Shown here piece after piece: positions 1 to 64,000 of a DNA stretch of 64,000 nucleotides. Source of the DNA: Antedon mediterranea (taxonomy: Eukaryota > Animalia > Echinodermata); contig NC_092672.1 of the NCBI RefSeq assembly GCF_964355755.1, positions 21,713,237-21,777,236 on the forward strand. The letters run 5' to 3'. Made by a program: the position numbers and the translations under genes. The first letter of the stretch is position 1; each line of letters opens with the position of its first letter. The notes beneath the pieces were generated by a model. The model did not search any database, was not told the origin of the DNA, and was given only the letters and a program-made list of their open reading frames with translations.

Positions 1-380
1 ATGAATCAAATTCAAATCTCAAGTATCAATTTATATACTGTTTTACTGAAAAAGGAAGATGGAATCATATATTAATAGAAATGAAAGAATGATTATGCAA
101 ATTATGTTCTCTACAAGGAATTGAAGATGAGTATCATTTCACTTTAGTTTGTCCCTTTTATTCAGATATTAGAACTAAATATATTTTAATTTTATACAAA
201 TAACCCCTCTAAATTAAAATATATTTATCTTGTCTACTACAAATATCTCATTACTAAGCTTGGAAAATATATATATTTTTTTCATTTTAACGTAGAACAG
301 AATTCTTAAACGCACTCTAATGTTATTGATTGAATTGTTACATTGTATATTAATTGGGCCAAAGGCCATATAAATAACTA
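1..380 (+). mobile_element. 3' end remnant of a non-LTR retrotransposon (LINE ORF2 C-terminal CCHC region)
   Basis: Manual translation gives EKGRWNHINRNER / CKLCSLQGIEDEYHFTLVCPFYSDIRTKY with a frameshift between the blocks. This is the typical C-x2-C...EDExHF...CPxY...R tail of LINE ORF2. Confidence 0.7.
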
Positions 381-1629
381 TTTTCTTGGATCATTCCAAG
401 AAAGAAAGTATACATAAATATATTTATAATTTAAAATAGGAAATAAAAATATATATCAAGTGTCTCCATGACCTCAGCCCCACCATGGTTGAGGGTGAGG
501 TAAAAAAAAATGGAAAAATAGAGCTGCTCGATGGGCGGAAATGGCACTTAATTTTAAATAGAAATTACCTCGCCCACATGGTCACTACTGGGGCTGAGAG
601 GTGAAGAACATTTGGAAAAATAGGGTTGCTACGACGATGCAAATGGAACATAATTTGAAATATGGAAAACAAATTCTCCTAGAAGAAATTCTTTTTAAAA
701 TTAGAGCTTCTAATTAGTTACTGGAAATTGCCATTTCAAGGGTTGGGGTAGGGGTGCGGCCACTTATAATTATGAACTGAAACAACAAAGCCCCTTTCAT
801 AATGTTTTCGTTCAATTGTCTCTATATCTGGGGATCCAATAACCTGCATAGTCTCTGAAATAGAGCAACATAATTGGCCAATAGCTAGCCTCTTCGGATT
901 TGTTGTGCTGCCTATATCGCACACACGGTAGTTTTCGAGCAGCCTTCCTATCCGAAGAGTCTATTTAAGTCCGAAACAAAAGGATGGAAGAACTATTGTA
1001 CGGAAAACCCGAACAGATCTGTTTTGTTTTGTTTTATGATATTGTGTAAGGTGATATGTATTAAATTGCAAGATTAAACAAAATATTTTATTTTTGTTCT
1101 GTGGTATATTATTTTTTTGGTTGTTCAAAAAACACAAAATTATGCCAGATTATGCTAAAAACGGCTAAATAATGCCGCGGCATTATGCCAGATGCCATGG
1201 GCCTCTAAATAATGCCAAAAAGCATAATAATGCCAGAAATGGCAACTATGCACTGACACAAAAACAAAGGGAGCCGTTTTTGGCCGTTGGCTTGCAGTTT
1301 TCTGATTGGTTGTTTACGGTCTGCCGGCCTATACGACGCATGCTCCATTATTTTCAAAAAGTTGTGCAGTATTTCTTATTCTTTACTCGATTTTATTTGA
1401 TTTAATTTAAATAATTGTTTGTTGCAATAATATAGAATTACAAATAATAATATTAATTATATTTTGAATGGTTACGGACCATGCTTCTATTCCCGTCACC
1501 TCAACCCAGAACACCCCCCCCCCCCACCTCTCCCCTGGGTCCTCTCCCGTACTCCCACGACGTACACCCAGCCATCCGCTTTCGCTCTTCTCCGAATTCC
1601 TTTGGTTGTTAGGAAAAAAACTAGTTGCA

Positions 1630-2020
1630 AAACCAATTGAAACAACCAGTTGATCGGTTGAAAAACCAATTGGACCAGTTGACTAGTTGAACTCAGTTGA
1701 GCTTTGGGAATACCAGTTGGCCAGTTGGAAAAACCAGTTGACCTGTTGAAAAACCAGTTGACCAGTTTGAAAAACCAGTTGACCAGTTTGAAAAACCAGT
1801 TGACCAGTTGAAAAACCAGTTGACCAGTTTGAAAAACCAGTTGACCAGTTTGAAAAACCAGTTGACCAGTTGAAAAACCAGTTGACCAGTTGAAAAACCA
1901 GTTGACCAGTTGGAAAAACCAGTTAGACCAGTTGAAAAACCAGTTGACCCAGTTGGAAACCAGTTAGACCAGTTGAAGACCAGTTGGACCAGTTGAAATT
2001 TACAACTGTTCTCAACTGGA
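1630..2020. repeat. Minisatellite, ~20-21 bp unit GAAAAACCAGTTGACCAGTT(T)
   Basis: Directly visible tandem array of more than 12 units that degenerates at both ends. Confidence 0.95.
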
Positions 2021-2479
2021 ATTTTTACCTGGGTACTGTAAGAACAAACAGATTCAGTTCTGGTAACCCTGTATAGCCTTCAGTAGAAAAGTAAAATTAT
2101 ACAAAATTATCAAGATGAATATCATAGATGTCCATATTACACATGCTGCGCCTTGCACGCTTTTCTCCCTAAAATCAGCCACTGGTTGTAACATGAAAAT
2201 AGGTATGATGGTTTATGTGAAATAGTACGACACACACTATTATTCAGCTCTATACTAAATTGATTTTAAATATAATATTTCAGATGATTAAGTCCTACAT
2301 TATCATTCATGGTTATATTAACAAATATTTCCTATTTTCTCTCTCTCTTTTGAAAATAGATTACTTTTTTAAGGCAAGTAATTTAGCTCATCAGCTTTTG
2401 TATTTTTGTTATATGAAAGAACGTATTTCACACAAAAGTTTGAAACGGTGGGCCCATAACAAACAATTCAATTGTCCAT

Positions 2480-3220
2480 TTATAAAATGTACCATAACAT
2501 TAACAAACTGACAAAACCTAACCACTTTTAAATAAAGCAGCCTAAAACATGGTAGAACACTGGAGATCTTTTGCTTCCCCCTCCCCCACCAGTTCCTGAG
2601 GCCGATTGTTCAAACTTTGTCACAAACCCCTTTTTCCCTCCCTATTTTTAAAGGCTGGATCCGCCTCTGGGATTTATTAACAATTTTGTTGATATGATCA
2701 TCCCAACATATTAAAGTCTGATGCTATTTTGACACCAAGATCAGTTAGTGTTCTCTGAAAGATACAACCATTCAACTGATAAAAATATGTGATGAGATGT
2801 TTAGAATGTGATATAGAAATAATTTGAAAATTAATTTCCCATGTTACTCCATGGAATAAGAACCTCTGAGGCAAATGACAGTCATCAATGTTAATGATTG
2901 ACTTGTAACATTTTCTCTATTTAAAATATACGTCATAAACCAATCATGCAAATTAATATAGATATTGACACAAACTACTTGTAGTAGTTATCAACATGTT
3001 GGTGCACTACCCACTGCTTCTTGAGGCTGAAATCAAACCCTATCAGCTCAAGCATGTCATGAGTGGTGGTCAGCGCCAAACCCACGCATTTCATAATAAG
3101 GTCGGAAAAATGCATTTCGTAGACAACCCTACGATGTTTTTTCTGAGGTAACAAGGTGTGCAAAATTAATGAGTCAATTTTGACTGACGGAGGACCAAGT
3201 TGTAAATTACTCGGAATCAT
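2480..3220 (-). mobile_element. Heavily decayed LINE reverse-transcriptase remnant
   Basis: Minus-strand fragments YKSIINIDDCHLPQR and YQLNGCIFQRTLTDLGV resemble post-YADD segments of CR1/L2-group RTs. Many stops and frameshifts; boundaries are approximate. Confidence 0.4.
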
Positions 3221-3438
3221 TTATTAATAAATATTATTAATCGTTTAAATGTTTTTTTATCTACTCGACTGATGGCGAATATATAAATAAATTAAAATTT
3301 CCCACGGTAGAGGCATGATGGCACCACACGGTGAACCACAATGAACTAGTAGTAGAGTAAATAGGCTTAGGCAAACTTCTAAAAATAAAACGTCCAGTCG
3401 AACCAGAAACGATGCCGACAACAAAAGATCGTTAACAT

Positions 3439-3734
3439 TGTAGTATCGACGACCCCAGGGGGTGGGCAATAAATGAATGGCCTGAACCTACCAACCGTCT
3501 GCGGGCGCCTGGATCCAGTACAAGTGACGTAGACGTCCGGGCGCCGACATGCGCCAACGGTTGGGGCAGACCAGAAATCGGGGCAGTTAGCCACGGAGTT
3601 TGCCGTGGTAACAAGAATACGGCTAGTTAGCAGTATCAGCAGTGATAGAAACTGAGGATATATCTTGGATTAATATATTACATTGGATTTGCCCCAAGCG
3701 GGAAGAAGTTCCCAGATAGGGGCCGGTGAATACA
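3439..3734 (+). repeat. 5' LTR
   Basis: TG...CA ends and direct repeat of 9207-9524. Differs by a 3-bp GAC duplication near the start and a ~25-bp shorter 3' segment. Confidence 0.93.
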
Positions 3735-3738
3735 ATAT

Positions 3739-3752
3739 TGGCGCTGCGAGCA
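3739..3752 (+). promoter_or_regulatory. Primer-binding site TGGCGCTGCGAGCA (probably tRNA-Ser)
   Basis: TGG-initiated tract 4 nt after the 5' LTR. Its complement TGCTCGCAGCGCCA resembles eukaryotic tRNA-Ser 3' ends (tRNA assignment from memory). Confidence 0.75.
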
Positions 3753-4067
3753 AAAAGGATAATTATTCCTGTATTTTTGATTGTTTTCCTGAGGAATTGG
3801 TGTGTGTGTGATAGAAGACACACTTGTTCCGCATATTATGCAAATTAGTTTCCAAGGAAAAGCATTTGCCGCGTTATTACGGTACGGTGTGTTGCTGTTA
3901 GTATTAATTAATAGGATACAAACATTGGTGTGTCCATGAGGATTTTTATTATAATTGATTGTTAATTAATATTTATTCTGCTTTTGGAAATCGCGAGTCG
4001 ATCTCCAGCGGCGGGTTTCAAACCTTCCAGTTTAGGTATTATAGTTAATAGTAGCATCTGGATTATC

Positions 4068-6246
4068 ATGCCTATAGACGGTAATCGCATTCGGGTGAAT
4101 TTTTGTACACTCGAACAATTATGCGATATTCCGGGGATAGGAGTGGTTCGGGCGGACGAGATTTTGTCCCTTAGGACCAGATTGGGTAATATTTCGTCTG
4201 TAATAGATTTAAGTTCTATTAAGGGTCTGAGTAAGAAGCCAGAATTCTTGAACAGATTTGATTTTGCACCTAACCATATGTTGTCACCCGAGGACTTTAG
4301 TCGAATGTTGGGTTCTGTGTCTTCATTGGTAGATTATCGGAATGATTCCGCAGCCCAGCATTTAGGATCTGAGGGTGGGGCTGGTAGGGGAGGCTCTGGG
4401 GAAAAGGGAGTAGTTTTTGATAGGGCTCACCATGGATTAGGTGATATATCTTCGATGGTCCGGCGGCAGGGGTCGGCATCATCTGGGTCTGCTGGGGTTA
4501 GTAAGGGCGCCTATACAATTAAAAGTGCTCTAAAGCAGGAGGTGAGTCCCGGGAATGGCGATACTCGTTCCCGGTAAACTGAGCAAAACCTTAAGTTTAT
4601 GTCCTTTAGGGAATTCTCTCTTTCTCCAGAGAACCAGGAAGGGGGTTACTCTAGTGGGGAGGAGGCTCACGTAGGTTCCGCAGAAGAGTACGCAGCGACT
4701 CTCCAGTACAAGGCTGGGGAGATATCCGCATGTAGAGGGGGAATGAGTTTAGCGGGAATAAAGGATATGGGACTCCGGTGTCGGAAGGGGATATCCGGCT
4801 CCACGGAGGGATTCTCAAAGGGACGAAGTTGGTACAGGCCGCCAATGGGCAAAGATGAGAGAGGGTAACTCATGGGGGGGGGGGAGATAGATCAGGGAAC
4901 GGGTTCCCTGGGGATGGTACTTGGGACCGTCCTGAATATCGTCCACGGGTTGAAAGACCAGGACCCTCGCACATGCCTACTCGCCAGGAAGCGGATTGGA
5001 CTTCGGACCGATTCGAGAGGTGGGATGGATACCAGGGGTCCGAGTCTCCGTATGGATGGCCATCTGGTCGTCAACGGGAGGGGCCAGGTCGTCAGGACTG
5101 GGACTATTCATGGGTCGTTCCACAACCCTGGGGTAGATACGAAGAGGGGCCAGTATTATACCAGGACCGAAGGGATAGAGGTCCAAGGGCTGGAACTAGG
5201 GGTAGTAGGTCGGGCGGTAGGCCAAGATGGGAACCTTTCCGTTCTAAGGACGTCCCGAGGAGCCTGGTATATAGAGGGAAGGATAACTGGGCTTTCTTTA
5301 AACGTAGATTTAGGGCCTTTTCGGAAGAGCATCATCTTTCGCCCTGGGAGATGAAGGAGGCTTTGTGTTGGTGCGTGGAAGGGGCTGCGGCGGACCTCTA
5401 CACCAATTTAGTAACAATGGATGGGGAAATTTCCTTTTGGGATATGATTCATGCCTTTGACCAACGGTTTACGGAGGATGAACTTCCCGAGGTCCTTCAG
5501 GCCAAATTAGAGACTGCATCCCAACAGGGAACAGAGTCAGTAGGGGAATGGGCCGATCGGGTATTAACCCTAACTAAGAAAGCATTCAAGCCGCTTTCCA
5601 ATGAATGGATACAGAGACATTCAGCTATGAAGTTCTGTATCGGGTGCCGTAACACGGGGTGGGAAAATTGGTACTTTTTGAAAATTGCGCGACTATGTCC
5701 GAGGCGCTTAGAAAGTATGATAAATTTAACAGCCTCCAATCTCTTTATGAAACTAAGTGGGGAAAAGAGATGGCGTCACTACCACCCCAGGCAAGGTCTC
5801 CATTGGTCTCGACTAGGCCGACGACACAATCACATCCGCTTTCCTCCATGCCCGTCCAACTGGAGGAGGACAACGATAGTGAGGTGGAGAGGGATCCCGT
5901 AGTGCGGTTAGTTGAGCGTAGGCCAGGGGTGGAAAATAGGGGATTTTACAGACCACCACCTAGAGGTGGGGCCGAGGCCCAGCCGGGTGGGTTAGGTAAA
6001 AGGGTTATGGCGATAGAGGCAGATTTGGCCCAGGTTAAAGGGTTGTTAAAAAGGGTCTTGGAAATAGTAGAGGGTTGGGATCGTTTGGGTGGGGGCTCAG
6101 GGCTGTCACCTCCTCCCCAATCCACTACTACTAACTGGGACCGCTGTTTTGAATGTAATGAGGTGGGTCATTTCAAAAGGGAATGCCCAAAATTAGCGCG
6201 TCAAGCCAGGCAGGTAGGGGAACAAGAAGATCCTTTAAACGAATAG
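4068..6246 (+). pseudogene. gag: gag, disrupted: N-terminal HhH domain, capsid-like region, CCHC zinc knuckle
   Basis: Fragments in ORFs 3984-4577, 4599-4868, 4973-5902 and 5659-6246. YRGKDNWAFFKRRF capsid-like start; CFECNEVGHFKRECP knuckle. Confidence 0.85.
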
Positions 6247-8815
6247 GGGTCGGGGGTTGGGGCCTGACCACCGACTGCCAGCGTTTTGAAGGCTCGTGCG
6301 TTAAGCGGGAAGAGGTACAGGGGTACCCGGGTGGGGATCCTCTGGAGGTGTCCGTGGACATGGTTAGTCTAAAGGAAAGGGGACCATGCATAGTGGTAAA
6401 TAGGGTAGAGTCGGCGAAGGCATTGCATGCCACAGTGTTTGTAAATGTGGTTCACACGGTAGCTGTAGTAGATACCGCTGCTGATTACACAATTCTCTCA
6501 GACCGGGTATTTGCCAAGCTGGATCCCGCCCCACCAATAATTGCAGAACTTTCCTTTAAATTAGCAGGGAGGGGGACTTCTATGCCGGGGTACCGGGTAG
6601 GCCCAGTCACTTTCGCATTAGGTTCCGAAGAGTACACTGAATATATGTACGTGGCGCTGGGAGGGGATTTTTTGATACCCAATCGAGCTCTTATCGATTG
6701 TGGGAAATTATTACTGTCTGTGGGAACAAGTACACTTTCGCTTCGCAAAGAGGCGGGGGAGGTTAGCCCTATGGTTGCTCGGGTGACGGTCGGCAAGCGC
6801 AGGGTGCTTCCTCCGTTTTCGGCGGGATATATACTGTGCCGGTTGGACGTAACAGGGGAGCATCTCCCCGATTATTTCAATGAACCCGACAATCAGGGGA
6901 AAGTTTTAATTCCATCTACCATTCATCGGGGTGGGACTGTTCCCAAAGTTTGCGTGGCGAATCTTACGGACAGATATGTAACACTGAAACAGGGAGAGGT
7001 TGTGGGGAATGCCACTGAGTGGGAGGGTAATCATGCGCCTTCTCAAGGGGGATCGGTGTCCACCGTAGGGGTTGACAGTGCAGAGAAATCCTCCACGGAA
7101 CAGGGTGGGGTACCACAACACATGGAAGGGATGTTAGCGAATGTAAGGAAAACATTGTCCGGTTCCGAGTTCGATAGGGCGAAACAACTGCTCATTGAGT
7201 TCCAAGATGTCTTTGCGGCTCATCAATTTGATATAGGGACCTTGAAGGGTATTGAGCATACTATCGATACGGGGGATGCGCCGCCAATCCGACAACGACT
7301 CCGACCAACTCCCATGCACTTCGCCGGGGAGGAGGAAAAGGAGATCAATAAAATGTTACAAGCAGGGGTGGTTCAGCCTTCAGTGTCCGAGTGGGCCTCT
7401 CCACCGGTGTTGGTACGCAAACGGGATTGCTCTCAGTGCGGTTCTGTATCGACTACCGGGCTCTAAATAATGTTACAAGAAAGGACGCCTATCCTCTACC
7501 CTTGGTACGGGATTGTCTCGACGCTTTGTCGGGCAACACGTGGTTTACCAAATTGGATGCCATATGGGTGTACTGGCAAATTAATATGGGGGAAAAGGAT
7601 AAGAGAAAAACGGCATTCATTACCAAGTACGGGCTATTTGAATTCGTTAAAATGCCGTTCGGGCTATCAAATTGCCCAGCCACGTTTTCACGGGCTATGG
7701 GTTTAGTATTGAGGGGGCTAGCTTGGGACACCGTTCTTGCCTTTCTGGACGACATTGTAGTCATGGGACGGACTTTTGATGAGTCGACCATTTGGGCAAT
7801 GTCCGACATGTTTTAGAACGTTTCCGTGCAAGCAGCCTTAAGCTCAAGCCGAAAAAATGTATCTTTTTCCAACGGGAGGTGGAATTCCTAGGCCGGGTGG
7901 TTGGTGGGGATGCTTTATCGATTTCGGCTACAGATGTTACTGTAGTCCAGGATTGGCCCGTACCTACCTCGGTAAAGGAGTTGCAACAGTTTCTGGGACT
8001 GGCTAATTACCACCGGGAATCCATTGACCATTTTGCCGATAAGGCTGGGCCGTTGTACGGATTACTGGGTAAAGGGGTGCCATTTGCATGGGGGCCCGAA
8101 CAGCAAGCTGCTTTTGCTGGTTTAAAGTTGGCTCTCATTACACCCCCTGTTCTCACTCTTCCTAATACCAGGGACGAATTCATTTTAGATGTGGATGCGT
8201 CAGACCTGGCGTTGGGGGGAGAACTACAAGGTACAAGGGGAACGGGAAAAGGTAATTGCGTATGCTAGCACCCGTCTTACGACGGAGCAACGCAATTACT
8301 GTACGACCCGCAAAGAATTATTGGCGGTGGTGTATTTGACGCGTCATTTTCGCCACTATCTTTTGGGTAGACCTTTCCGGGTTAGGACAGATCATAGCAG
8401 CCTGGTCTGGTTACTGTCGTTTAAAAACCCCCAAGGGCAATTAGCTAGGTGGATAGAGGAACTCAGCCTCTATAATCTTGTCCTGGAACATCGTAAGGGG
8501 GTACTACATGGGAATGCAGATGCGTTATCCCGTCAGGCCAGACCGGTTGACCACTTTGAGCAGAGGGTTGATCCCGGGGATTTGCCTTGCGGGGGATGCT
8601 CTTATTGCGTCAGGGCACATAGCCTGTGGGTCCGTTTCCGGGAGGACGTGGATGACGTAGTCCCGATTTCACAAATCCGGCAAATAGGACCGGACCCTAA
8701 TGAGGAGGGGTTGGTGGACCCAGGTGGGACTACGATCGAGGTCGTACGGGGGTCTTCGTTCTGTGCCAGCAATTTGGCTCAGAACGGTGTGGTTGGGGAT
8801 ACTCCCGTGGCTTGA
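6183..8815 (+). pseudogene. pol: pol, disrupted: aspartic protease, reverse transcriptase, RNase H
   Basis: AVVDTAAD (protease); WASPPVLVRK, RFCIDYRALN, MPFGL, FLDD (RT); DVDASD, RKELLAVV, TDHSSL, ADALSR (RNase H). Spread over four frameshifted ORFs. Confidence 0.93.
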
Positions 8816-9193
8816 GCAATTTCAAGCTAAGGTCCCGATTTAGTGGCTATCAGGGGATGGCTGGAACCGGGGAAACCGCCAGACGGGGAATTATTTAACT
8901 CCAGTCCGGCGACAAACACCTGTGGCTGAATCGGGATTGGTTACGTATCGGGGAGAACGGGTTCTGTTACATAGGGAGGGTATGTGTCAATATTTCGCTG
9001 CTCGTGCGCTCAATATTGACCGATACAACTTAACAAGTACGTGCGCCGATTGTTTTTAGTTATACTTGCACCAGGCGCACGGCCGGGTGCCATGTTTATT
9101 ATGTCAAAAGGAGCTAGCGAATCATGTGAACCCAGTCTTATGGGCCGGGTAGCAACGCTAGCCGGGTTACCCCCGGTCGACTACCTCCTTTTC

Positions 9194-9206
9194 AAAACCG
9201 GGGGAG
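9194..9206 (+). promoter_or_regulatory. Polypurine tract
   Basis: AAAACCGGGGGAG immediately 5' of the 3' LTR. Confidence 0.75.
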
Positions 9207-9524
9207 TGTAGTATCGACCCCAGGGGGTGGGCAATAAATGAATGGCCTGAACCTACCAACCGTCTGCGGGCGCCTGGATCCAGTACAAGTGACGTAGACG
9301 TCCGGGCGCCGACATGCGCCAACGGTTGGGGCAGACCAGAAATCGGGGCAGTTAGCCACGGAGTTTGCCGTGGTAACAAGAATACGGCTAGTTAGCAGTA
9401 TCAGCAGTGATAGAAACTGAGGATATATCTTGGATTAATATATTACATTGGATTTGCCCCAAGCGGGAAGAAGTTCCCAGATAGGTAAGTCGATCTGGTC
9501 ACTTTTATAAACGGGGTGAATACA
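9207..9524 (+). repeat. 3' LTR
   Basis: Direct repeat of 3439-3734 with TG...CA ends. Confidence 0.93.
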
Positions 9525-9559
9525 ATAACATTCTAAATATAGTTATCGGAACGTCGATC

Positions 9560-9695
9560 GGTGAACCACAATGAACTAGTAGTAGTAAATAGGCTTAGGC
9601 AAACTTCTAAAAATAAAACGTCCAGTCGAACCAGAAACAATGCTGACAACAAAAGATCGTTAACATTCTAAATATAGTTATCGGAACGTCGATCG
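9560..9695 (+). repeat. Second copy of a ~135-bp tandem duplication; the first copy (3330-3438 plus 9532-9559) is split by the Gypsy element
   Basis: GGTGAACCACAATGAACTAG...GATCGTTAACATTCTAAATATAGTTATCGGAACGTCGATCG is present intact here and interrupted upstream. Confidence 0.9.
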
Positions 9696-11496
9696 CGCAC
9701 AGACCTAGAATTTTTTTTTTCATATTATGGCAGGCCTGGAAAACGCGACGAAGATTTTTTTGTGTCTCATGACATCAAACGCGATACTCTCTCTCCAAAT
9801 TAACAGTACCTATACGTAGCACATGTTTTTTTCACTCAAAATTAATTATGGTCGGGGTTAGCTACAGAATACTAGGGCCATTTTCTTTACACAGTGACAT
9901 GTCGTAATAATTGGGCCTAGGACTAGGCCTATGTTAAATCTTAACATGGAATATATTTGTTTATGTTTACGTCGGCGTATTTATAATTTGCTAAGCCAAG
10001 GTAGGAGTAAATAATTTAGCGTAAGCCTAGGCCGCTGAAACTAGACTCCACTCTGATGTCTATTCGGTGCACGATGTCGTCTCGTCCGGCTAAATTAGGC
10101 TAACCACTAACATGTGTCATCTCCTACTAGGCCTAGCCTAGGTAGGATTTTTAGGCGGCGATTTTAATTAAATTAGTGAACAGTACATTGTTAATTTCCA
10201 TTGTCCATGCGTTTTCTAAAAAGGCGATGACAATTTAGGCGCTTAGCACTTTTTTTGTGCACTTCGTGACAAAAGCACCAAACTTGGCAGAAACCTTCTT
10301 TAGGACCTAACTAACAATTCTAGAAGGGTGCCCAAAAATTTGAACAATTTAATGACGTCATAATGTATTATGTAAAAATATCTAAAAAATATAAATTACA
10401 TAAATATGTCAAGTTTGTTATCAAATCATAGCTTATGACATGTAAAATACTTCTAGCATGAGAAAATATAATTTCACAATATAATGACGTTATCAAGCCA
10501 CACCCATTATATATTACATAACTTCGTGGGAAAGTTTAAGAAATCAAATTAATATGGCATGTTTGGTATTAAATTAAAGCTGACATGTACAAAACCACGG
10601 AACTATATAAAATATAATTTGAACAATATAATGATGCCATTACTAAAGCCACACCCATTATATAATATTACATAACTTTCAAAATTTTGAACTACTGTAG
10701 ATCATTATAAAGCTCTGTCTACCACTATCAAACTTTATGTGAGAAATAAATGTGATGTGCACATATATGGTGATGATGATATTTGGGCATAGAGCACACT
10801 TTTTTTGTCAAACTTATGTAGTGATAGTGTCGACATAGCTTAAGATTGAGCAACATGAGAGAAAGATAAACCACAACAGGCATAGAACATGATTTTTAAA
10901 CTGCCCGGTGATATGCTGAAATTTGATTAATTAATTTGAAACAATAATGATGAGGAAACATAAGAATATTTAATTTACAAATAAATTGATTGATATTTAG
11001 TCCTTATGACACTCAAATCTTAAAATATTAAACATTAATCCTCTCAACATTTTAAAAATTCTATAAAAATGATATTTAATATAATGTTGTTTTACTCTTA
11101 CTTTGTTCTATATTTATTATTGTACTGCATGTTTGTGTCTTTAATTGTTGTGTGTTTGAAATTTAGTTTTGAAATAAATGAGAAACCCTTTCAGATTCTG
11201 AAATATTTAAAGTTATTGGTGAACTGTACACAGTAGGCACATTGTAAATAAACTATAGAAATTGATACCAAGAACTATGTTTATCCTCATTCTTTTAGAG
11301 AATCAAGAGGGATTTTGTGAAATAATCATTTAAAATTGATTGTTAATTTTAGAAAAATTATTAAAAAAATATTAACTTTTATTAAATTAAGGATATTTAT
11401 ATGATTATTAATATTAGTCATTTTTTGTATGTTAGATATTAAGGAATATGATGTAAATGTTGTGTAACCTTATTTATTATTTAATATTTTCAATAG

Positions 11497-11595
11497 GATG
11501 GCTGGACAGCATTAATATATGCTGCTGCAGCAGGTAATAGAACCATCTGCCAACTGGTCTTAGATGGTGGAGCTGATGTCAATATGCAGAATAAG
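11497..11595 (+). CDS. Host ankyrin-repeat exon (DGWTALIYAAAAGNRTICQLVLDGGADVNMQNK)
   Basis: 99 bp, AG acceptor and GTAGG donor, phase 0, one ankyrin consensus repeat. Confidence 0.92.
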
Positions 11596-12984
11596 GTAGG
11601 TCATACACACAGTTTATAACATTAATTTAACCTTCAGTGAAACAAATCAATAAATTTAAACTATTGTTTTTAGAATTTAGATGACTACCAGTACTATAAG
11701 ACTTTAGGAAAATCATAGATATTATATAATATCTCTATGGAAAGATTAATTTAGTTGACAATACACTACTGTAGTATCCATGTTATTATACTATTGTAGT
11801 TATATTATAATAATACCAATTCTCGTAACAAACATATTTTAAATATATCTTGTACATTCTTAAAATGAATAGAATAACACAATACTGGTGTGTGTATATA
11901 GGTCAATATAGAAATGATGAATATTATAAGTTATAAACATATGCGTAATAACTTATTTTCTTCTTTTTTACAAATTCTCAAAATATTCTGTTTAAACTTG
12001 CAATCAATTTTTTTTTATTAAGAACTTGTATACTTCAAGTTACTTGTTTACACACTGTTATACCATAACATTAATATGTGTATTCAATAATATACACATT
12101 TATTTTCCATAATTCATTGCCGAATGCTGCTTTAGAAATAAAGTGTGAAATGAATTTTACACCACAGTTTTTAAATATTTTTGCTATTGATTATTAATTC
12201 CCAGGGTGCTAATTTTAGTTGACTACATAAATCATCGTGTCTATTTATTCGTTTCTGTAAATGACAATGTATTGTAGTCCTGCGGTACGTACATTTGAAA
12301 TCGCCAGTTTTGTTACGCTGAAATTACTGTGTATTCGAGAACCATCTGTGGGCACGATTCGCTCGCGTACCATCTAGTAAAGTAAATTAAAATTGCATTT
12401 TCTCGAACTACTTGTCCAAAAAACTTCATTTTTGTACAAGAGTCAAGAGTTATTATTTGTGATTTAAAAACATAATTAGATTTAATATACAGGTTTTTTG
12501 ATGCGAGTAGTTGAAAAGGCTTATTTCTTTTCAAATTCACCCGTGTGTTTTTCGCGTTGCTGTTCTATTGTTAGTCAACTGAAGCTATTGTTAATTGAAA
12601 GGCGGGTTACATAACCTTTACACCAAACTCGCATACACATGCTTGTGGTGAAATTAGCCTAAATCACACACAGCATTTAAGACACACACTTTTCGGTGAC
12701 TAAATCTGATGTAGAAGAATTTTACAGTAGGCGGAGGTATGCACTCTCGGAGTGGCTTCCTAGTTGTTTATGTGCATACTGTAGTAGGCTACATAATAAG
12801 CAGCACTTAGCACGATCAATTGATTGTCTACAAGATTCCAATTGTACAACTCTGTCAATAACCAATGCTAATTACATTCAAGCAGTCAATTTGTTATCAA
12901 GCAATAGATAACAGAATTGTTTCTATGAAGTAAAATGCCCACATAAAATATCCAACACAAGTAACAGATTTAATGTCTAAAGTA

Positions 12985-13714
12985 TCATCTGTCTGTCTGT
13001 CGGTCTGTCGGTCCGGTATCACTATGCGTTTTATCGCTTTCTGACCTTATCTTGATATCAGTTTAATCTAGCTAGGTCAATTTTTCACAGTATATTCCTT
13101 ATGGCCAGGAATCAATGTGGTTATGTTTTCACGGTGCGCAATAAAAAATTACGCGGTCTACGCACGATTTAACGAAATTACGTTTGTTATCATATCTTCA
13201 CAACCATGAATCACAATTAAATAAAATTTGGTACTCATAAATTTCAGGGCATAAATCATCATATGGCAATACAATTACGTGCGTAGCGCATGTAACGCAT
13301 GCGTAGGCGCGCTTAAAATTTTCAAAATTTATTTTCAATGAAATAAGAGTACGTTTCAGGCAATTTTAAGCGTTTACAAAATTGCCATGAGTGCGCATAT
13401 TTTTGCGCGCCCACTGCGCGTTAAATGTTATTGCGCACTCTTTTTGCCCGATTTCTGTTTTCTTGACTTACTTTTCAACTCGAAATTACGTTATACGAGC
13501 ACGTCAAAAGTTACAGGCTACGCACGTGTAAATTAAAGAAATATAAATGTTTTTAAACATTTCAACATTTTTAAACATGTTCAGTAATTTCAGTCAGTAT
13601 AGTTCACTATGTCGGTCTGTCGGTCTTTCTGTCGGTCTGTCTGTCTGTCGGTATGTCTGTTGGTCCGGTATCACTATGCATTGTAGCACGCGACTTAATG
13701 GCTGTTGGCTTTGT
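12985..13714 (+). mobile_element. Helentron-associated non-autonomous element (HINE/DINE-1-like), 5'-truncated or composite
   Basis: (GTCT/GTCG)n microsatellites and a 3' CACGCGACT plus GGCTGTTGGC end shared with 44853-44980. Confidence 0.6.
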
Positions 13715-15158
13715 TAATAATAGGATTAGGAGGACCAAATCATCAATAGTTGCAAATTGTTAAAAAATGTTGAGTCTTAATTTCATTTTGTTTGCATGTT
13801 CAATCACAGCTAATGCTATAAGATCATAGAGGTAATCATTGTATTTAACTACTGTGAAGTAGCTTTGTGTCACTTATTACTGTTCTATTGATCAGATCAC
13901 AGTACATAATATCTCTGATTAAAGTGAATTTATTTGTTTCATAATGATTCCTCTACATACTGTTCTTAATAACAGTGTCACTATGACAATTATTTCATTA
14001 GATAAACACACACACACACATTAAAGTAAATCTGATAAATTGTTGTCTCATGTAAATTATTTTCAAATGTCAAATAGATCTAACGTCATTCTAACAGTTT
14101 TGTTTCTTTTGCTTCTTTATTGTCAATTAACATTTTTTTTTTGGTGCATATACATACATAAACCATTGATATTGCACCTTATTAAAACATTTCAAGGCAT
14201 ATTACAGATAACTAAAACTAAACAGTAAAAAAAAAAGAATGTCTACTAAACTCTGAATTACCAATAACATGCACTCATGAATATTCTATCTTCACTATTT
14301 TATTTAGTGTTGAGATTTTTCAAATATTTTGTCTTTGTCCTTAAATTGATTTTGACCAATATTCTATCTCTGCATATAAAACCAAGTCATTTTGTATTGA
14401 CACTTCATATTATAAGTATAATTATAATTCATATCAAGAATCAACTTTCTGTCAATTAAAAATTGCATGTTTCACACAAAGTTACGCGCAAATGCGCATT
14501 TAAAATTTTGAAATGCTCAAAATATAATTTTTAATCAACTTTCTATGCAAATCATGGCATGACCAATAATAAGTACTGGAGAATACTCTGTCTTTGACTT
14601 ATAAAATGACTAATAACAATAACATGCAATCTGGAACGTACAAGGAGCTATCTCCTCCATCTCCTAACAAATCACAATTACACTTACAGGTTTTCCCAGA
14701 CTCAGTTGTTTTTTTATTTGTGCACTTTTAAACAACATGACACATTCGCTACACTATATTTGTACTTATTAAAGAGTTTTCCATTTCTTATCAATGACAA
14801 ATGACATGCTCTACTACTGTGAAGGGTTGTTTAAACAACCGATAACATGGATCCAGTAACAGCATATTGCATCTACAGCTTTAACAACCACAAACGTGCA
14901 CTACTGTTAACAATAGTACCAGAATATTGAGGCTGGCAGTTCAAACAGCCAATAATGAATTCCCAGGCTTTTCCAGAGTTTTATCATACCCACACTTTAT
15001 TCATCATCAATACAAGTGTAAATAAATATTCTAACTACTTTTAATGGATTTCATTGTAGGGAAACACAGTTTTTAATGATATTTAAACCTTAGTTGGTGT
15101 ACAAAGTTTGGGCTGTATCTCACCCTCTACTAAACGTAACAATCAACCACTAATGTAA

Positions 15159-16040
15159 CATTAACCACTAATGTATAGATGGGCTCTTAAGCTTAACATC
15201 CATAATCTCATTAACCACTAATGTATAGATGGGCTCTTAAGCTTAACATCCATAATCTCATTAACCACTAATGTATAGATGGGCTCTTAAGCTTAACATC
15301 CATAATCTCATTAACCACTAATGTATAGATGGGCTCTTAAGCTTAAAGACCCCTTCCCTGCAATTTTGGACGTTTTTTGGAAAATAATACATATATATCA
15401 CTTTAAAAACATTAAACCATGTCATTCCTTGTCTTAAATGTACGTTTTATGGTAAATTATGATAAAAAGTGAGAAAAAATGCACTACCTAAGTAGCTCGC
15501 GGCGATCGACCTCTCGTGGACGGTCTTAGGCCTAGCCTGGCTAGGCTTAGTTTTGTAGGCCTAGCTGGTAAACATCGGTAACGTGCGAACATCGTACGCT
15601 AGCTATATACCTAGCCTGACGTTGTATAGTTGCTGCATTAATTGTCTTTCTATTTTTGCCAGACTCCGTTGATACAAATTGGGGAAAACCCGGTATTTTC
15701 GCTGAAAAGTTAGGAGTCTTCCATTTGTTTTGGCCTCACGATCGATCGAAAAGTGGGCGAATTACAGGTGAAAAACAAAAATATCAATCCGCGCGCAATG
15801 CATTTTGGGATTTATAGCGGGCCGCTATAATTATTAAAATCGACTTATTTTTCACATTTTTAACCGTTTAAAGACGAAAAAAGTTATCGCAATAGGACCA
15901 TATAGTATTATTTTTACATTAAATATAGTTTGTGATCTTAAATTAGATCTAAAAAACGTAGGGAATGGGGCTTTAACATCCATAATCTCATTAACCACTA
16001 ATGTATAGATGGGCTCTTAAGCTTAACATCCATAATATCA
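15159..16040. repeat. 50-bp tandem repeat (about 5 copies) interrupted by a MITE
   Basis: TTAACCACTAATGTATAGATGGGCTCTTAAGCTTAACATCCATAATCTCA starts at 15161, 15211, 15261, 15311 and 15991. Confidence 0.95.
15347..15972 (+). mobile_element. Non-autonomous DNA transposon with TTAA TSD (Kolobok-like MITE), copy 1
   Basis: TTAA on both sides, imperfect AG(A/C)CCC..TTCCC TIRs, near-identical inverted copy at 19684-20312. Confidence 0.85.
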
Positions 16041-18331
16041 TGATTCAATATTCTTATTTAAAAACATTATGATGTCTTAATTTATAAGAATGTTTTCAAT
16101 CTAAATATTGGGTAGTCTAAAGTATGTGATCAACAATTTTTATCATTTAAATAATATTAGAAATTATTTAAAATGTCATGGCAAATTGTAATTTTAATTA
16201 AAAATTACCTAATAATATGTAATAACCTTAAATAAATATAGCTATGTTTTAACAGTTTTTTAACTGTAAAAATATTGTGATTTCCTGGTTCCAAACAGTA
16301 TGGTCATTATTCACTAAATATACTTTGATAACAAATAGTGCATCAACATTTATATTAAATATTGTCTGCTACTCATATCACAATCATTGCAGAATATTGG
16401 TAGGCTTACTTGCCACTTTGTAGTTTTCATGGCAAGTTTGAAATTCATTTAAAAATTGAACTTAACATAATAAAAACTCTGTTATATATTTTGTTTTCAG
16501 ACTTCAAATAGAAATTGTATTTTCTCCCACAAGTTGAAGAAATGTATTGCATTATTAGATGTAAAGGAATAGTGTAAAAAAAGAGAAATCACAGCCTTAA
16601 TTCTTAAGCCACAAAAAGAGGATTCCAAAAACAAAATTATAAAAAGATGAGAATTATTTATCTTATGAATTAACATTAAAAATGTCTTTATAGATGAAAA
16701 ATTGTGGTTTATTTGTTATGCCTTTTATAGACCTAATATTTGTTTGTTTTATCTTCAATACCCATATTCTAGGTTTCTATAGTAATTATTATCATTCAGT
16801 TTATATCATCAGTTCATATGTAATAACATTCTTCTACTGAGAACCATCAATGCATCACTTTTTCCACTTACTGTACATCAAAAGCATCACTACATTAATT
16901 TTTATGATGAACTATTACAATTTTCTTTTAAGCAAATTATTCTAATTAAAGCAATTTAAGATTCAGTTAAATACATAACATGCTAAATTGTCAACTCATC
17001 ACTAAAATACTTTGATAATAACAAATAGTATTATGAAGAGGGAAACTTGAATGCCACTATTATTCCAAAATAGTGATAGGCTGCTGTGTAGTGTTTATAT
17101 GACACGTTCAGTTTTGAAATTCACTAGTAAATAATAAACCTTCTTAGTTTCTGTCTATAATAGTTACTGCTAATGCAGCATATTAAAGTTTAAATTTCTA
17201 AATTAGATAATTTGAGTACATTTTTTGAGATGAGTTGGGGTTATCCCGGTGTACTAGTACATCACAGCCACTGATCATAACTGGGCCCTCTTGGAGACAA
17301 GTCTTTGACTGAAGAGGTTGCCCAGTATAAACAAAATATTTTAATTTCAATGATGACACGTCAACCAATAGTTTTGATCAAAACAAATTTAAGGTAAATG
17401 TACTGTATATTACTTTACATAATCTACTCGTCCTAATTTGCTAAACATTTTAGCAGCTAGAAATATTGCCACATAATTTTTTCAAAAAATGTGTAGTTTT
17501 TGTTTTCGTCCAATGTTGAGAGTGGCCATAACAACAATGAAATCCATAAATTATAAATAATTACAACATTGTTTTTCATATACATGGACAATGGTGTTTA
17601 AAACCCTTTGATTTAACCCCACATTTCATAGGATACGTACATACAGTACAAACAATGGCATAGACTCATTAGGATGTTTTTTCACAGACAGAATTAACTT
17701 GGATTTATAGATTCAACAGCAAAGTGAAGTTCTCGTTCATGTTTTATGCCACAAATTCAGACCACTGGTTCCTTCTGAGCATGCATAATACAATTGTGTC
17801 ATCATCTCCAATGAATCGTTGCTTACAAGAAATCAAAGTGGTTCTGAAGCGGGTTGATTTGACAGATTTTCATGTTAATTCATTGCTCCTTGCTTATTGT
17901 TAGTAATATTGTAATACGTCAACACAACTTCTGTAACACAAGCCAAACTAGTGCTGATCTATTGATACACTAAGAAATCTTCTGACAGACTTCGAGCTGG
18001 TTTATATCCATTGTTAATCTAATTTTTTAAAATTTTGAATTGTTTGACTTTGGCATAACCATCTGGTATGCAAATAACCATCTGGTATGCAAACACAATA
18101 ATCAAAGGCAGTGTCCTCATTATCACATTACCTGTACAAATGGTTGCACTTTATTATTAGGAATTTAAAAGAGAAATAAATGTTACCTTTGAGTTTGTTT
18201 TTTTAAATTACAGTATAACAAAGTTTACTAAAAATACAGTATGACTCTGAGAATAAGAACATGATGTTTGGTATGATAATTATCTATACTATGTGAAATA
18301 TAATAACCTCTATGTGCTTAATATTTTAACC

Positions 18332-18400
18332 CAAGCTGGTCACAACCTCATATGTATGTGCCTGATCAAGGCAGGATCAGATGTGAATGTTGCAAGCGAT
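18332..18400 (+). pseudogene. Partial ankyrin exon (QAGHNLICMCLIKAGSDVNVASD); 5' part and acceptor not recognisable
   Basis: C-terminal two-thirds of an ankyrin repeat ending at a phase-0 GTAAGT donor. No AG 99 bp upstream of the donor. Confidence 0.7.
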
Positions 18401-19683
18401 GTAAGTCATATATTTAACAAAATATTTTATTTTTTTTTCCAATTTAAAAAGTCTAGATTAATTTTTCACAAAATCTACAAATTGGAGTAGTAAAGATTTT
18501 GTCTGATTTAATGTTGTAATTATAGTTACAACATTTTCACTCATCTTAAACCTTATTCATTATTTTAATGATTTACTTACATTAATACATATACAACAAA
18601 TACAATACATTAGTTTATATTTTTGAATGACAGGTTTGTCAAATATAATTGTGGCACATTTCAACAAATTACAGCATATAATTACTGTAGATAAAACCAA
18701 ATTACATTTGCTCATAAGAGCATTATTGTTCTTCGGAATGTGCCTTGGTCTTTGCTCTATCGCCCTACTGTACACCATCTCTTGTAGTATAATATCCCAC
18801 TACCCGGCCTGTGTTAAATATAAAGGCCTCCATGTATACTAATTCATATTATATTTACCTGTTTCAAATGAAAAAAATGGATAGCTAAATTGTTTTAAAT
18901 TTAAAGAAATGCAGAGAATAATTTGCAAGCATCATAATTATACAGTATTTGAACATAATGAACATAACTACCTAAAAGGTAGTCTTCTTTATTGTACCTT
19001 TTTAATATCCTAGATGTGGGTAAAGTACTTTAGAAGAATCCTCTCTCACTTCTCATCTGTGTTGGCATACATATTTTATTTGTTTTATTCTTTGACTTTA
19101 TTTATATATTATCTTTCATTTACATTTAAGCATGCCTAGCCATTATTTGAAAACATTTTCTTATCTTATTTTATGCAATGTTATTGTTATTAATTATATT
19201 CTTCAATTTAAAGTTATGATGTTGATGTTTTCAACAACAGCTAGCTATAGAAAGAAAGTTGATTGAATATAATTATATGTAAATTTTTCAGAAAATTCAG
19301 TCGATGATCACTGGTTTAAAAAAAATATAAATTTAATACAGTATTTAAAATGAATTAATGAAACAAATTATGTATTTCTTCAATGGCTGCAAATGGTAAC
19401 TGGCTGCAGACCTCTTAATTTATTTTAAAGTCAGGTTTTTCAAAATGTACCCAACTTTGTCAATAAATGATCCAATATTGTGAAATAAGTAAATTTATTC
19501 TAATTTTAGCTTTTAATTATGTGAAAATCAGTCTCATACTTATTTTTTTTATCACGAGAGCATAACGGTGTATTACTATCAGCAAGTTTTCAAAGGAAAT
19601 AATGTTCCTCAAATTGTCTAGACTATAAAACAAGTCCTATAGTATAACAATTTGTCCTGATCAATTTTAAATTTGAGTGTTAA

Positions 19684-20312
19684 AGCCCCCTTCCCCACGT
19701 TTTTTAGATCTAATTTAAGATCACAAACTATATTTAATGTAAAAATAATACTATATGGTCCTATTGCGATAACTTTTTTCGTCTTTAAACGGTTAAAAAT
19801 GTGAAAAATAAGTCGATTCTAATAATTATAGCGGCCCGCTATAAATCCCAGAATGCATTGCGCGCGGATTGATATTTTTGTTTTTCACCTGTAATTCGCC
19901 CACTTTTCTATCGATCGTGAGGCCAAAACAAATGGAAGACTCCTAACTTTTCAGCAAAAATACCGGGTTTTCCCCAATTTGTATCAACGGAGTCTGGCAA
20001 AAATAGAAAGACAATTAATGCAGCAACTATACAACGTCAGGCTAGGTATATAGCTAGCGTACATGATGTTCGTACGTTACCGATGTTTACCAGCTAGGCC
20101 TACAAAACTAAGCCTAGCTAGGCTAGGCCTAAGACCGTCCACGAGAGGTCGATCGCCGCGAGCTACTTCGGTAGTGCATTGTTTCTCACTTTTTATCATA
20201 ATTTACCATTAAAACGTACATTTAAGACAAGGAATGACATGGTTTAATGTTTTTAAAGTGATATATATGTATTATTTTCCAAAAAACGTCCAAAATTGCA
20301 GGGAAGGGGGCT
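19684..20312 (-). mobile_element. Non-autonomous DNA transposon with TTAA TSD (Kolobok-like MITE), copy 2
   Basis: Reverse complement of 15347-15972; TTAA at 19680-19683 and 20313-20316. Confidence 0.85.
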
Positions 20313-20579
20313 TTAAATAAAACTTGTCTGCTAAATCTAAAACTTAGTTTTCTTCATCTCTCTGAAATAAAATATTGTTTGAATGCCTTTCTGATGAATT
20401 TGACAGTAAAACAAATGTAATGTCATTGCAAACCATTGTTTATATCACCATGGTTATAAGGACAGTTTTAAAGAAAACTGAATAGGCCAAATTTGTTTTG
20501 TTACGTTTTGTGTCCAGGATTTGAATGTACAAAATATGTGAATGATGGTCGTACAGCTCAGATGTGTTTACATACCATA

Positions 20580-21440
20580 GGCCCCGTTTCTGCTGCCAAT
20601 CCCAAATATACCGTATAAACATACCGTATAAATATACCGTATATATACCGTATATGAAATTCGTGCACCGTTTCCGCTGCACATACTTCGTGGGTGGGCT
20701 GTAAAAAAAGTTGGCTTTCATTACCCAAAATGCATTTTGTGAGACGGAAGTATGGATTGACCTAGAGTCTCGTGTAGTGAGGTTACATGACAAAAACAAA
20801 ACAATGATGATTTCTCAAAACGTCTTAGCATTGCTTTCTATTTTAAATCTAATGATCAGAAGTGGCAACGAATTTACATCGCACAAACAATCTAGACATG
20901 TAGAATGGGCATTGACTACAGTACATCAATGCAAAGAAGACGACGGCATTTGCCGATAACTTTGGCGTTATTAAGTCTATCACAAATTCTGCTTTTATTT
21001 TGTTTGAGATACTTTTGTAAATCTCGGTATCTCTTCTGTTGCCATGTAGTCTCCCCCCAACCTTCGCTTCTCCCCACAATTGAATTGCAAAAATAGTTAT
21101 TTCTTCAGTCCACAGTGATATTTTGATCTGTTGCTTGCTTATTATACACGTGTGTGTCAATGCAGCAGAAAAACCAAACAAACGCGTCACGCTCTGTTAG
21201 TTTTTGAGCTCGTGTCATGGGCCGGGTCACATATACGGTATATTTTGAGTGCAGCAGAAACGGGGTACGAAATATACAGTACGGTATATTTTGGAATATA
21301 CCGTATAATATCCACAAACGATGGGGATATTTATGCGGTATATATACCGCATATATATACGGTATATTTTTTATGAGACCCATTTCTGCTGCCAAAAAAT
21401 ATACCGTATATAAAATATACCGTATATATATATGGTATAT
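20580..21440 (-). mobile_element. PIF/Harbinger-derived element with a Myb/SANT (trihelix) ORF remnant
   Basis: GGCCCCGTTTCTGCTGC terminus with an inverted match near 21251-21265 and many ATATACCGTATA subterminal motifs. The minus ORF has WTEEITIFAIQLWGEAKVGGRLHGNRRDTEIYKSIS. The same terminus recurs at 59361. Confidence 0.65.
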
Positions 21441-23467
21441 GAGTGCGTAATACTGTAAATGCTTTATTTTAATTTTTTTTATTATTTACCATTAAAATAT
21501 AGAATGTAGCTAATAGATTAAAAAGTCACCCATCTTCAAAATTTGATTATAAAGGAAATGTGAAATTAATTAACATTTTGTTTTTATTTATTTTATCTTC
21601 TTCTATCTTATTCTATGATTTATATACTATAGCTGGTGTATCTGTCAGTGTTCTTTCTTCTTTTTTTAATTAAAAAATGCCCTTTTGCAGCAATGTCAAA
21701 TGATCAAAGCTAAACATAATTGTCAAAAAATAATAATTATATAAGATAGTTAACCTTTCCACCTTTAATTACTTAATTACAAGCTTAATTACAAGCTTTC
21801 TTATTCATCAAAATCATCACTAAGTTTGTTTACACTTGATAAACTTTCTACAATGTAAATTATAATATTTTAAGCACTATTAGTTATTTCAAATTTACAT
21901 GGAATAATACAGTTATTTATTAATCAATAATACTCCTCACACTTATTTAAATTTTATTAATAGTGTACTGTAATTTAATAATATTGATAATTGTGGCAAA
22001 TTGTTAAGTTAAATTGAGATTTGCTATTCTATTTTAAAAAACCCCAATATATTCTATAGGCTAAATCATTCATAATTGATTGTATTTTTTAGTGTATTCA
22101 AACTTTATTTGATCATCATCAGGAATGATGATAAAATGTAAGCATTATTGTTAATATTATGGAATGCTTTATTAAATAGGTAACAGCAGTGATCATCAGT
22201 GCTTTGCACAGTCTGTAGTATAATTAAAATGATTCCATCTTCTATCATTGTTTTATTTATTCATCTTCTTCATCATTATAAGACAATAACAAACTCGTTT
22301 AAATATAAATCTACCCACTGTAATGTTGGTGTTGCTACATTTGTTCATATTTTAGGACAATGACAGATTATCAATGCTTATCTTTATAGCATTCATTCAA
22401 GTATAAGCAATAATGTCAACAGTATATTATTTGGAAATCACAATATAAAAAGATCAACTTTAATCATTTTGTAAAGTTTAATATTTCTTAACAGACTGTT
22501 CATTCTTTTAAATTAAATTTTAAATTCAAACATTAATTTATCCACAAAATATCAATTATTAAAAATAAACTTAAAACTCTAATCGTGCCATAAGTTGATT
22601 ATTGACACTATTTTAACTAAAATAAATACCGGTAACTTAAATTTAAAGTTTAGTTAGCAAAGTTCAAAAGAATGAACTAAAACACCTAATAAAAACCATA
22701 AAAGAGGCTATACGAGGATGCTTGTTTTTCTTGTCTTATCATTATTGAATGAATGTTATTGAATAAATGTTATTGAATTGAATTCACAGCCTACACATAC
22801 AATAATATACAATAATGACAACATTTGATGTTTTAATTAAGTTTAACTAAACATGAAAAACTACAATGTGTATTCCATGCGTACTGTACACCCATTTTTT
22901 ATTGTTGCAAAGTTTCAAAATGACGCAATGAACTTTACTCCGTCCATTGGATTGAATGTTAAATTGACCAAATATAAGTCCTGATAATGAACAGAACAGA
23001 GTATGCTCAGTATACTGTGCATAAGCATGCGCAGATTAATATTTTGTGTAGATTACCGTCCCCCTTCGTCTACCCTCCTGTCATCATAAAGTCACTAGTA
23101 GGTTTTATTGTAAATTAACAGCACACTACGTGCAACAGCTAATACAGTAGTACTAATCATTGTCAGTATTTTCATTTTTGTTGTAAATGTATAGTCAACA
23201 GAGACCTCTTAGAATCAGGCTTCTGAGTCATGTCAGTCATATATTCTACTCATTCACCTTTTACCAAAAATTTGGGATTTTTAAAATGTCTTTCTTTCCA
23301 TCAAATATATTCATTTAGGACTGACAATTTCATTCTTATAGTTTCATTCTACTGTAAAACAATAATACTCTCTTTGTCATTACATTCAGCCTCTTACATT
23401 AACATTCAAATTAATTCAGAATAAACACATTTGGATGATGAAGCCTAAAACAAAAAAACCAGAATAA

Positions 23468-25792
23468 GGCCAAATAAAAAAATATACTTGTTAAGCGTCA
23501 CACCCTCATAAATTTTCAGGGGCGGGGGGACGGTTTTTTTTTTTTTTTTTAACTTTTTATGGAGGTATATTTTTGCGCGGTGGACGCTTTGGCCCACTTT
23601 TTTTAGGACGAAACGTCAAACTTTTAAAATGCGAAACAGAACAAAATTGACTATGTATGAAATATTATTGCCTAAGACAAAATTGAGAGTTTTGTATTGT
23701 TTATATCCTAGGCTAACTAATCCGTCCAAGCTGCTACCCCCGCCTCACTCATCGGCCATCCGCCGTCTCTCGCTTGACTCATCTATCCAGGAAATTCCGT
23801 ATCGCGAGAAGCATGATTTGGTCTCAATAATACTAAATAGTGGGCTGATTTATAGTTTGAAAACAGCTTACGGCATTTCTTAAGTGAATTTTTATTCAAC
23901 TTATTCATTCTTGTTTGATGAATCCTTTGCCAATTGCTGTGTAAATCAGTATTTAAAGTTGTGATGCAAAAAGTGTATGTATTCCACAGGTAAACCAGGC
24001 ATAAGGAAACCCATCGCCCAACAGGACCTCGTGGTGTGCCGATCTCGAGCGCGAGATCATCGTAAACAAAATTGGTAGAGTCCATTATGTATGGGGTGTT
24101 TCCTATTTACGAACCTATAAAAAAACGCGCTTCGACCACTGTGTAGGCAAAATATTTATTTCGTTAAATCCCTAAATTGATAATCGCGTATTCTGTAATC
24201 ACGTGACTGATGATGTAATCCTCAGCGACGTACTAAATGCACATGATTTAATGTGTTGGGGAAAAAGCTTGCTGTTTACCACATTACATGATTCACGGAG
24301 CTATTCGCGTTTCCTTGACGTAAATCGGCGGCGTGTAAATGAAACAATTGTTTTCACCAAATTGCCCATAGAGCGATCGGCGGCTAGCGTTGGCTAAGCT
24401 AAAAAGTACGTATTTTTTCAAAAATTACACTAGCCTAACAAACATTTGCTAGTTTTGAAATTTTCAACTAGCAATTATGAAGAATCTACTAGCAAAATGC
24501 TAGTTTGCTAGCGTGTATTTCGAGCCCTACTCTGGAGCTGGGCCGGGCCGCTGAACTTTCCGTTGTATATCGGTAAAAAAAAATAAAAATAAAAAGAGAG
24601 GCGGCTGGATAATCAGGAGCGGGCGGTGACGCTTAAAATGGACCTGAAATGGATTTTCGATTTTTTTCATTTTAGAATGATGTTTTGGGGGCTATTAGGT
24701 GTTGCTAGAATGTATATTGTTACAAAATATAAATTGGCCCTTTTGGGGAAAGCCCCATTTGAAAATCAAAAAAATTCGCGGGTGACGTCACTTTGCGAAT
24801 ATATTCCTATCCCTCCAATGGAAAATTTGCAGTTTTTTGGCTATAACTCTTGAAATCTATGGAGTATTTTCTAAAAAATGCTTGTGCATTTGCAGAAACG
24901 TGTTTAGAATTTTTTTAGATAAAATTATTACCGTATAAACGGTTATTCATCAAGTAAATGACGATTTAAAATCTTAAAATCAACGTTTTTTTTCTGGCAA
25001 TACCGAAGTTGGCCTGGCAACGTTGTCCGGGATACAGCTCCGTACGCAATGATGCGTATCCATATTTTCCGTTCGTGTATTTTGTATATCGTTCGTAATT
25101 TATACTGCTAAAATTTGTTAGTTTCTTTAGTTTTTAGTTTAGCAGAATTAAATTAGTAATATGAGATGATAATTTATTTGTCACGAATCAGGCAGTTCGA
25201 AAACGAATTTTATTCATATTTTACTTTGGCTTGGCAATGAGCGCAGCAAGTTGTTGATATCGCTTTGGTCCTTGGATGCACATGAAACGGAGCCTCGCCG
25301 CATGATGTGGGTGGTGGATCGACTCAGCGCTCTGGATTGGGGGCCTAGGCCTAGTAAAGGTTTGGGAGGTAGGCCTTCTAAATTCGGGTTTTAGAACAAA
25401 CGAAGTACATTTTAGGGACCTATATTTCAACAACATTAGATATTGAATAAATTAGTATTAGTGTCAACGCTTCGCATATCTTTCCAGGCCGTCGATCATT
25501 CACTGACTATCGGGCGGCATGCACGCTCTCGATATCATCGTATGTATATGTGACGTCGTGAATATAGAGGCTTCCGACGGCCGTTGAAATAGAATATTGC
25601 AATGGCGTGAGTAATTTTCGCTAATTTACCATGGTATCTTAAAATTTCGTTTTTACTCAAAATACTATACATTTTGTTTTTATTTGTGTGGGTTTGTGTT
25701 AATTTGATACATTTAAATAACATGTGTGAATTTCTTGAAAATCGAAATTCCATTTCAGGTCCATTTTAACAAGTATGTTTTTTTATTTGGCC
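23468..25792. mobile_element. Non-autonomous DNA transposon with TAA TSD (PIF/Harbinger-like) carrying nested insertions
   Basis: TIRs GGCCAAATAAAAAAA(T/C)ATACTTGTTAAGCGTCAC; TAA at 23465-23467 and 25793-25795. Confidence 0.75.
24637..25765. mobile_element. Nested TTAA-TSD non-autonomous DNA transposon
   Basis: TIRs AATGGACCTGAAATGGA.TTTCGAT, with TTAA duplicated inside the right TIR of the host element. Confidence 0.8.
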
Positions 25793-28235
25793 TAACTAAA
25801 ATACAAATAAATTTTGATTTTTATATACATTACTTTTTACTACCTTTTATGTATAAAACATACAGTGCTAGTTAAAGGGGATTCTGGGTTTAAAATTGCT
25901 TTTAAATATCGTTTATTTATTAAATAACAAATATTATAACAATAGACATTTCAGAATGAAGAAGTAATAATGAGAAATTAAAAAAATTAATTTCATATAC
26001 ATTTTAGTTTAAAAAATTCATGCAAATTCTGTTTTTCAGCAGCTTAGGGAAGCTCATTAATATTCATGAGATATTCACAAAATCACGTCATCAGTGAATT
26101 CTAAACTCGCGACGTCATGTACGTTGTGTTTGTTCACTAATTTACATCTCTCTCCCTTGTCAAACGACGACCATCCGATCATTGTTAAATACATTTTTTG
26201 TAGATTTTCTAAGCTAGGCCTATTGTGTAATAACAGTATCATACAGGTATATTTATTTGACATTTAATGAAATACAAAATTTAGTACAGATCATGGAGTC
26301 ATAAATTATACTATTTTTATACCTCTATAGTACAGATCGTATTCGGCTTCACGTACTAGCCTAAATCATTTTTTTTATGGGTGAGAGCCATTCTGACTAG
26401 GGATTCCATGCCACAATGGATGGCTACGTTAAAACATGGGGCCCATGGGCCTAGCTAGCCTACTAAACGATTGGCCCATAAATAACAAAACTCAGTGGAT
26501 TCTAAACCCATCCTATCAACCAAACTCAATAATAAACAATATAACCTAAAACGTTCTACAAAATCGGCTGTAAATATTGAGGCAAAACAAGGTCCGATTG
26601 CCGTCCGCACGTATGGTGTCCCGATCGTCTAGTAGGCCTAAAATAGTTTACTCTCCTAAAAAGCGGATATTGCATCAAGCAAGTAGACCTAGTAGGAAGG
26701 AGACCTAGCCGATCCGGCCCAGTTAAAAATTGAGCTAGCTAGTGTAGTAGACCCTATGCGAATTGATACTACCAGTCCTTTTACTAGGCTACACTTGTTA
26801 AAATTAGCAATACTTATGTTTACAAATATTCCAACTCTCTCATTCGAGCTATATTATCTATACCATTCCGGTAGGTCGAATCGACCTTCAATCAAATACT
26901 GTACATCGTTCATGTTGTGATTATAGACGGGGTATACTCGACCCGACCAGTTTGGTATTGTATACTGTATCTGCTTATCACGTGACGATGCCAGGAATGG
27001 GCAGAGAGCACGTTTATCGTCTCGCTCAGAAGGAATGTACAGACGTTACGCTTCATTGATTTTTAAGGGTTTTTCCCTATTGTCAGTGCGAAAATCGGCA
27101 AACGTAAACTGAATCTCCAAATGATTTTACACAATTGTGATGAGTTTTCATAGAAAATTGACATTATAAAAATGGGAAGACCGACTAAAATTACATCAGA
27201 TAAGCATAATTTTACAAAAGTAATTGATATGGTTAATGATAACGAGTCGTCGGAAGATCGACCATTTCACAAATTTTCCTATTCTGTAACAGTGTCATAT
27301 CGCCGTAGCTTCACTTCACAGCCTTCATTCTGCTTCACCGCTCACTTTATAATAAGTGAAACTTTTACCGTTCAAGAGACAAACAATTATATTTTATTTT
27401 TTACTATTAATTTTAAACCCGGAACCCCGCTTTAAAAGTAAATAATAGTCAACCAGAAATAAAACTTGGTTTACTAAAGCTTTGGTTGCCAACGCAATGT
27501 AGGCGCTACGCAAGTGAGTAGTTGACCAATAACAAGCAACAGTTCCGATAATCCATCACATTGTGATTGGTCAATTTGCTTGATTTAATTTACAAAAAAA
27601 ATTGGATAGACTACAGACAAATGGACAGACTAAATGTTGGGACAAACAAACTTATTACATGCAATTATTACTCAGTAATCACCTCTGTAGTCCCATGGGT
27701 TTTCTTTTAAATAGTTATTGATTACACTGCCTTAAAATATTCTTTAAATAATAATTGTGTAAACGAATTTGACCAGGACCTTTACCATGCCAATCCATAT
27801 CAATACTTTGAGTTACAATTGTAGAAATATATATATTGATATTCATTTGTAGCTATACACTTATAGGCTTCATTATCTTAAGATTATTAGAGTATGCGTA
27901 ACAGCAGTTGATCATACGCACTGTTTATATTTTGTGTGGTGAAACGAGTACAGGGGTAGGCCTATAGCTACAGCAGTATGATCGTAATCACTGTTTATAT
28001 TTTATGTGGTGTAGTAGGTACAGGGGTAGTCCTATGCTACAGCAGTATGATCATAATCACTATAGGGCTGGAAGTCATTCAAATATATAGGGTTGTAATT
28101 GTATTAAAATACTGTGGAGTAGCGAATAGGACAAAACATCTGACCAATTACTCAACTCCCTGACGCAAAGCTACTCCACAGTAGTTTAATACAATTACGA
28201 TGCGTACTTGCGCTCGAATCTAACCACTAGCCATC

Positions 28236-28314
28236 AGCGCAAGTGGTCAGAGGTATGAACGGCAGGCTAGTGATCTGGAGGTCGTGGGTTCGTCTCCCAC
28301 CCAAGAACTTTTTT
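28236..28314 (+). other. tRNA-derived SINE head or tRNA pseudogene
   Basis: A-box-like AGTGGTCAGAGG, B-box-like GGTTCGTCTCC, then a T6 run. I could not build a clean cloverleaf. Confidence 0.5.
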
Positions 28315-28809
28315 CGCAAGTATTCTCAAATGTACTTAGTATGAAGTACAAATGACGTCAGAGTAGGGCAAAACATCTGAACAATCATTCAAATATACCA
28401 AACTCTATATTGTGTGGTGTCTGGTACAGGGGTATGGCTACATCAGTATGGTCATACTCGCTTAGTGCTTAGTATGTGACCTGATTTTAGTGAAGGTGAC
28501 AAAGTCACATTCCTCAAATATGTATCATGTTCAAAGAGACTTTAATACCATATAACCATAACATCTTTATTATTTTGTCTGTTTTTGTTATTGCATGCAT
28601 CCATACATATGGGGAATAGAAAGTGACCGCAATTAGGATTGTACTGTGAAGTTTTAAACTATAATTGTAACAGGTATTCTGTACTTACTAGTATAAGATA
28701 TGTTTTTATTCAACTGTGATATTTTATGTAAAGGTTGTCATTTTGTTTTTTGTTTTATTAACAAAAATGTGCATTTATCTAACATATTTATTTTTAAAAT
28801 GTTAAATAG

Positions 28810-28908
28810 AATGGCGAAACAGCATTGCATTGGGGTGCAGCAAATGGTCATGTTGATGTCTGCCAAATGTTGGTAGACATGGGAGCAGCAGTGGACCAAC
28901 AAAATAAT
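28810..28908 (+). CDS. Host ankyrin-repeat exon (NGETALHWGAANGHVDVCQMLVDMGAAVDQQNN) with non-canonical donor
   Basis: 99 bp, AG acceptor, open ankyrin repeat. The donor reads TTAAGT instead of GTAAGT. Confidence 0.8.
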
Positions 28909-29649
28909 TTAAGTCATAAATTAATGTTTGTATTGAGAACCATTCAGGATCAGAATCCTAAATTTTATTCTTCATTTTAGTTTAAAATTCTTGTTCCTCA
29001 AACAGAAGCACAAAATGTAACCTAAGAATGGAATTATTTTATTATGGTATAGAGGCTACTTGTTAATACCTTCATATTTTTTTCTTATTTGAAATTTTTA
29101 TTAAATTGTCTAATTATTCTACATCTTGAATTTAACATATTTATACCATCAAGATAGTGCAGACAAGTCAACATTAACAACAACAAAATAAACAAGTTTA
29201 AAATGCTATTTTTTGGGCTATTAAAAAGCTGCAGTTAATCTAGCAATCATTTGGTGGATTACTGTAATTTAGTTATTAATTCTCTATTAAATAAATGTCA
29301 GGAAAACTATAGCGCTTAGATTGCTTAGTGCTTGAAGTTGCTTGTTGGTATGACAACTACAACTAATGCAGATCCTGCATTGTATCTGTCTCAGAATATC
29401 CTTGTTTAATCAATCTTTTTAAAACTTTTTTAATCATTACATTAGTAATGCTAATTTTAATACACGATTATAATATTATTGAATGCATTTCATGCATTTC
29501 TCATTTGTTTCATGCTGCACAATTTTGATGTGTCAGGCACGTTTTTGATGGTAATGGTATCTTGGACCTTGTGTGAATGGATAAAAGAGTAGTAAAAGTG
29601 GGACTTCAGCCCAAAGTTAACCTTGATGTATTTCCTGATTACGTAATAT

Positions 29650-29830
29650 CCGCCAGGTGTTTCTAATGAAGGTCGTTTCCGCCAGGTGTTTCTAATGAAG
29701 GTCGTTTCCGGCAGGTGTTTCTAATGAAGGTCGTTCATTTCCTGTTATTGTATTAGTTATGTAACTTCCTGCAGGTGTTTCTAATGAAGGTCGTTCTTTT
29801 CCTGGTTTCGTACTAGTTATGTAATTTCCG
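29650..29830 (+). repeat. Subterminal tandem repeats (29-bp x3 running into 60-bp x2); mirrored at ~43980-44160
   Basis: CCGCCAGGTGTTTCTAATGAAGGTCGTTT units directly visible. Confidence 0.92.
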
Positions 29831-30541
29831 CATAATAGTCCAATTTGACCAAAAATGATTTACATGAAAAAACTATACTTTAAACAAAAAATCAAATTGA
29901 TTGCAAGCTGCTGGAATTGGGGTTTTGGTTGAATGCCATTACAGTTTGTTTTTTTTTGCGGAGAGGTTATCCTGCAGGTCTAGTCAGTCGTGGTTATAAC
30001 AATGGTTAACAATGGGGATAGTATAAGACAATAGAGTATATCATTTCACTAGAATTGTTATATAGATTTGTTATATATTAATATACATTATAATATAAAA
30101 TTAATAAATATTAAATAAAAATGATATGGTAATTTAGTTGCTTGTGATGAGAACAAAATGGTTTACAATGGTTGAAGTCAATAGGTGTTATGTTTCGGAT
30201 TATAATACAATGGTTAACATAGGGTAAGGAAGTGAGACAATATAGTTTTTGTAAGATTTGAATTAGTCATAGAGTCAATAAAGATGCACCTGGTTAATTC
30301 AAACTAGTTAATTGAGGTTTTTGCTTGATGTATGCCGACATAATCCAAAGACATAAGTTATTTGATCCGGATATTATAACAATGACTAAAACAAAAAGAT
30401 AAGAATGAATGAAGTTAAATAATAAGTATGTCTTGATTGAACTATACCGACAGGTAATTAACCATCTTCCGGATTTGTTAACAAAGGGGGATAAATCGAA
30501 AGCAGTGACACGGGGTGTTTGACATACTAAAGTTTAATGTG

Positions 30542-30755
30542 TGACGTCATGATGTTAGTTTCACTATTTTTGATGATTTTTGTTTTCCAATGTTTAGTTT
30601 TATTGTCATTTAAATTGGTTACGTTTACAAAAAGATTTCTTTGTTTCCTTTTAAAATAAAACAAAAAGTGGGTAAAGAGGGACGCTACTGACACCATGCA
30701 TAAATTTTTTTAGTGTGTATAAATATATGGGTAAATTTATAGTGAACTCATCAGT
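30542..30755 (+). promoter_or_regulatory. Putative Pol II promoter of pPolB (mirror ~43024-43237)
   Basis: TGACGTCA (CRE) at 30542, TATAAATA at 30718, TCAGT initiator-like motif at 30751, ATG at 30817. Confidence 0.55.
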
Positions 30756-30816
30756 ACCAGCTTACAACGCACTAAACTCACTTCCACATTCTTGATTAAG
30801 AGAATTTTATTTTACA

Positions 30817-33800
30817 ATGGCTCATTACGAATCATCATCATCATCTTCCGATTCTAACGATAGCTTGTTTATCGAATGCCAGAGAGCAGTAGAAGCTATC
30901 GTTAGTTTATCGCGAAACAATATCGAAAATATCGATACCGACGAGGTTATCCCCGATGTTGGACTACTAGAAGATTTCGTATAATGACCAGGATCTTGAT
31001 TTAGATGTTAGCCAGAGTGTTTCTGAAGCCGATAGCCTCTCACTTTCGGATATTTGTAATAACGCTATTGAGATAGTGCAGGAGCTATCGGCTAATTTGC
31101 GTATTGATGACATAGAAGTAGGTGTTTGTTTTATTTTATTTTTTACGTAATATTTATTTTACCGTGTATAATTCTAAAAAAGTAGATTGTAATTGGGGGC
31201 ATTTACAAAGTGTTTCTGCGTTTTCGGTTTATATACGTTTTCCTTTCTAATTTATCTAATTATTTTTATTTCTGTATAGTACGGTGTTGGTGCTCACACC
31301 AAATGTTTGAGTTTGAGAGGAAATGTCGAGATTAATGATTCAGCGGAGTCTTCGATTATTGAGGTAACTATCGTTTTATTTTCTTTACTACTGTTGTTGT
31401 TGTTGTTGTTGTTGTTGTCGTACAACGTCTTTTATTTCTTTTTCTTTACTGTTTTTCTCTTTTTGTTTTCAGCCTGTACCCATACAGTACGGAAGGGGCG
31501 TTAATAGAAAGAGGCTCAGAATCGAAGACGGGGAAGAAGAAGAAGAAGAAGAATTTGCCGACATTGATACTGTTGAAGACGAGGACCTTAACCTTGATGA
31601 GGTAGAGTTGAATCACTTCTGTAGAATCGTTCAAGTAGCTGATAGGTATAATCAACGTTTTAACGCGACTATTAGCGATTTTTTAGTAAATTTTTTAATA
31701 TTGATCATATAAGTTTAGAGGTGTTTCTGCCCACACTGTATCGAATTTTCGAGCATGTCGTCGATAATCTCTGCGTTAACGTGCATGTCGACGACATGAT
31801 TCGAATAGTCATACAGGCTGAGGGGTTAGATTCACCTATCTCTATCCCTTTTGGACGGAGGGGCCATCTTACGGCTGACGTTATTTTTGCAGCCATTATG
31901 AAGGTCCTTCAGTCCAAAACGGATATTTTTATTAATAACAAATTTAAATTTAACGTTCTTCACATGAGAATGCCTAGGGGTGGGGGCTATAGAAGAAACG
32001 GTATCGACATATTGTTAAATGCTAAATGTATAATTAAGATTAAGAATGATGATAACGAAACTATCTGCTGCGCACGCGCTATTGTTACGGGTATTTCTAT
32101 GCTCGAAGACAAAATTAACAACGTGGCTAGATGGAATAACGTTAGGCAAGGTAGGGGTCAGCAAAAAATAGCCGCCCTTCATTTACTTAGAGATTCGGTG
32201 GTTAGGGAGCAGACATGCGGCATCGAGGAAATAAAAAAGATGCAATCAAAATTACCAAATTACCAAATTATTGTCATTTCAAAAGACAATTTAAATTCTG
32301 TCATTTTTAGCGGCGATTATAGAAAGAAGCAGATATATCTTTATCATCATTCTAATCATTACGATCTCATAACCACAATGACAGGTTTTCTAAAATTTGA
32401 CTATTTCTGCGATAGATGTCATAAGGGGTATAATCACAAATACCAACACAATTGTCAATTTACGTGCGTGCTGTGTAAGCACAATGACTGCCCCTCTTCT
32501 AATTCTTTTGAAAATAGAGAGAGTAGAATAGAATGTAGAGAATGTAATAGATTTTTTAAGGATAAGCAATGTTTCACCAATCATAAAAAATCTCCTGATT
32601 CTAAAGTTTCAGTATGTGGCAAAATTAAAAATTGTTCAATTTGTAATAGGATCGTTCAAAAAGATCACAATTGTCAAAACCGCTTTTGTAGAATTTGTAG
32701 GACTTTCGTTTCATACGATCATCAATGCTACATGGAACCGGTTGTAGCCCCTAAGCATACTGAAAGAAAGTTTAAGAATCAGGAGGCCCGTAACAGAGCT
32801 GTCACCAAATATTTCTTTTTTGATTTCGAATGCACGCAAGATACAGGCGAACACAAACCAAATTTATGCGTTCTTCAAAAAACTTGTCTTAATTGTATCG
32901 ACGGTGCTAATGATTCTGCCGATTGTGACGTGTGTGGGGATAAAACAGTGGTTTTTCACGGGGGTCTGCATGCGAAGATTTCTGCAATTACGTATTCAAG
33001 ATTACAAATTTAACGAAAATATTACGTGTATCGCTCACAACTTCCAGGGTTATGATAGTTACTTCGTGCTCAACTACCTGTACGAAAACTCCATTGTACC
33101 GGATGTAATTGCTCGCGGTGGTAAACTTATTTCGATTAGGACTAAAGAAACGAGCATTCGATTCATCGATTCCCTTTCATTTCTACCCATGCCTCTATCC
33201 AAATTGCCCAAAACTTTTGGCATCTCCGAACTTAAAAAGGGTTACTTTCCTCATTATTTTAATTCTTTAGAAAACCAAAATTACGTAGGTCCTTACCCCG
33301 ATTCTTCAAATTATTCCCCCGATAAAATGACTACTTCAGGTCGAGAATCTTTCTTTAAATGGTACAACCAGAAAATTGAAAGTAATCAAGTATTAATTGA
33401 TCTTAAAAAAGAACTCGTCGAGTATTGTATCAGCGATGTAGATATTCTCAGAAAGTGTTGTCTTACTTTTAGACATCTTTTTTTGAAAGTAACTATATCG
33501 CCGAAAAACCCTCTACTCGGCGGTGTTGACCCCTTTTCAAATAATTTAATGACAATTGCCTCAGCGTGTAACCACGTATTTTCTAGAAATTTTTTAAAAC
33601 CGTCCACCATCGCTCTATTTCCACCATCAGGGTATCTAACAACCGTTAACCATTCTCACTCTAGCATGGAATGGCTGTGCTACGAGTCGCATAAAAAGGG
33701 GGTCTTTATCCATCATGCTAGAAATGGAGGGGAAAAATTGTTTGGGCCTTACTTCGTCGACGGCTCATGTTTAGAAAGCAAAATAATTTTCGAATTTATG

Positions 33801-35408
33801 GGTTGTTTTTTCCACGGGTGCCAAGATTGTTATAGACCCGATTCCATTAATCCCTTCAATAACGAGACCATGTTGGAATGCTTTGTCAAGACAAGCAAGA
33901 AATCACGGTTTCTGAAGGAACAATTTCCGGATTTCGAATACGTCGAAATTTGGGGGCACGAATGGAAACGGATCAAAAAATCGTTGGCCCCAAACATTAA
34001 ATCTATCGTCTCCAAAGTTCCTTTAATTAGGCAAACTTTGAATCCAAGAGACGCGTTTTTCGGTGGGAGGACTAATGCCAGTTGTTTGTTCTATAAGGTA
34101 AAACCGGGTGAAGAAATTAATTACATAGATTATACTTCCTTGTACCCTTATGTAAATAAATACGGTACCTACCCCGTAGGGCATCCTGCAATCAATGATC
34201 GCAACGACATGTCCACGGATATCAACGATTATTTCGGCTTGATAAAGTGTACAATCGAAGCGCCTAAAAAATTATTCCATCCGGTCTTACCTTATAGATC
34301 AAACGGTAAATTAATGTTTGCTCTCTGTAGAACATGCGCCGATTCCCAACAACAAACCGCTTGCAATCATTCCGGTACAGATAGAGAATTTACGGGTTCT
34401 TGGGCAACGATCGAAGTTGCTAAAGCCGTGGAAGTTGGGTACGAGATACGTAAAGTTCACGTAGTATGGCACTTTAAAAATAAAAGCGCGTACTCTGCAG
34501 ATTCTCCCTCGTCCGGCCTATTTGCCTCTTACATTAACACCTTTTTAAAATTGAAACAAGAAGCTTCGGGTTGGCCTGAATGGTGTAAAACGCCCGAAGA
34601 TAAACAAAAATACATTTCGGACTATCGAACCGTAGAAGGTATCGACTTGAATCATGACGACATTGCGTACAATCCTGGGCTTCGATCTCTGGCCAAATTA
34701 ATGCTAAATAGTTTTTGGGGTAAATTTGGCCAGCGTGAAAATCTCACGAAAATTAAATATACGCAAGATCCTAACGAGGTTTACGATATTTTATCGAACC
34801 CTGGGATAACCGTTCATGACATAAATTTTGTTAATGATGATTTGGCGGAGGTAAAATACGAGGACGAGGAACAATTTGTAGAAGTTAACCGAAAGGTTAA
34901 CGTTGTCATTGCCGCATTTACCACAGCGTTAGCGCGTTTAAAATTGTACGAGCTGTTGGAACAATTACAGGAGCGCGTCCTGTATTATGATACCGACAGC
35001 GTAATCTTCGTATCAAAACCCGGGGATTGGGACCCTCCCCTGGGCGACTATTTGGGTCAGTTAACGACCGAGGTCGATCCTAAAGATGGTAAATTCATCG
35101 AGTCCTTCGTTTCTGGGGGGCCTAAGAACTACGCCTATAAATTGGATACGGGGAAGACCGTTTGTAAAGTTAAGGGTTTTACCCTTAACTTTACAAACGC
35201 TCAGAAAATTAATTTTGACACCGTCTCCAATATGGTAAGGGGTGTTGGCCCCGATACAATTAAGACGGTTGAGAAGAATCGCATAACGCGCAAGCCAAAA
35301 ACACGAAAGATAGTCAACGAAACATCGACTAAAGACTATCGAATCGTGTACGACAAAAGAATTATTATCGAAAATTATCGCACAGTTCCTTACGGGTATG
35401 TTTGGTGA
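30817..35408 (+). pseudogene. pPolB: Protein-primed DNA polymerase B, left-arm copy with 3 frameshifts (exons 30817-31117, 31280-31363, 31473-35408)
   Basis: Mirror of the right-arm gene. 2-bp deletion near 30982, 1-bp loss in the T-run near 31691, 1-bp loss in the G-run near 32960. Confidence 0.9.
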
Positions 35409-35644
35409 ATCACGGCCATAAATTTCTTTTTAAAAATGTAAACATACTTTGTTATAGATAATTATTTGTTACTCTTTATACATTCTTTACCGTACTCTCC
35501 CTCTTTTTATAGTTTGAACAAAATATATTTGTAGTTTTAATGTAAATATTTTTATATCTGTTTTAATATAAATAATTTTTATACCCGTTTTTTAAAGTCG
35601 AATTTTTGCTGGTTAAGTAAATATATTTTTAAATATTTTTCCGC

Positions 35645-36140
35645 TTGATTTTCTTATGTCGATACCGTTTCTCTTTTTGTAGATTAAGTACATATATTTC
35701 GTAATTTTAATTTAAATATTTTACCACTTGAATTCTTATGTCGATACCGTTTCTCCTTTTTGTAGATTAAGTAAATATATTTTTCCACTTGAATTTCTTA
35801 TGTCGATACCGTTTCTCTTTTTGTAGATTAAGTAAATATTGTTATAACTGTTTTAATGTTAATAAATTTTATACTTATAATATCTATTTTTTTAGATTAA
35901 GCAATATTTTTGTAATTTTAATTTAAATATTTTACCACTTGAATTCTTATGTCGATACCGTTTCTCTTTTTTTTTTGTAGATTAAGTAAATGTTGTTATA
36001 ACTGTTTTAATGTTAATAAATTTTATACTTATAAAGTCGATTTTTGTAGATTAAACAATATTTTTGTATTTTCAATTTAAATATTTTTCGACTTGAATTC
36101 TTATGTCGATACCGTTTCTCATTTTGCGGATTAAGCAAAT
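35645..36140 (+). repeat. Degenerate repeat array, 5 copies of CTTGAATTCTTATGTCGATACCGTTTCTC...AGATTAAG (mirror ~37638-38132)
   Basis: Conserved core at about 35655, 35737, 35799, 35948 and 36102, with AT-rich, mutually related linkers. Confidence 0.9.
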
Positions 36141-36636
36141 ACATTTTTGTAAAGTTATTTTTGTTTTATACGAAATTTGAAATAAATTTAATCACTGTAC
36201 TTGTTTTATAATATATATACTTGTCTGTTTCTTAATGTCGTCGTTGGATACGATAAATTAAAAAATTACAGTCACCATTACGTACGTCTTTTGTTGTTGT
36301 TGTTTGTTACCGTCATCGTTTATAGATTTATTCTTTATAAGTATGTCGATTAATTTCAGAATCAAAAACTTGTTACATAAGAAAAAAAAAAAATGGTCAT
36401 GAAATTCGTTAAATAAAAAATAATTTATCAAGAATCTTTTTACATAAATTTTATTTTATCATTAAATTTGTTACATAAAAATAATTTGTCAAGAATCTTT
36501 TTGCATAAAATTTATTTTGTCATTAAGTTTGTTACATAAAAAAAAAAAAAAATAATTGTTTCATGAATCTTGTTACATTTTTTAAATTTTTGTTTTCAAC
36601 TACTTATATGAAAATTCAAGTTAAGAACGCAGTATA

Positions 36637-36800
36637 ATGACAATGACTGAGCGTTTAGTAACACCTTTCACCGCGGTGATTAGCGGACAGACTTCCTCCG
36701 GTAACTCGGTATTTGTTAACAATCTTTTAGAAAATAATTACTTTAAAAAAATAAAACAAGTCGTTTGATGATATGACATAGTGTTATGGCGAATATCAAA
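36637..36800 (+). pseudogene. 5' stub of the Polinton DNA-packaging ATPase, left arm
   Basis: MTMTERLVTPFTAVISGQTSSGNSVFVNNLLENN...KQVV** and then, frameshifted, CYGEYQ. Matches the Polinton ATPase N-terminus as I recall it (PFT..isGptgsGKt.fv..ll...wCYGewQ); the Walker A Lys is Asn. Confidence 0.75.
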
Positions 36801-36979
36801 CTTAGTTAGAGAAGTAAATACTGTTTGTGTTTACATGCGTGTCATAGTAGAGTTTGTAATTACGTTTTTTACACAACTAACGACAACATAATAATACATT
36901 TCTATATTGAAAAAACGTAATTACAAACTCTACTATGACACGCATGTAAACACAAACAGTATTTACTTCTCTAACTAAG

Positions 36980-37143
36980 TTTGATATTCGCCATAACACT
37001 ATGTCATATCATCAAACGACTTGTTTTATTTTTTTAAAGTAATTATTTTCTAAAAGATTGTTAACAAATACCGAGTTACAGGAGGAAGTCTGTCCGCTAA
37101 TCACCGCGGTGAAAGGTGTTACTAAACGCTCAGTCATTGTCAT
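36980..37143 (-). pseudogene. 5' stub of the Polinton DNA-packaging ATPase, right arm
   Basis: Mirror of 36637-36800 with the same inactivating lesions. Confidence 0.75.
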
Positions 37144-38365
37144 TATACTGCGTTCTTAACTTGAATTTTCATATAAGTAGTTGAAAACAAAAATTTAAAA
37201 AATGTAACAAGATTCATGAAACAATTTTTTTTTTTTATGTAACAAACTTAATGACAAAATAAATTTTATGCAAAAAGATTCTTGACAAATTATTTTTATG
37301 TAACAAATTTAATGATAAAATAAAATTTATGTAAAAAGATTCTTGATAAATTATTTTTTATTTAACGAATTTCATGACCATTTTTTTTTTTCTTATGTAA
37401 CAAGTTTTTGATTCTGAAATTAATCGACATACTTATAAAGAATAAATCTATAAACGATGACGGTAACAAACAACAACAACAAAAGACGTACGTAATGGTG
37501 ACTGTAATTTTTTATTTTATCGTATCCAACGACGACATTAAGAAACAGACAAGTATATATATTATAAAACAAGTACAGTGATTAAATTTATTTCAAATTT
37601 CGTATAAAACAAAAATAACTTTATAAAAATGTATTTGCTTAATCCGCAAAATGAGAAACGATATCGACATAAGAATTCAAGTCGAAAAATATTTAAATTG
37701 AAAATACAAAAATATTGTTTAATCTACAAAAATCGACTTTATAAGTATAAAATTTATTAACATTAAAACAGTTATAACAACATTTACTTAATCTACAAAA
37801 AAAAAAAGAGAAACGGTATCGACATAAGAATTCAATTGGTAAAATATTTAAATTAAAATTACAAAAATATTGCTTAATCTAAAAAAATAGATATTATAAG
37901 TATAAAATGTATTAACATTAAAACAGTTATAACAATATTTACTTAATCTACAAAAAGAGAAACGGTATCGACATAAGAAATTCAAGTGGAAAAATATATT
38001 TACTTAATCTACAAAAAGGAGAAACGGTATCGACATAAGAATTCAAGTGGTAAAATATTTAAATTAAAATTACGAAATATATGTACTTAATCTACAAAAA
38101 GAGAAACGGTATCGACATAAGAAAATCAAGCGGAAAAATATTTAACAATATATTTACTTAACCCGCAAAAATTCGACTTTAAAAAACGGGTATAAAAATT
38201 ATTTATATTAAAACAGATATAAAAATATTTACATTAAAACTACAAATATATTTTGTTCAAACTATAAAAAGAGAGAGAGTACGGTAAAGAATGTATAAAG
38301 AGTAACAAATAATTATCTATAACAAAGTATGTTTACATTTTTAAAAAGAAATTTATGGCCGTGAT

Positions 38366-41300
38366 TCACCAAACATACCCGTAAGGAACTGTGCGATAAT
38401 TTTCGATAATAATTCTTTTGTCGTACACGATTCGATAGTCTTTAGTCGATGTTTCGTTGACTATCTTTCGTGTTTTTGGCTTGCGCGTTATGCGATTCTT
38501 CTCAACCGTCTTAATTGTATCGGGGCCAACACCCCTTACCATATTGGAGACGGTGTCAAAATTAATTTTCTGAGCGTTTGTAAAGTTAAGGGTAAAACCC
38601 TTAACTTTACAAACGGTCTTCCCCGTATCCAATTTATAGGCGTAGTTCTTAGGCCCCCCAGAAACGAAGGACTCGATGAATTTACCATCTTTAGGATCGA
38701 CCTCGGTCGTTAACTGACCCAAATAGTCGCCCAGGGGAGGGTCCCAATCCCCGGGTTTTGATACGAAGATTACGCTGTCGGTATCATAATACAGGACGCG
38801 CTCCTGTAATTGTTCCAACAGCTCGTACAATTTTAAACGCGCTAACGCTGTGGTAAATGCGGCAATGACAACGTTAACCTTTCGGTTAACTTCTACAAAT
38901 TGTTCCTCGTCCTCGTATTTTACCTCCGCCAAATCATCATTAACAAAATTTATGTCATGAACGGTTATCCCAGGGTTCGATAAAATATCGTAAACCTTGT
39001 TAGGATCTTGCGTATATTTAATTTTCGTGAGATTTTCACGCTGGCCAAATTTACCCCAAAAACTATTTAGCATTAATTTGGCCAGAGATCGAAGCCCAGG
39101 ATTGTACGCAATGTCGTCATGATTCAAGTCGATACCTTCTACGGTTCGATAGTCCGAAATGTATTTTTGTTTATCTTCGGGCGTTTTACACCATTCAGGC
39201 CAACCCGAAGCTTCTTGTTTCAATTTTAAAAAGGTGTTAATGTAAGAGGCAAATAGGCCGGACGAGGGAGAATCTGCAGAGTACGCGCTTTTATTTTTAA
39301 AGTGCCATACTACGTGAACTTTACGTATCTCGTACCCAACTTCCACGGCTTTAGCGACTTCGATCGTTGCCCAAGAACCCGTAAATTCTCTATCTGTACC
39401 GGAATGATTGCAAGCGGTTTGTTGTTGGGAATCGGCGCATGTTCTACAGAGAGCAAACATTAATTTACCGTTTGATCTATAAGGTAAGACCGGATGGAAT
39501 AATTTTTTAGGCGCTTCGATTGTACACTTTATCAAGCCGAAATAATCGTTGATATCCGTGGACATGTCGTTGCGATCATTGATTTCAGGATGCCCTACGG
39601 GGTAGGTACCGTATTTATTTACATAAGGGTACAAGGAAGTATAATCTATGTAATTAATTTCTTCACCCGGTTTTACCTTATAGAACAAACAACTGGCATT
39701 AGTCCTCCCACCGAAAAACGCGTCTCTTGGATTCAAAGTTTGCCTAATTAAAGGAACTTTGGAGACGATAGATTTAATGTTTGGGGCCAACGATTGTTTG
39801 ATCCGTTTCCATTTGTGCCCCCAAATTTCGACGTATTCGAAATCCGGAAATTGTTCCTTCAGAAACCGTGATTTCTTGCTTGTCTTGACAAAGCATTCCA
39901 ACATGGTCTCGTTATTGAAGGGATTAATGGAATCGGGTCTATAACAATCTTGGCACCCGTGGAAAAAACAACCCATAAATTCGAAAATTATTTTGCTTTC
40001 TAAACATGAGCCGTCGACGAAGTAAGGCCCAAGCAATTTTTCCCCTCCATTTCTGGCATGATGGATAAAGACCCCCCTTTTATGCGACTTGTAGCACAGC
40101 CATTCCATGCTAGAGTGAGAATGGTTAACGGTTGTTAGATACCCTGATGGTGGAAATAGAGCGATGGTGGACGGTTTTAAAAAATTTCTAGAAAATACGT
40201 GGTTACACGCTGAGGCAATTGTCATTAAATTATTTGAAAAGGGGTCAACACCGCCGAGTAGAGGGTTTTTCGGCGATATAGTTACTTTCAAAAAAAGATG
40301 TCTAAAAGTAAGACAACACTTTCTGAGAATATCTACATCGCTGATACAATACTCGACGAGTTCTTTTTTAGGATCAAATACTTGATTACTTTCAATTTTC
40401 TGGTTGTACCATTTAAAGAAAGATTCTCGACCTGAAGTAGTCATTTTATCGGGGGAATAATTTGAAGAATCGGGGTAAGGACCTACGTAATTTTGGTTTT
40501 CTAAAGAATTAAAATAATGAGGAAAGTAACCCTTTTTAAGTTCGGAGATGCCAAAAGTTTTGGGCAATTTGGATAGAGGCATGGGTAGAAATGAAAGGGA
40601 ATCGATGAATCGAATGCTCGTTTCTTTAGTCCTAATCGAAATAAGTTTACCACCGCGAGCAATTACATCCGGTACAATGGAGTTTTCGTACAGGTAGTTG
40701 AGCACGAAGTAACTATCATAAACCTGGAAGTTGTGAGCGATACACGTAATATTTTCGTTAAATTTGTAATCTTTGAATACGTAATTGCAGAAATCTTCGC
40801 ATGCAGACCCCCCGTGAAAAACCACTGTTTTATCCCCACACACGTCACAATCGGCGGAATCATTAGCACCGTCGATACAATTAAGACAAGTTTTTTGAAG
40901 AACGCATAAATTTGGTTTGTGTTCGCCTGTATCTTGCGTGCATTCGAAATCAAAAAAGAAATATTTGGTGACAGCTCTGTTACGGGCCTCCTGATTCTTA
41001 AACTTTCTTTCAGTATGCTTAGGGGCTACAACCGGTTCCATGTAGCATTGATGATCGTATGAAACGAAAGTCCTACAAATTCTACAAAAGCGGTTTTGAC
41101 AATTGTGATCTTTTTGAACGATCCTATTACAAATTGAACAATTTTTAATTTTGCCACATACTGAAACTTTAGAATCAGGAGATTTTTTATGATTGGTGAA
41201 ACATTGCTTATCCTTAAAAAATCTATTACATTCTTTACATTCTATTCTACTCTCTCTATTTTCAAAAGAATTAGAAGAGGGGCAGTCATTGTGCTTACAC

Positions 41301-42962
41301 AGCACGCACGTAAATTGACAATTGTGTTGGTATTTGTGATTATACCCCTTATGACATCTATCGCAGAAATAGTCAAATTTTAGAAAACCTGTCATTGTGG
41401 TTATGAGATCGTAATGATTAGAATGATGATAAAGATATATCTGCTTCTTTCTATAATCGCCGCTAAAAATGACAGAATTTAAATTGTCTTTTGAAATGAC
41501 AATAATTTGGTAATTTGGTAATTTTGATTGCATCTTTTTTATTTCCTCGATGCCGCATGTCTGCTCCCTAACCCCCGAATCTCTAAGTAAATGAAGGGCG
41601 GCTATTTTTTGCTGACCCCTACCTTGCCTAACGTTATTCCATCTAGCCACGTTGTTAATTTTGTCTTCGAGCATAGAAATACCCGTAACAATAGCGCGTG
41701 CGCAGCAGATAGTTTCGTTATCATCATTCTTAATCTTAATTATACATTTAGCATTTAACAATATGTCGATACCGTTTCTTCTATAGCCCCCACCCCTAGG
41801 CATTCTCATGTGAAGAACGTTAAATTTAAATTTGTTATTAATAAAAATATCCGTTTTGGACTGAAGGACCTCCATAATGGCTGCAAAAATAACGTCAGCC
41901 GTAAGATGGCCCCTCCGTCCAAAAGGGATAGAGATAGGTGAATCTAACCCCTCAGCCTGTATGACTATTCGAATCATGTCGTCGACATGCACGTTAACGC
42001 AGAGATTATCGACGACATGCTCGAAAATTCGATACAGTGTGGGCAGAAACACCTCTAAACTTATATGATCAATATTAAAAAAATTTACTAAAAAATCGCT
42101 AATAGTCGCGTTAAAACGTTGATTATACCTATCAGCTACTTGAACGATTCTACAGAAGTGATTCAACTCTACCTCATCAAGGTTAAGGTCCTCGTCTTCA
42201 ACAGTATCAATGTCGGCAAATTCTTCTTCTTCTTCTTCTTCCCCGTCTTCGATTCTGAGCCTCTTTCTATTAACTCCCCTTCCGTACTGTATGGGTACAG
42301 GCTGAAAACAAAAAGAGAAAAACAGTAAAGAAAAAGAAATAAAAGACGTTGTACGACAACAACAACAACAACAACAACAACAACAGTAGTAAAGAAAATA
42401 AAACGATAGTTACCTCAATAATCGAAGACTCCGCTGAATCATTAATCTCGACATTTCCTCTCAAACTCAAACATTTGGTGTGAGCACCAACACCGTACTA
42501 TACAGAAATAAAAATAATTAGATAAATTAGAAAGGAAAACGTATATAAACCGAAAACGCAGAAACACTTTGTAAATGCCCCCAATTACAATCTACTTTTT
42601 TAGAATTATACACGGTAAAATAAATATTACGTAAAAAATAAAATAAAACAAACACCTACTTCTATGTCATCAATACGCAAATTAGCCGATAGCTCCTGCA
42701 CTATCTCAATAGCGTTATTACAAATATCCGAAAGTGAGAGGCTATCGGCTTCAGAAACACTCTGGCTAACATCTAAATCAAGATCCTGGTCATTAAATAC
42801 GAAATCTTCTAGTAGTCCAACATCGGGGATAACCTCGTCGGTATCGATATTTTCGATATTGTTTCGCGATAAACTAACGATAGCTTCTACTGCTCTCTGG
42901 CATTCGATAAACAAGCTATCGTTAGAATCGGAAGATGATGATGATGATTCGTAATGAGCCAT
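38366..42962 (-). CDS. pPolB: Protein-primed family B DNA polymerase, open 3-exon gene (42962-42660, 42497-42414, 42301-38366), predicted 1440 aa
   Basis: ExoI FFDFECTQD, ExoII HNFQVYD, ExoIII YCISDVDIL; Pol motifs DYTSLYP, KLMLNSFWGKFGQ, YYDTDS, GPKNY. Two GT-AG phase-0 introns join the ATG exon in frame to the 1266-aa ORF. Confidence 0.95.
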
Positions 42963-44852
42963 TGTAAAATAAAATTCTCTTAATCAAGAATGTGGAAGTG
43001 AGTTTAGTGCGTTGTAAGCTGGTACTGATGAGTTCACTATAAATTTACCCATATATTTATACACACTAAAATAATTTATGCATGATGTCAGTAGCGTCCC
43101 TCTTTACCCACTTTTTGTTTTATTTTAAAAGGAAACAAAGAAATCTTTTCGTAAACGTAACCAATTTAAATGACAATAAAACTAAACATTGGAAAACAAA
43201 AATCATCAGAAATAGTGAAACTAACATCATGACGTCACACATTAAACTTTAGTATGTCAAACACCCCGTGTCACTGCTTTCGATTTATCCCCCTTTGTTA
43301 ACAAATCCGGAAGATGGTTAATTACCTGTCGGTATAGTTCAATCAAGACATACTTATTATTTAACTTCATTCATTCTTATCTTTTTGTTTTAGTCATTGT
43401 TATAATATCCGGATCAAATAACTTATGTCTTTGGATTATGTCGGCATACATCAAGCAAAAACCTCAATTAACTAGTTTGAATTAACCAGGTGCATCTTTA
43501 TTGACTCTATGACTAATTCAAATCTTACAAAAACTATATTGTCTCACTTCCTTACCCTATGCATAGAGTTGATAACAACTCCCTGCCCTATGTTAACCAT
43601 TGTATTATAATCCGAAACATAACACCTATTGACTTCAACCATTGTAAACCATTTTGTTCTCATCACAAGCAACTAAATTACCATATCATTTTTATTTAAT
43701 ATTTATTAATTTTATATTATAATGTATATTAATATATAACAAATCTATATAACAATTCTAGTGAAATGATATACTCTATTGTCTTATACTATCCCCATTG
43801 TTAACCATTGTTATAACCACGACTGACTAGACCTGCAGGATAACCTCTTCGCAAAAAAAAACAAACTGTAATGACATTCAACCAAAACCCCAATTCCAGC
43901 AGCTTGCAATCAATTTGATTTTTTGTTTAAAGTATAGTTTTTTCATGTAAATCATTTTTGGTCAAATTGGACTATTATGCGGAAATTACATAACTAGTAC
44001 GAAACCAGGAAAAGAACGACCTTCATTAGAAACACCTGCAGGAAGTTACATAACTAATACAATAACAGGAAATGAACGACCTTCATTAGAAACACCTGCC
44101 GGAAACGACCTTCATTAGAAACACCTGGCGGAAACGACCTTCATTAGAAACACCTGGCGGATATTACGTAATCAGGAAATACATCAAGGTTAACTTTGGG
44201 CTGAAGTCCCACTTTTACTACTTAAAAGGCAAACAACTTTGGGGAATACATTTTTGTTATACTGATGTTGTCACAAAAGTTTGTAGTTTTTCTGATTTCA
44301 GGATATGTTATTTGTAAAGTAATGGCATAAAATTTAAACTGAATTCAAATTCCCAGGGATGATTAAATACTTTAACATTTTCCAACCACAATTCTGTATC
44401 AAGGTGCGATGTACATACATAACATGGCTCCCTGCAAAGATAAATTATGAAACTGACAGTATCATCACTTTTGCTTTGCATACACAACAATAGTGGCTCC
44501 TTGACGGGGAATTGATTACAATAATATTAACTACTGACATTCAATGATTGAAGTTTCTCCTTCATCTAATGTTCAAGCAGTATTGTTATAATTTTTTTAT
44601 TATTGAGAATTGTCCTATAATTTCACACATAAATTAATTATTCCCTCAGATTTGGAATCAAAATAAAATATACATTGACTTAGTAATGTATTTAATAATT
44701 GCCCTGATTCAATACACAACTATTAACTTAGATTGTATACTGGCTTTTTCTTTTATCCAAATGTACATATGAAAAACATAAGCACTCATTTTGAGGACTT
44801 GTGATGAGTTGAAAAACAAATAACAATATTATCAAGTTAAAGTTCAATACAA

Positions 44853-44980
44853 TTTTAGTCGCGTGGACGCGACTCTATAGTTCACTATGTCGGTTGGTCG
44901 GTCTGTCGGTCTGTCTGTCGGTCCGTCGGTCTGGTATCACTATGCGTTTAGCACGCGACTTATGGCTGTTGGCCTTGTTT
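44853..44980 (+). mobile_element. Minimal HINE/DINE-1-like Helentron derivative
   Basis: TTTT, AGTCGCGTG with adjacent inverted ACGCGACT, (GTCG/GTCT)n, 3' CACGCGACT, short GGC..GCC stem, TT flank. Confidence 0.7.
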
Positions 44981-47839
44981 TCGTAATAGTCAAATGAATA
45001 CAAAACAGAAAATATATGTAAGTTACACAATTTGTTTAAAAAGTAGCATGAAAACATATAAAATAAAATATATGATTAAAGGTAATGACCATTACAGGAA
45101 CCAGAACTTAAAATAAAATAAAATCAACAGAAATATAGAAAATAGCATATTATTTTCATCAGGAAAATTATTATATAAAAGTTTTTCTAATTAGAAACAA
45201 TGGTTAAATCAAGACTATTCCACTTATATTTGAGGTAAAACATAATTTTTTGTTTAAAATAATTGCCAAACTCTGCAATCCTCCAAAAAACATAGCAAAC
45301 CTCATTTAAACAACAAAAAAGTGATTGAATAAGTAGTGTACAACTCACTTGGTTTGTCAATTAAAATGTAAATATATTTTTGTTAAATACTTAAATTTGT
45401 GGTTAAGCATCATTTTTGGGTTTAAAAAATAATTTCTAAACCTTCACTCTCGAATTAGAGGGGGCGTAATCACCAGCCCAAACAATGTTACAGTACTGTA
45501 TAAGTAAAACATTTTATTTTAATTTCTTTAGAATACTAATAAATTTAGATATTTTATTTGATAAAAATTGTTGGCAGCCAATAATCCAATTAAAAGACCA
45601 AGGAATGCTTCACTTATTAATTTTCCATTACAAAAATATAACAATTGTTGTGTGTAAGTTTATATCTAATACAATTTGTTTTAGCCGTATTAATTAATAA
45701 TTGGTTTGTAGTGAACCATTCACTAGCTTACTTAACTCTAAATTTAAAAAGTTTAACAATACATCAATATTGATATAAAGTTGTATATAGCGAAACAACT
45801 TGAAAATATCATGGATAACAACATCAAAAGTTTTTTGATAAATCTAGAAAAGTACTTAATAAAATTAATTGTTTTTAAATGCAGTATTAACAGAATTAGT
45901 GAGTTCAAGAAAAGCATGACAAGTGGTATGGTATGCATACATTTTTCAATATTTTTTTTTAAATGGTTAAAATTAAGATTGGTAAATATTAAAATATAAA
46001 GTACTGTATATCCGTTTTGAAATACAAGATTAACTTAAAATTGTAATATGATTAGGTAAATAACCCATCATGAATGATTAATTAATGGCGTATGTGAGAT
46101 GGCTTATAATTAAGAAGCAACCTTTTTAAGAATCATGCTCTAAACCTTTACTAGAATTCAAATTACTAATTATATTAAGCACTTCTGTTTCAGATATAAA
46201 TGAGAGGCTTTATGGGAGGTAGTAATTAAGAGATTAGGTCTTTGGTATTTTTAGGTTAGAATTACAGAGTTTTACACATTTTTGAAAAATAATTTAATTA
46301 CATTCTGGCTAATTAGGTTTGTATCATAAAAATATTCATCATTAATTTTTTTAACATGAGGTGTATTTCTACTTTCTTTACCAGGATTAATTACAGAATG
46401 TATTACTTCTCATTTTTTATGTTACATTTAATCTGATTGAATTTAGTTTTGTAGCATTTTTTTCTTTGAAATTTTACAGAGTGCAGTAATATTGTTGCTA
46501 TACTTTTTATATCTTGAGATATTTGAACATTTATGAATTTGTTAAAGTTTATGCTTATGTTTACTAACTTTGTTTAGATGGGGTAGGTAGAGTGGTGTCA
46601 TCCATAGTTGTTTTAGTGTTTGGGTTTTTTTTCTTGAACTGCAAAAAGTATATAAAAAAATGTATCCAACATTAAAATTAACTTTATAGTTTAAACGAAT
46701 CAGTTTGAGAAAGATCAAAGCAAAATGCCCCTATATCTCTATATGTGCGAAAAGGGTAAAAACCCCTTAATGCAGGCTACCGTTAGACCACCTCTGGGCC
46801 TAGTAAAATTGCGGTAATATTACCGTCACGGTCTTACTGTAAGCCTGATCTGTGTGAAGAGTCCACGATATAAGGCCTGCTTTACGCAGCGAAGCAAGGA
46901 TAAATTCGGGACATTTTACTTGATTGAGAAAGACTGTGGCAATTATTTTAGGCCAAATTATTAGATTATATCAATATATATTTTTGTAGGTAAAATAATA
47001 CAATGGAAGAATACGGGCAATAATAATACAAATATAACAGATGTTGGTCCAAAGATTATTTAACTTGCTGTAACGTACGTAAGCCTAGGCCCTAGTTAGC
47101 ATAGTTCTAGCGGGAATATCCTGTGGTGTGCGCGCCTGGTGCTAGCTCATAACAGCTTCTGATAATTAAATTCGCGTCTATTTGTAGGCCTAATAGATTT
47201 TGTTTCTGTATAATGGCCATCACGATCGGGCAGTTTTAGCACGGAGTGGTGTTGGGCAAAAATATAGGTTTTATGCATCATAATAAAGACCAATAAAACT
47301 AAACGACGGACACACCAAACATCATCAGTAAACATGTGCGCGCATGGCATTTTTCGTCGGCAGTGCCCTCCATTTTTTTTTTCTAAAAAAGTGCGACCTC
47401 TATTTTATGAAGACAGTAATCTTTAAATATTGCACCTTTTAACTGTGGCCTTTCACACAGAAAATGGTAATGGCAATAATACCAGCTTGCTTACTGGGAT
47501 ATTGCCGCAATTCTATGTGAAAAGGGCTTAATTCAGTCTGAATGGTCAGGAACGTCAACCATAATCAATTATTTTTTAAATAGGTAAATGATCAGAGATG
47601 TCTGAATTGTAATACCCAATAAAATATCAAAATTGGTAGGCCTATTGTTTGTGTAAAAATAATCAATAAGTTCTGCATTAGTTTTTGTAATTCTCGTTGG
47701 TTTAGAAATCGTAGGGAAAAAAGTACAATAGTTTATAAGATGATATAAAACAATTATTAAATAGATTATGCTTATTAAATTTGATTAAAACAATTAATTT
47801 ATAATAACCGCAAAATGTTCTATGTTATTAGATTTCAGT

Positions 47840-48100
47840 TGACTTGTAAACAAAGCCATTCTTTTTTGTTTAATGATTTATAAAAAGCGAATCTCATAGT
47901 TCTTTTGTCAATAATAAATCTGGTTATATTTTGTAATAAAAAAAATCAATAATTGTGTTCTGAAATGTTGTAAATAAAGCCAATTATAGAATTCTTTTTT
48001 GTTTAATGATTTATAAAAAGCGAACCTCATATAGTTCTTTTGTCAATAATAAATCTGGTTATATTTTGTATTAAAAAAAAATAATTGTGTTCTGAAATGT
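47840..48100. repeat. ~140-bp tandem duplication
   Basis: ATTCTTTTTTGTTTAATGATTTATAAAAAGCGAA...AATTGTGTTCTGAAATGTT occurs twice. Confidence 0.85.
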
Positions 48101-51100
48101 TCATAACAGTTTTATTAAATACATTATGCGTATGACAAAGGTGGTGATTTGTTTAGAATTTCTGAATCATAAACTATCAATTGTACATTGTACCTACTTT
48201 CTGTAAGTCATGACCAACATATAGTATATATGTTTAAAGATTACCATTTTTAATCATTTTCCTTCATTAAATGCTTATTCTGGATGTCGGCAGCCGGCAT
48301 AAAAGTTTGTTGCCTTCATAGCCTTAGCTTTTCGAATTACAATGGATCTCTGCGGCTGCGCCTATAAATGATAATGTGTCTTAGGCATACTGTAGATCTT
48401 CACCTTGATTTTTCCAGTTCAGTGTGCATTTTTCAATCAAAATATTATTTAAGCCAAGATCAGTTTTAAATATGTCCTTTACAAGTTGCATTGGATCTTT
48501 TCCTTGATGTCACCAAATCTTAGGCTGTAGCTTCTAGAATGCCTTTCAACTGGTAGCAATTCAGCTTCCATGTAGCTATTGTATCCTGATCCTGTTTAGA
48601 TTTGATGTTTCACACATTCATAGTCAAACTATCGGTTGTAGCTTTAAATTTATCCTTAGTTTTATTTTGAAGTTCCATAACATTTCTGTTTAGCAATGCT
48701 TGTTAGCCTTGCTTTAGTGATGCTCTTTCCTTGTCAATCCTACTATTTATGTCAGCTGCTAAGCTACCCATTTCACCACTAAATGCATTCATTCAACATT
48801 TTTTACTTGGGGTACCCGAGTCTAGGACTCTCTCTTCTTCTCCATCTGGACACTACAGAGCCAACTTTCAAGTCCTACTAGTTCTTTACGCATTGTCTGC
48901 CAGCTCTGAAACATTGCATGCATATACTAGGGTAATAGGTGAACAAAGCTATAGAGAGAAAATGTTCATACTTCAATCGTCAATTATGACGTCATACACA
49001 TGGTACCAATCGAAAAAAATGCGATTTATAAAGTACTACTCCTCCCTTATTCGTTGTAGTACTTCTGCTCCCGGAAATAGCAAAAAATAACCGTATTTGG
49101 TAGCAAGGTTATTGATGTGTATGTGACCTTACATCCCGTCTTCTGACGTCATTACAGCTTCTTTTGCTGTACCTCGAGTATCGCACATTCGTGCTTGTTT
49201 ATTCATAGCTTGTTCAGTAGGCTCAGTTTTTTACCTATACTATGAATTTGTGTTTTTCTTGTATTCATAGTTCGAGATAAAGCACTAATAATGTGTTATG
49301 AATACTCAGGCTTATATTCTTAGTAAAATGTAATGACTTTAGAATGATCAACTGTTTGTAATTAAATATTATGCAGAGCAAGTATGTCTTCACTTAGAGA
49401 TGTCTATTGCCCTTTAATTTTACTGTAAATAAGAATTTGAGTTCTCTACACTAAAGGTTATTCACATGACAGTATGTCATATATATAGGTAACTTTATTC
49501 CCCCCAAAAAAATTACAGTATGTAATAGTGATATGTAAAAGGAATTTAAATAATAAAGCATAATAATCAGAAATAGAAAAATTTATTTAATTAATTCAAA
49601 TTGTTCAATACAATTTAAAATATTTAAAATTCCTTGAGTATTATCACAAATAAATAATGTTTTCAATTTGTAGCATTCAAAATACAGTAGGAGGGTTTGT
49701 TTATAATTTTATAATTATATTACTCGATGCGTAGGCACCCAAAAATTATTATTTTTACTCTATCTTTGGTATGGCATTCTTTAAAAATTACCTTTTTTTT
49801 TCAATGAGCTTGCCTGAATCTTCGACTGTCTGATGTTTTCAATTCTCCTTCTCCTTTTTTATTTGGATATATATTGTATTTTGTATCATCATCTTCCCAA
49901 CTTTTTTATTATTTTTTTCTGGGAGCCTAGGCGTAAAGTTGTTAAACTTATATAGGTTTCCTTCCACACATACTATGTTTTTTATTGGTTATCACAAGTG
50001 TTTATATAATTATTATTTTATGTATTTTTAATATATGTGAGGAGAACATTTATTGAATATTTATTTATTGAATATTGAACAAATCAAATCACAAGTGTTT
50101 ACATAATTATTATTTTATGTATTTTTGTGTATTTATTGAATATTGAATAAACAAATCAAAAATCAAATAAAACAAATCATAATATAATAATGTTGTGTAT
50201 GCTAAAAATGCCTTAGTAAACATGTGAACTCACATGTTGTACGAATACTATTGGGCTACTGGTTTAAATTTTGGTTTATATCTAGTAGGACTAATAATAC
50301 AATTAATTTGCATTACTAGAGTAAGCTAAGCTAGTGGCATGTTTTGAATTTAAAATGACCATTTTGATTAACTGGCATATATACAGTAAATGAAAGTGTG
50401 AAACTATTGTTTAATAGTGAATACGGTAGGTGTACTATTTAAATGTTATGATTTTCTAAAAACCAAATGATGGTTACATCACCAATAGAGTTAGCCTAGG
50501 CATCTAGGCTTATAATAGACCTACTAGACAATATGTGAAAAGGTAATTAAATAAAATACTTTTTGTCTTTTTCTATTTGGACATTGGAATCAATCATAAA
50601 TACATTTATATTTTTTTTTCGGTTACTTAGACATTTTTTTATTCATACTTCTTAAAGGATGTCACTGTAGTAATGTCTAATAAGTGCCTCTAAATTATTG
50701 AATGCACTTCCTAATGATATCACATGTTCTGTACTCCGATCTCAAGGAATTGTTTTCTGTATTTTAAGTAAAAAACTACATTTCATCAAATTACTAGTAT
50801 ATTTTAAATGATTATTGTCAGCCGTTTTTCATCTCCTCTGCCCCATATGGCTACTAAATTCCAATAATTACCATTTATATCGTTTAGTGTCTTTATGCTT
50901 CCTGTTTATTTATTTATTTTTTTTTGTATGTGTTTTGTTCTGTCTTTTTGTTTTATTGTACATGGCTTGCCCGCCACAAGTAACTTCTAGTTTAGCTTCT
51001 TCTTTTTAGCATTTAAAAAAAATTGTATATGTTTATTTTTTGAAGCAAAAGTATATTTATTATTATTTTAACTTTATTTTTGTCAAATGTTAACATTCTA

Positions 51101-51756
51101 TTTTAAAGAATAATAAATGCTACTTGAAATGAAATGAATTTATAAATTATGGAACTATTATTAAGAAAGAAAACAAATCAAATAGTTTATTCATATCGAT
51201 ATTGCAAAATTATTTTACAACTCTTTATAGAGTATTTATTGAAAAACTCATTTTATGTGTTATTATTACTACTTCTTTAAATTGTATTAATCTATTAATC
51301 AATTTTTCCTGTTGTAATCTTTTGTGGTCATTTTTAGATTTTATTTTGCATATGTTTTATGCACACATTATTTTTGTGAACAAGCTCCATTACAAAAATG
51401 ATTTTATTATTATTATTATATTATAACTTATATTATCAAGGTTCTTTTATTTTTGAATGAATCCCAAAAGTTTGAGATCTGTCAGTCTTTATAGTGTAAA
51501 GCTGGGGTTAAGACAGAGCTAAAATCCTCTGGATAGGAAATAAGGTAGTATAAACTCTTGAGATGGTGAAAAATGTTTTGCAGAGCAAAGTTTTTAATGG
51601 AATTTTTATTTGATGACCTCTCCCCCCCCCCTACCCCCAACTAAACAAGTTTTAGATTACATCGTTCCTCTTGAGTTTATTTTGTAGTATAAATGAAGCA
51701 TGGCCTCCTGAGCTCAATTTGATTCTTTCAAAGTTAAAATGATATATATACTAATA

Positions 51757-53785
51757 GGTATCCCAATGAAGCGGATTTTCGTTACCGCGATTTTAACACG
51801 TTCGTGAAATTTCAAAAAGTGACGTGTCTTTGAAGTTAAAAATATACTATTTCTGATATACACATGTGAATAAAAATTATATGTCTGGAAAGATCTTGTT
51901 TAAGGGATTATTTTCATATATTTTTAATCTATGTTTATTAAATATTTTAATAGAAAACGCGAGTTGAAAATGAGGTACAAAAGCCGGCGAGCCGAAATCC
52001 GCGCGCTAAAAATAACTTTGGAAAACACCTACCCATTTTCAAAACACGATCGCACGAGGTCCATAATAGGTGGTGGAGTAATTTTTGTTGCATGTTATCA
52101 GGCTTTAAATACTCTTTATTTTGATATGTAAATCGGTTATTATTTTTATGTACATCCGCCTCAAATGTCAATTTTAACGATAAAAATTGAATTTTTTAGT
52201 CTTTCTCATTATCAAAATCTGGCTAATTTAGTATTGAATTGAAGCTAATTTATATTTCTGTTTGATAAACCACATCGTTTTATTTGACTTTGCGTGGACC
52301 TCGTGCGAAGAGGCCAACAAGACCAACCACTGAAAAAAATAATCCCTACCATAAATATCAGTGTTTACCATTTTCCTGACGGGGGGGATTCAGTTCTCCG
52401 CTTATTACTAAATTATCGTCGCCCAGACAATGTGCATGGTATGCATGTATTAGCGCGTTAATTAATGATTGGATAACCCCTGCAGTGGACTGTTCCATTT
52501 TCTGAACTAGTCTTCGCCGCACACGAGGCATGTCGAAAAATGTCGCCTCTCATGGAATATTTGCTTCGAAACGTCAATTTTACCGATTTATTAAATTATT
52601 TAATAAGTGGAATATTTATAAATCTACTATATAAAGCAAGTACGTTAGGAAGAAATGTACCGAAGAAATTTAAGAAGCTTTGATTTTGCTATGCAGCGGC
52701 CGTAAGCCATTCTATGTAGGCGGCCGAAACGCGCTTTGGCCTGTGTTGCCGTTGTATGTCTACGCTGTTTCTAGGCCTAAATTTTATTCCGTATATTTCA
52801 ATTCAAAGTGCAACTTTCGGTTAGAATAATCGAAAGGGAAATAAAATTAAACATGCTACAATTATACCATTGAGGTAATTACTTTGTTAAATAAAAAATT
52901 TCTTCCCGATATTTCTTAGGCAGAATTTAGCGTCAGGCTTTTATTTAGACCTTAGATTAGCTAGCTGTAGGGGCCTATCTTAACTTTTGTAGTAGGCGCG
53001 GCCGAGTCTACGTTCGGCCCGGCGCTCCAAATGGAATCGAACACATAATAAGCACGGGCTTAATTCTTATTTTTGGCGGTTTGAAAATCAATTTAAATAA
53101 TATATGATTATAAATACTACTTTAAATACTAGAATTATTAAAAAAATGTATACTTACGAAAAATAATATTTAATGAAAAGAAACAATACCCACACAGTTT
53201 TTTAACGCAATATTTTTTTTTTCACATTTTAACATTTTTTAACAATATTTTATGTTGTATTTCAGAATTACCTACCTGTCAATATAAATAACCTTACTAA
53301 AATACATATTACATTTTATGCAATGCAAAAAAAAAGAAGTTAATTCAAACATTGGTTCAAAAGTTATGAATCATTTAAAGACAGGAACTTTTTGGGCATT
53401 TTTGAGACATTGGGAAAATCACGCGTAAAAAGCCCTCGGACGAATTTTGTAGGGCGATATCTAAAAAAAAAAATGTTGAGGACACCCAAAAAAAATTTTT
53501 TCTTGTACAACTCTGTTGTATCTATGGGTTTGGAAAAAATAAGAACTTTGAAATTATTAGTATAAAAGTTATAACCCTTCAAAAATGGGTTCAAATATAA
53601 TTAGAAAAAGTGCCATTTTTCAAGCAAAAATCACTGTTTTTTGGGCACTTTAACGGACCATAACTTTTGAATGGATAATCCGATTTCAATCATTTAAATT
53701 GCAAAAGTTTATGTTCAGTAAGTTCCTTCTGATTAACTGAAAGAAAAAGTACCATCATTAATTTGAATTTTTACATTGGGATACC
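51757..53785. mobile_element. ~2-kb non-autonomous TIR DNA transposon
   Basis: GGTATCCCAATG ... CATTGGGATACC, flanked by TAATA on both sides. An internal segment recurs near 58560-58650. Confidence 0.7.
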
Positions 53786-56700
53786 TAATACTAAAAGGAA
53801 AATAATGTGTTACTAAAGTCACGTATCCATGGTGATTGTGATGACAGGCCCAGACTCTATACTATACATGATATTACGATACTATCTGAATTAAATATTC
53901 AGCCAGTGTGCAAAAACTTCTGGATATTATTTAAGTTGATTATAAATGACTTATACAATTTAGCATTCCTATAATGCTAACGCCTTTTTCATGTTTATAT
54001 TATATAATGCTTTTTTTTATAAATAATAAACGAAAAAAGAAAGAAAAAGGGCGAATTACATTGGATAATAACAATTTAAACAGATTATAAAGATGTAATA
54101 TTTAGAACAACAACAAATATTGCAGATTGAATTGTGTCTTGTTGTGAATGAATGATTTTTGGTCTTTATTTTGAATATTATATTGATAAAGATATACAAC
54201 AATGACAAAAAAGCAGGATTATATTTTACAACAATGATCAAATAGATTATGAAGATTGTAGATTTATGACAACTACTGTATTATATTATACTGATTAACT
54301 TGTATTAATCATGTCATTGACAGTGCTAGAACCCTGGTGCATTTAACATCGTGTATAAGTATAAAAGCATGAAAGAGTATAAGAGCATGATGTCAATACA
54401 GAGAAGAGCTTAGTGGCTTTCTGTAGTTTGCAACGCCCTTTTAATTAATTAGGTACGCTGTGTGTTAATAGAGCATTGTCACACATTGCATACAAAAACA
54501 AGTCATGATATTATTTTATGCTTACAAAACTGAATTTAGAAAAACATATATTTATAAATAAAATTGAAAAAAAAAATGAATTAGTAGTTTCTATAATTAT
54601 AAATTGCTTTAAAAAATAATTTGGGATTTACACTACCCATCTGAATATCATACACCTTAATCTGAATACCTTATCAACATGAATCAGATCATTTTTATAC
54701 TGTCCTTTATTAATAATTATAATATTGACAACCATTCTGATGTTTGTTCATGGTTGTGCAGAGCCATGATAAATACAATTGTCACAGCTTGAATAAGGTG
54801 ACAGGGAGAAAATTAAATGAAAACTTTCTCAATAATATTTCTCTGCTCAAATGCTGGATTGTAATGAGTTTTTAATAGTAAATGTGTCCATATAATTTAT
54901 TGTTTGTTAAGTAGCTGGTCTTTTACCACACTGATGTTTAATGTGAAATGGTTAAATGTATTCAGAGTGAGATCTGACAATGTAAATTATCTTAATTAAA
55001 ATCATTTACATTAAAAACTTTCAATTGTATTTATATTATATTTTATTAATTTTAAGTGCTGTTTTTAAAATACAATTGCAGTCTACCAAAACTAAACACT
55101 ATTAACTTGTGATGTACACAGCCTTTTTAATACTTAGTTGAAATGCCATTATTAGACATTTTTAATCATTGATTTATTTAGAGAAATTAATAAAACTTCA
55201 CCAGAAGTTTTAGAATGGTCATATCAGTTTTATTTTGATTATTTATACTACTATAACAATATATGTTCACATTTTGTAGTAATACACTACCAACATGTAT
55301 AGATAGTATTTACAATACCCATCTGAATAATTATACTACACCTTAATCTGAATACCTTATCCAATCTGAATACCTTATCCAATCTGAATACAGTGTTTAA
55401 ACAGCGAATACTGTTTTGTAATTAATTCATTCCATAAGACCATAATTTAACATCAAATAAATAGTCATAAAATCAAATCTTCTTTATTTTAATATATTCC
55501 TCTTTTTGTTTTCTTTTGAAAACGTCATTTTGTATTGACACTTTTTAAATTTAAGTCATATCAAGAGTAACTTTCTGTGGATTGAAAATGCCATGCTTCA
55601 CACAAAGTTACGCGCACAAGATTTTTTCTTATAACCAACACCTGCAATTGCTGTAACTAATTATATGCGTATTTTCATTATAAGCCTTAAAATAATTGAA
55701 AAGTCAATTAAACCATATCAAATTTTATTGTAATGATTTTACTGATTTTGATTTTAAATGTATTATGGCTACCCTTACAGTACATGATGGCATTGTTAAC
55801 CCTATTTCACATTGACCATTCTTATTATTTTAAATGCATAATTATGGCTACTCATACATGCTGATTGCATTCTTAACCCTATTTCACATTGACTATTCTT
55901 TTTATTGTACAATTTACTAAATGCTTTAGTTTACTTAATTCACTTCCCACAACCTTAATCAATAATCACCTTGACAAATTTCAATATAAATTTACCTCCT
56001 GGTTCATCCTGTTTTTCATCACTGTTTTCCTCCTTGTACTCTATTTGCACAAACATACTTTGCCTATTATATTATTCTTAATAGTTGTTGTTTACAATAG
56101 TGATGAAAGCATTAATTTTAAAAATTTCTGTAATTTCGCGTGGAAGTAATCATATTTATCTTAATTTATGTCATGTTCATCCCACCAAAATCTGATGATG
56201 AAAACAGTTACCATGAAATTAGTACTTATGTAGAAACAAGGCTATATAAAAAAAAAGGATAGATTCAGGGTTTAACAAAATATATGACATAATCAATTTT
56301 AACCGGCTGAAAACATCTATTGAAATCCTCCATACATTATGTAGAAGAGCTGACTATTGCAATATGCTTTATTAGTTGATGCCATTCCAAAAGATTGTAT
56401 AAGTATAATTAAGAATCATAACAACAATATGTCTGTACATATTAAGAATAAATGTATTATAACAATTAAATAACACATAACACATAACAGCAAAATGTAT
56501 ACTCATGCTTTAAATCAAAAGCTATTACTTCTCGTGTTTTAAACAAATGGAATGTTGCTCTCAACGCCCAAAACATAAATCCGATAATGAAGGTGAAAAA
56601 TGAAAAAATATACTAAATTATAAACCATTACATAAAATTGTTCCAACTAACTTACAGCTGTATCTGGAAATTGAAAAAAATGAATGTTATATATGTGTTA

Positions 56701-57520
56701 TTGAAAATTAAAAGCTTTTCTTTTACATTGTATACATAACAAATTATGGAAGAATATTGATAACATTTTTATAGGAATAGACAATAGCAGAAGTTCATTT
56801 AAAGTAGGGCCTACCTCTTTAATGCATGGCTCAGATTGTCTACAGTATATACATATATACAGTGCAATGCTTTAAGTATCTAAATACCTTGCAATTTTAT
56901 ATTCTTTTAACAATCATAAATCATACAGGTTTGATAATGCATTTTTTCTCATATTTGAATAAAATAGGTGTTTATCAAGTCAATACTGTATTCAAATTTA
57001 GAAACAGCTTAATTACAAAATAATGGGATCATTGTGCACTTTGTAATATTAATAATTCATTATATGATGTATTGATACTTTTAACACTTCTTTATTGTAT
57101 CTTGAACTTTGTTGTTATCATTGATACAATAATACATGAATCAAGTGTCAACAATTATAGAGCATTCATATTAACAGTTAATGTTGACTGATATGATTTT
57201 ACTGTACCTTTCATCTCATCTTGAAAATTAAAAAAGTAAATAAAAATTAATCAAATATTAAAAATAATACAAATATAAATAAGGCTGATATTGATGATAT
57301 TGATTGCAATTTGCCTAATGAGGTTTGATGATTAAAATGAGAATTCAGCAGGGTGAATTTTCAATACAAGATGTAGGCCTACTGTAAGTAATAATAACCT
57401 GTCATTCTTTTAAAATACAAAATAAATTGGCAAATTAATGGTAAATGCCACTTAAAAGAGTTTATATGAAAGTATTTGTATGGAAAAATTGAATTATCAA
57501 TATGCATTTATTATTTTTAG

Positions 57521-57619
57521 CATGGAAACACACCTCTGATTGAAGCTGCATATAAAGGTTTTCATGAAGTCTGCTTGGTCCTTCTCAATAAGGGAGCTGA
57601 TGTAAATCACCAAAACGAG
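57521..57619 (+). CDS. Host ankyrin-repeat exon (HGNTPLIEAAYKGFHEVCLVLLNKGADVNHQNE)
   Basis: 99 bp, AG/GT, phase 0, ankyrin consensus. Confidence 0.93.
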
Positions 57620-58062
57620 GTACTTTCACACATTGTATTTCAAACATTCTTAAATATAGGTGGCCAGTACAATTAAATTAATAATTTATGTTTTGTCATT
57701 CATACTGTGATTGTAGGATAATTCAAAGTTAGTACTAGTTCAAAATCTAGACTATTAGTATATTTAAATTTGTTTGAAAATGTATACCACAAATATTTGT
57801 ATATTATATATATGCACAACAAATAGTTTCTTTATTTTGCTTTGTTATCCTATTTTGTAAAGAAATTAATCAGAGCCTTATCATTAAAAGTTTACATTAT
57901 TTATATATGCAGTATGTTTATTTTCACCAGTCAAAATTGCTAAATTATAGCAGGTATCCTGCTATACTTTATTTGCACAAGTAATTAGCATTGTTTACAT
58001 AATAGATTAATCAACTGATAACATGTGTACTACAAGTTTTTTCAGCATATCCTAACTTCATT

Positions 58063-58215
58063 TCCTATTCTCCCAATGTAAAGTTTAGCAGGCTAACTCT
58101 CTCGTGACTCTGGAGAGTTTGCGGACGTAAAGCTCCATCCCTATTCTTCCAATGTAAAGTTTAGCAGGCTAACTCTCCTGACTGAGAGTTTACAGACGCA
58201 GCGCAAAGCTCATTT
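58063..58215. repeat. Two-copy ~77-bp tandem repeat
   Basis: CCTATTCT(C/T)CCAATGTAAAGTTTAGCAGGCTAACTCTC occurs twice. Confidence 0.8.
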
Positions 58216-61200
58216 CATAAAGTTTAGTTATGATACTCTATTTTAATAATAATTCATTAGAAAATAATTAATAGGAAACTTATATTTTAAAGATGTGACC
58301 TATACCAATTCAAAATTACAATAATTACTGTGTTTTGTTTTAAAGTTAAAATGTGTTTATCGTGGACGACGTGTGAATATGTTTTTGACCCGGGCTTCCT
58401 TGTCCTTTGTCACTAATAATAGAGGCATATTTGCATAGTTTAAAATAAATACGCAATAAAATTCATATAAATAAAAATTATATTATATAATATATATTTT
58501 ATATTATTATATATTAAAATGTATTTTATCTATTATTAAAGTATTTCAAAAATAAGCTCAGATGCCGGTGGTGAGCAAAATATGCGCACTAAAAATAACT
58601 TTGGAAAACACGCACCCTAGTTTCAAAACACGATCGCATGTCACGAGGTTAAAATAAACGCTGTCTACCGTTAGGGAATCCGACACGCTATTGCGCATGC
58701 CCAGAGCTCTGGGAAGTGAATTATAGCTTGTGCCACACACACCAGGGAGATGTATTTTACATCTCCCTGCGCACACACACCACACTACCACTGCTGCATG
58801 CTGAGAGTTGGAGTGTTAGGATTTACTGTAGCCTAGTTAGTCATTGCACGAGCAAGAGAGCGATGGATGAAACTTGGCCTAGGCCATACATGAATTAATT
58901 AAAATACGACTACGTCACGCGTTAAAATAATTATTATGATATTAATAAGAATCAGTATCTATCTACCGTGAGAATCGTAATGCTGTTTTTAGACTTCCCA
59001 AACAGTTTTTTCACATCCACGCGGTGGCTGCCGTCAACAAATTAACTTGTGATTGCATGTTATCAAAGATAGTGTAGTAGGAAGATGTTACACTTCTATT
59101 CGTTCAATGCAAATAAAAGCGAGACAACAAGGAGCTAAATTTAAAGGGCGCCTCGCACGCCGAGTAGGGATACGGAAGGTTATTGTGGAAATAGGCTATA
59201 TAACAGAAGAATAATATGACTGTAAAATTAAGATTTAATACGAACTAGAGAGTACTCCGAGAGTACAAACCTCCGCCTACTGTAAAATTCCCCTACATAA
59301 AATTCCCCTACATAAAATTCCCCCTGAACATTTTTTTTTATTAGTTCTAAGTGTAAATAAGGCCCCGTTTCTGCTGCCAAAAATATACCGTATATATACG
59401 GTATATTTTATATACGGTATATTTTTTGGCATAAAGAAATATGTTTTAAAGACAGTTTTAATTATTGTTCTTTCTTCATTAAAGGATATTTTTTAAATTG
59501 ATATTCTATTTAATAATTTTAGAAATAAAGATTTATTATCAATTATTTTTGTTTAAAAATCAGTAGTAAACATTTTGTGTAACATAAATATAGTTTGAAT
59601 TACTATAGACAATAGTACTATGCATATTCTGAGTGGCATTACTCCCTAAGGTTGGAGTGACCCACTCATACCCCAAACATTTCAGTGAACAAAAAATATA
59701 TAATTTTCCATGAGCCTTCATCGTACAACAGCCGCCGACAAACGTACTCACTAATCAAACAATTCCTCATCTATACACACCCCGTTCGGCAAAAATATTT
59801 GAACATTATTGATATATCTGATAGTATACTCGGCCTCACTACGTTGAAAGCTGCATACATATCTCATAGACTCTCTGTGTACATACCCAGTTTGAGTTTA
59901 CAAATTACCATTTAGACTCTATTCCCAGACTTGCTTTGAGGTATCCACATGCCCAGTCCATGGAGGTAAAAAATAATTTTTTTTTTACCTCCATTCCCTC
60001 TCCATGTTTCCAAATACACATTTTTCAGCCTTAGAAAACGTTAAACATTTTTTTCCGCCTTAGTAGACTTAGCTTCCCCATGGTAAATGTTTCCCAATAC
60101 TTTCGTCCTCTTGAATATAACTGCCTAAAGGTGTGGCGCGAAAATTATTGTTTACTTTTTGAAAATTAACTTTTGCATTTATTTTATTTACTGAAGTATA
60201 AATAATGATGATGGGATAAGCATATAATTATGGAACAAACTGCACTTTATTTGTTTATTGGTATACTCCTGGTGAGCATGGTCTACTATGAAAGTTTTAG
60301 CCTCAGTGAATATTATTCACATCCTATACACAATGTATATCATTCCACTGTTTGTCTTCAGTGTTCATCAAAATAATATATTAATATTTATTAGCTTGTT
60401 ATAAAATCATTAGTTGTAGGATTTATATAGATACTTTTTAGTTCAATCTGTTTTAAATGTCGGTATATATACATGTGAATAAATAATGTTTATTTCTTGT
60501 TATAATTACTGTATAATGATTTATTTCCAGTGATTTTTTTTATATCTTTGAATTAAAAAGAATAAAAATTGTTATGAATTTGTTTTAATATAAATTTTAT
60601 TAATTTTTTGTAAGTCAATTCAATAAGTATATAATATAACACAAATAATAAAGATCTTAAAATCTATTAAACTGTATAAATGTTAAGTTTGCATTTCTTA
60701 TGTACTGTATTGATTTTCAGATTCATTGTTTTTCACATTGATATGATTTGTTAGGTTCTTGGTATTCTGGCATCAGCCAAACCTTTACCCATTTTAATTC
60801 TATGACAGGCTTGAGCTATCCAGGGAGGTATAAAAATGGTCATGGTATTTCTAAAAACTGTCCATTTGATCTAACAACTTTAAAAAATGAAACAAATATG
60901 GTTCAAAAAGATGTCTACAATTAAATTGTCCATCTTCTTTTTTATCAGATTCAACTCAAGATTAACATTGTTACAATCAATATTTAGACTAATATGCTAC
61001 ACTTACAAGAACTTGCAAACTCAACCACCACACCATAGAGCAATGAACTATTTCTTTGCTCAATTAACATAATGAAGTTACTTAAACATGCCCCTGAAAG
61101 TAAAAGTTTGTATGCCAAACCTTAAATAATTTAATATTTAAAAAAATGTATATAAATAAAACTAAAATGTGATTGATAATTTAAATACCAGCAACAACAT

Positions 61201-61459
61201 TTTGACATTAAAATTGAAATAATACAAAATTGTATAAAAGTATATAAATTATAACATAATTATGATATTAATAAAAAATTGTATACAAAAGTAGAAATCA
61301 AATTCAGAAAACTAATTTGACTTGGTTGCATTGCATATGATTATGCAGTAAATAGTTGCAAATTGATTTTTGTAAAGTAACCCTCTGTATAAATTACATA
61401 ACAAATGAATATGCGCAACTGTAAGATATAACCAATATTGTATGTATTTCATATTATAG

Positions 61460-61558
61460 AATGGTTGGACAGCTTTGCATTATGCTGCATCCTCTGGAGA
61501 AACAGGCTGTTGCAGCCTGCTGGTGAATGCAGGAGCAGTTGTCAATCTATCAAACAAA
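61460..61558 (+). CDS. Host ankyrin-repeat exon (NGWTALHYAASSGETGCCSLLVNAGAVVNLSNK)
   Basis: 99 bp, AG/GTAAGT, phase 0, ankyrin consensus. Confidence 0.93.
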
Positions 61559-63332
61559 GTAAGTCATCTTCATTATTATTTATTTACATTTTTAAATATA
61601 TAACATTTTATTTTTTAATTATAATGGTCTTTTGGGTAATAATATTTAATTTTAATGTATAAAACTTCATTGATGCTGAAATTGGCATAATTTGAAGATA
61701 TTCAATATATATTTTTTTCTCTGATATTTAATCATAAAAATTGCTATGACACTACATTAACATTTTGTCATGTATTTCCATTGAACAATTAAAACAATGA
61801 AAATGATAGTGCCAATTTTACTTAACTAAACTACAGCAACAAGCTATATGCACAATTGAAATATATCATCCTTATTCCAAAGTGTTAGATACAGTAATTT
61901 AAACAGTTTTGTGAACACTACAACTTCACAAAATTTCAATTTTTCTTTAGATCATTATGATTTTGTATAATCTTAAAAGTTCAGTTTTTAACCAAAATGA
62001 TTTAATAATTTCTGAAACACTATGATTCTACCTATATATCACATAGAGGTACAAATGATCAAAGATGCTAGTTGATAGACATATAGACTGTATTCATTTA
62101 TTTTATAATTATCATCATACTCATTTGCCATACTCTCCTTTAACAACATCACCACCAACTCCAACCACCTCCTGGTTATAGTCACCACCACCAATCCCAA
62201 GAATGATGATGCAGAATTTGGTTGAGAGCTAAAGTGATCTTTTAATACACACCACAATTATAGTTCTTTGTTATTAAGTTGTAATTATTTTTTCCATATA
62301 AGATACAGATAGTATATCTGCCACATTTATTCTTTCTTTATACTCAGGATTAACAAACATAAATAAAACTGAAATAGCGGCACAAATATAATTTTGTAAG
62401 TTATTTACCGTAGCTAGTTTTTAACAAATCACCTTACATAATAATTACAGTATCAAACCACCATTACAATGTCATACAAAATTTGTAAAAATAAACAAAT
62501 CATCATTAGCATAACTAGGTGATAATTGATCCATTGTAATATTTTTAGTCTATTAAAAAAAATGTTTATGTCTTAACATTTATTTAAATATACATACACA
62601 CATAGTAAATTATAGTTAACAAAAAATAAATGGAAATTGTTTAACACTAAACAACCTACATTAGAGGTGAAATACCACTAAGAAACACAAGAAAGCTGAA
62701 CTTAGACTTAAATGTTCTACACAACTGTAACAAGTTCAGAGTGTATCCAAAATTGAACATTATGAAATATTTTAGACCACTGACAATGGTGATGACCAGT
62801 GCTTTGCAAAGTCTGCAGTTGCACTTTTATCATGTTTTATTCATTCATATTTATCTCCATCATCCAACTTTATCAATCAAAACTTTTTTGAGGATAAACA
62901 TACAGTAGCTATATGTAAGGTTCAACTTTAATAATTTTAAGTTTAACATTTTAACATTAATGTTAAAAGATTACTTTTAAAAGAACTTATATAGACAAAT
63001 TTCAAATTTCAGTACAAGCTATTTAACAAAAATATATATGCCAAGTTATTGTAACATAACTTTATATTTTAATCAATGGATGTAAATGAGTTTGCATTAT
63101 ATAAATGTATTACAATTGTTTATAAACTCTTCATTGTTGCAGATCTATTTTAGTACAATCTTTTTTTTAAACTAATATTGACCTTGGTTCATCCTTGTTT
63201 CAGTTGGATATGGTCCTATCTTTTCAATTTACATTCATGTTCACGGAGTAAATTAACATTTATCTATTAAGATTAATTCAATAAATTAAAACTATATCCC
63301 ATAACAATTTTCCTATGAATAAATAGATGGAA

Positions 63333-63575
63333 TTATTACCTCCGCCAAGGAGGTTATATTTTCACCCATGTATGTTTGTGTGGGTGGGTGTGGGTGCGCG
63401 TGTGTGTGTGTCTGTGAACAGCCTGAAGGCCACAGTTTTCATCCGATTCTCACCAAATTCGGCCACAATGATCTATGCCCCAAAAGCTTGGACGAGTCCG
63501 ATTGTAAGGGGAAAAGGTCATAGGTCAAGGTCACAACTAATAAAAAACTATTTTAGTGCCTAGAGACCACAGTAC
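63333..63575 (+). mobile_element. 5' part of a HINE-like Helentron derivative
   Basis: TTATTACCTCCGCCAAGGAGGTTAT hairpin start, GT-rich microsatellite, GGTCAAGGTCA motifs. Confidence 0.55.
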
Positions 63576-64000
63576 ACATATGGCTGAATGCATAACAACA
63601 TTACTATAAGCCCAATGACTGGGAAACCTTTAATATGTGGCTTACCTTTCATTGGTCATGCTTTATAACAACTTACCTTAAACCCCTGCGTTAGCGGCTG
63701 AGGTAACACCAACCCAGCGAATGCTATGCAGTCCAAATAGATACTCATTGTACCCACAGCATAAAATATCCTTAAACAGCACGGCAGCGTGAATAGGACA
63801 TCTTTCTAGCATGTGGCTACTAGTTGATTCCACTGACTAAATAGTGCTAATGTGGTCCCATGCCTTCTACTCTCTATGTATAAAGACCCAGGTATCTGTG
63901 TCCAACAATAATTTCCAACCACCAATAGTTTTGATAGTTCAAACACTGAATTATTTAATATTTTAAATAAACCCAAATAAATTTACACTATCTAGTATTT

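Follow-up and report, generated by a model that had tools for sequence, protein, structure and literature searches.

A mirror-image, polymerase-only Polinton-like element in the genome of Antedon mediterranea

The 64,000-nucleotide stretch of Antedon mediterranea DNA analysed here (contig NC_092672.1; hereafter the window) contains a 14.6 kb element of which 99.7% is inverted repeat, two arms facing each other across a short central spacer (Table 1). Alignment and reading of the junctions reproduce exactly the arm coordinates, 39 bp spacer, AGTAGT/ACTACT ends and TAAAAG target-site duplication (TSD) given in a first-pass annotation. The arms are 99.3-99.7% identical by alignment, differing by 31 substitutions and 10 indels, one of which is 31 bp long, and they pair perfectly for 170 bp outward from the spacer. 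The spacer has no stable fold of its own, and the search for its origin elsewhere in the element or window gave a best ungapped match of 22/39 positions and a longest shared word of 13 bases. Mirroring is absent beyond the ends of the element, where 53 of 200 flank positions are complementary, and the first 22 bases occur twice in the window at three or fewer mismatches, against 0.00 expected from shuffles. The chance of an exact 6-mer TSD match is about 5-7 x 10^-4. No Rfam matches were obtained across positions 29000-45000.

Table 1. Features of the palindromic element and its target site (window coordinates)
Feature	Coordinates	Strand	Remarks
Left TSD copy, TAAAAG	29582..29587	.	Read at junction; uninterrupted single-copy form in run X4
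Left arm, 7,283 bp	29588..36870	+	Polinton polymerase end; begins AGTAGT
Subterminal 29-bp and 60-bp tandem repeats	29649..29830	+	Mirrored at 43981-44161
Left pPolB, broken	30817..35408	+	Start mirrored from right-arm exon prediction
AT-rich tandem arrays between polymerase and ATPase remnant	35534..36543	.	Mirrored at 37231-38240
Decayed packaging ATPase 5' end	36622..36800	+	Walker A region, then frameshift and stops
Central spacer, 39 bp	36871..36909	.	Non-palindromic
Right arm, 7,313 bp	36910..44222	-	Inverted copy of left arm; terminates in ACTACT
Mirror copy of decayed ATPase 5' end	36980..37158	-	
Right pPolB main exon, open frame	38366..42301	-	Catalytic motifs kept; private changes at conserved columns
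Predicted pPolB exon 2, 84 nt, phase 0	42414..42497	-	Splice dinucleotides and frame only
Predicted pPolB exon 1, acidic, 101 codons from ATG, phase 0	42660..42962	-	Sequence prediction; or separate small ORF
Right TSD copy, TAAAAG	44223..44228	.	

Polintons, or Mavericks, have (AGT)2//(ACT)2 ends, a 6 bp TSD, terminal inverted repeats (TIRs) of 46-1,447 bp and a length of 12.7-24.6 kb in a vertebrate set (Barreat & Katzourakis 2021, PMC8097293; review PMC6431247). The element resembles them in its AGT/ACT ends and 6 bp TSD, in a polymerase gene (pPolB) that reads inward and is followed by an ATPase, and in a length within that range; its termini thus fall within the pattern of AGT- or AG-repeat ends with a 6 bp TSD, the motif being as in PMC8097293. 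It differs from them in an inverted repeat that reaches 7.3 kb, in carrying the polymerase twice, and in having no integrase, protease or capsid-size gene and only a stub of the ATPase. Where a Polinton would have TIRs of 0.05-1.5 kb around a unique, gene-bearing core, the element has 7.3 kb arms around a core of 39 bp. The subterminal repeats are likely part of the terminal repeat of the parent element, a role assigned by inference.

The main exon of the right pPolB gives a Pfam DNA_pol_B_2 match (E 1.8e-43) that places its product among the protein-primed family B polymerases, and the acidic residues of Exo I-III and Pol A-C are kept. With a domain model taken from PMC11161782, the predicted order is a terminal-protein-like domain, vOTU, exonuclease, VSR-like insert and polymerase. 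The vOTU cysteine and histidine are invariant across 69 sequences, and a structural model (pLDDT 85) matches the pPolB N-termini of adintovirus and mavirus (E 1e-10 and 1e-7), the same model giving a weak match to OTU domains (best E 0.002). The terminal-protein assignment is a prediction from the order of secondary structures and these matches to viral models; fusion of terminal-protein and vOTU regions to the polymerase is consistent with self-priming. Two small exons upstream probably form the start of the gene, and the first of them has no Pfam match above cut-off. Among 1,086 homologues of the polymerase the best are 43-47% identical and come from sea cucumber, bivalve and amphioxus records, while a collection of 15 billion sequences holds no exact protein match and a direct search of viral contigs returned no polymerase relatives. 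The left pPolB carries three one-base indels near 31,690, 32,960 and 33,000, all within single-base runs, which represent either mutation or consensus error. To the description of pPolB as the only large gene, present twice, the analysis adds that the left copy is split and only the right frame is open.

A result new to this analysis is that both arms consist of a Polinton's polymerase end, truncated about 230 bp past the start of a decayed packaging-ATPase gene. Profile matches to the ATPase lie at 36622-36771 in the left arm (E 1.3e-5) and 37158-37009 in the right (E 2.3e-4); for the left stub tblastn gives E about 2e-4, and the Pfam Adeno_IVa2 match (E 0.045) does not reach the cut-off. What remains in each arm is about 50-60 decayed codons from the N-terminal part, short of a full packaging ATPase. 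The arrangement has parallels among 90 related loci, which hold 26 ATPase ORFs: in 9 of the 22 loci for which a distance was computed, the ATPase lies on the same strand, at most 650 bp downstream of pPolB. Two of the nine (L038 and L051) are complete elements with ordinary 0.5 kb TIRs, integrase and protease. The longest inverted repeat among the 90 loci is 502 bp, most of them being short contigs, where a long palindrome would be collapsed. Longer contigs match the element only over the Walker A stretch, at 81%, and searches for a helper sharing the element's termini returned none, the terminal 22-mer having 0 matches in viral contigs. The loss of integrase and capsid genes noted in the first-pass annotation is borne out within the window, where a profile from 17 related-locus integrases (six frames), a protease profile from 14 sequences and profiles of two capsid-size clusters, of 440 aa (14 sequences) and 280 aa (11), all gave 0 matches. 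The two clusters are putatively capsids, to judge from size and position, Pfam having given no name.

The distance between the arms is 0.43%, and the differences are evenly distributed over the arm length (KS p 0.50). Those in coding sequence comprise 12 nonsynonymous and 3 synonymous changes (pN 0.0042 vs pS 0.0040). These comparisons of sequence indicate that the two arms are of common descent and have since decayed neutrally, and that neither polymerase copy is under selection now. Replication of this copy by its own polymerase in the present day, as first envisaged, is not supported, given the neutral differences and the damage to both pPolB copies.

Contigs from public sequencing runs bear on the centre of the element, its target site and its copy number. 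Runs X3-X6 derive from one sample, which may be the source of the window; X2, with a share of 0.05, was left out, and X7 and X8 contain hardly any of the element's words, which is no proof of absence. The spacer bins are covered in two of four runs, X3 and X4, and empty in X1 and X6, where a hole proves nothing. A 69 bp contig of X3 spans 36869-36939; on the arm side its bridge from spacer to right arm extends over 30 letters, where the bridging threshold asks for one more, and none of the contigs listed bridges the left spacer junction. Two versions of the spacer are present in X4, several centre-proximal forms coexist in the public-run contigs, and X1, a run under another organism label, departs from the element at 36927 and continues with 298 different letters; the centre is therefore not common to all relatives. 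The empty form is represented by five X4 contigs in which letters of the left flank (19 identical) run directly into position 44223 with one TAAAAG, the uninterrupted target for which the first-pass annotation had proposed a search, and the TSD is thus genuine. The centre is likewise real, the spacer being joined to the arm in independently assembled contigs, and the presence of such contigs together with an uninterrupted target makes an assembly fold-back unlikely. In units of the rarest family variant, contig depth, which is not copy number, is 18-19 for pPolB, 3-4 for each spacer version and 10-22 for the right-flank contig. Given these values, a single polymorphic locus in a pooled sample would also be compatible with the contigs, and what looks like the empty form may come from a further copy of a host repeat. 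Among the loose ends listed, none marks a second insertion site. The two spacer versions and the centre-proximal forms, with depth as a hint, thus speak mildly for the mobile family originally proposed, but no second flank was seen to accompany them.

On balance we favour the view that the element is a fold-back defective Polinton replicon, one of a small family, that a helper's integrase inserted as a unit. That it is a fold-back derivative of one Polinton end, as the initial reading had it, is supported: integrase and capsid-size genes are missing, the TSD is genuine, and the centre is present in independently assembled contigs. One native end has been duplicated in inverted orientation, leaving two identical origins, and Polinton ends and TSD are kept while the integrase is lost, as in a non-autonomous Polinton. 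In the mechanism proposed, the polymerase would start at the polymerase-side terminus, switch template or fold back near the ATPase gene, and copy back to the same terminus, generating a palindrome that would replicate with two origins. The displaced strand of such a palindrome would snap into a full-length hairpin whose open end would again be a duplex origin, so that only a polymerase with fused terminal protein would be needed to copy it and the arms would stay alike. A complete Polinton would supply the integrase in trans, and likewise the capsids if the element were ever packaged, and its integrase would have inserted the element as one unit. The element would belong to a small family sharing the dead ATPase, and this copy would have been decaying since insertion. 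No short pre-existing inverted repeat that primed the fold is demonstrable, parent sequence past the centre lying outside the data, and an inner mirror copy of the terminus, considered as a fold primer, was rejected, there being none at five or fewer mismatches in 20 bases. Keeping the polymerase forces the arms to about 6 kb, so the length of the element alone says little about packaging.

Palindromes of comparable design are known from other protein-primed systems. Esteban et al. (1997) reportedly obtained palindromic phi29 TP-DNA replicons in which one end was duplicated in inverted form by template switching, with a hairpin intermediate, and the F1/F2 inverted-dimer and hairpin plasmids of pGKL1 from K. 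lactis are said by Kikuchi et al. (1985) to have arisen by the same route. By analogy, the element likely works as these do; the phi29 and pGKL1 forms are extrachromosomal, laboratory-derived and not known to integrate, whereas the element is chromosomal and has an integrase-type TSD. Foldback elements (Drosophila FB, Galileo, Tetris) are non-autonomous members of cut-and-paste transposase families, with a TSD and long inverted arms made of short tandem repeats, while the arms described here are a coding half of a Polinton. In being a near-complete palindrome from one genome end, and helper-dependent, the element also resembles the snap-back or copy-back defective viral genomes treated in the available part of PMC13506859, which are described mainly for RNA viruses and whose snap-back forms are there said to be without coding capacity; unlike them it is heritable dsDNA and has kept its polymerase gene. 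Integrase-less Polinton remnants of C. elegans likewise consist of TIR and pPolB from the polymerase end, but as portrayed in the available part of 10.1101/2024.01.15.575659 they are one-sided, whereas here the mirror is complete, both ends are native and the TSD is intact. Targeted literature searches found no palindromic Polinton. The available parts of PMC12910113, PMC9863843, PMC9415595, 10.1101/2022.07.12.499685 and 10.64898/2026.07.28.741278 describe no whole-element palindromes, the last reporting 52-nt terminal palindromes only.

The principal alternative, which we regard as unlikely, is conversion in place: an ordinary or already deleted Polinton would have inserted with its TAAAAG TSD, and later break repair, starting from the short terminal repeat or from a fold-back, would have copied the left half over the right, a one-off rearrangement whose product was never mobile. 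Such conversion would explain the TSD, sister arms and neutral decay equally well, and has a precedent in the C. elegans Polinton repeats, which, in the available part of 10.1101/2024.01.15.575659, drive local inversions and leave the integrase-less remnants mentioned above. The lack of a second locus among the loose ends listed also agrees with it, and the two spacer versions could be alleles in a pooled sample. It accounts less readily for the dead ATPase and centre-adjoining stretch common to all compared forms, that from X1 included, for the coexistence of several centre-proximal forms, and for the fact that, among the rows listed, no contig extends the element's ATPase (at >=90%) into a longer gene.

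It is quite improbable that two separate copies, inverted relative to each other and nested or adjacent, underwent recombination within the terminal repeat with loss of the middle to give a pseudo-palindrome. Exchange with other copies is possible, since the left-arm state of the 31 bp indel is present in contigs of X3, X4 and X5, but both arms end at the same base, and the synonymous excess expected of two independently active copies is missing, albeit over only 15 coding differences. The arms also share private letters. Of the 38 element places listed, out of 321 in all and with two flank rows set aside, 30 agree between the arms, including 4 where all four public runs show only another letter; at the remaining 8 the letter in the right arm is largely private. 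Palindromes are known to give rise to read artefacts, the three left-pPolB frameshifts are each one base short in a single-base run and no compared contig spans the whole element, yet fold-back reads or a mis-joined collapsed repeat are a very remote explanation for a mirror that stops exactly at the element termini, with TSD and unrelated flanks, whose arms differ by 31 substitutions and an indel with its other state in public contigs, whose spacer is joined to the arm in separately assembled contigs in two versions, and whose flanks are joined in an empty form.

The model of Polinton replication, by excision, protein-primed self-synthesis and reintegration, was inferred from gene content, and to our knowledge the process has not yet been watched in an animal. 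Judging from phi29 and the yeast linear plasmids, this model predicts as a by-product just such a one-end palindrome, integrated with a clean TSD, and palindromes of this kind make the model testable. More tentatively, with the chances slightly against it, animal Polintons may routinely spawn heritable satellites of this kind: full-length fold-back palindromes of capsid size that keep only the polymerase, replicate via a hairpin and borrow integrase and capsid from complete Polintons, the element being a recent member of a class overlooked because surveys ask for integrase alongside polymerase and the arms collapse in short reads. If true, these satellites would be a genomic record of Polinton strand-displacement replication and a germline analogue of defective-interfering particles. 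The surveys in PMC8097293 and 10.1101/2023.08.22.554363 do select elements by integrase and polymerase, and polymerase-only elements are therefore invisible to them. Within the host genome, a 7.3 kb near-perfect palindrome with a 39 bp loop is a candidate for a fragile site, and transcripts reading through it would be expected to form long double-stranded RNA against the Polinton polymerase.

The first-pass annotation's description of the palindrome, its ends and the TAAAAG duplication proved exact in the arm alignment, the count of the terminal 22-mer and the comparison of the flanks. The arms are inverted copies at 99.3-99.7% identity (31 substitutions and 10 indels) on either side of a 39-bp spacer, from which the next 170 bp outward pair perfectly. 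The element starts with AGTAGT and finishes with ACTACT, the window contains two copies of its terminal 22-mer where 0.00 would be expected, and TAAAAG lies on either side, a match with a chance of about 5-7 x 10^-4; past TAAAAG the flanks lose mirror symmetry (53/200 complementary). These end and target-site features are shared with non-autonomous Polinton derivatives, whereas the autonomous class differs in having the integrase, protease and capsid-size genes that this element lacks. Its arms are five times as long as the longest terminal inverted repeat (TIR) in the PMC8097293 set. The 31-bp indel between the arms contains a small hairpin and is bounded by 7-bp direct repeats, and its shorter state is common in contigs of sequencing runs X3, X4 and X5.

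Features of the palindromic element and other repeats in the window
Feature	Position	Details
Gypsy-type LTR retroelement	about 3329-9667	GC-rich; split ORFs; gag/PNMA, RNase H and N-terminal helix-hairpin-helix matches
Direct repeats of Gypsy-type element	3439-3720 and 9207-9485	98.9% alike
Relative of short repeat at 44655-44981	13631-13715	
Second inverted-repeat element	15343-20316	about 5 kb; TIRs of 639 bp, 97.8% identical; TTAA both sides
Palindromic Polinton-derived element	29588-44222	14,635 bp
Left arm	29588-36870	
Spacer	36871-36909	39 bp
Right arm	36910-44222	
Stretch beside centre	36928-36975	48 bp
Walker A stretch	37064-37121	58 bases
Right pPolB main exon	38366-42301	strand -
Arm indel	43555-43592	31 bp
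Very high-copy short repeat	44655-44981	with 4-bp microsatellite

Each arm carries, 1.2 kb past the stop of the polymerase gene pPolB, the decayed 5' end of the gene for a packaging ATPase (E 1.3e-5 and 2.3e-4 with the ATPase profile), a stub that begins 233 bp short of the element centre. By gene order the ATPase is commonly the next same-strand gene after pPolB in related Polintons, lying at most 650 bp away on that strand in 9 of the 22 loci with a computed distance. Among the nine are two metagenome-contig loci, L038 (1-13696) and L051 (209-17899), apparently complete Polintons whose core genes all share a strand and whose TIRs measure about 0.5 kb; in L051 a PC4-like ORF lies close to the right end as well. 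In vertebrate Mavericks, polymerase and ATPase form one inward-pointing module, according to PMC8097293. Profiles from 19 clusters (each of at least four related loci, the polymerase cluster skipped) were searched against the window, where the relatives' other conserved genes gave no match, the remaining hits being alternative pPolB frames. The element thus consists of the initial 7.3 kb of a Polinton and its mirror image. Close to the fold, forms of the family differ: in X3, X5 and X6 contigs the 48-bp stretch beside the centre recurs as a tandem repeat together with 39 further letters, within a variant that exceeds the window's by about 300 bp.

Two pPolB copies had been claimed; the right one is open, and the left is split by three one-base indels, each within a single-base run, which may therefore be consensus error. 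The right frame encodes 1,203 aa from the first ATG (Pfam E 1.8e-43), and likeness to relatives begins about 80 codons upstream of it; splice sites predict two small upstream exons with phase 0 joins, giving a protein of about 1,440 aa. The vOTU Cys and His in the N-terminal part are invariant (n=69 sequences). A structure model of this part (pLDDT 85) matches adintovirus and mavirus polymerases, and OTU domains weakly (best E 0.002). Its sheet-and-two-helix domain N-terminal to the vOTU is a putative terminal protein, fitting the one described in PMC11161782. A VSR-like insert was recognised by motif; VSR domains occur in pPolB2 of molluscs and marine nematodes, as 10.1101/2023.08.22.554363 reports. 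Introns, the Gypsy-type element and the nearest relatives of the polymerase suggest an animal host.

We favour, with reasonable though limited confidence, an origin by fold-back or strand switch during protein-primed copying near the ATPase. Strand-displacement copying would start at the polymerase-side end, in the neighbourhood of the ATPase gene the nascent strand would fold back or switch onto the strand being displaced, and copying would return to the same terminus, yielding a product with two identical origins. The displaced strand of such a palindrome would form a full hairpin that restores the duplex origin, so that the fused terminal protein and polymerase might suffice for copying, and integration would require the integrase of a helper, a complete Polinton acting in trans. 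Palindromic phi29 replicons from Esteban in 1997, and F1/F2 of pGKL1 from Kikuchi in 1985, are reportedly precedents for a fold-back product. Snap-back defective genomes (PMC13506859) are a further one. No description of a palindromic Polinton was found in the literature searched, whose scope stopped short of the founding Polinton papers, Repbase reports and supplements, and an earlier mention may exist elsewhere. Section 10 of PMC6431247, which puts Polintons typically at 15-25 kb, names no palindromic form, and two large surveys (PMC8097293, 10.1101/2023.08.22.554363) admit elements only with integrase and polymerase.

The same letter occurs in both arms at 30 of the 38 element places listed out of 321, with two flank rows set aside; at 4 of the 30 all four runs carry only another letter, and at the other 8 the right-arm letter is largely private. 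The arms thus share descent from a single molecule, or underwent homogenisation, and drifted afterwards. That one half was copied over the other after insertion at the site we consider unlikely, and recombination between two copies distinctly more so. Drift between the arms is neutral: their pPolB differences comprise 12 amino-acid-changing and 3 silent (pN 0.0042, pS 0.0040), evenly spread along the arm. At 4 of the 12 changed places the right pPolB shows a residue shared by no more than 1 of 29 relatives, at positions on which 20-27 of them agree. With a rate of 2-5 x 10^-9 per site per year assumed, the arm distance of 0.43% (95% range 0.29-0.61%) corresponds to about 0.4-1 million years, a figure that gene conversion between the arms would make too young. 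Given its neutral drift, changes at conserved residues and small arm distance, this copy is a young fossil rather than a functioning replicon, and the proposed self-replication by its own polymerase is not supported for it at present.

Contigs of five runs (X1, X3, X4, X5, X6) among eight listed were compared with the window in two sets, X1, X3, X4 and X5 in one and X1, X3, X4 and X6 in the other. The empty site that had been anticipated was found in five X4 contigs, which join the left flank to 44223 with one TAAAAG; their 19 left-flank letters are identical to 29563-29581, and since the flank looks repeated, this form confirms the TAAAAG duplication but not presence or absence at the locus. 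Among the matches listed, the spacer is covered by contigs of X3 and X4 and uncovered in X1 and X6. One X3 contig covers 36869-36939, departing from the window by a single letter and a 2-bp gap, its 30 arm-side letters being one too few for the bridging rule for contig joins. X3-X6 are one sample, maybe the window's source, so the spacer contigs are an independent assembly and not surely an independent individual. An assembly or library artefact is the least credible explanation of all, because the mirror stops exactly at the element termini, the short state of the 31-bp indel occurs in public contigs, and the spacer is found in separately assembled contigs of X3 and X4. The element is genuine, a fold-back derivative of a Polinton that was inserted cleanly.

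The run contigs contain two spacer versions, both present in X4, and a form about 300 bp longer adjoining the centre. Relative to the rarest family variant, contig depth is 18-19 units over the polymerase, 7-8 over the inner arm in its window-type form and 3-4 over either version of the spacer, ratios that would fit most copies being palindromes, with the proviso that contig depth is not copy number. As flank depth is itself 10-22 units, the sample may be a pool with one polymorphic locus. No second flank was seen among the matches listed for X1 and X3-X6, nor any complete Polinton with the same ends in the contigs searched. X1, from another study and under another organism label, has the arm at about 97-99% identity, little right flank and different sequence past 36927; two other runs of that study contain next to none of the arm, and patchy insertion, interspecies transfer or mixing of samples could account for this. 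Contigs of 208, 546 and 1,982 bp in X1, X3 and X6 match only the Walker A stretch, with 11 differences, and diverge to either side; they probably represent the ATPase gene of another, more distantly related Polinton present in these samples, possibly the helper. That palindromic Polinton satellites able to copy themselves form a general class is a tentative proposition, on which doubt slightly outweighs belief.

Elsewhere in the window, the second inverted-repeat element has no ORF of at least 100 aa and is adjoined at its left end by a 50-bp tandem repeat of 3.8 copies; from its TTAA target it is presumably of non-autonomous Kolobok or piggyBac type. The very high-copy short repeat lies 430 bp to the right of the palindromic element.

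Follow-up and report, generated by a model that had tools for sequence, protein, structure and literature searches.

The Polintons, or Mavericks, of animals carry an (AGT)2 or (AG)3 motif at their ends, and a polymerase gene followed inward by a packaging-ATPase gene is described as their usual arrangement (PMC8097293), together with a target-site duplication of 5-8 bp and a size of 13-25 kb (PMC10748475). Their polymerases are reported to carry terminal-protein and protease domains of their own (PMC11161782). Most vertebrate copies are described as defective, and the core genes of cyprinid Polintons, capsids included, as being under strong purifying selection (PMC8097293). A concerted loss of the major capsid protein, the protease and the ATPase has been reported for nine of 72 Polintons and was presented as a step from virus towards transposon (PMC4028283), and palindromes go unmentioned in the excerpted text of PMC6431247. 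Capsid-less Polintons are thus already published; the fully palindromic form was not found in the literature searched, in which no paper on it came to light, and a prior description may exist in the founding papers of 2006-2007 or in Repbase.

The yeast linear plasmid pGKL1 has palindromic derivatives, and the 5′ snap-back genomes of AAV reportedly offer an analogue of inverted-dimer ends. A further analogue of the snap-back-type defective genome is adenovirus SYREC (PMC2396429).

The locus described here is a palindromic Polinton/Maverick insertion of 14.6 kb (29588-44222) within a 64-kb window, that is, the whole stretch of DNA that was analysed. Its two arms enclose a short loop (Table 1) and are unlike at 31 of 7273 aligned bases (0.43%) and at 10 indels, one 31-nt stretch (43562-43592) being present in the right arm only. 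The mirror symmetry is exact up to the terminal base at both ends, where terminal inverted repeats with the (AGT)2 motif abut the 6-bp duplication TAAAAG, within the size range of Polinton target sites, and the sequence beyond is unrelated on the two sides. The predicted hairpin fold of the axis region repeats the information of the inverted repeat. In its end motif, its inward polymerase-ATPase module, its target duplication and its size the insertion is like the Polintons of animals, but it differs from them in being mirror-doubled, in having only a broken quarter of the ATPase gene, and in that a search for remnants of integrase, protease and capsid found none. With the capsid-less Polintons it shares the loss of virion genes and the retention of the polymerase, whereas, unlike those elements as the excerpted source describes them, its relic catches the loss of the ATPase part-way, the integrase is absent as well and the whole is a palindrome (PMC4028283).

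Table 1. Features of the palindromic insertion, with positions in the 64-kb window.
Feature	Position	Strand	Basis or remark
Target-site duplication TAAAAG, left copy	29582..29587	+	Empty-site-like contigs, runs X1 and X9
Left palindrome arm, 7283 nt, AGTAGT start	29588..36870	+	Inverted repeat
Subterminal tandem repeats, 29/60-nt	29649..29830; mirror 43981-44175	none	
Left-arm polymerase gene	30817..35408	+	Broken by short deletions; start mapped from right arm
Left-arm polymerase deletions	1 base at ~31691, ~32960, ~32998; 2 bases at ~30982		2-base loss in predicted first exon
AT-rich tandem arrays, 154/61/31-nt units	35628..36543; mirror 37231-38240		Between polymerase and ATPase relic
Left ATPase relic, 5′ quarter	36637..36799	+	Profile, protein search, alignment to relative
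Left relic, altered Walker A Lys codon	36703-36705	+	
Left relic, frameshift in A-run	near 36745-36756	+	
Left relic, stop at Trp codon	36779-36781	+	
Left relic, truncation	after 36799	+	
71 nt without ATPase similarity, common to both arms	36800..36870; mirror 36910-36980	+	
Unique loop at axis, 39 nt	36871..36909	none	
Right palindrome arm, 7313 nt, ACTACT end	36910..44222	-	Inverted repeat
Right ATPase relic	36981..37143	-	Same lesions plus private Walker A Gly-codon change (37080)
Right-arm polymerase gene	38366..42962	-	Long frame open, private replacements
Right-arm predicted exons	42962-42660, 42497-42414, 42301-38366	-	All junctions phase 0
Target-site duplication TAAAAG, right copy	44223..44228	+	Both-side comparison

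Each arm carries a predicted gene for a protein-primed family B polymerase pointing inward (PF03175, E 2.9e-43), for which 3611 of 6613 candidates were classed as putative relatives. Marine invertebrates account for most of the named relatives, and of those found a crinoid protein is the closest: P0122 (XP_033114874.1, Anneissia japonica), 69-70% identical to the polymerase of the window. In this gene model the end of a Polinton polymerase runs directly into the start of an ATPase, probably because gene prediction fused two adjacent Polinton genes. With the polymerase alone as query, none of 150 stretches of viral_contigs was related; the polymerase alignment did find relatives.

A long open frame of 1347 codons is found in the right arm only, and the frameshifts are confined to the left arm, exactly as an earlier, sequence-only reading of this DNA had it. 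All four are losses of one or two bases in short one-letter runs and may reflect slippage or assembly error. As proof of selection, which that reading had seen in it, the open right-arm frame had to be given up. The arms differ in the long frame by 4 silent and 12 replacing changes, and over codons 85-1347, where one silent change before codon 85 is excluded, by 3 silent and 12 replacing changes, a ratio of ~1.0; a frame would stay free of stops after ~8 random changes with P 0.68, and three frameshifts would all fall in one arm with P 0.25. Four replacements private to the right arm (codons 180, 563, 680 and 774) bring in a residue found in none of 29 aligned relatives, codon 563 lying within what we take to be exonuclease motif II. 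Comparison of the arms indicates that they have drifted neutrally since they were last alike and that this copy is a young fossil.

Inward of the polymerase gene, 1.2 kb away and on the same strand, lie the remains of the ATPase gene. A frame of 43 codons from the ATG at 36637 reads PFTAVISGQTSSGNSVFVNNLL...QVV up to a double stop, with CYGEYQ next in another frame, and its mirror image occupies 37143-36981 of the minus strand. A profile of nine ATPases encoded near related polymerases gave only two matches in six frames of the 64 kb, namely the mirror relics (i-E 2.6e-6 and 5.9e-5), and the 43-residue query retrieved four matches among 1.84 billion proteins, the best being P0122 (E 4.6e-7) and the other three being set aside, by eye, as unrelated repetitive proteins. 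Aligned to P0122, the relic is 79% identical over 33 aa (36652-36750) and 67% identical over 15 aa (36755-36799), with E 4e-12. A word-indexed protein search with the 43-aa stub gave seven candidates, none of them relevant, an atlas search gave only leads below 0.9, and Pfam returned weak P-loop hints for the left arm (E 0.045-0.07) and none for the right. Judged by similarity, 36637-36799 and its mirror are the relic of a Polinton packaging ATPase, beyond chance, and the kinship with Polinton ATPases that the sequence-only reading had proposed holds both against the profile and against the relative. Similarity places the relic among the A32/FtsK-like enzymes, whose reference members here match PF04665 in 7 of 8 cases, but with ~54 broken codons it is no intact packaging ATPase: the Walker A motif GxxxxGK[ST] and the enzyme body downstream are absent, and the lysine of the GK kept in 12 of 12 fetched ATPases is altered in both arms.

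The lesions common to both arms are the Walker A Lys change, the frameshift, the stop and the absence of about three quarters of the ATPase gene, and the only place in 36560-36870 at which the arms part is the Walker A Gly codon, where the right arm has one further change. Most of what had been read from the letters alone was borne out here, including the short frame and CYGEYQ, the lysine change and the frameshift in either arm. The exception is the double TGA, which had been counted as a shared lesion and proved to be an out-of-frame reading: the frameshift lies upstream of it, in the A-run, the ATPase frame across it reads Phe-Asp-Asp-Met, matching P0122, and the true in-frame stop of the relic falls at a conserved Trp codon. 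Because these lesions are common to arms that differ at so few bases, the sequences support the view that the ATPase was dead before the arms last became alike.

Similarity to ATPases stops 91 nt short of the axis, with 71 nt of the arm remaining. Against the next 60 residues of ten ATPases, 36800-36909 scored within shuffle range in all ten cases (19-140 of 200 shuffles reach the score), whereas the stub, as a control, outscored 200 of 200 shuffles against all ten. The proposal that the fold-back lies inside the ancestral ATPase gene is not supported by this comparison, which puts the fold-back point outside recognizably ATPase-like sequence; a very decayed later piece of the gene could conceivably lie within the 71 nt. 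As ATPase likeness ends at 36799, truncation and fold-back would be separate events. The 39-nt loop has no second copy in the 64-kb window.

Profiles of 41 non-polymerase ORF clusters from 93 related loci matched only the relics and antisense shadows of the polymerase. Neither a profile of 12 integrase-cluster ORFs, in six frames, nor one of nine cysteine-protease-cluster ORFs gave a match, and the capsid-candidate clusters had none in the window; a single weak Pfam match (E 0.029) underlies the label of major capsid protein, and no cluster was labelled minor capsid. These absences are stated from profiles because default blastx against the ORFs of the loci missed even the stub; the arms have no room for a further long frame. 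Since integrase, protease and an intact ATPase are all lacking, the element does not count among the autonomous Polintons; it is best classed as a defective derivative, functioning in the manner of a snap-back genome. Inverted repeats longer than 158 nt occur in none of the 93 fetched loci, which are mostly short contigs, and two of the 93 have repeats of at least 100 nt. Four Polinton-like loci, L029 (14566-15090), L041, L065 and L070, carry an ORF matching SLATT_1 (PF18181; E 1e-9 for L029), a two-membrane-helix effector domain.

Elsewhere in the window, 3329-9670 holds a broken Ty3/Gypsy-type LTR retrotransposon with gag, protease-like and RNase H matches, whose direct repeats (3329-3720 and 9207-9670) have two parts in swapped order. 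A 5-kb element at 15343-20316, with 639-nt inverted repeats 97.8% alike and no internal frame of 100 codons, adjoins a 50-nt tandem array (15159-15346). A dispersed short repeat with a GTCT/GTCG microsatellite core has three copies, at 12988, 13598 and 44876, and the window has no tRNA genes.

The stretch, or part of it, is carried by 11 of 13 listed sequencing runs under three organism labels from five studies, none of the listed carriers being an RNA dataset and one sample, S1, being perhaps the source of the window; in X10-X13 the share is small or nil. Contigs from four runs (X1, X5, X8 and X9, one per study) were compared over 36800-44500 at a likeness of at least 85%. The occurrence under three labels reflects either close relatives or recent transfer. 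X1 alone contributed 577 aligned contigs, a family with many variants, and the eight listed X8 pieces differ by 72 letters over ~4.8 kb (summed by hand). In at least three X1 and at least two X9 records, letters like those of the left flank (by eye) stand directly before the right flank, the arrangement that an unoccupied site with a single TAAAAG would show. X1 and X9 contigs skip the 31 nt that are private to the right arm. X9 has zero cover over the palindrome centre, and its contigs have only the last ~300 bases (43918-44222) in common with the element before other sequence follows, a stretch that may be the true terminal-repeat length of non-palindromic relatives.

Over the relic, X8 record 17 (37059-37453) has exactly two other letters and, because both lie outside the Walker A Lys codon, carries the altered codon. 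The single X5 contig there, among the matches listed, has four differences and no indel, and the Trp codon has changed further in both X5 and X8 without becoming Trp again. In X1 a contig whose A-run differs in length supplies most of the depth at that place, so the frameshift is not family-wide; such a contig would not carry the frameshift, which is therefore younger than the truncation. Contigs of X1, X5 and X8 track the non-ATPase sequence beyond the relic and leave the sequence of the window at about 36852/36928; past 36927 those of X5 and X8 enter other sequence, and one from X1 returns to repeat an earlier stretch in tandem. It follows that the truncation is shared and that non-palindromic relatives exist. 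In an X1 contig the 48-nt stretch 36928-36975 is repeated in tandem with 39 other letters between, a spacer as long as the loop of the window and faintly like it by eye; the fold-back may lie inside a repeat module. No contig bridges the loop among the best 32 of 1310 pieces and the best 15 of 37 joints.

Selection was sought in the best 40 of 463 substitution rows, ranked by support, of which 26 fall in the long frame; after four right-arm private rows and one before codon 85, 21 were counted. Both arms agree at these 21 differences, and 13 of them are silent, the expected fraction being 0.21-0.27 (p about 4e-4, with 4e-5 to 8e-4 as the range over transition weights 1-4, some contigs being ~88% alike), and the silent share exceeds that between the arms (3/15; Fisher p 0.019). 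A post-hoc subset of five sites, at which high-depth X1 contigs are unlike the window and X5 and X8, is silent at 5/5. The selection on the polymerase that the sequence-only reading had posited thus fails between the arms, where change looks neutral, and finds backing at the level of the lineage, where differences to contigs of other runs are mostly silent. Because the rows were chosen by support, some contigs are only ~88% alike, and none of these short contigs joins a polymerase variant to the dead ATPase, the comparison gives support, not proof, that the polymerase was under purifying selection in the lineage after the ATPase had died. At four further sites both arms are unlike nearly all aligned contigs (3 replacing, 1 silent), which fits an aged copy or later arm-to-arm conversion equally. 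In all seven listed arm differences the right arm departs from the other runs, the right arm being the reference, so that left-arm changes could not appear.

Taken together, the reading favoured with moderate confidence is that the ATPase died in a multi-copy parent lineage with a constrained polymerase, and that a copy folded back beyond the relic and was inserted by a borrowed integrase. One end, the polymerase and the start of the ATPase, which stand at the locus in the usual Polinton order, are doubled head to head. The lesions and the truncation would be older than the insertion, as one contig under another organism label shows for the Walker A codon and as would presumably apply to the rest, and the polymerase would have stayed under purifying selection after the loss of the ATPase. 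One polymerase gene may suffice for end-primed copying, to judge by the terminal-protein and protease domains of relatives; during such strand-displacement copying the strand would have turned back 71 nt past the relic, giving two identical ends and a product like a snap-back defective viral genome. To judge by the target duplication, integration would have taken place in trans with an integrase from another element, and the arms would then have drifted neutrally, as their differences show. One end with the replication gene doubled as an inverted dimer, and a probable dependence on a helper, are points of likeness to snap-back defective genomes; unlike these, the element is fixed in a chromosome, has a target duplication and retains a full-length polymerase frame in one arm.

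The further claim of selection for replication only goes too far and is not supported: an integrase is suggested by the target duplication, nothing is seen of the parent's far half, and a helper could supply the ATPase. Loss of the ATPase likewise need not mean that the DNA was never packaged, because the packaging enzyme could come from a helper. A bolder reading, advanced only tentatively, would make the palindrome a mobile polymerase-only replicon that is copied in the animal nucleus like a linear plasmid, with its polymerase selected, and that spreads across several species by means of a borrowed integrase; on this equally tentative footing the losses would have been stepwise, packaging first and then everything past the ATPase, and the relic would record their order.

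It is unlikely, though less so than the remaining alternatives, that the palindrome was never mobile, an ordinary ATPase-dead element having inserted first and its far half having later been replaced by a mirror copy, through a template switch or fold-back repair in the chromosome, or its arms converted. The target duplication would survive such an event, non-palindromic relatives exist (the X5 and X8 contigs that continue past 36927, the tandem jump in X1), and the arms share changes nearly absent from the aligned contigs, in proportions that look neutral (3 replacing, 1 silent); a mirror symmetry that holds up to the last base at either end argues against it. That the silent excess stems from intact, capsid-encoding helper Polintons, with the dead-ATPase copies as passengers whose polymerase went unselected after the death of the ATPase, is judged improbable. 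Integration would indeed require a helper, polymerase and relic share no contig, and depth over the relic is ~3x that over the polymerase in X5 and falls below it in X1, so that the two are not always found together, but one contig in X5 and two in X8 make up all the relic depth at 85% likeness, beside polymerase contigs ~98.5% alike, and the post-hoc X1 subset is wholly silent. An assembly artefact, in which the insertion is real but one family end was placed in it twice, the left-arm frameshifts being errors of the consensus, is the least credible explanation and very improbable: the confinement of those frameshifts to one-letter runs, the many family variants and a loop crossed by none of the pieces listed would suit it, while the 31 substitutions between the arms, the distinct flanks that fit one target site and the seven of seven listed arm differences in which the right arm, as the reference, departs from the other runs speak against it.

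On the reading that the ATPase decayed in a parent lineage before a copy folded back and was inserted, the locus bears on the question of whether Polintons persist only as viruses or also as intracellular replicons. If true, a lineage whose ATPase died at a dated step and whose polymerase is still constrained would be the opposite of the selection on all core genes described so far (PMC8097293), a case open to test by plain comparison of copies. Screens in corals and nematodes are described as requiring capsid and ATPase genes or five core genes, and thereby discard elements of this kind by design, so that elements like this one would be missed (PMC11131425, PMC10748475). The relic ties, at one locus, a polymerase-only palindrome to an ordinary Polinton and puts the losses in order, a small piece of a larger story.
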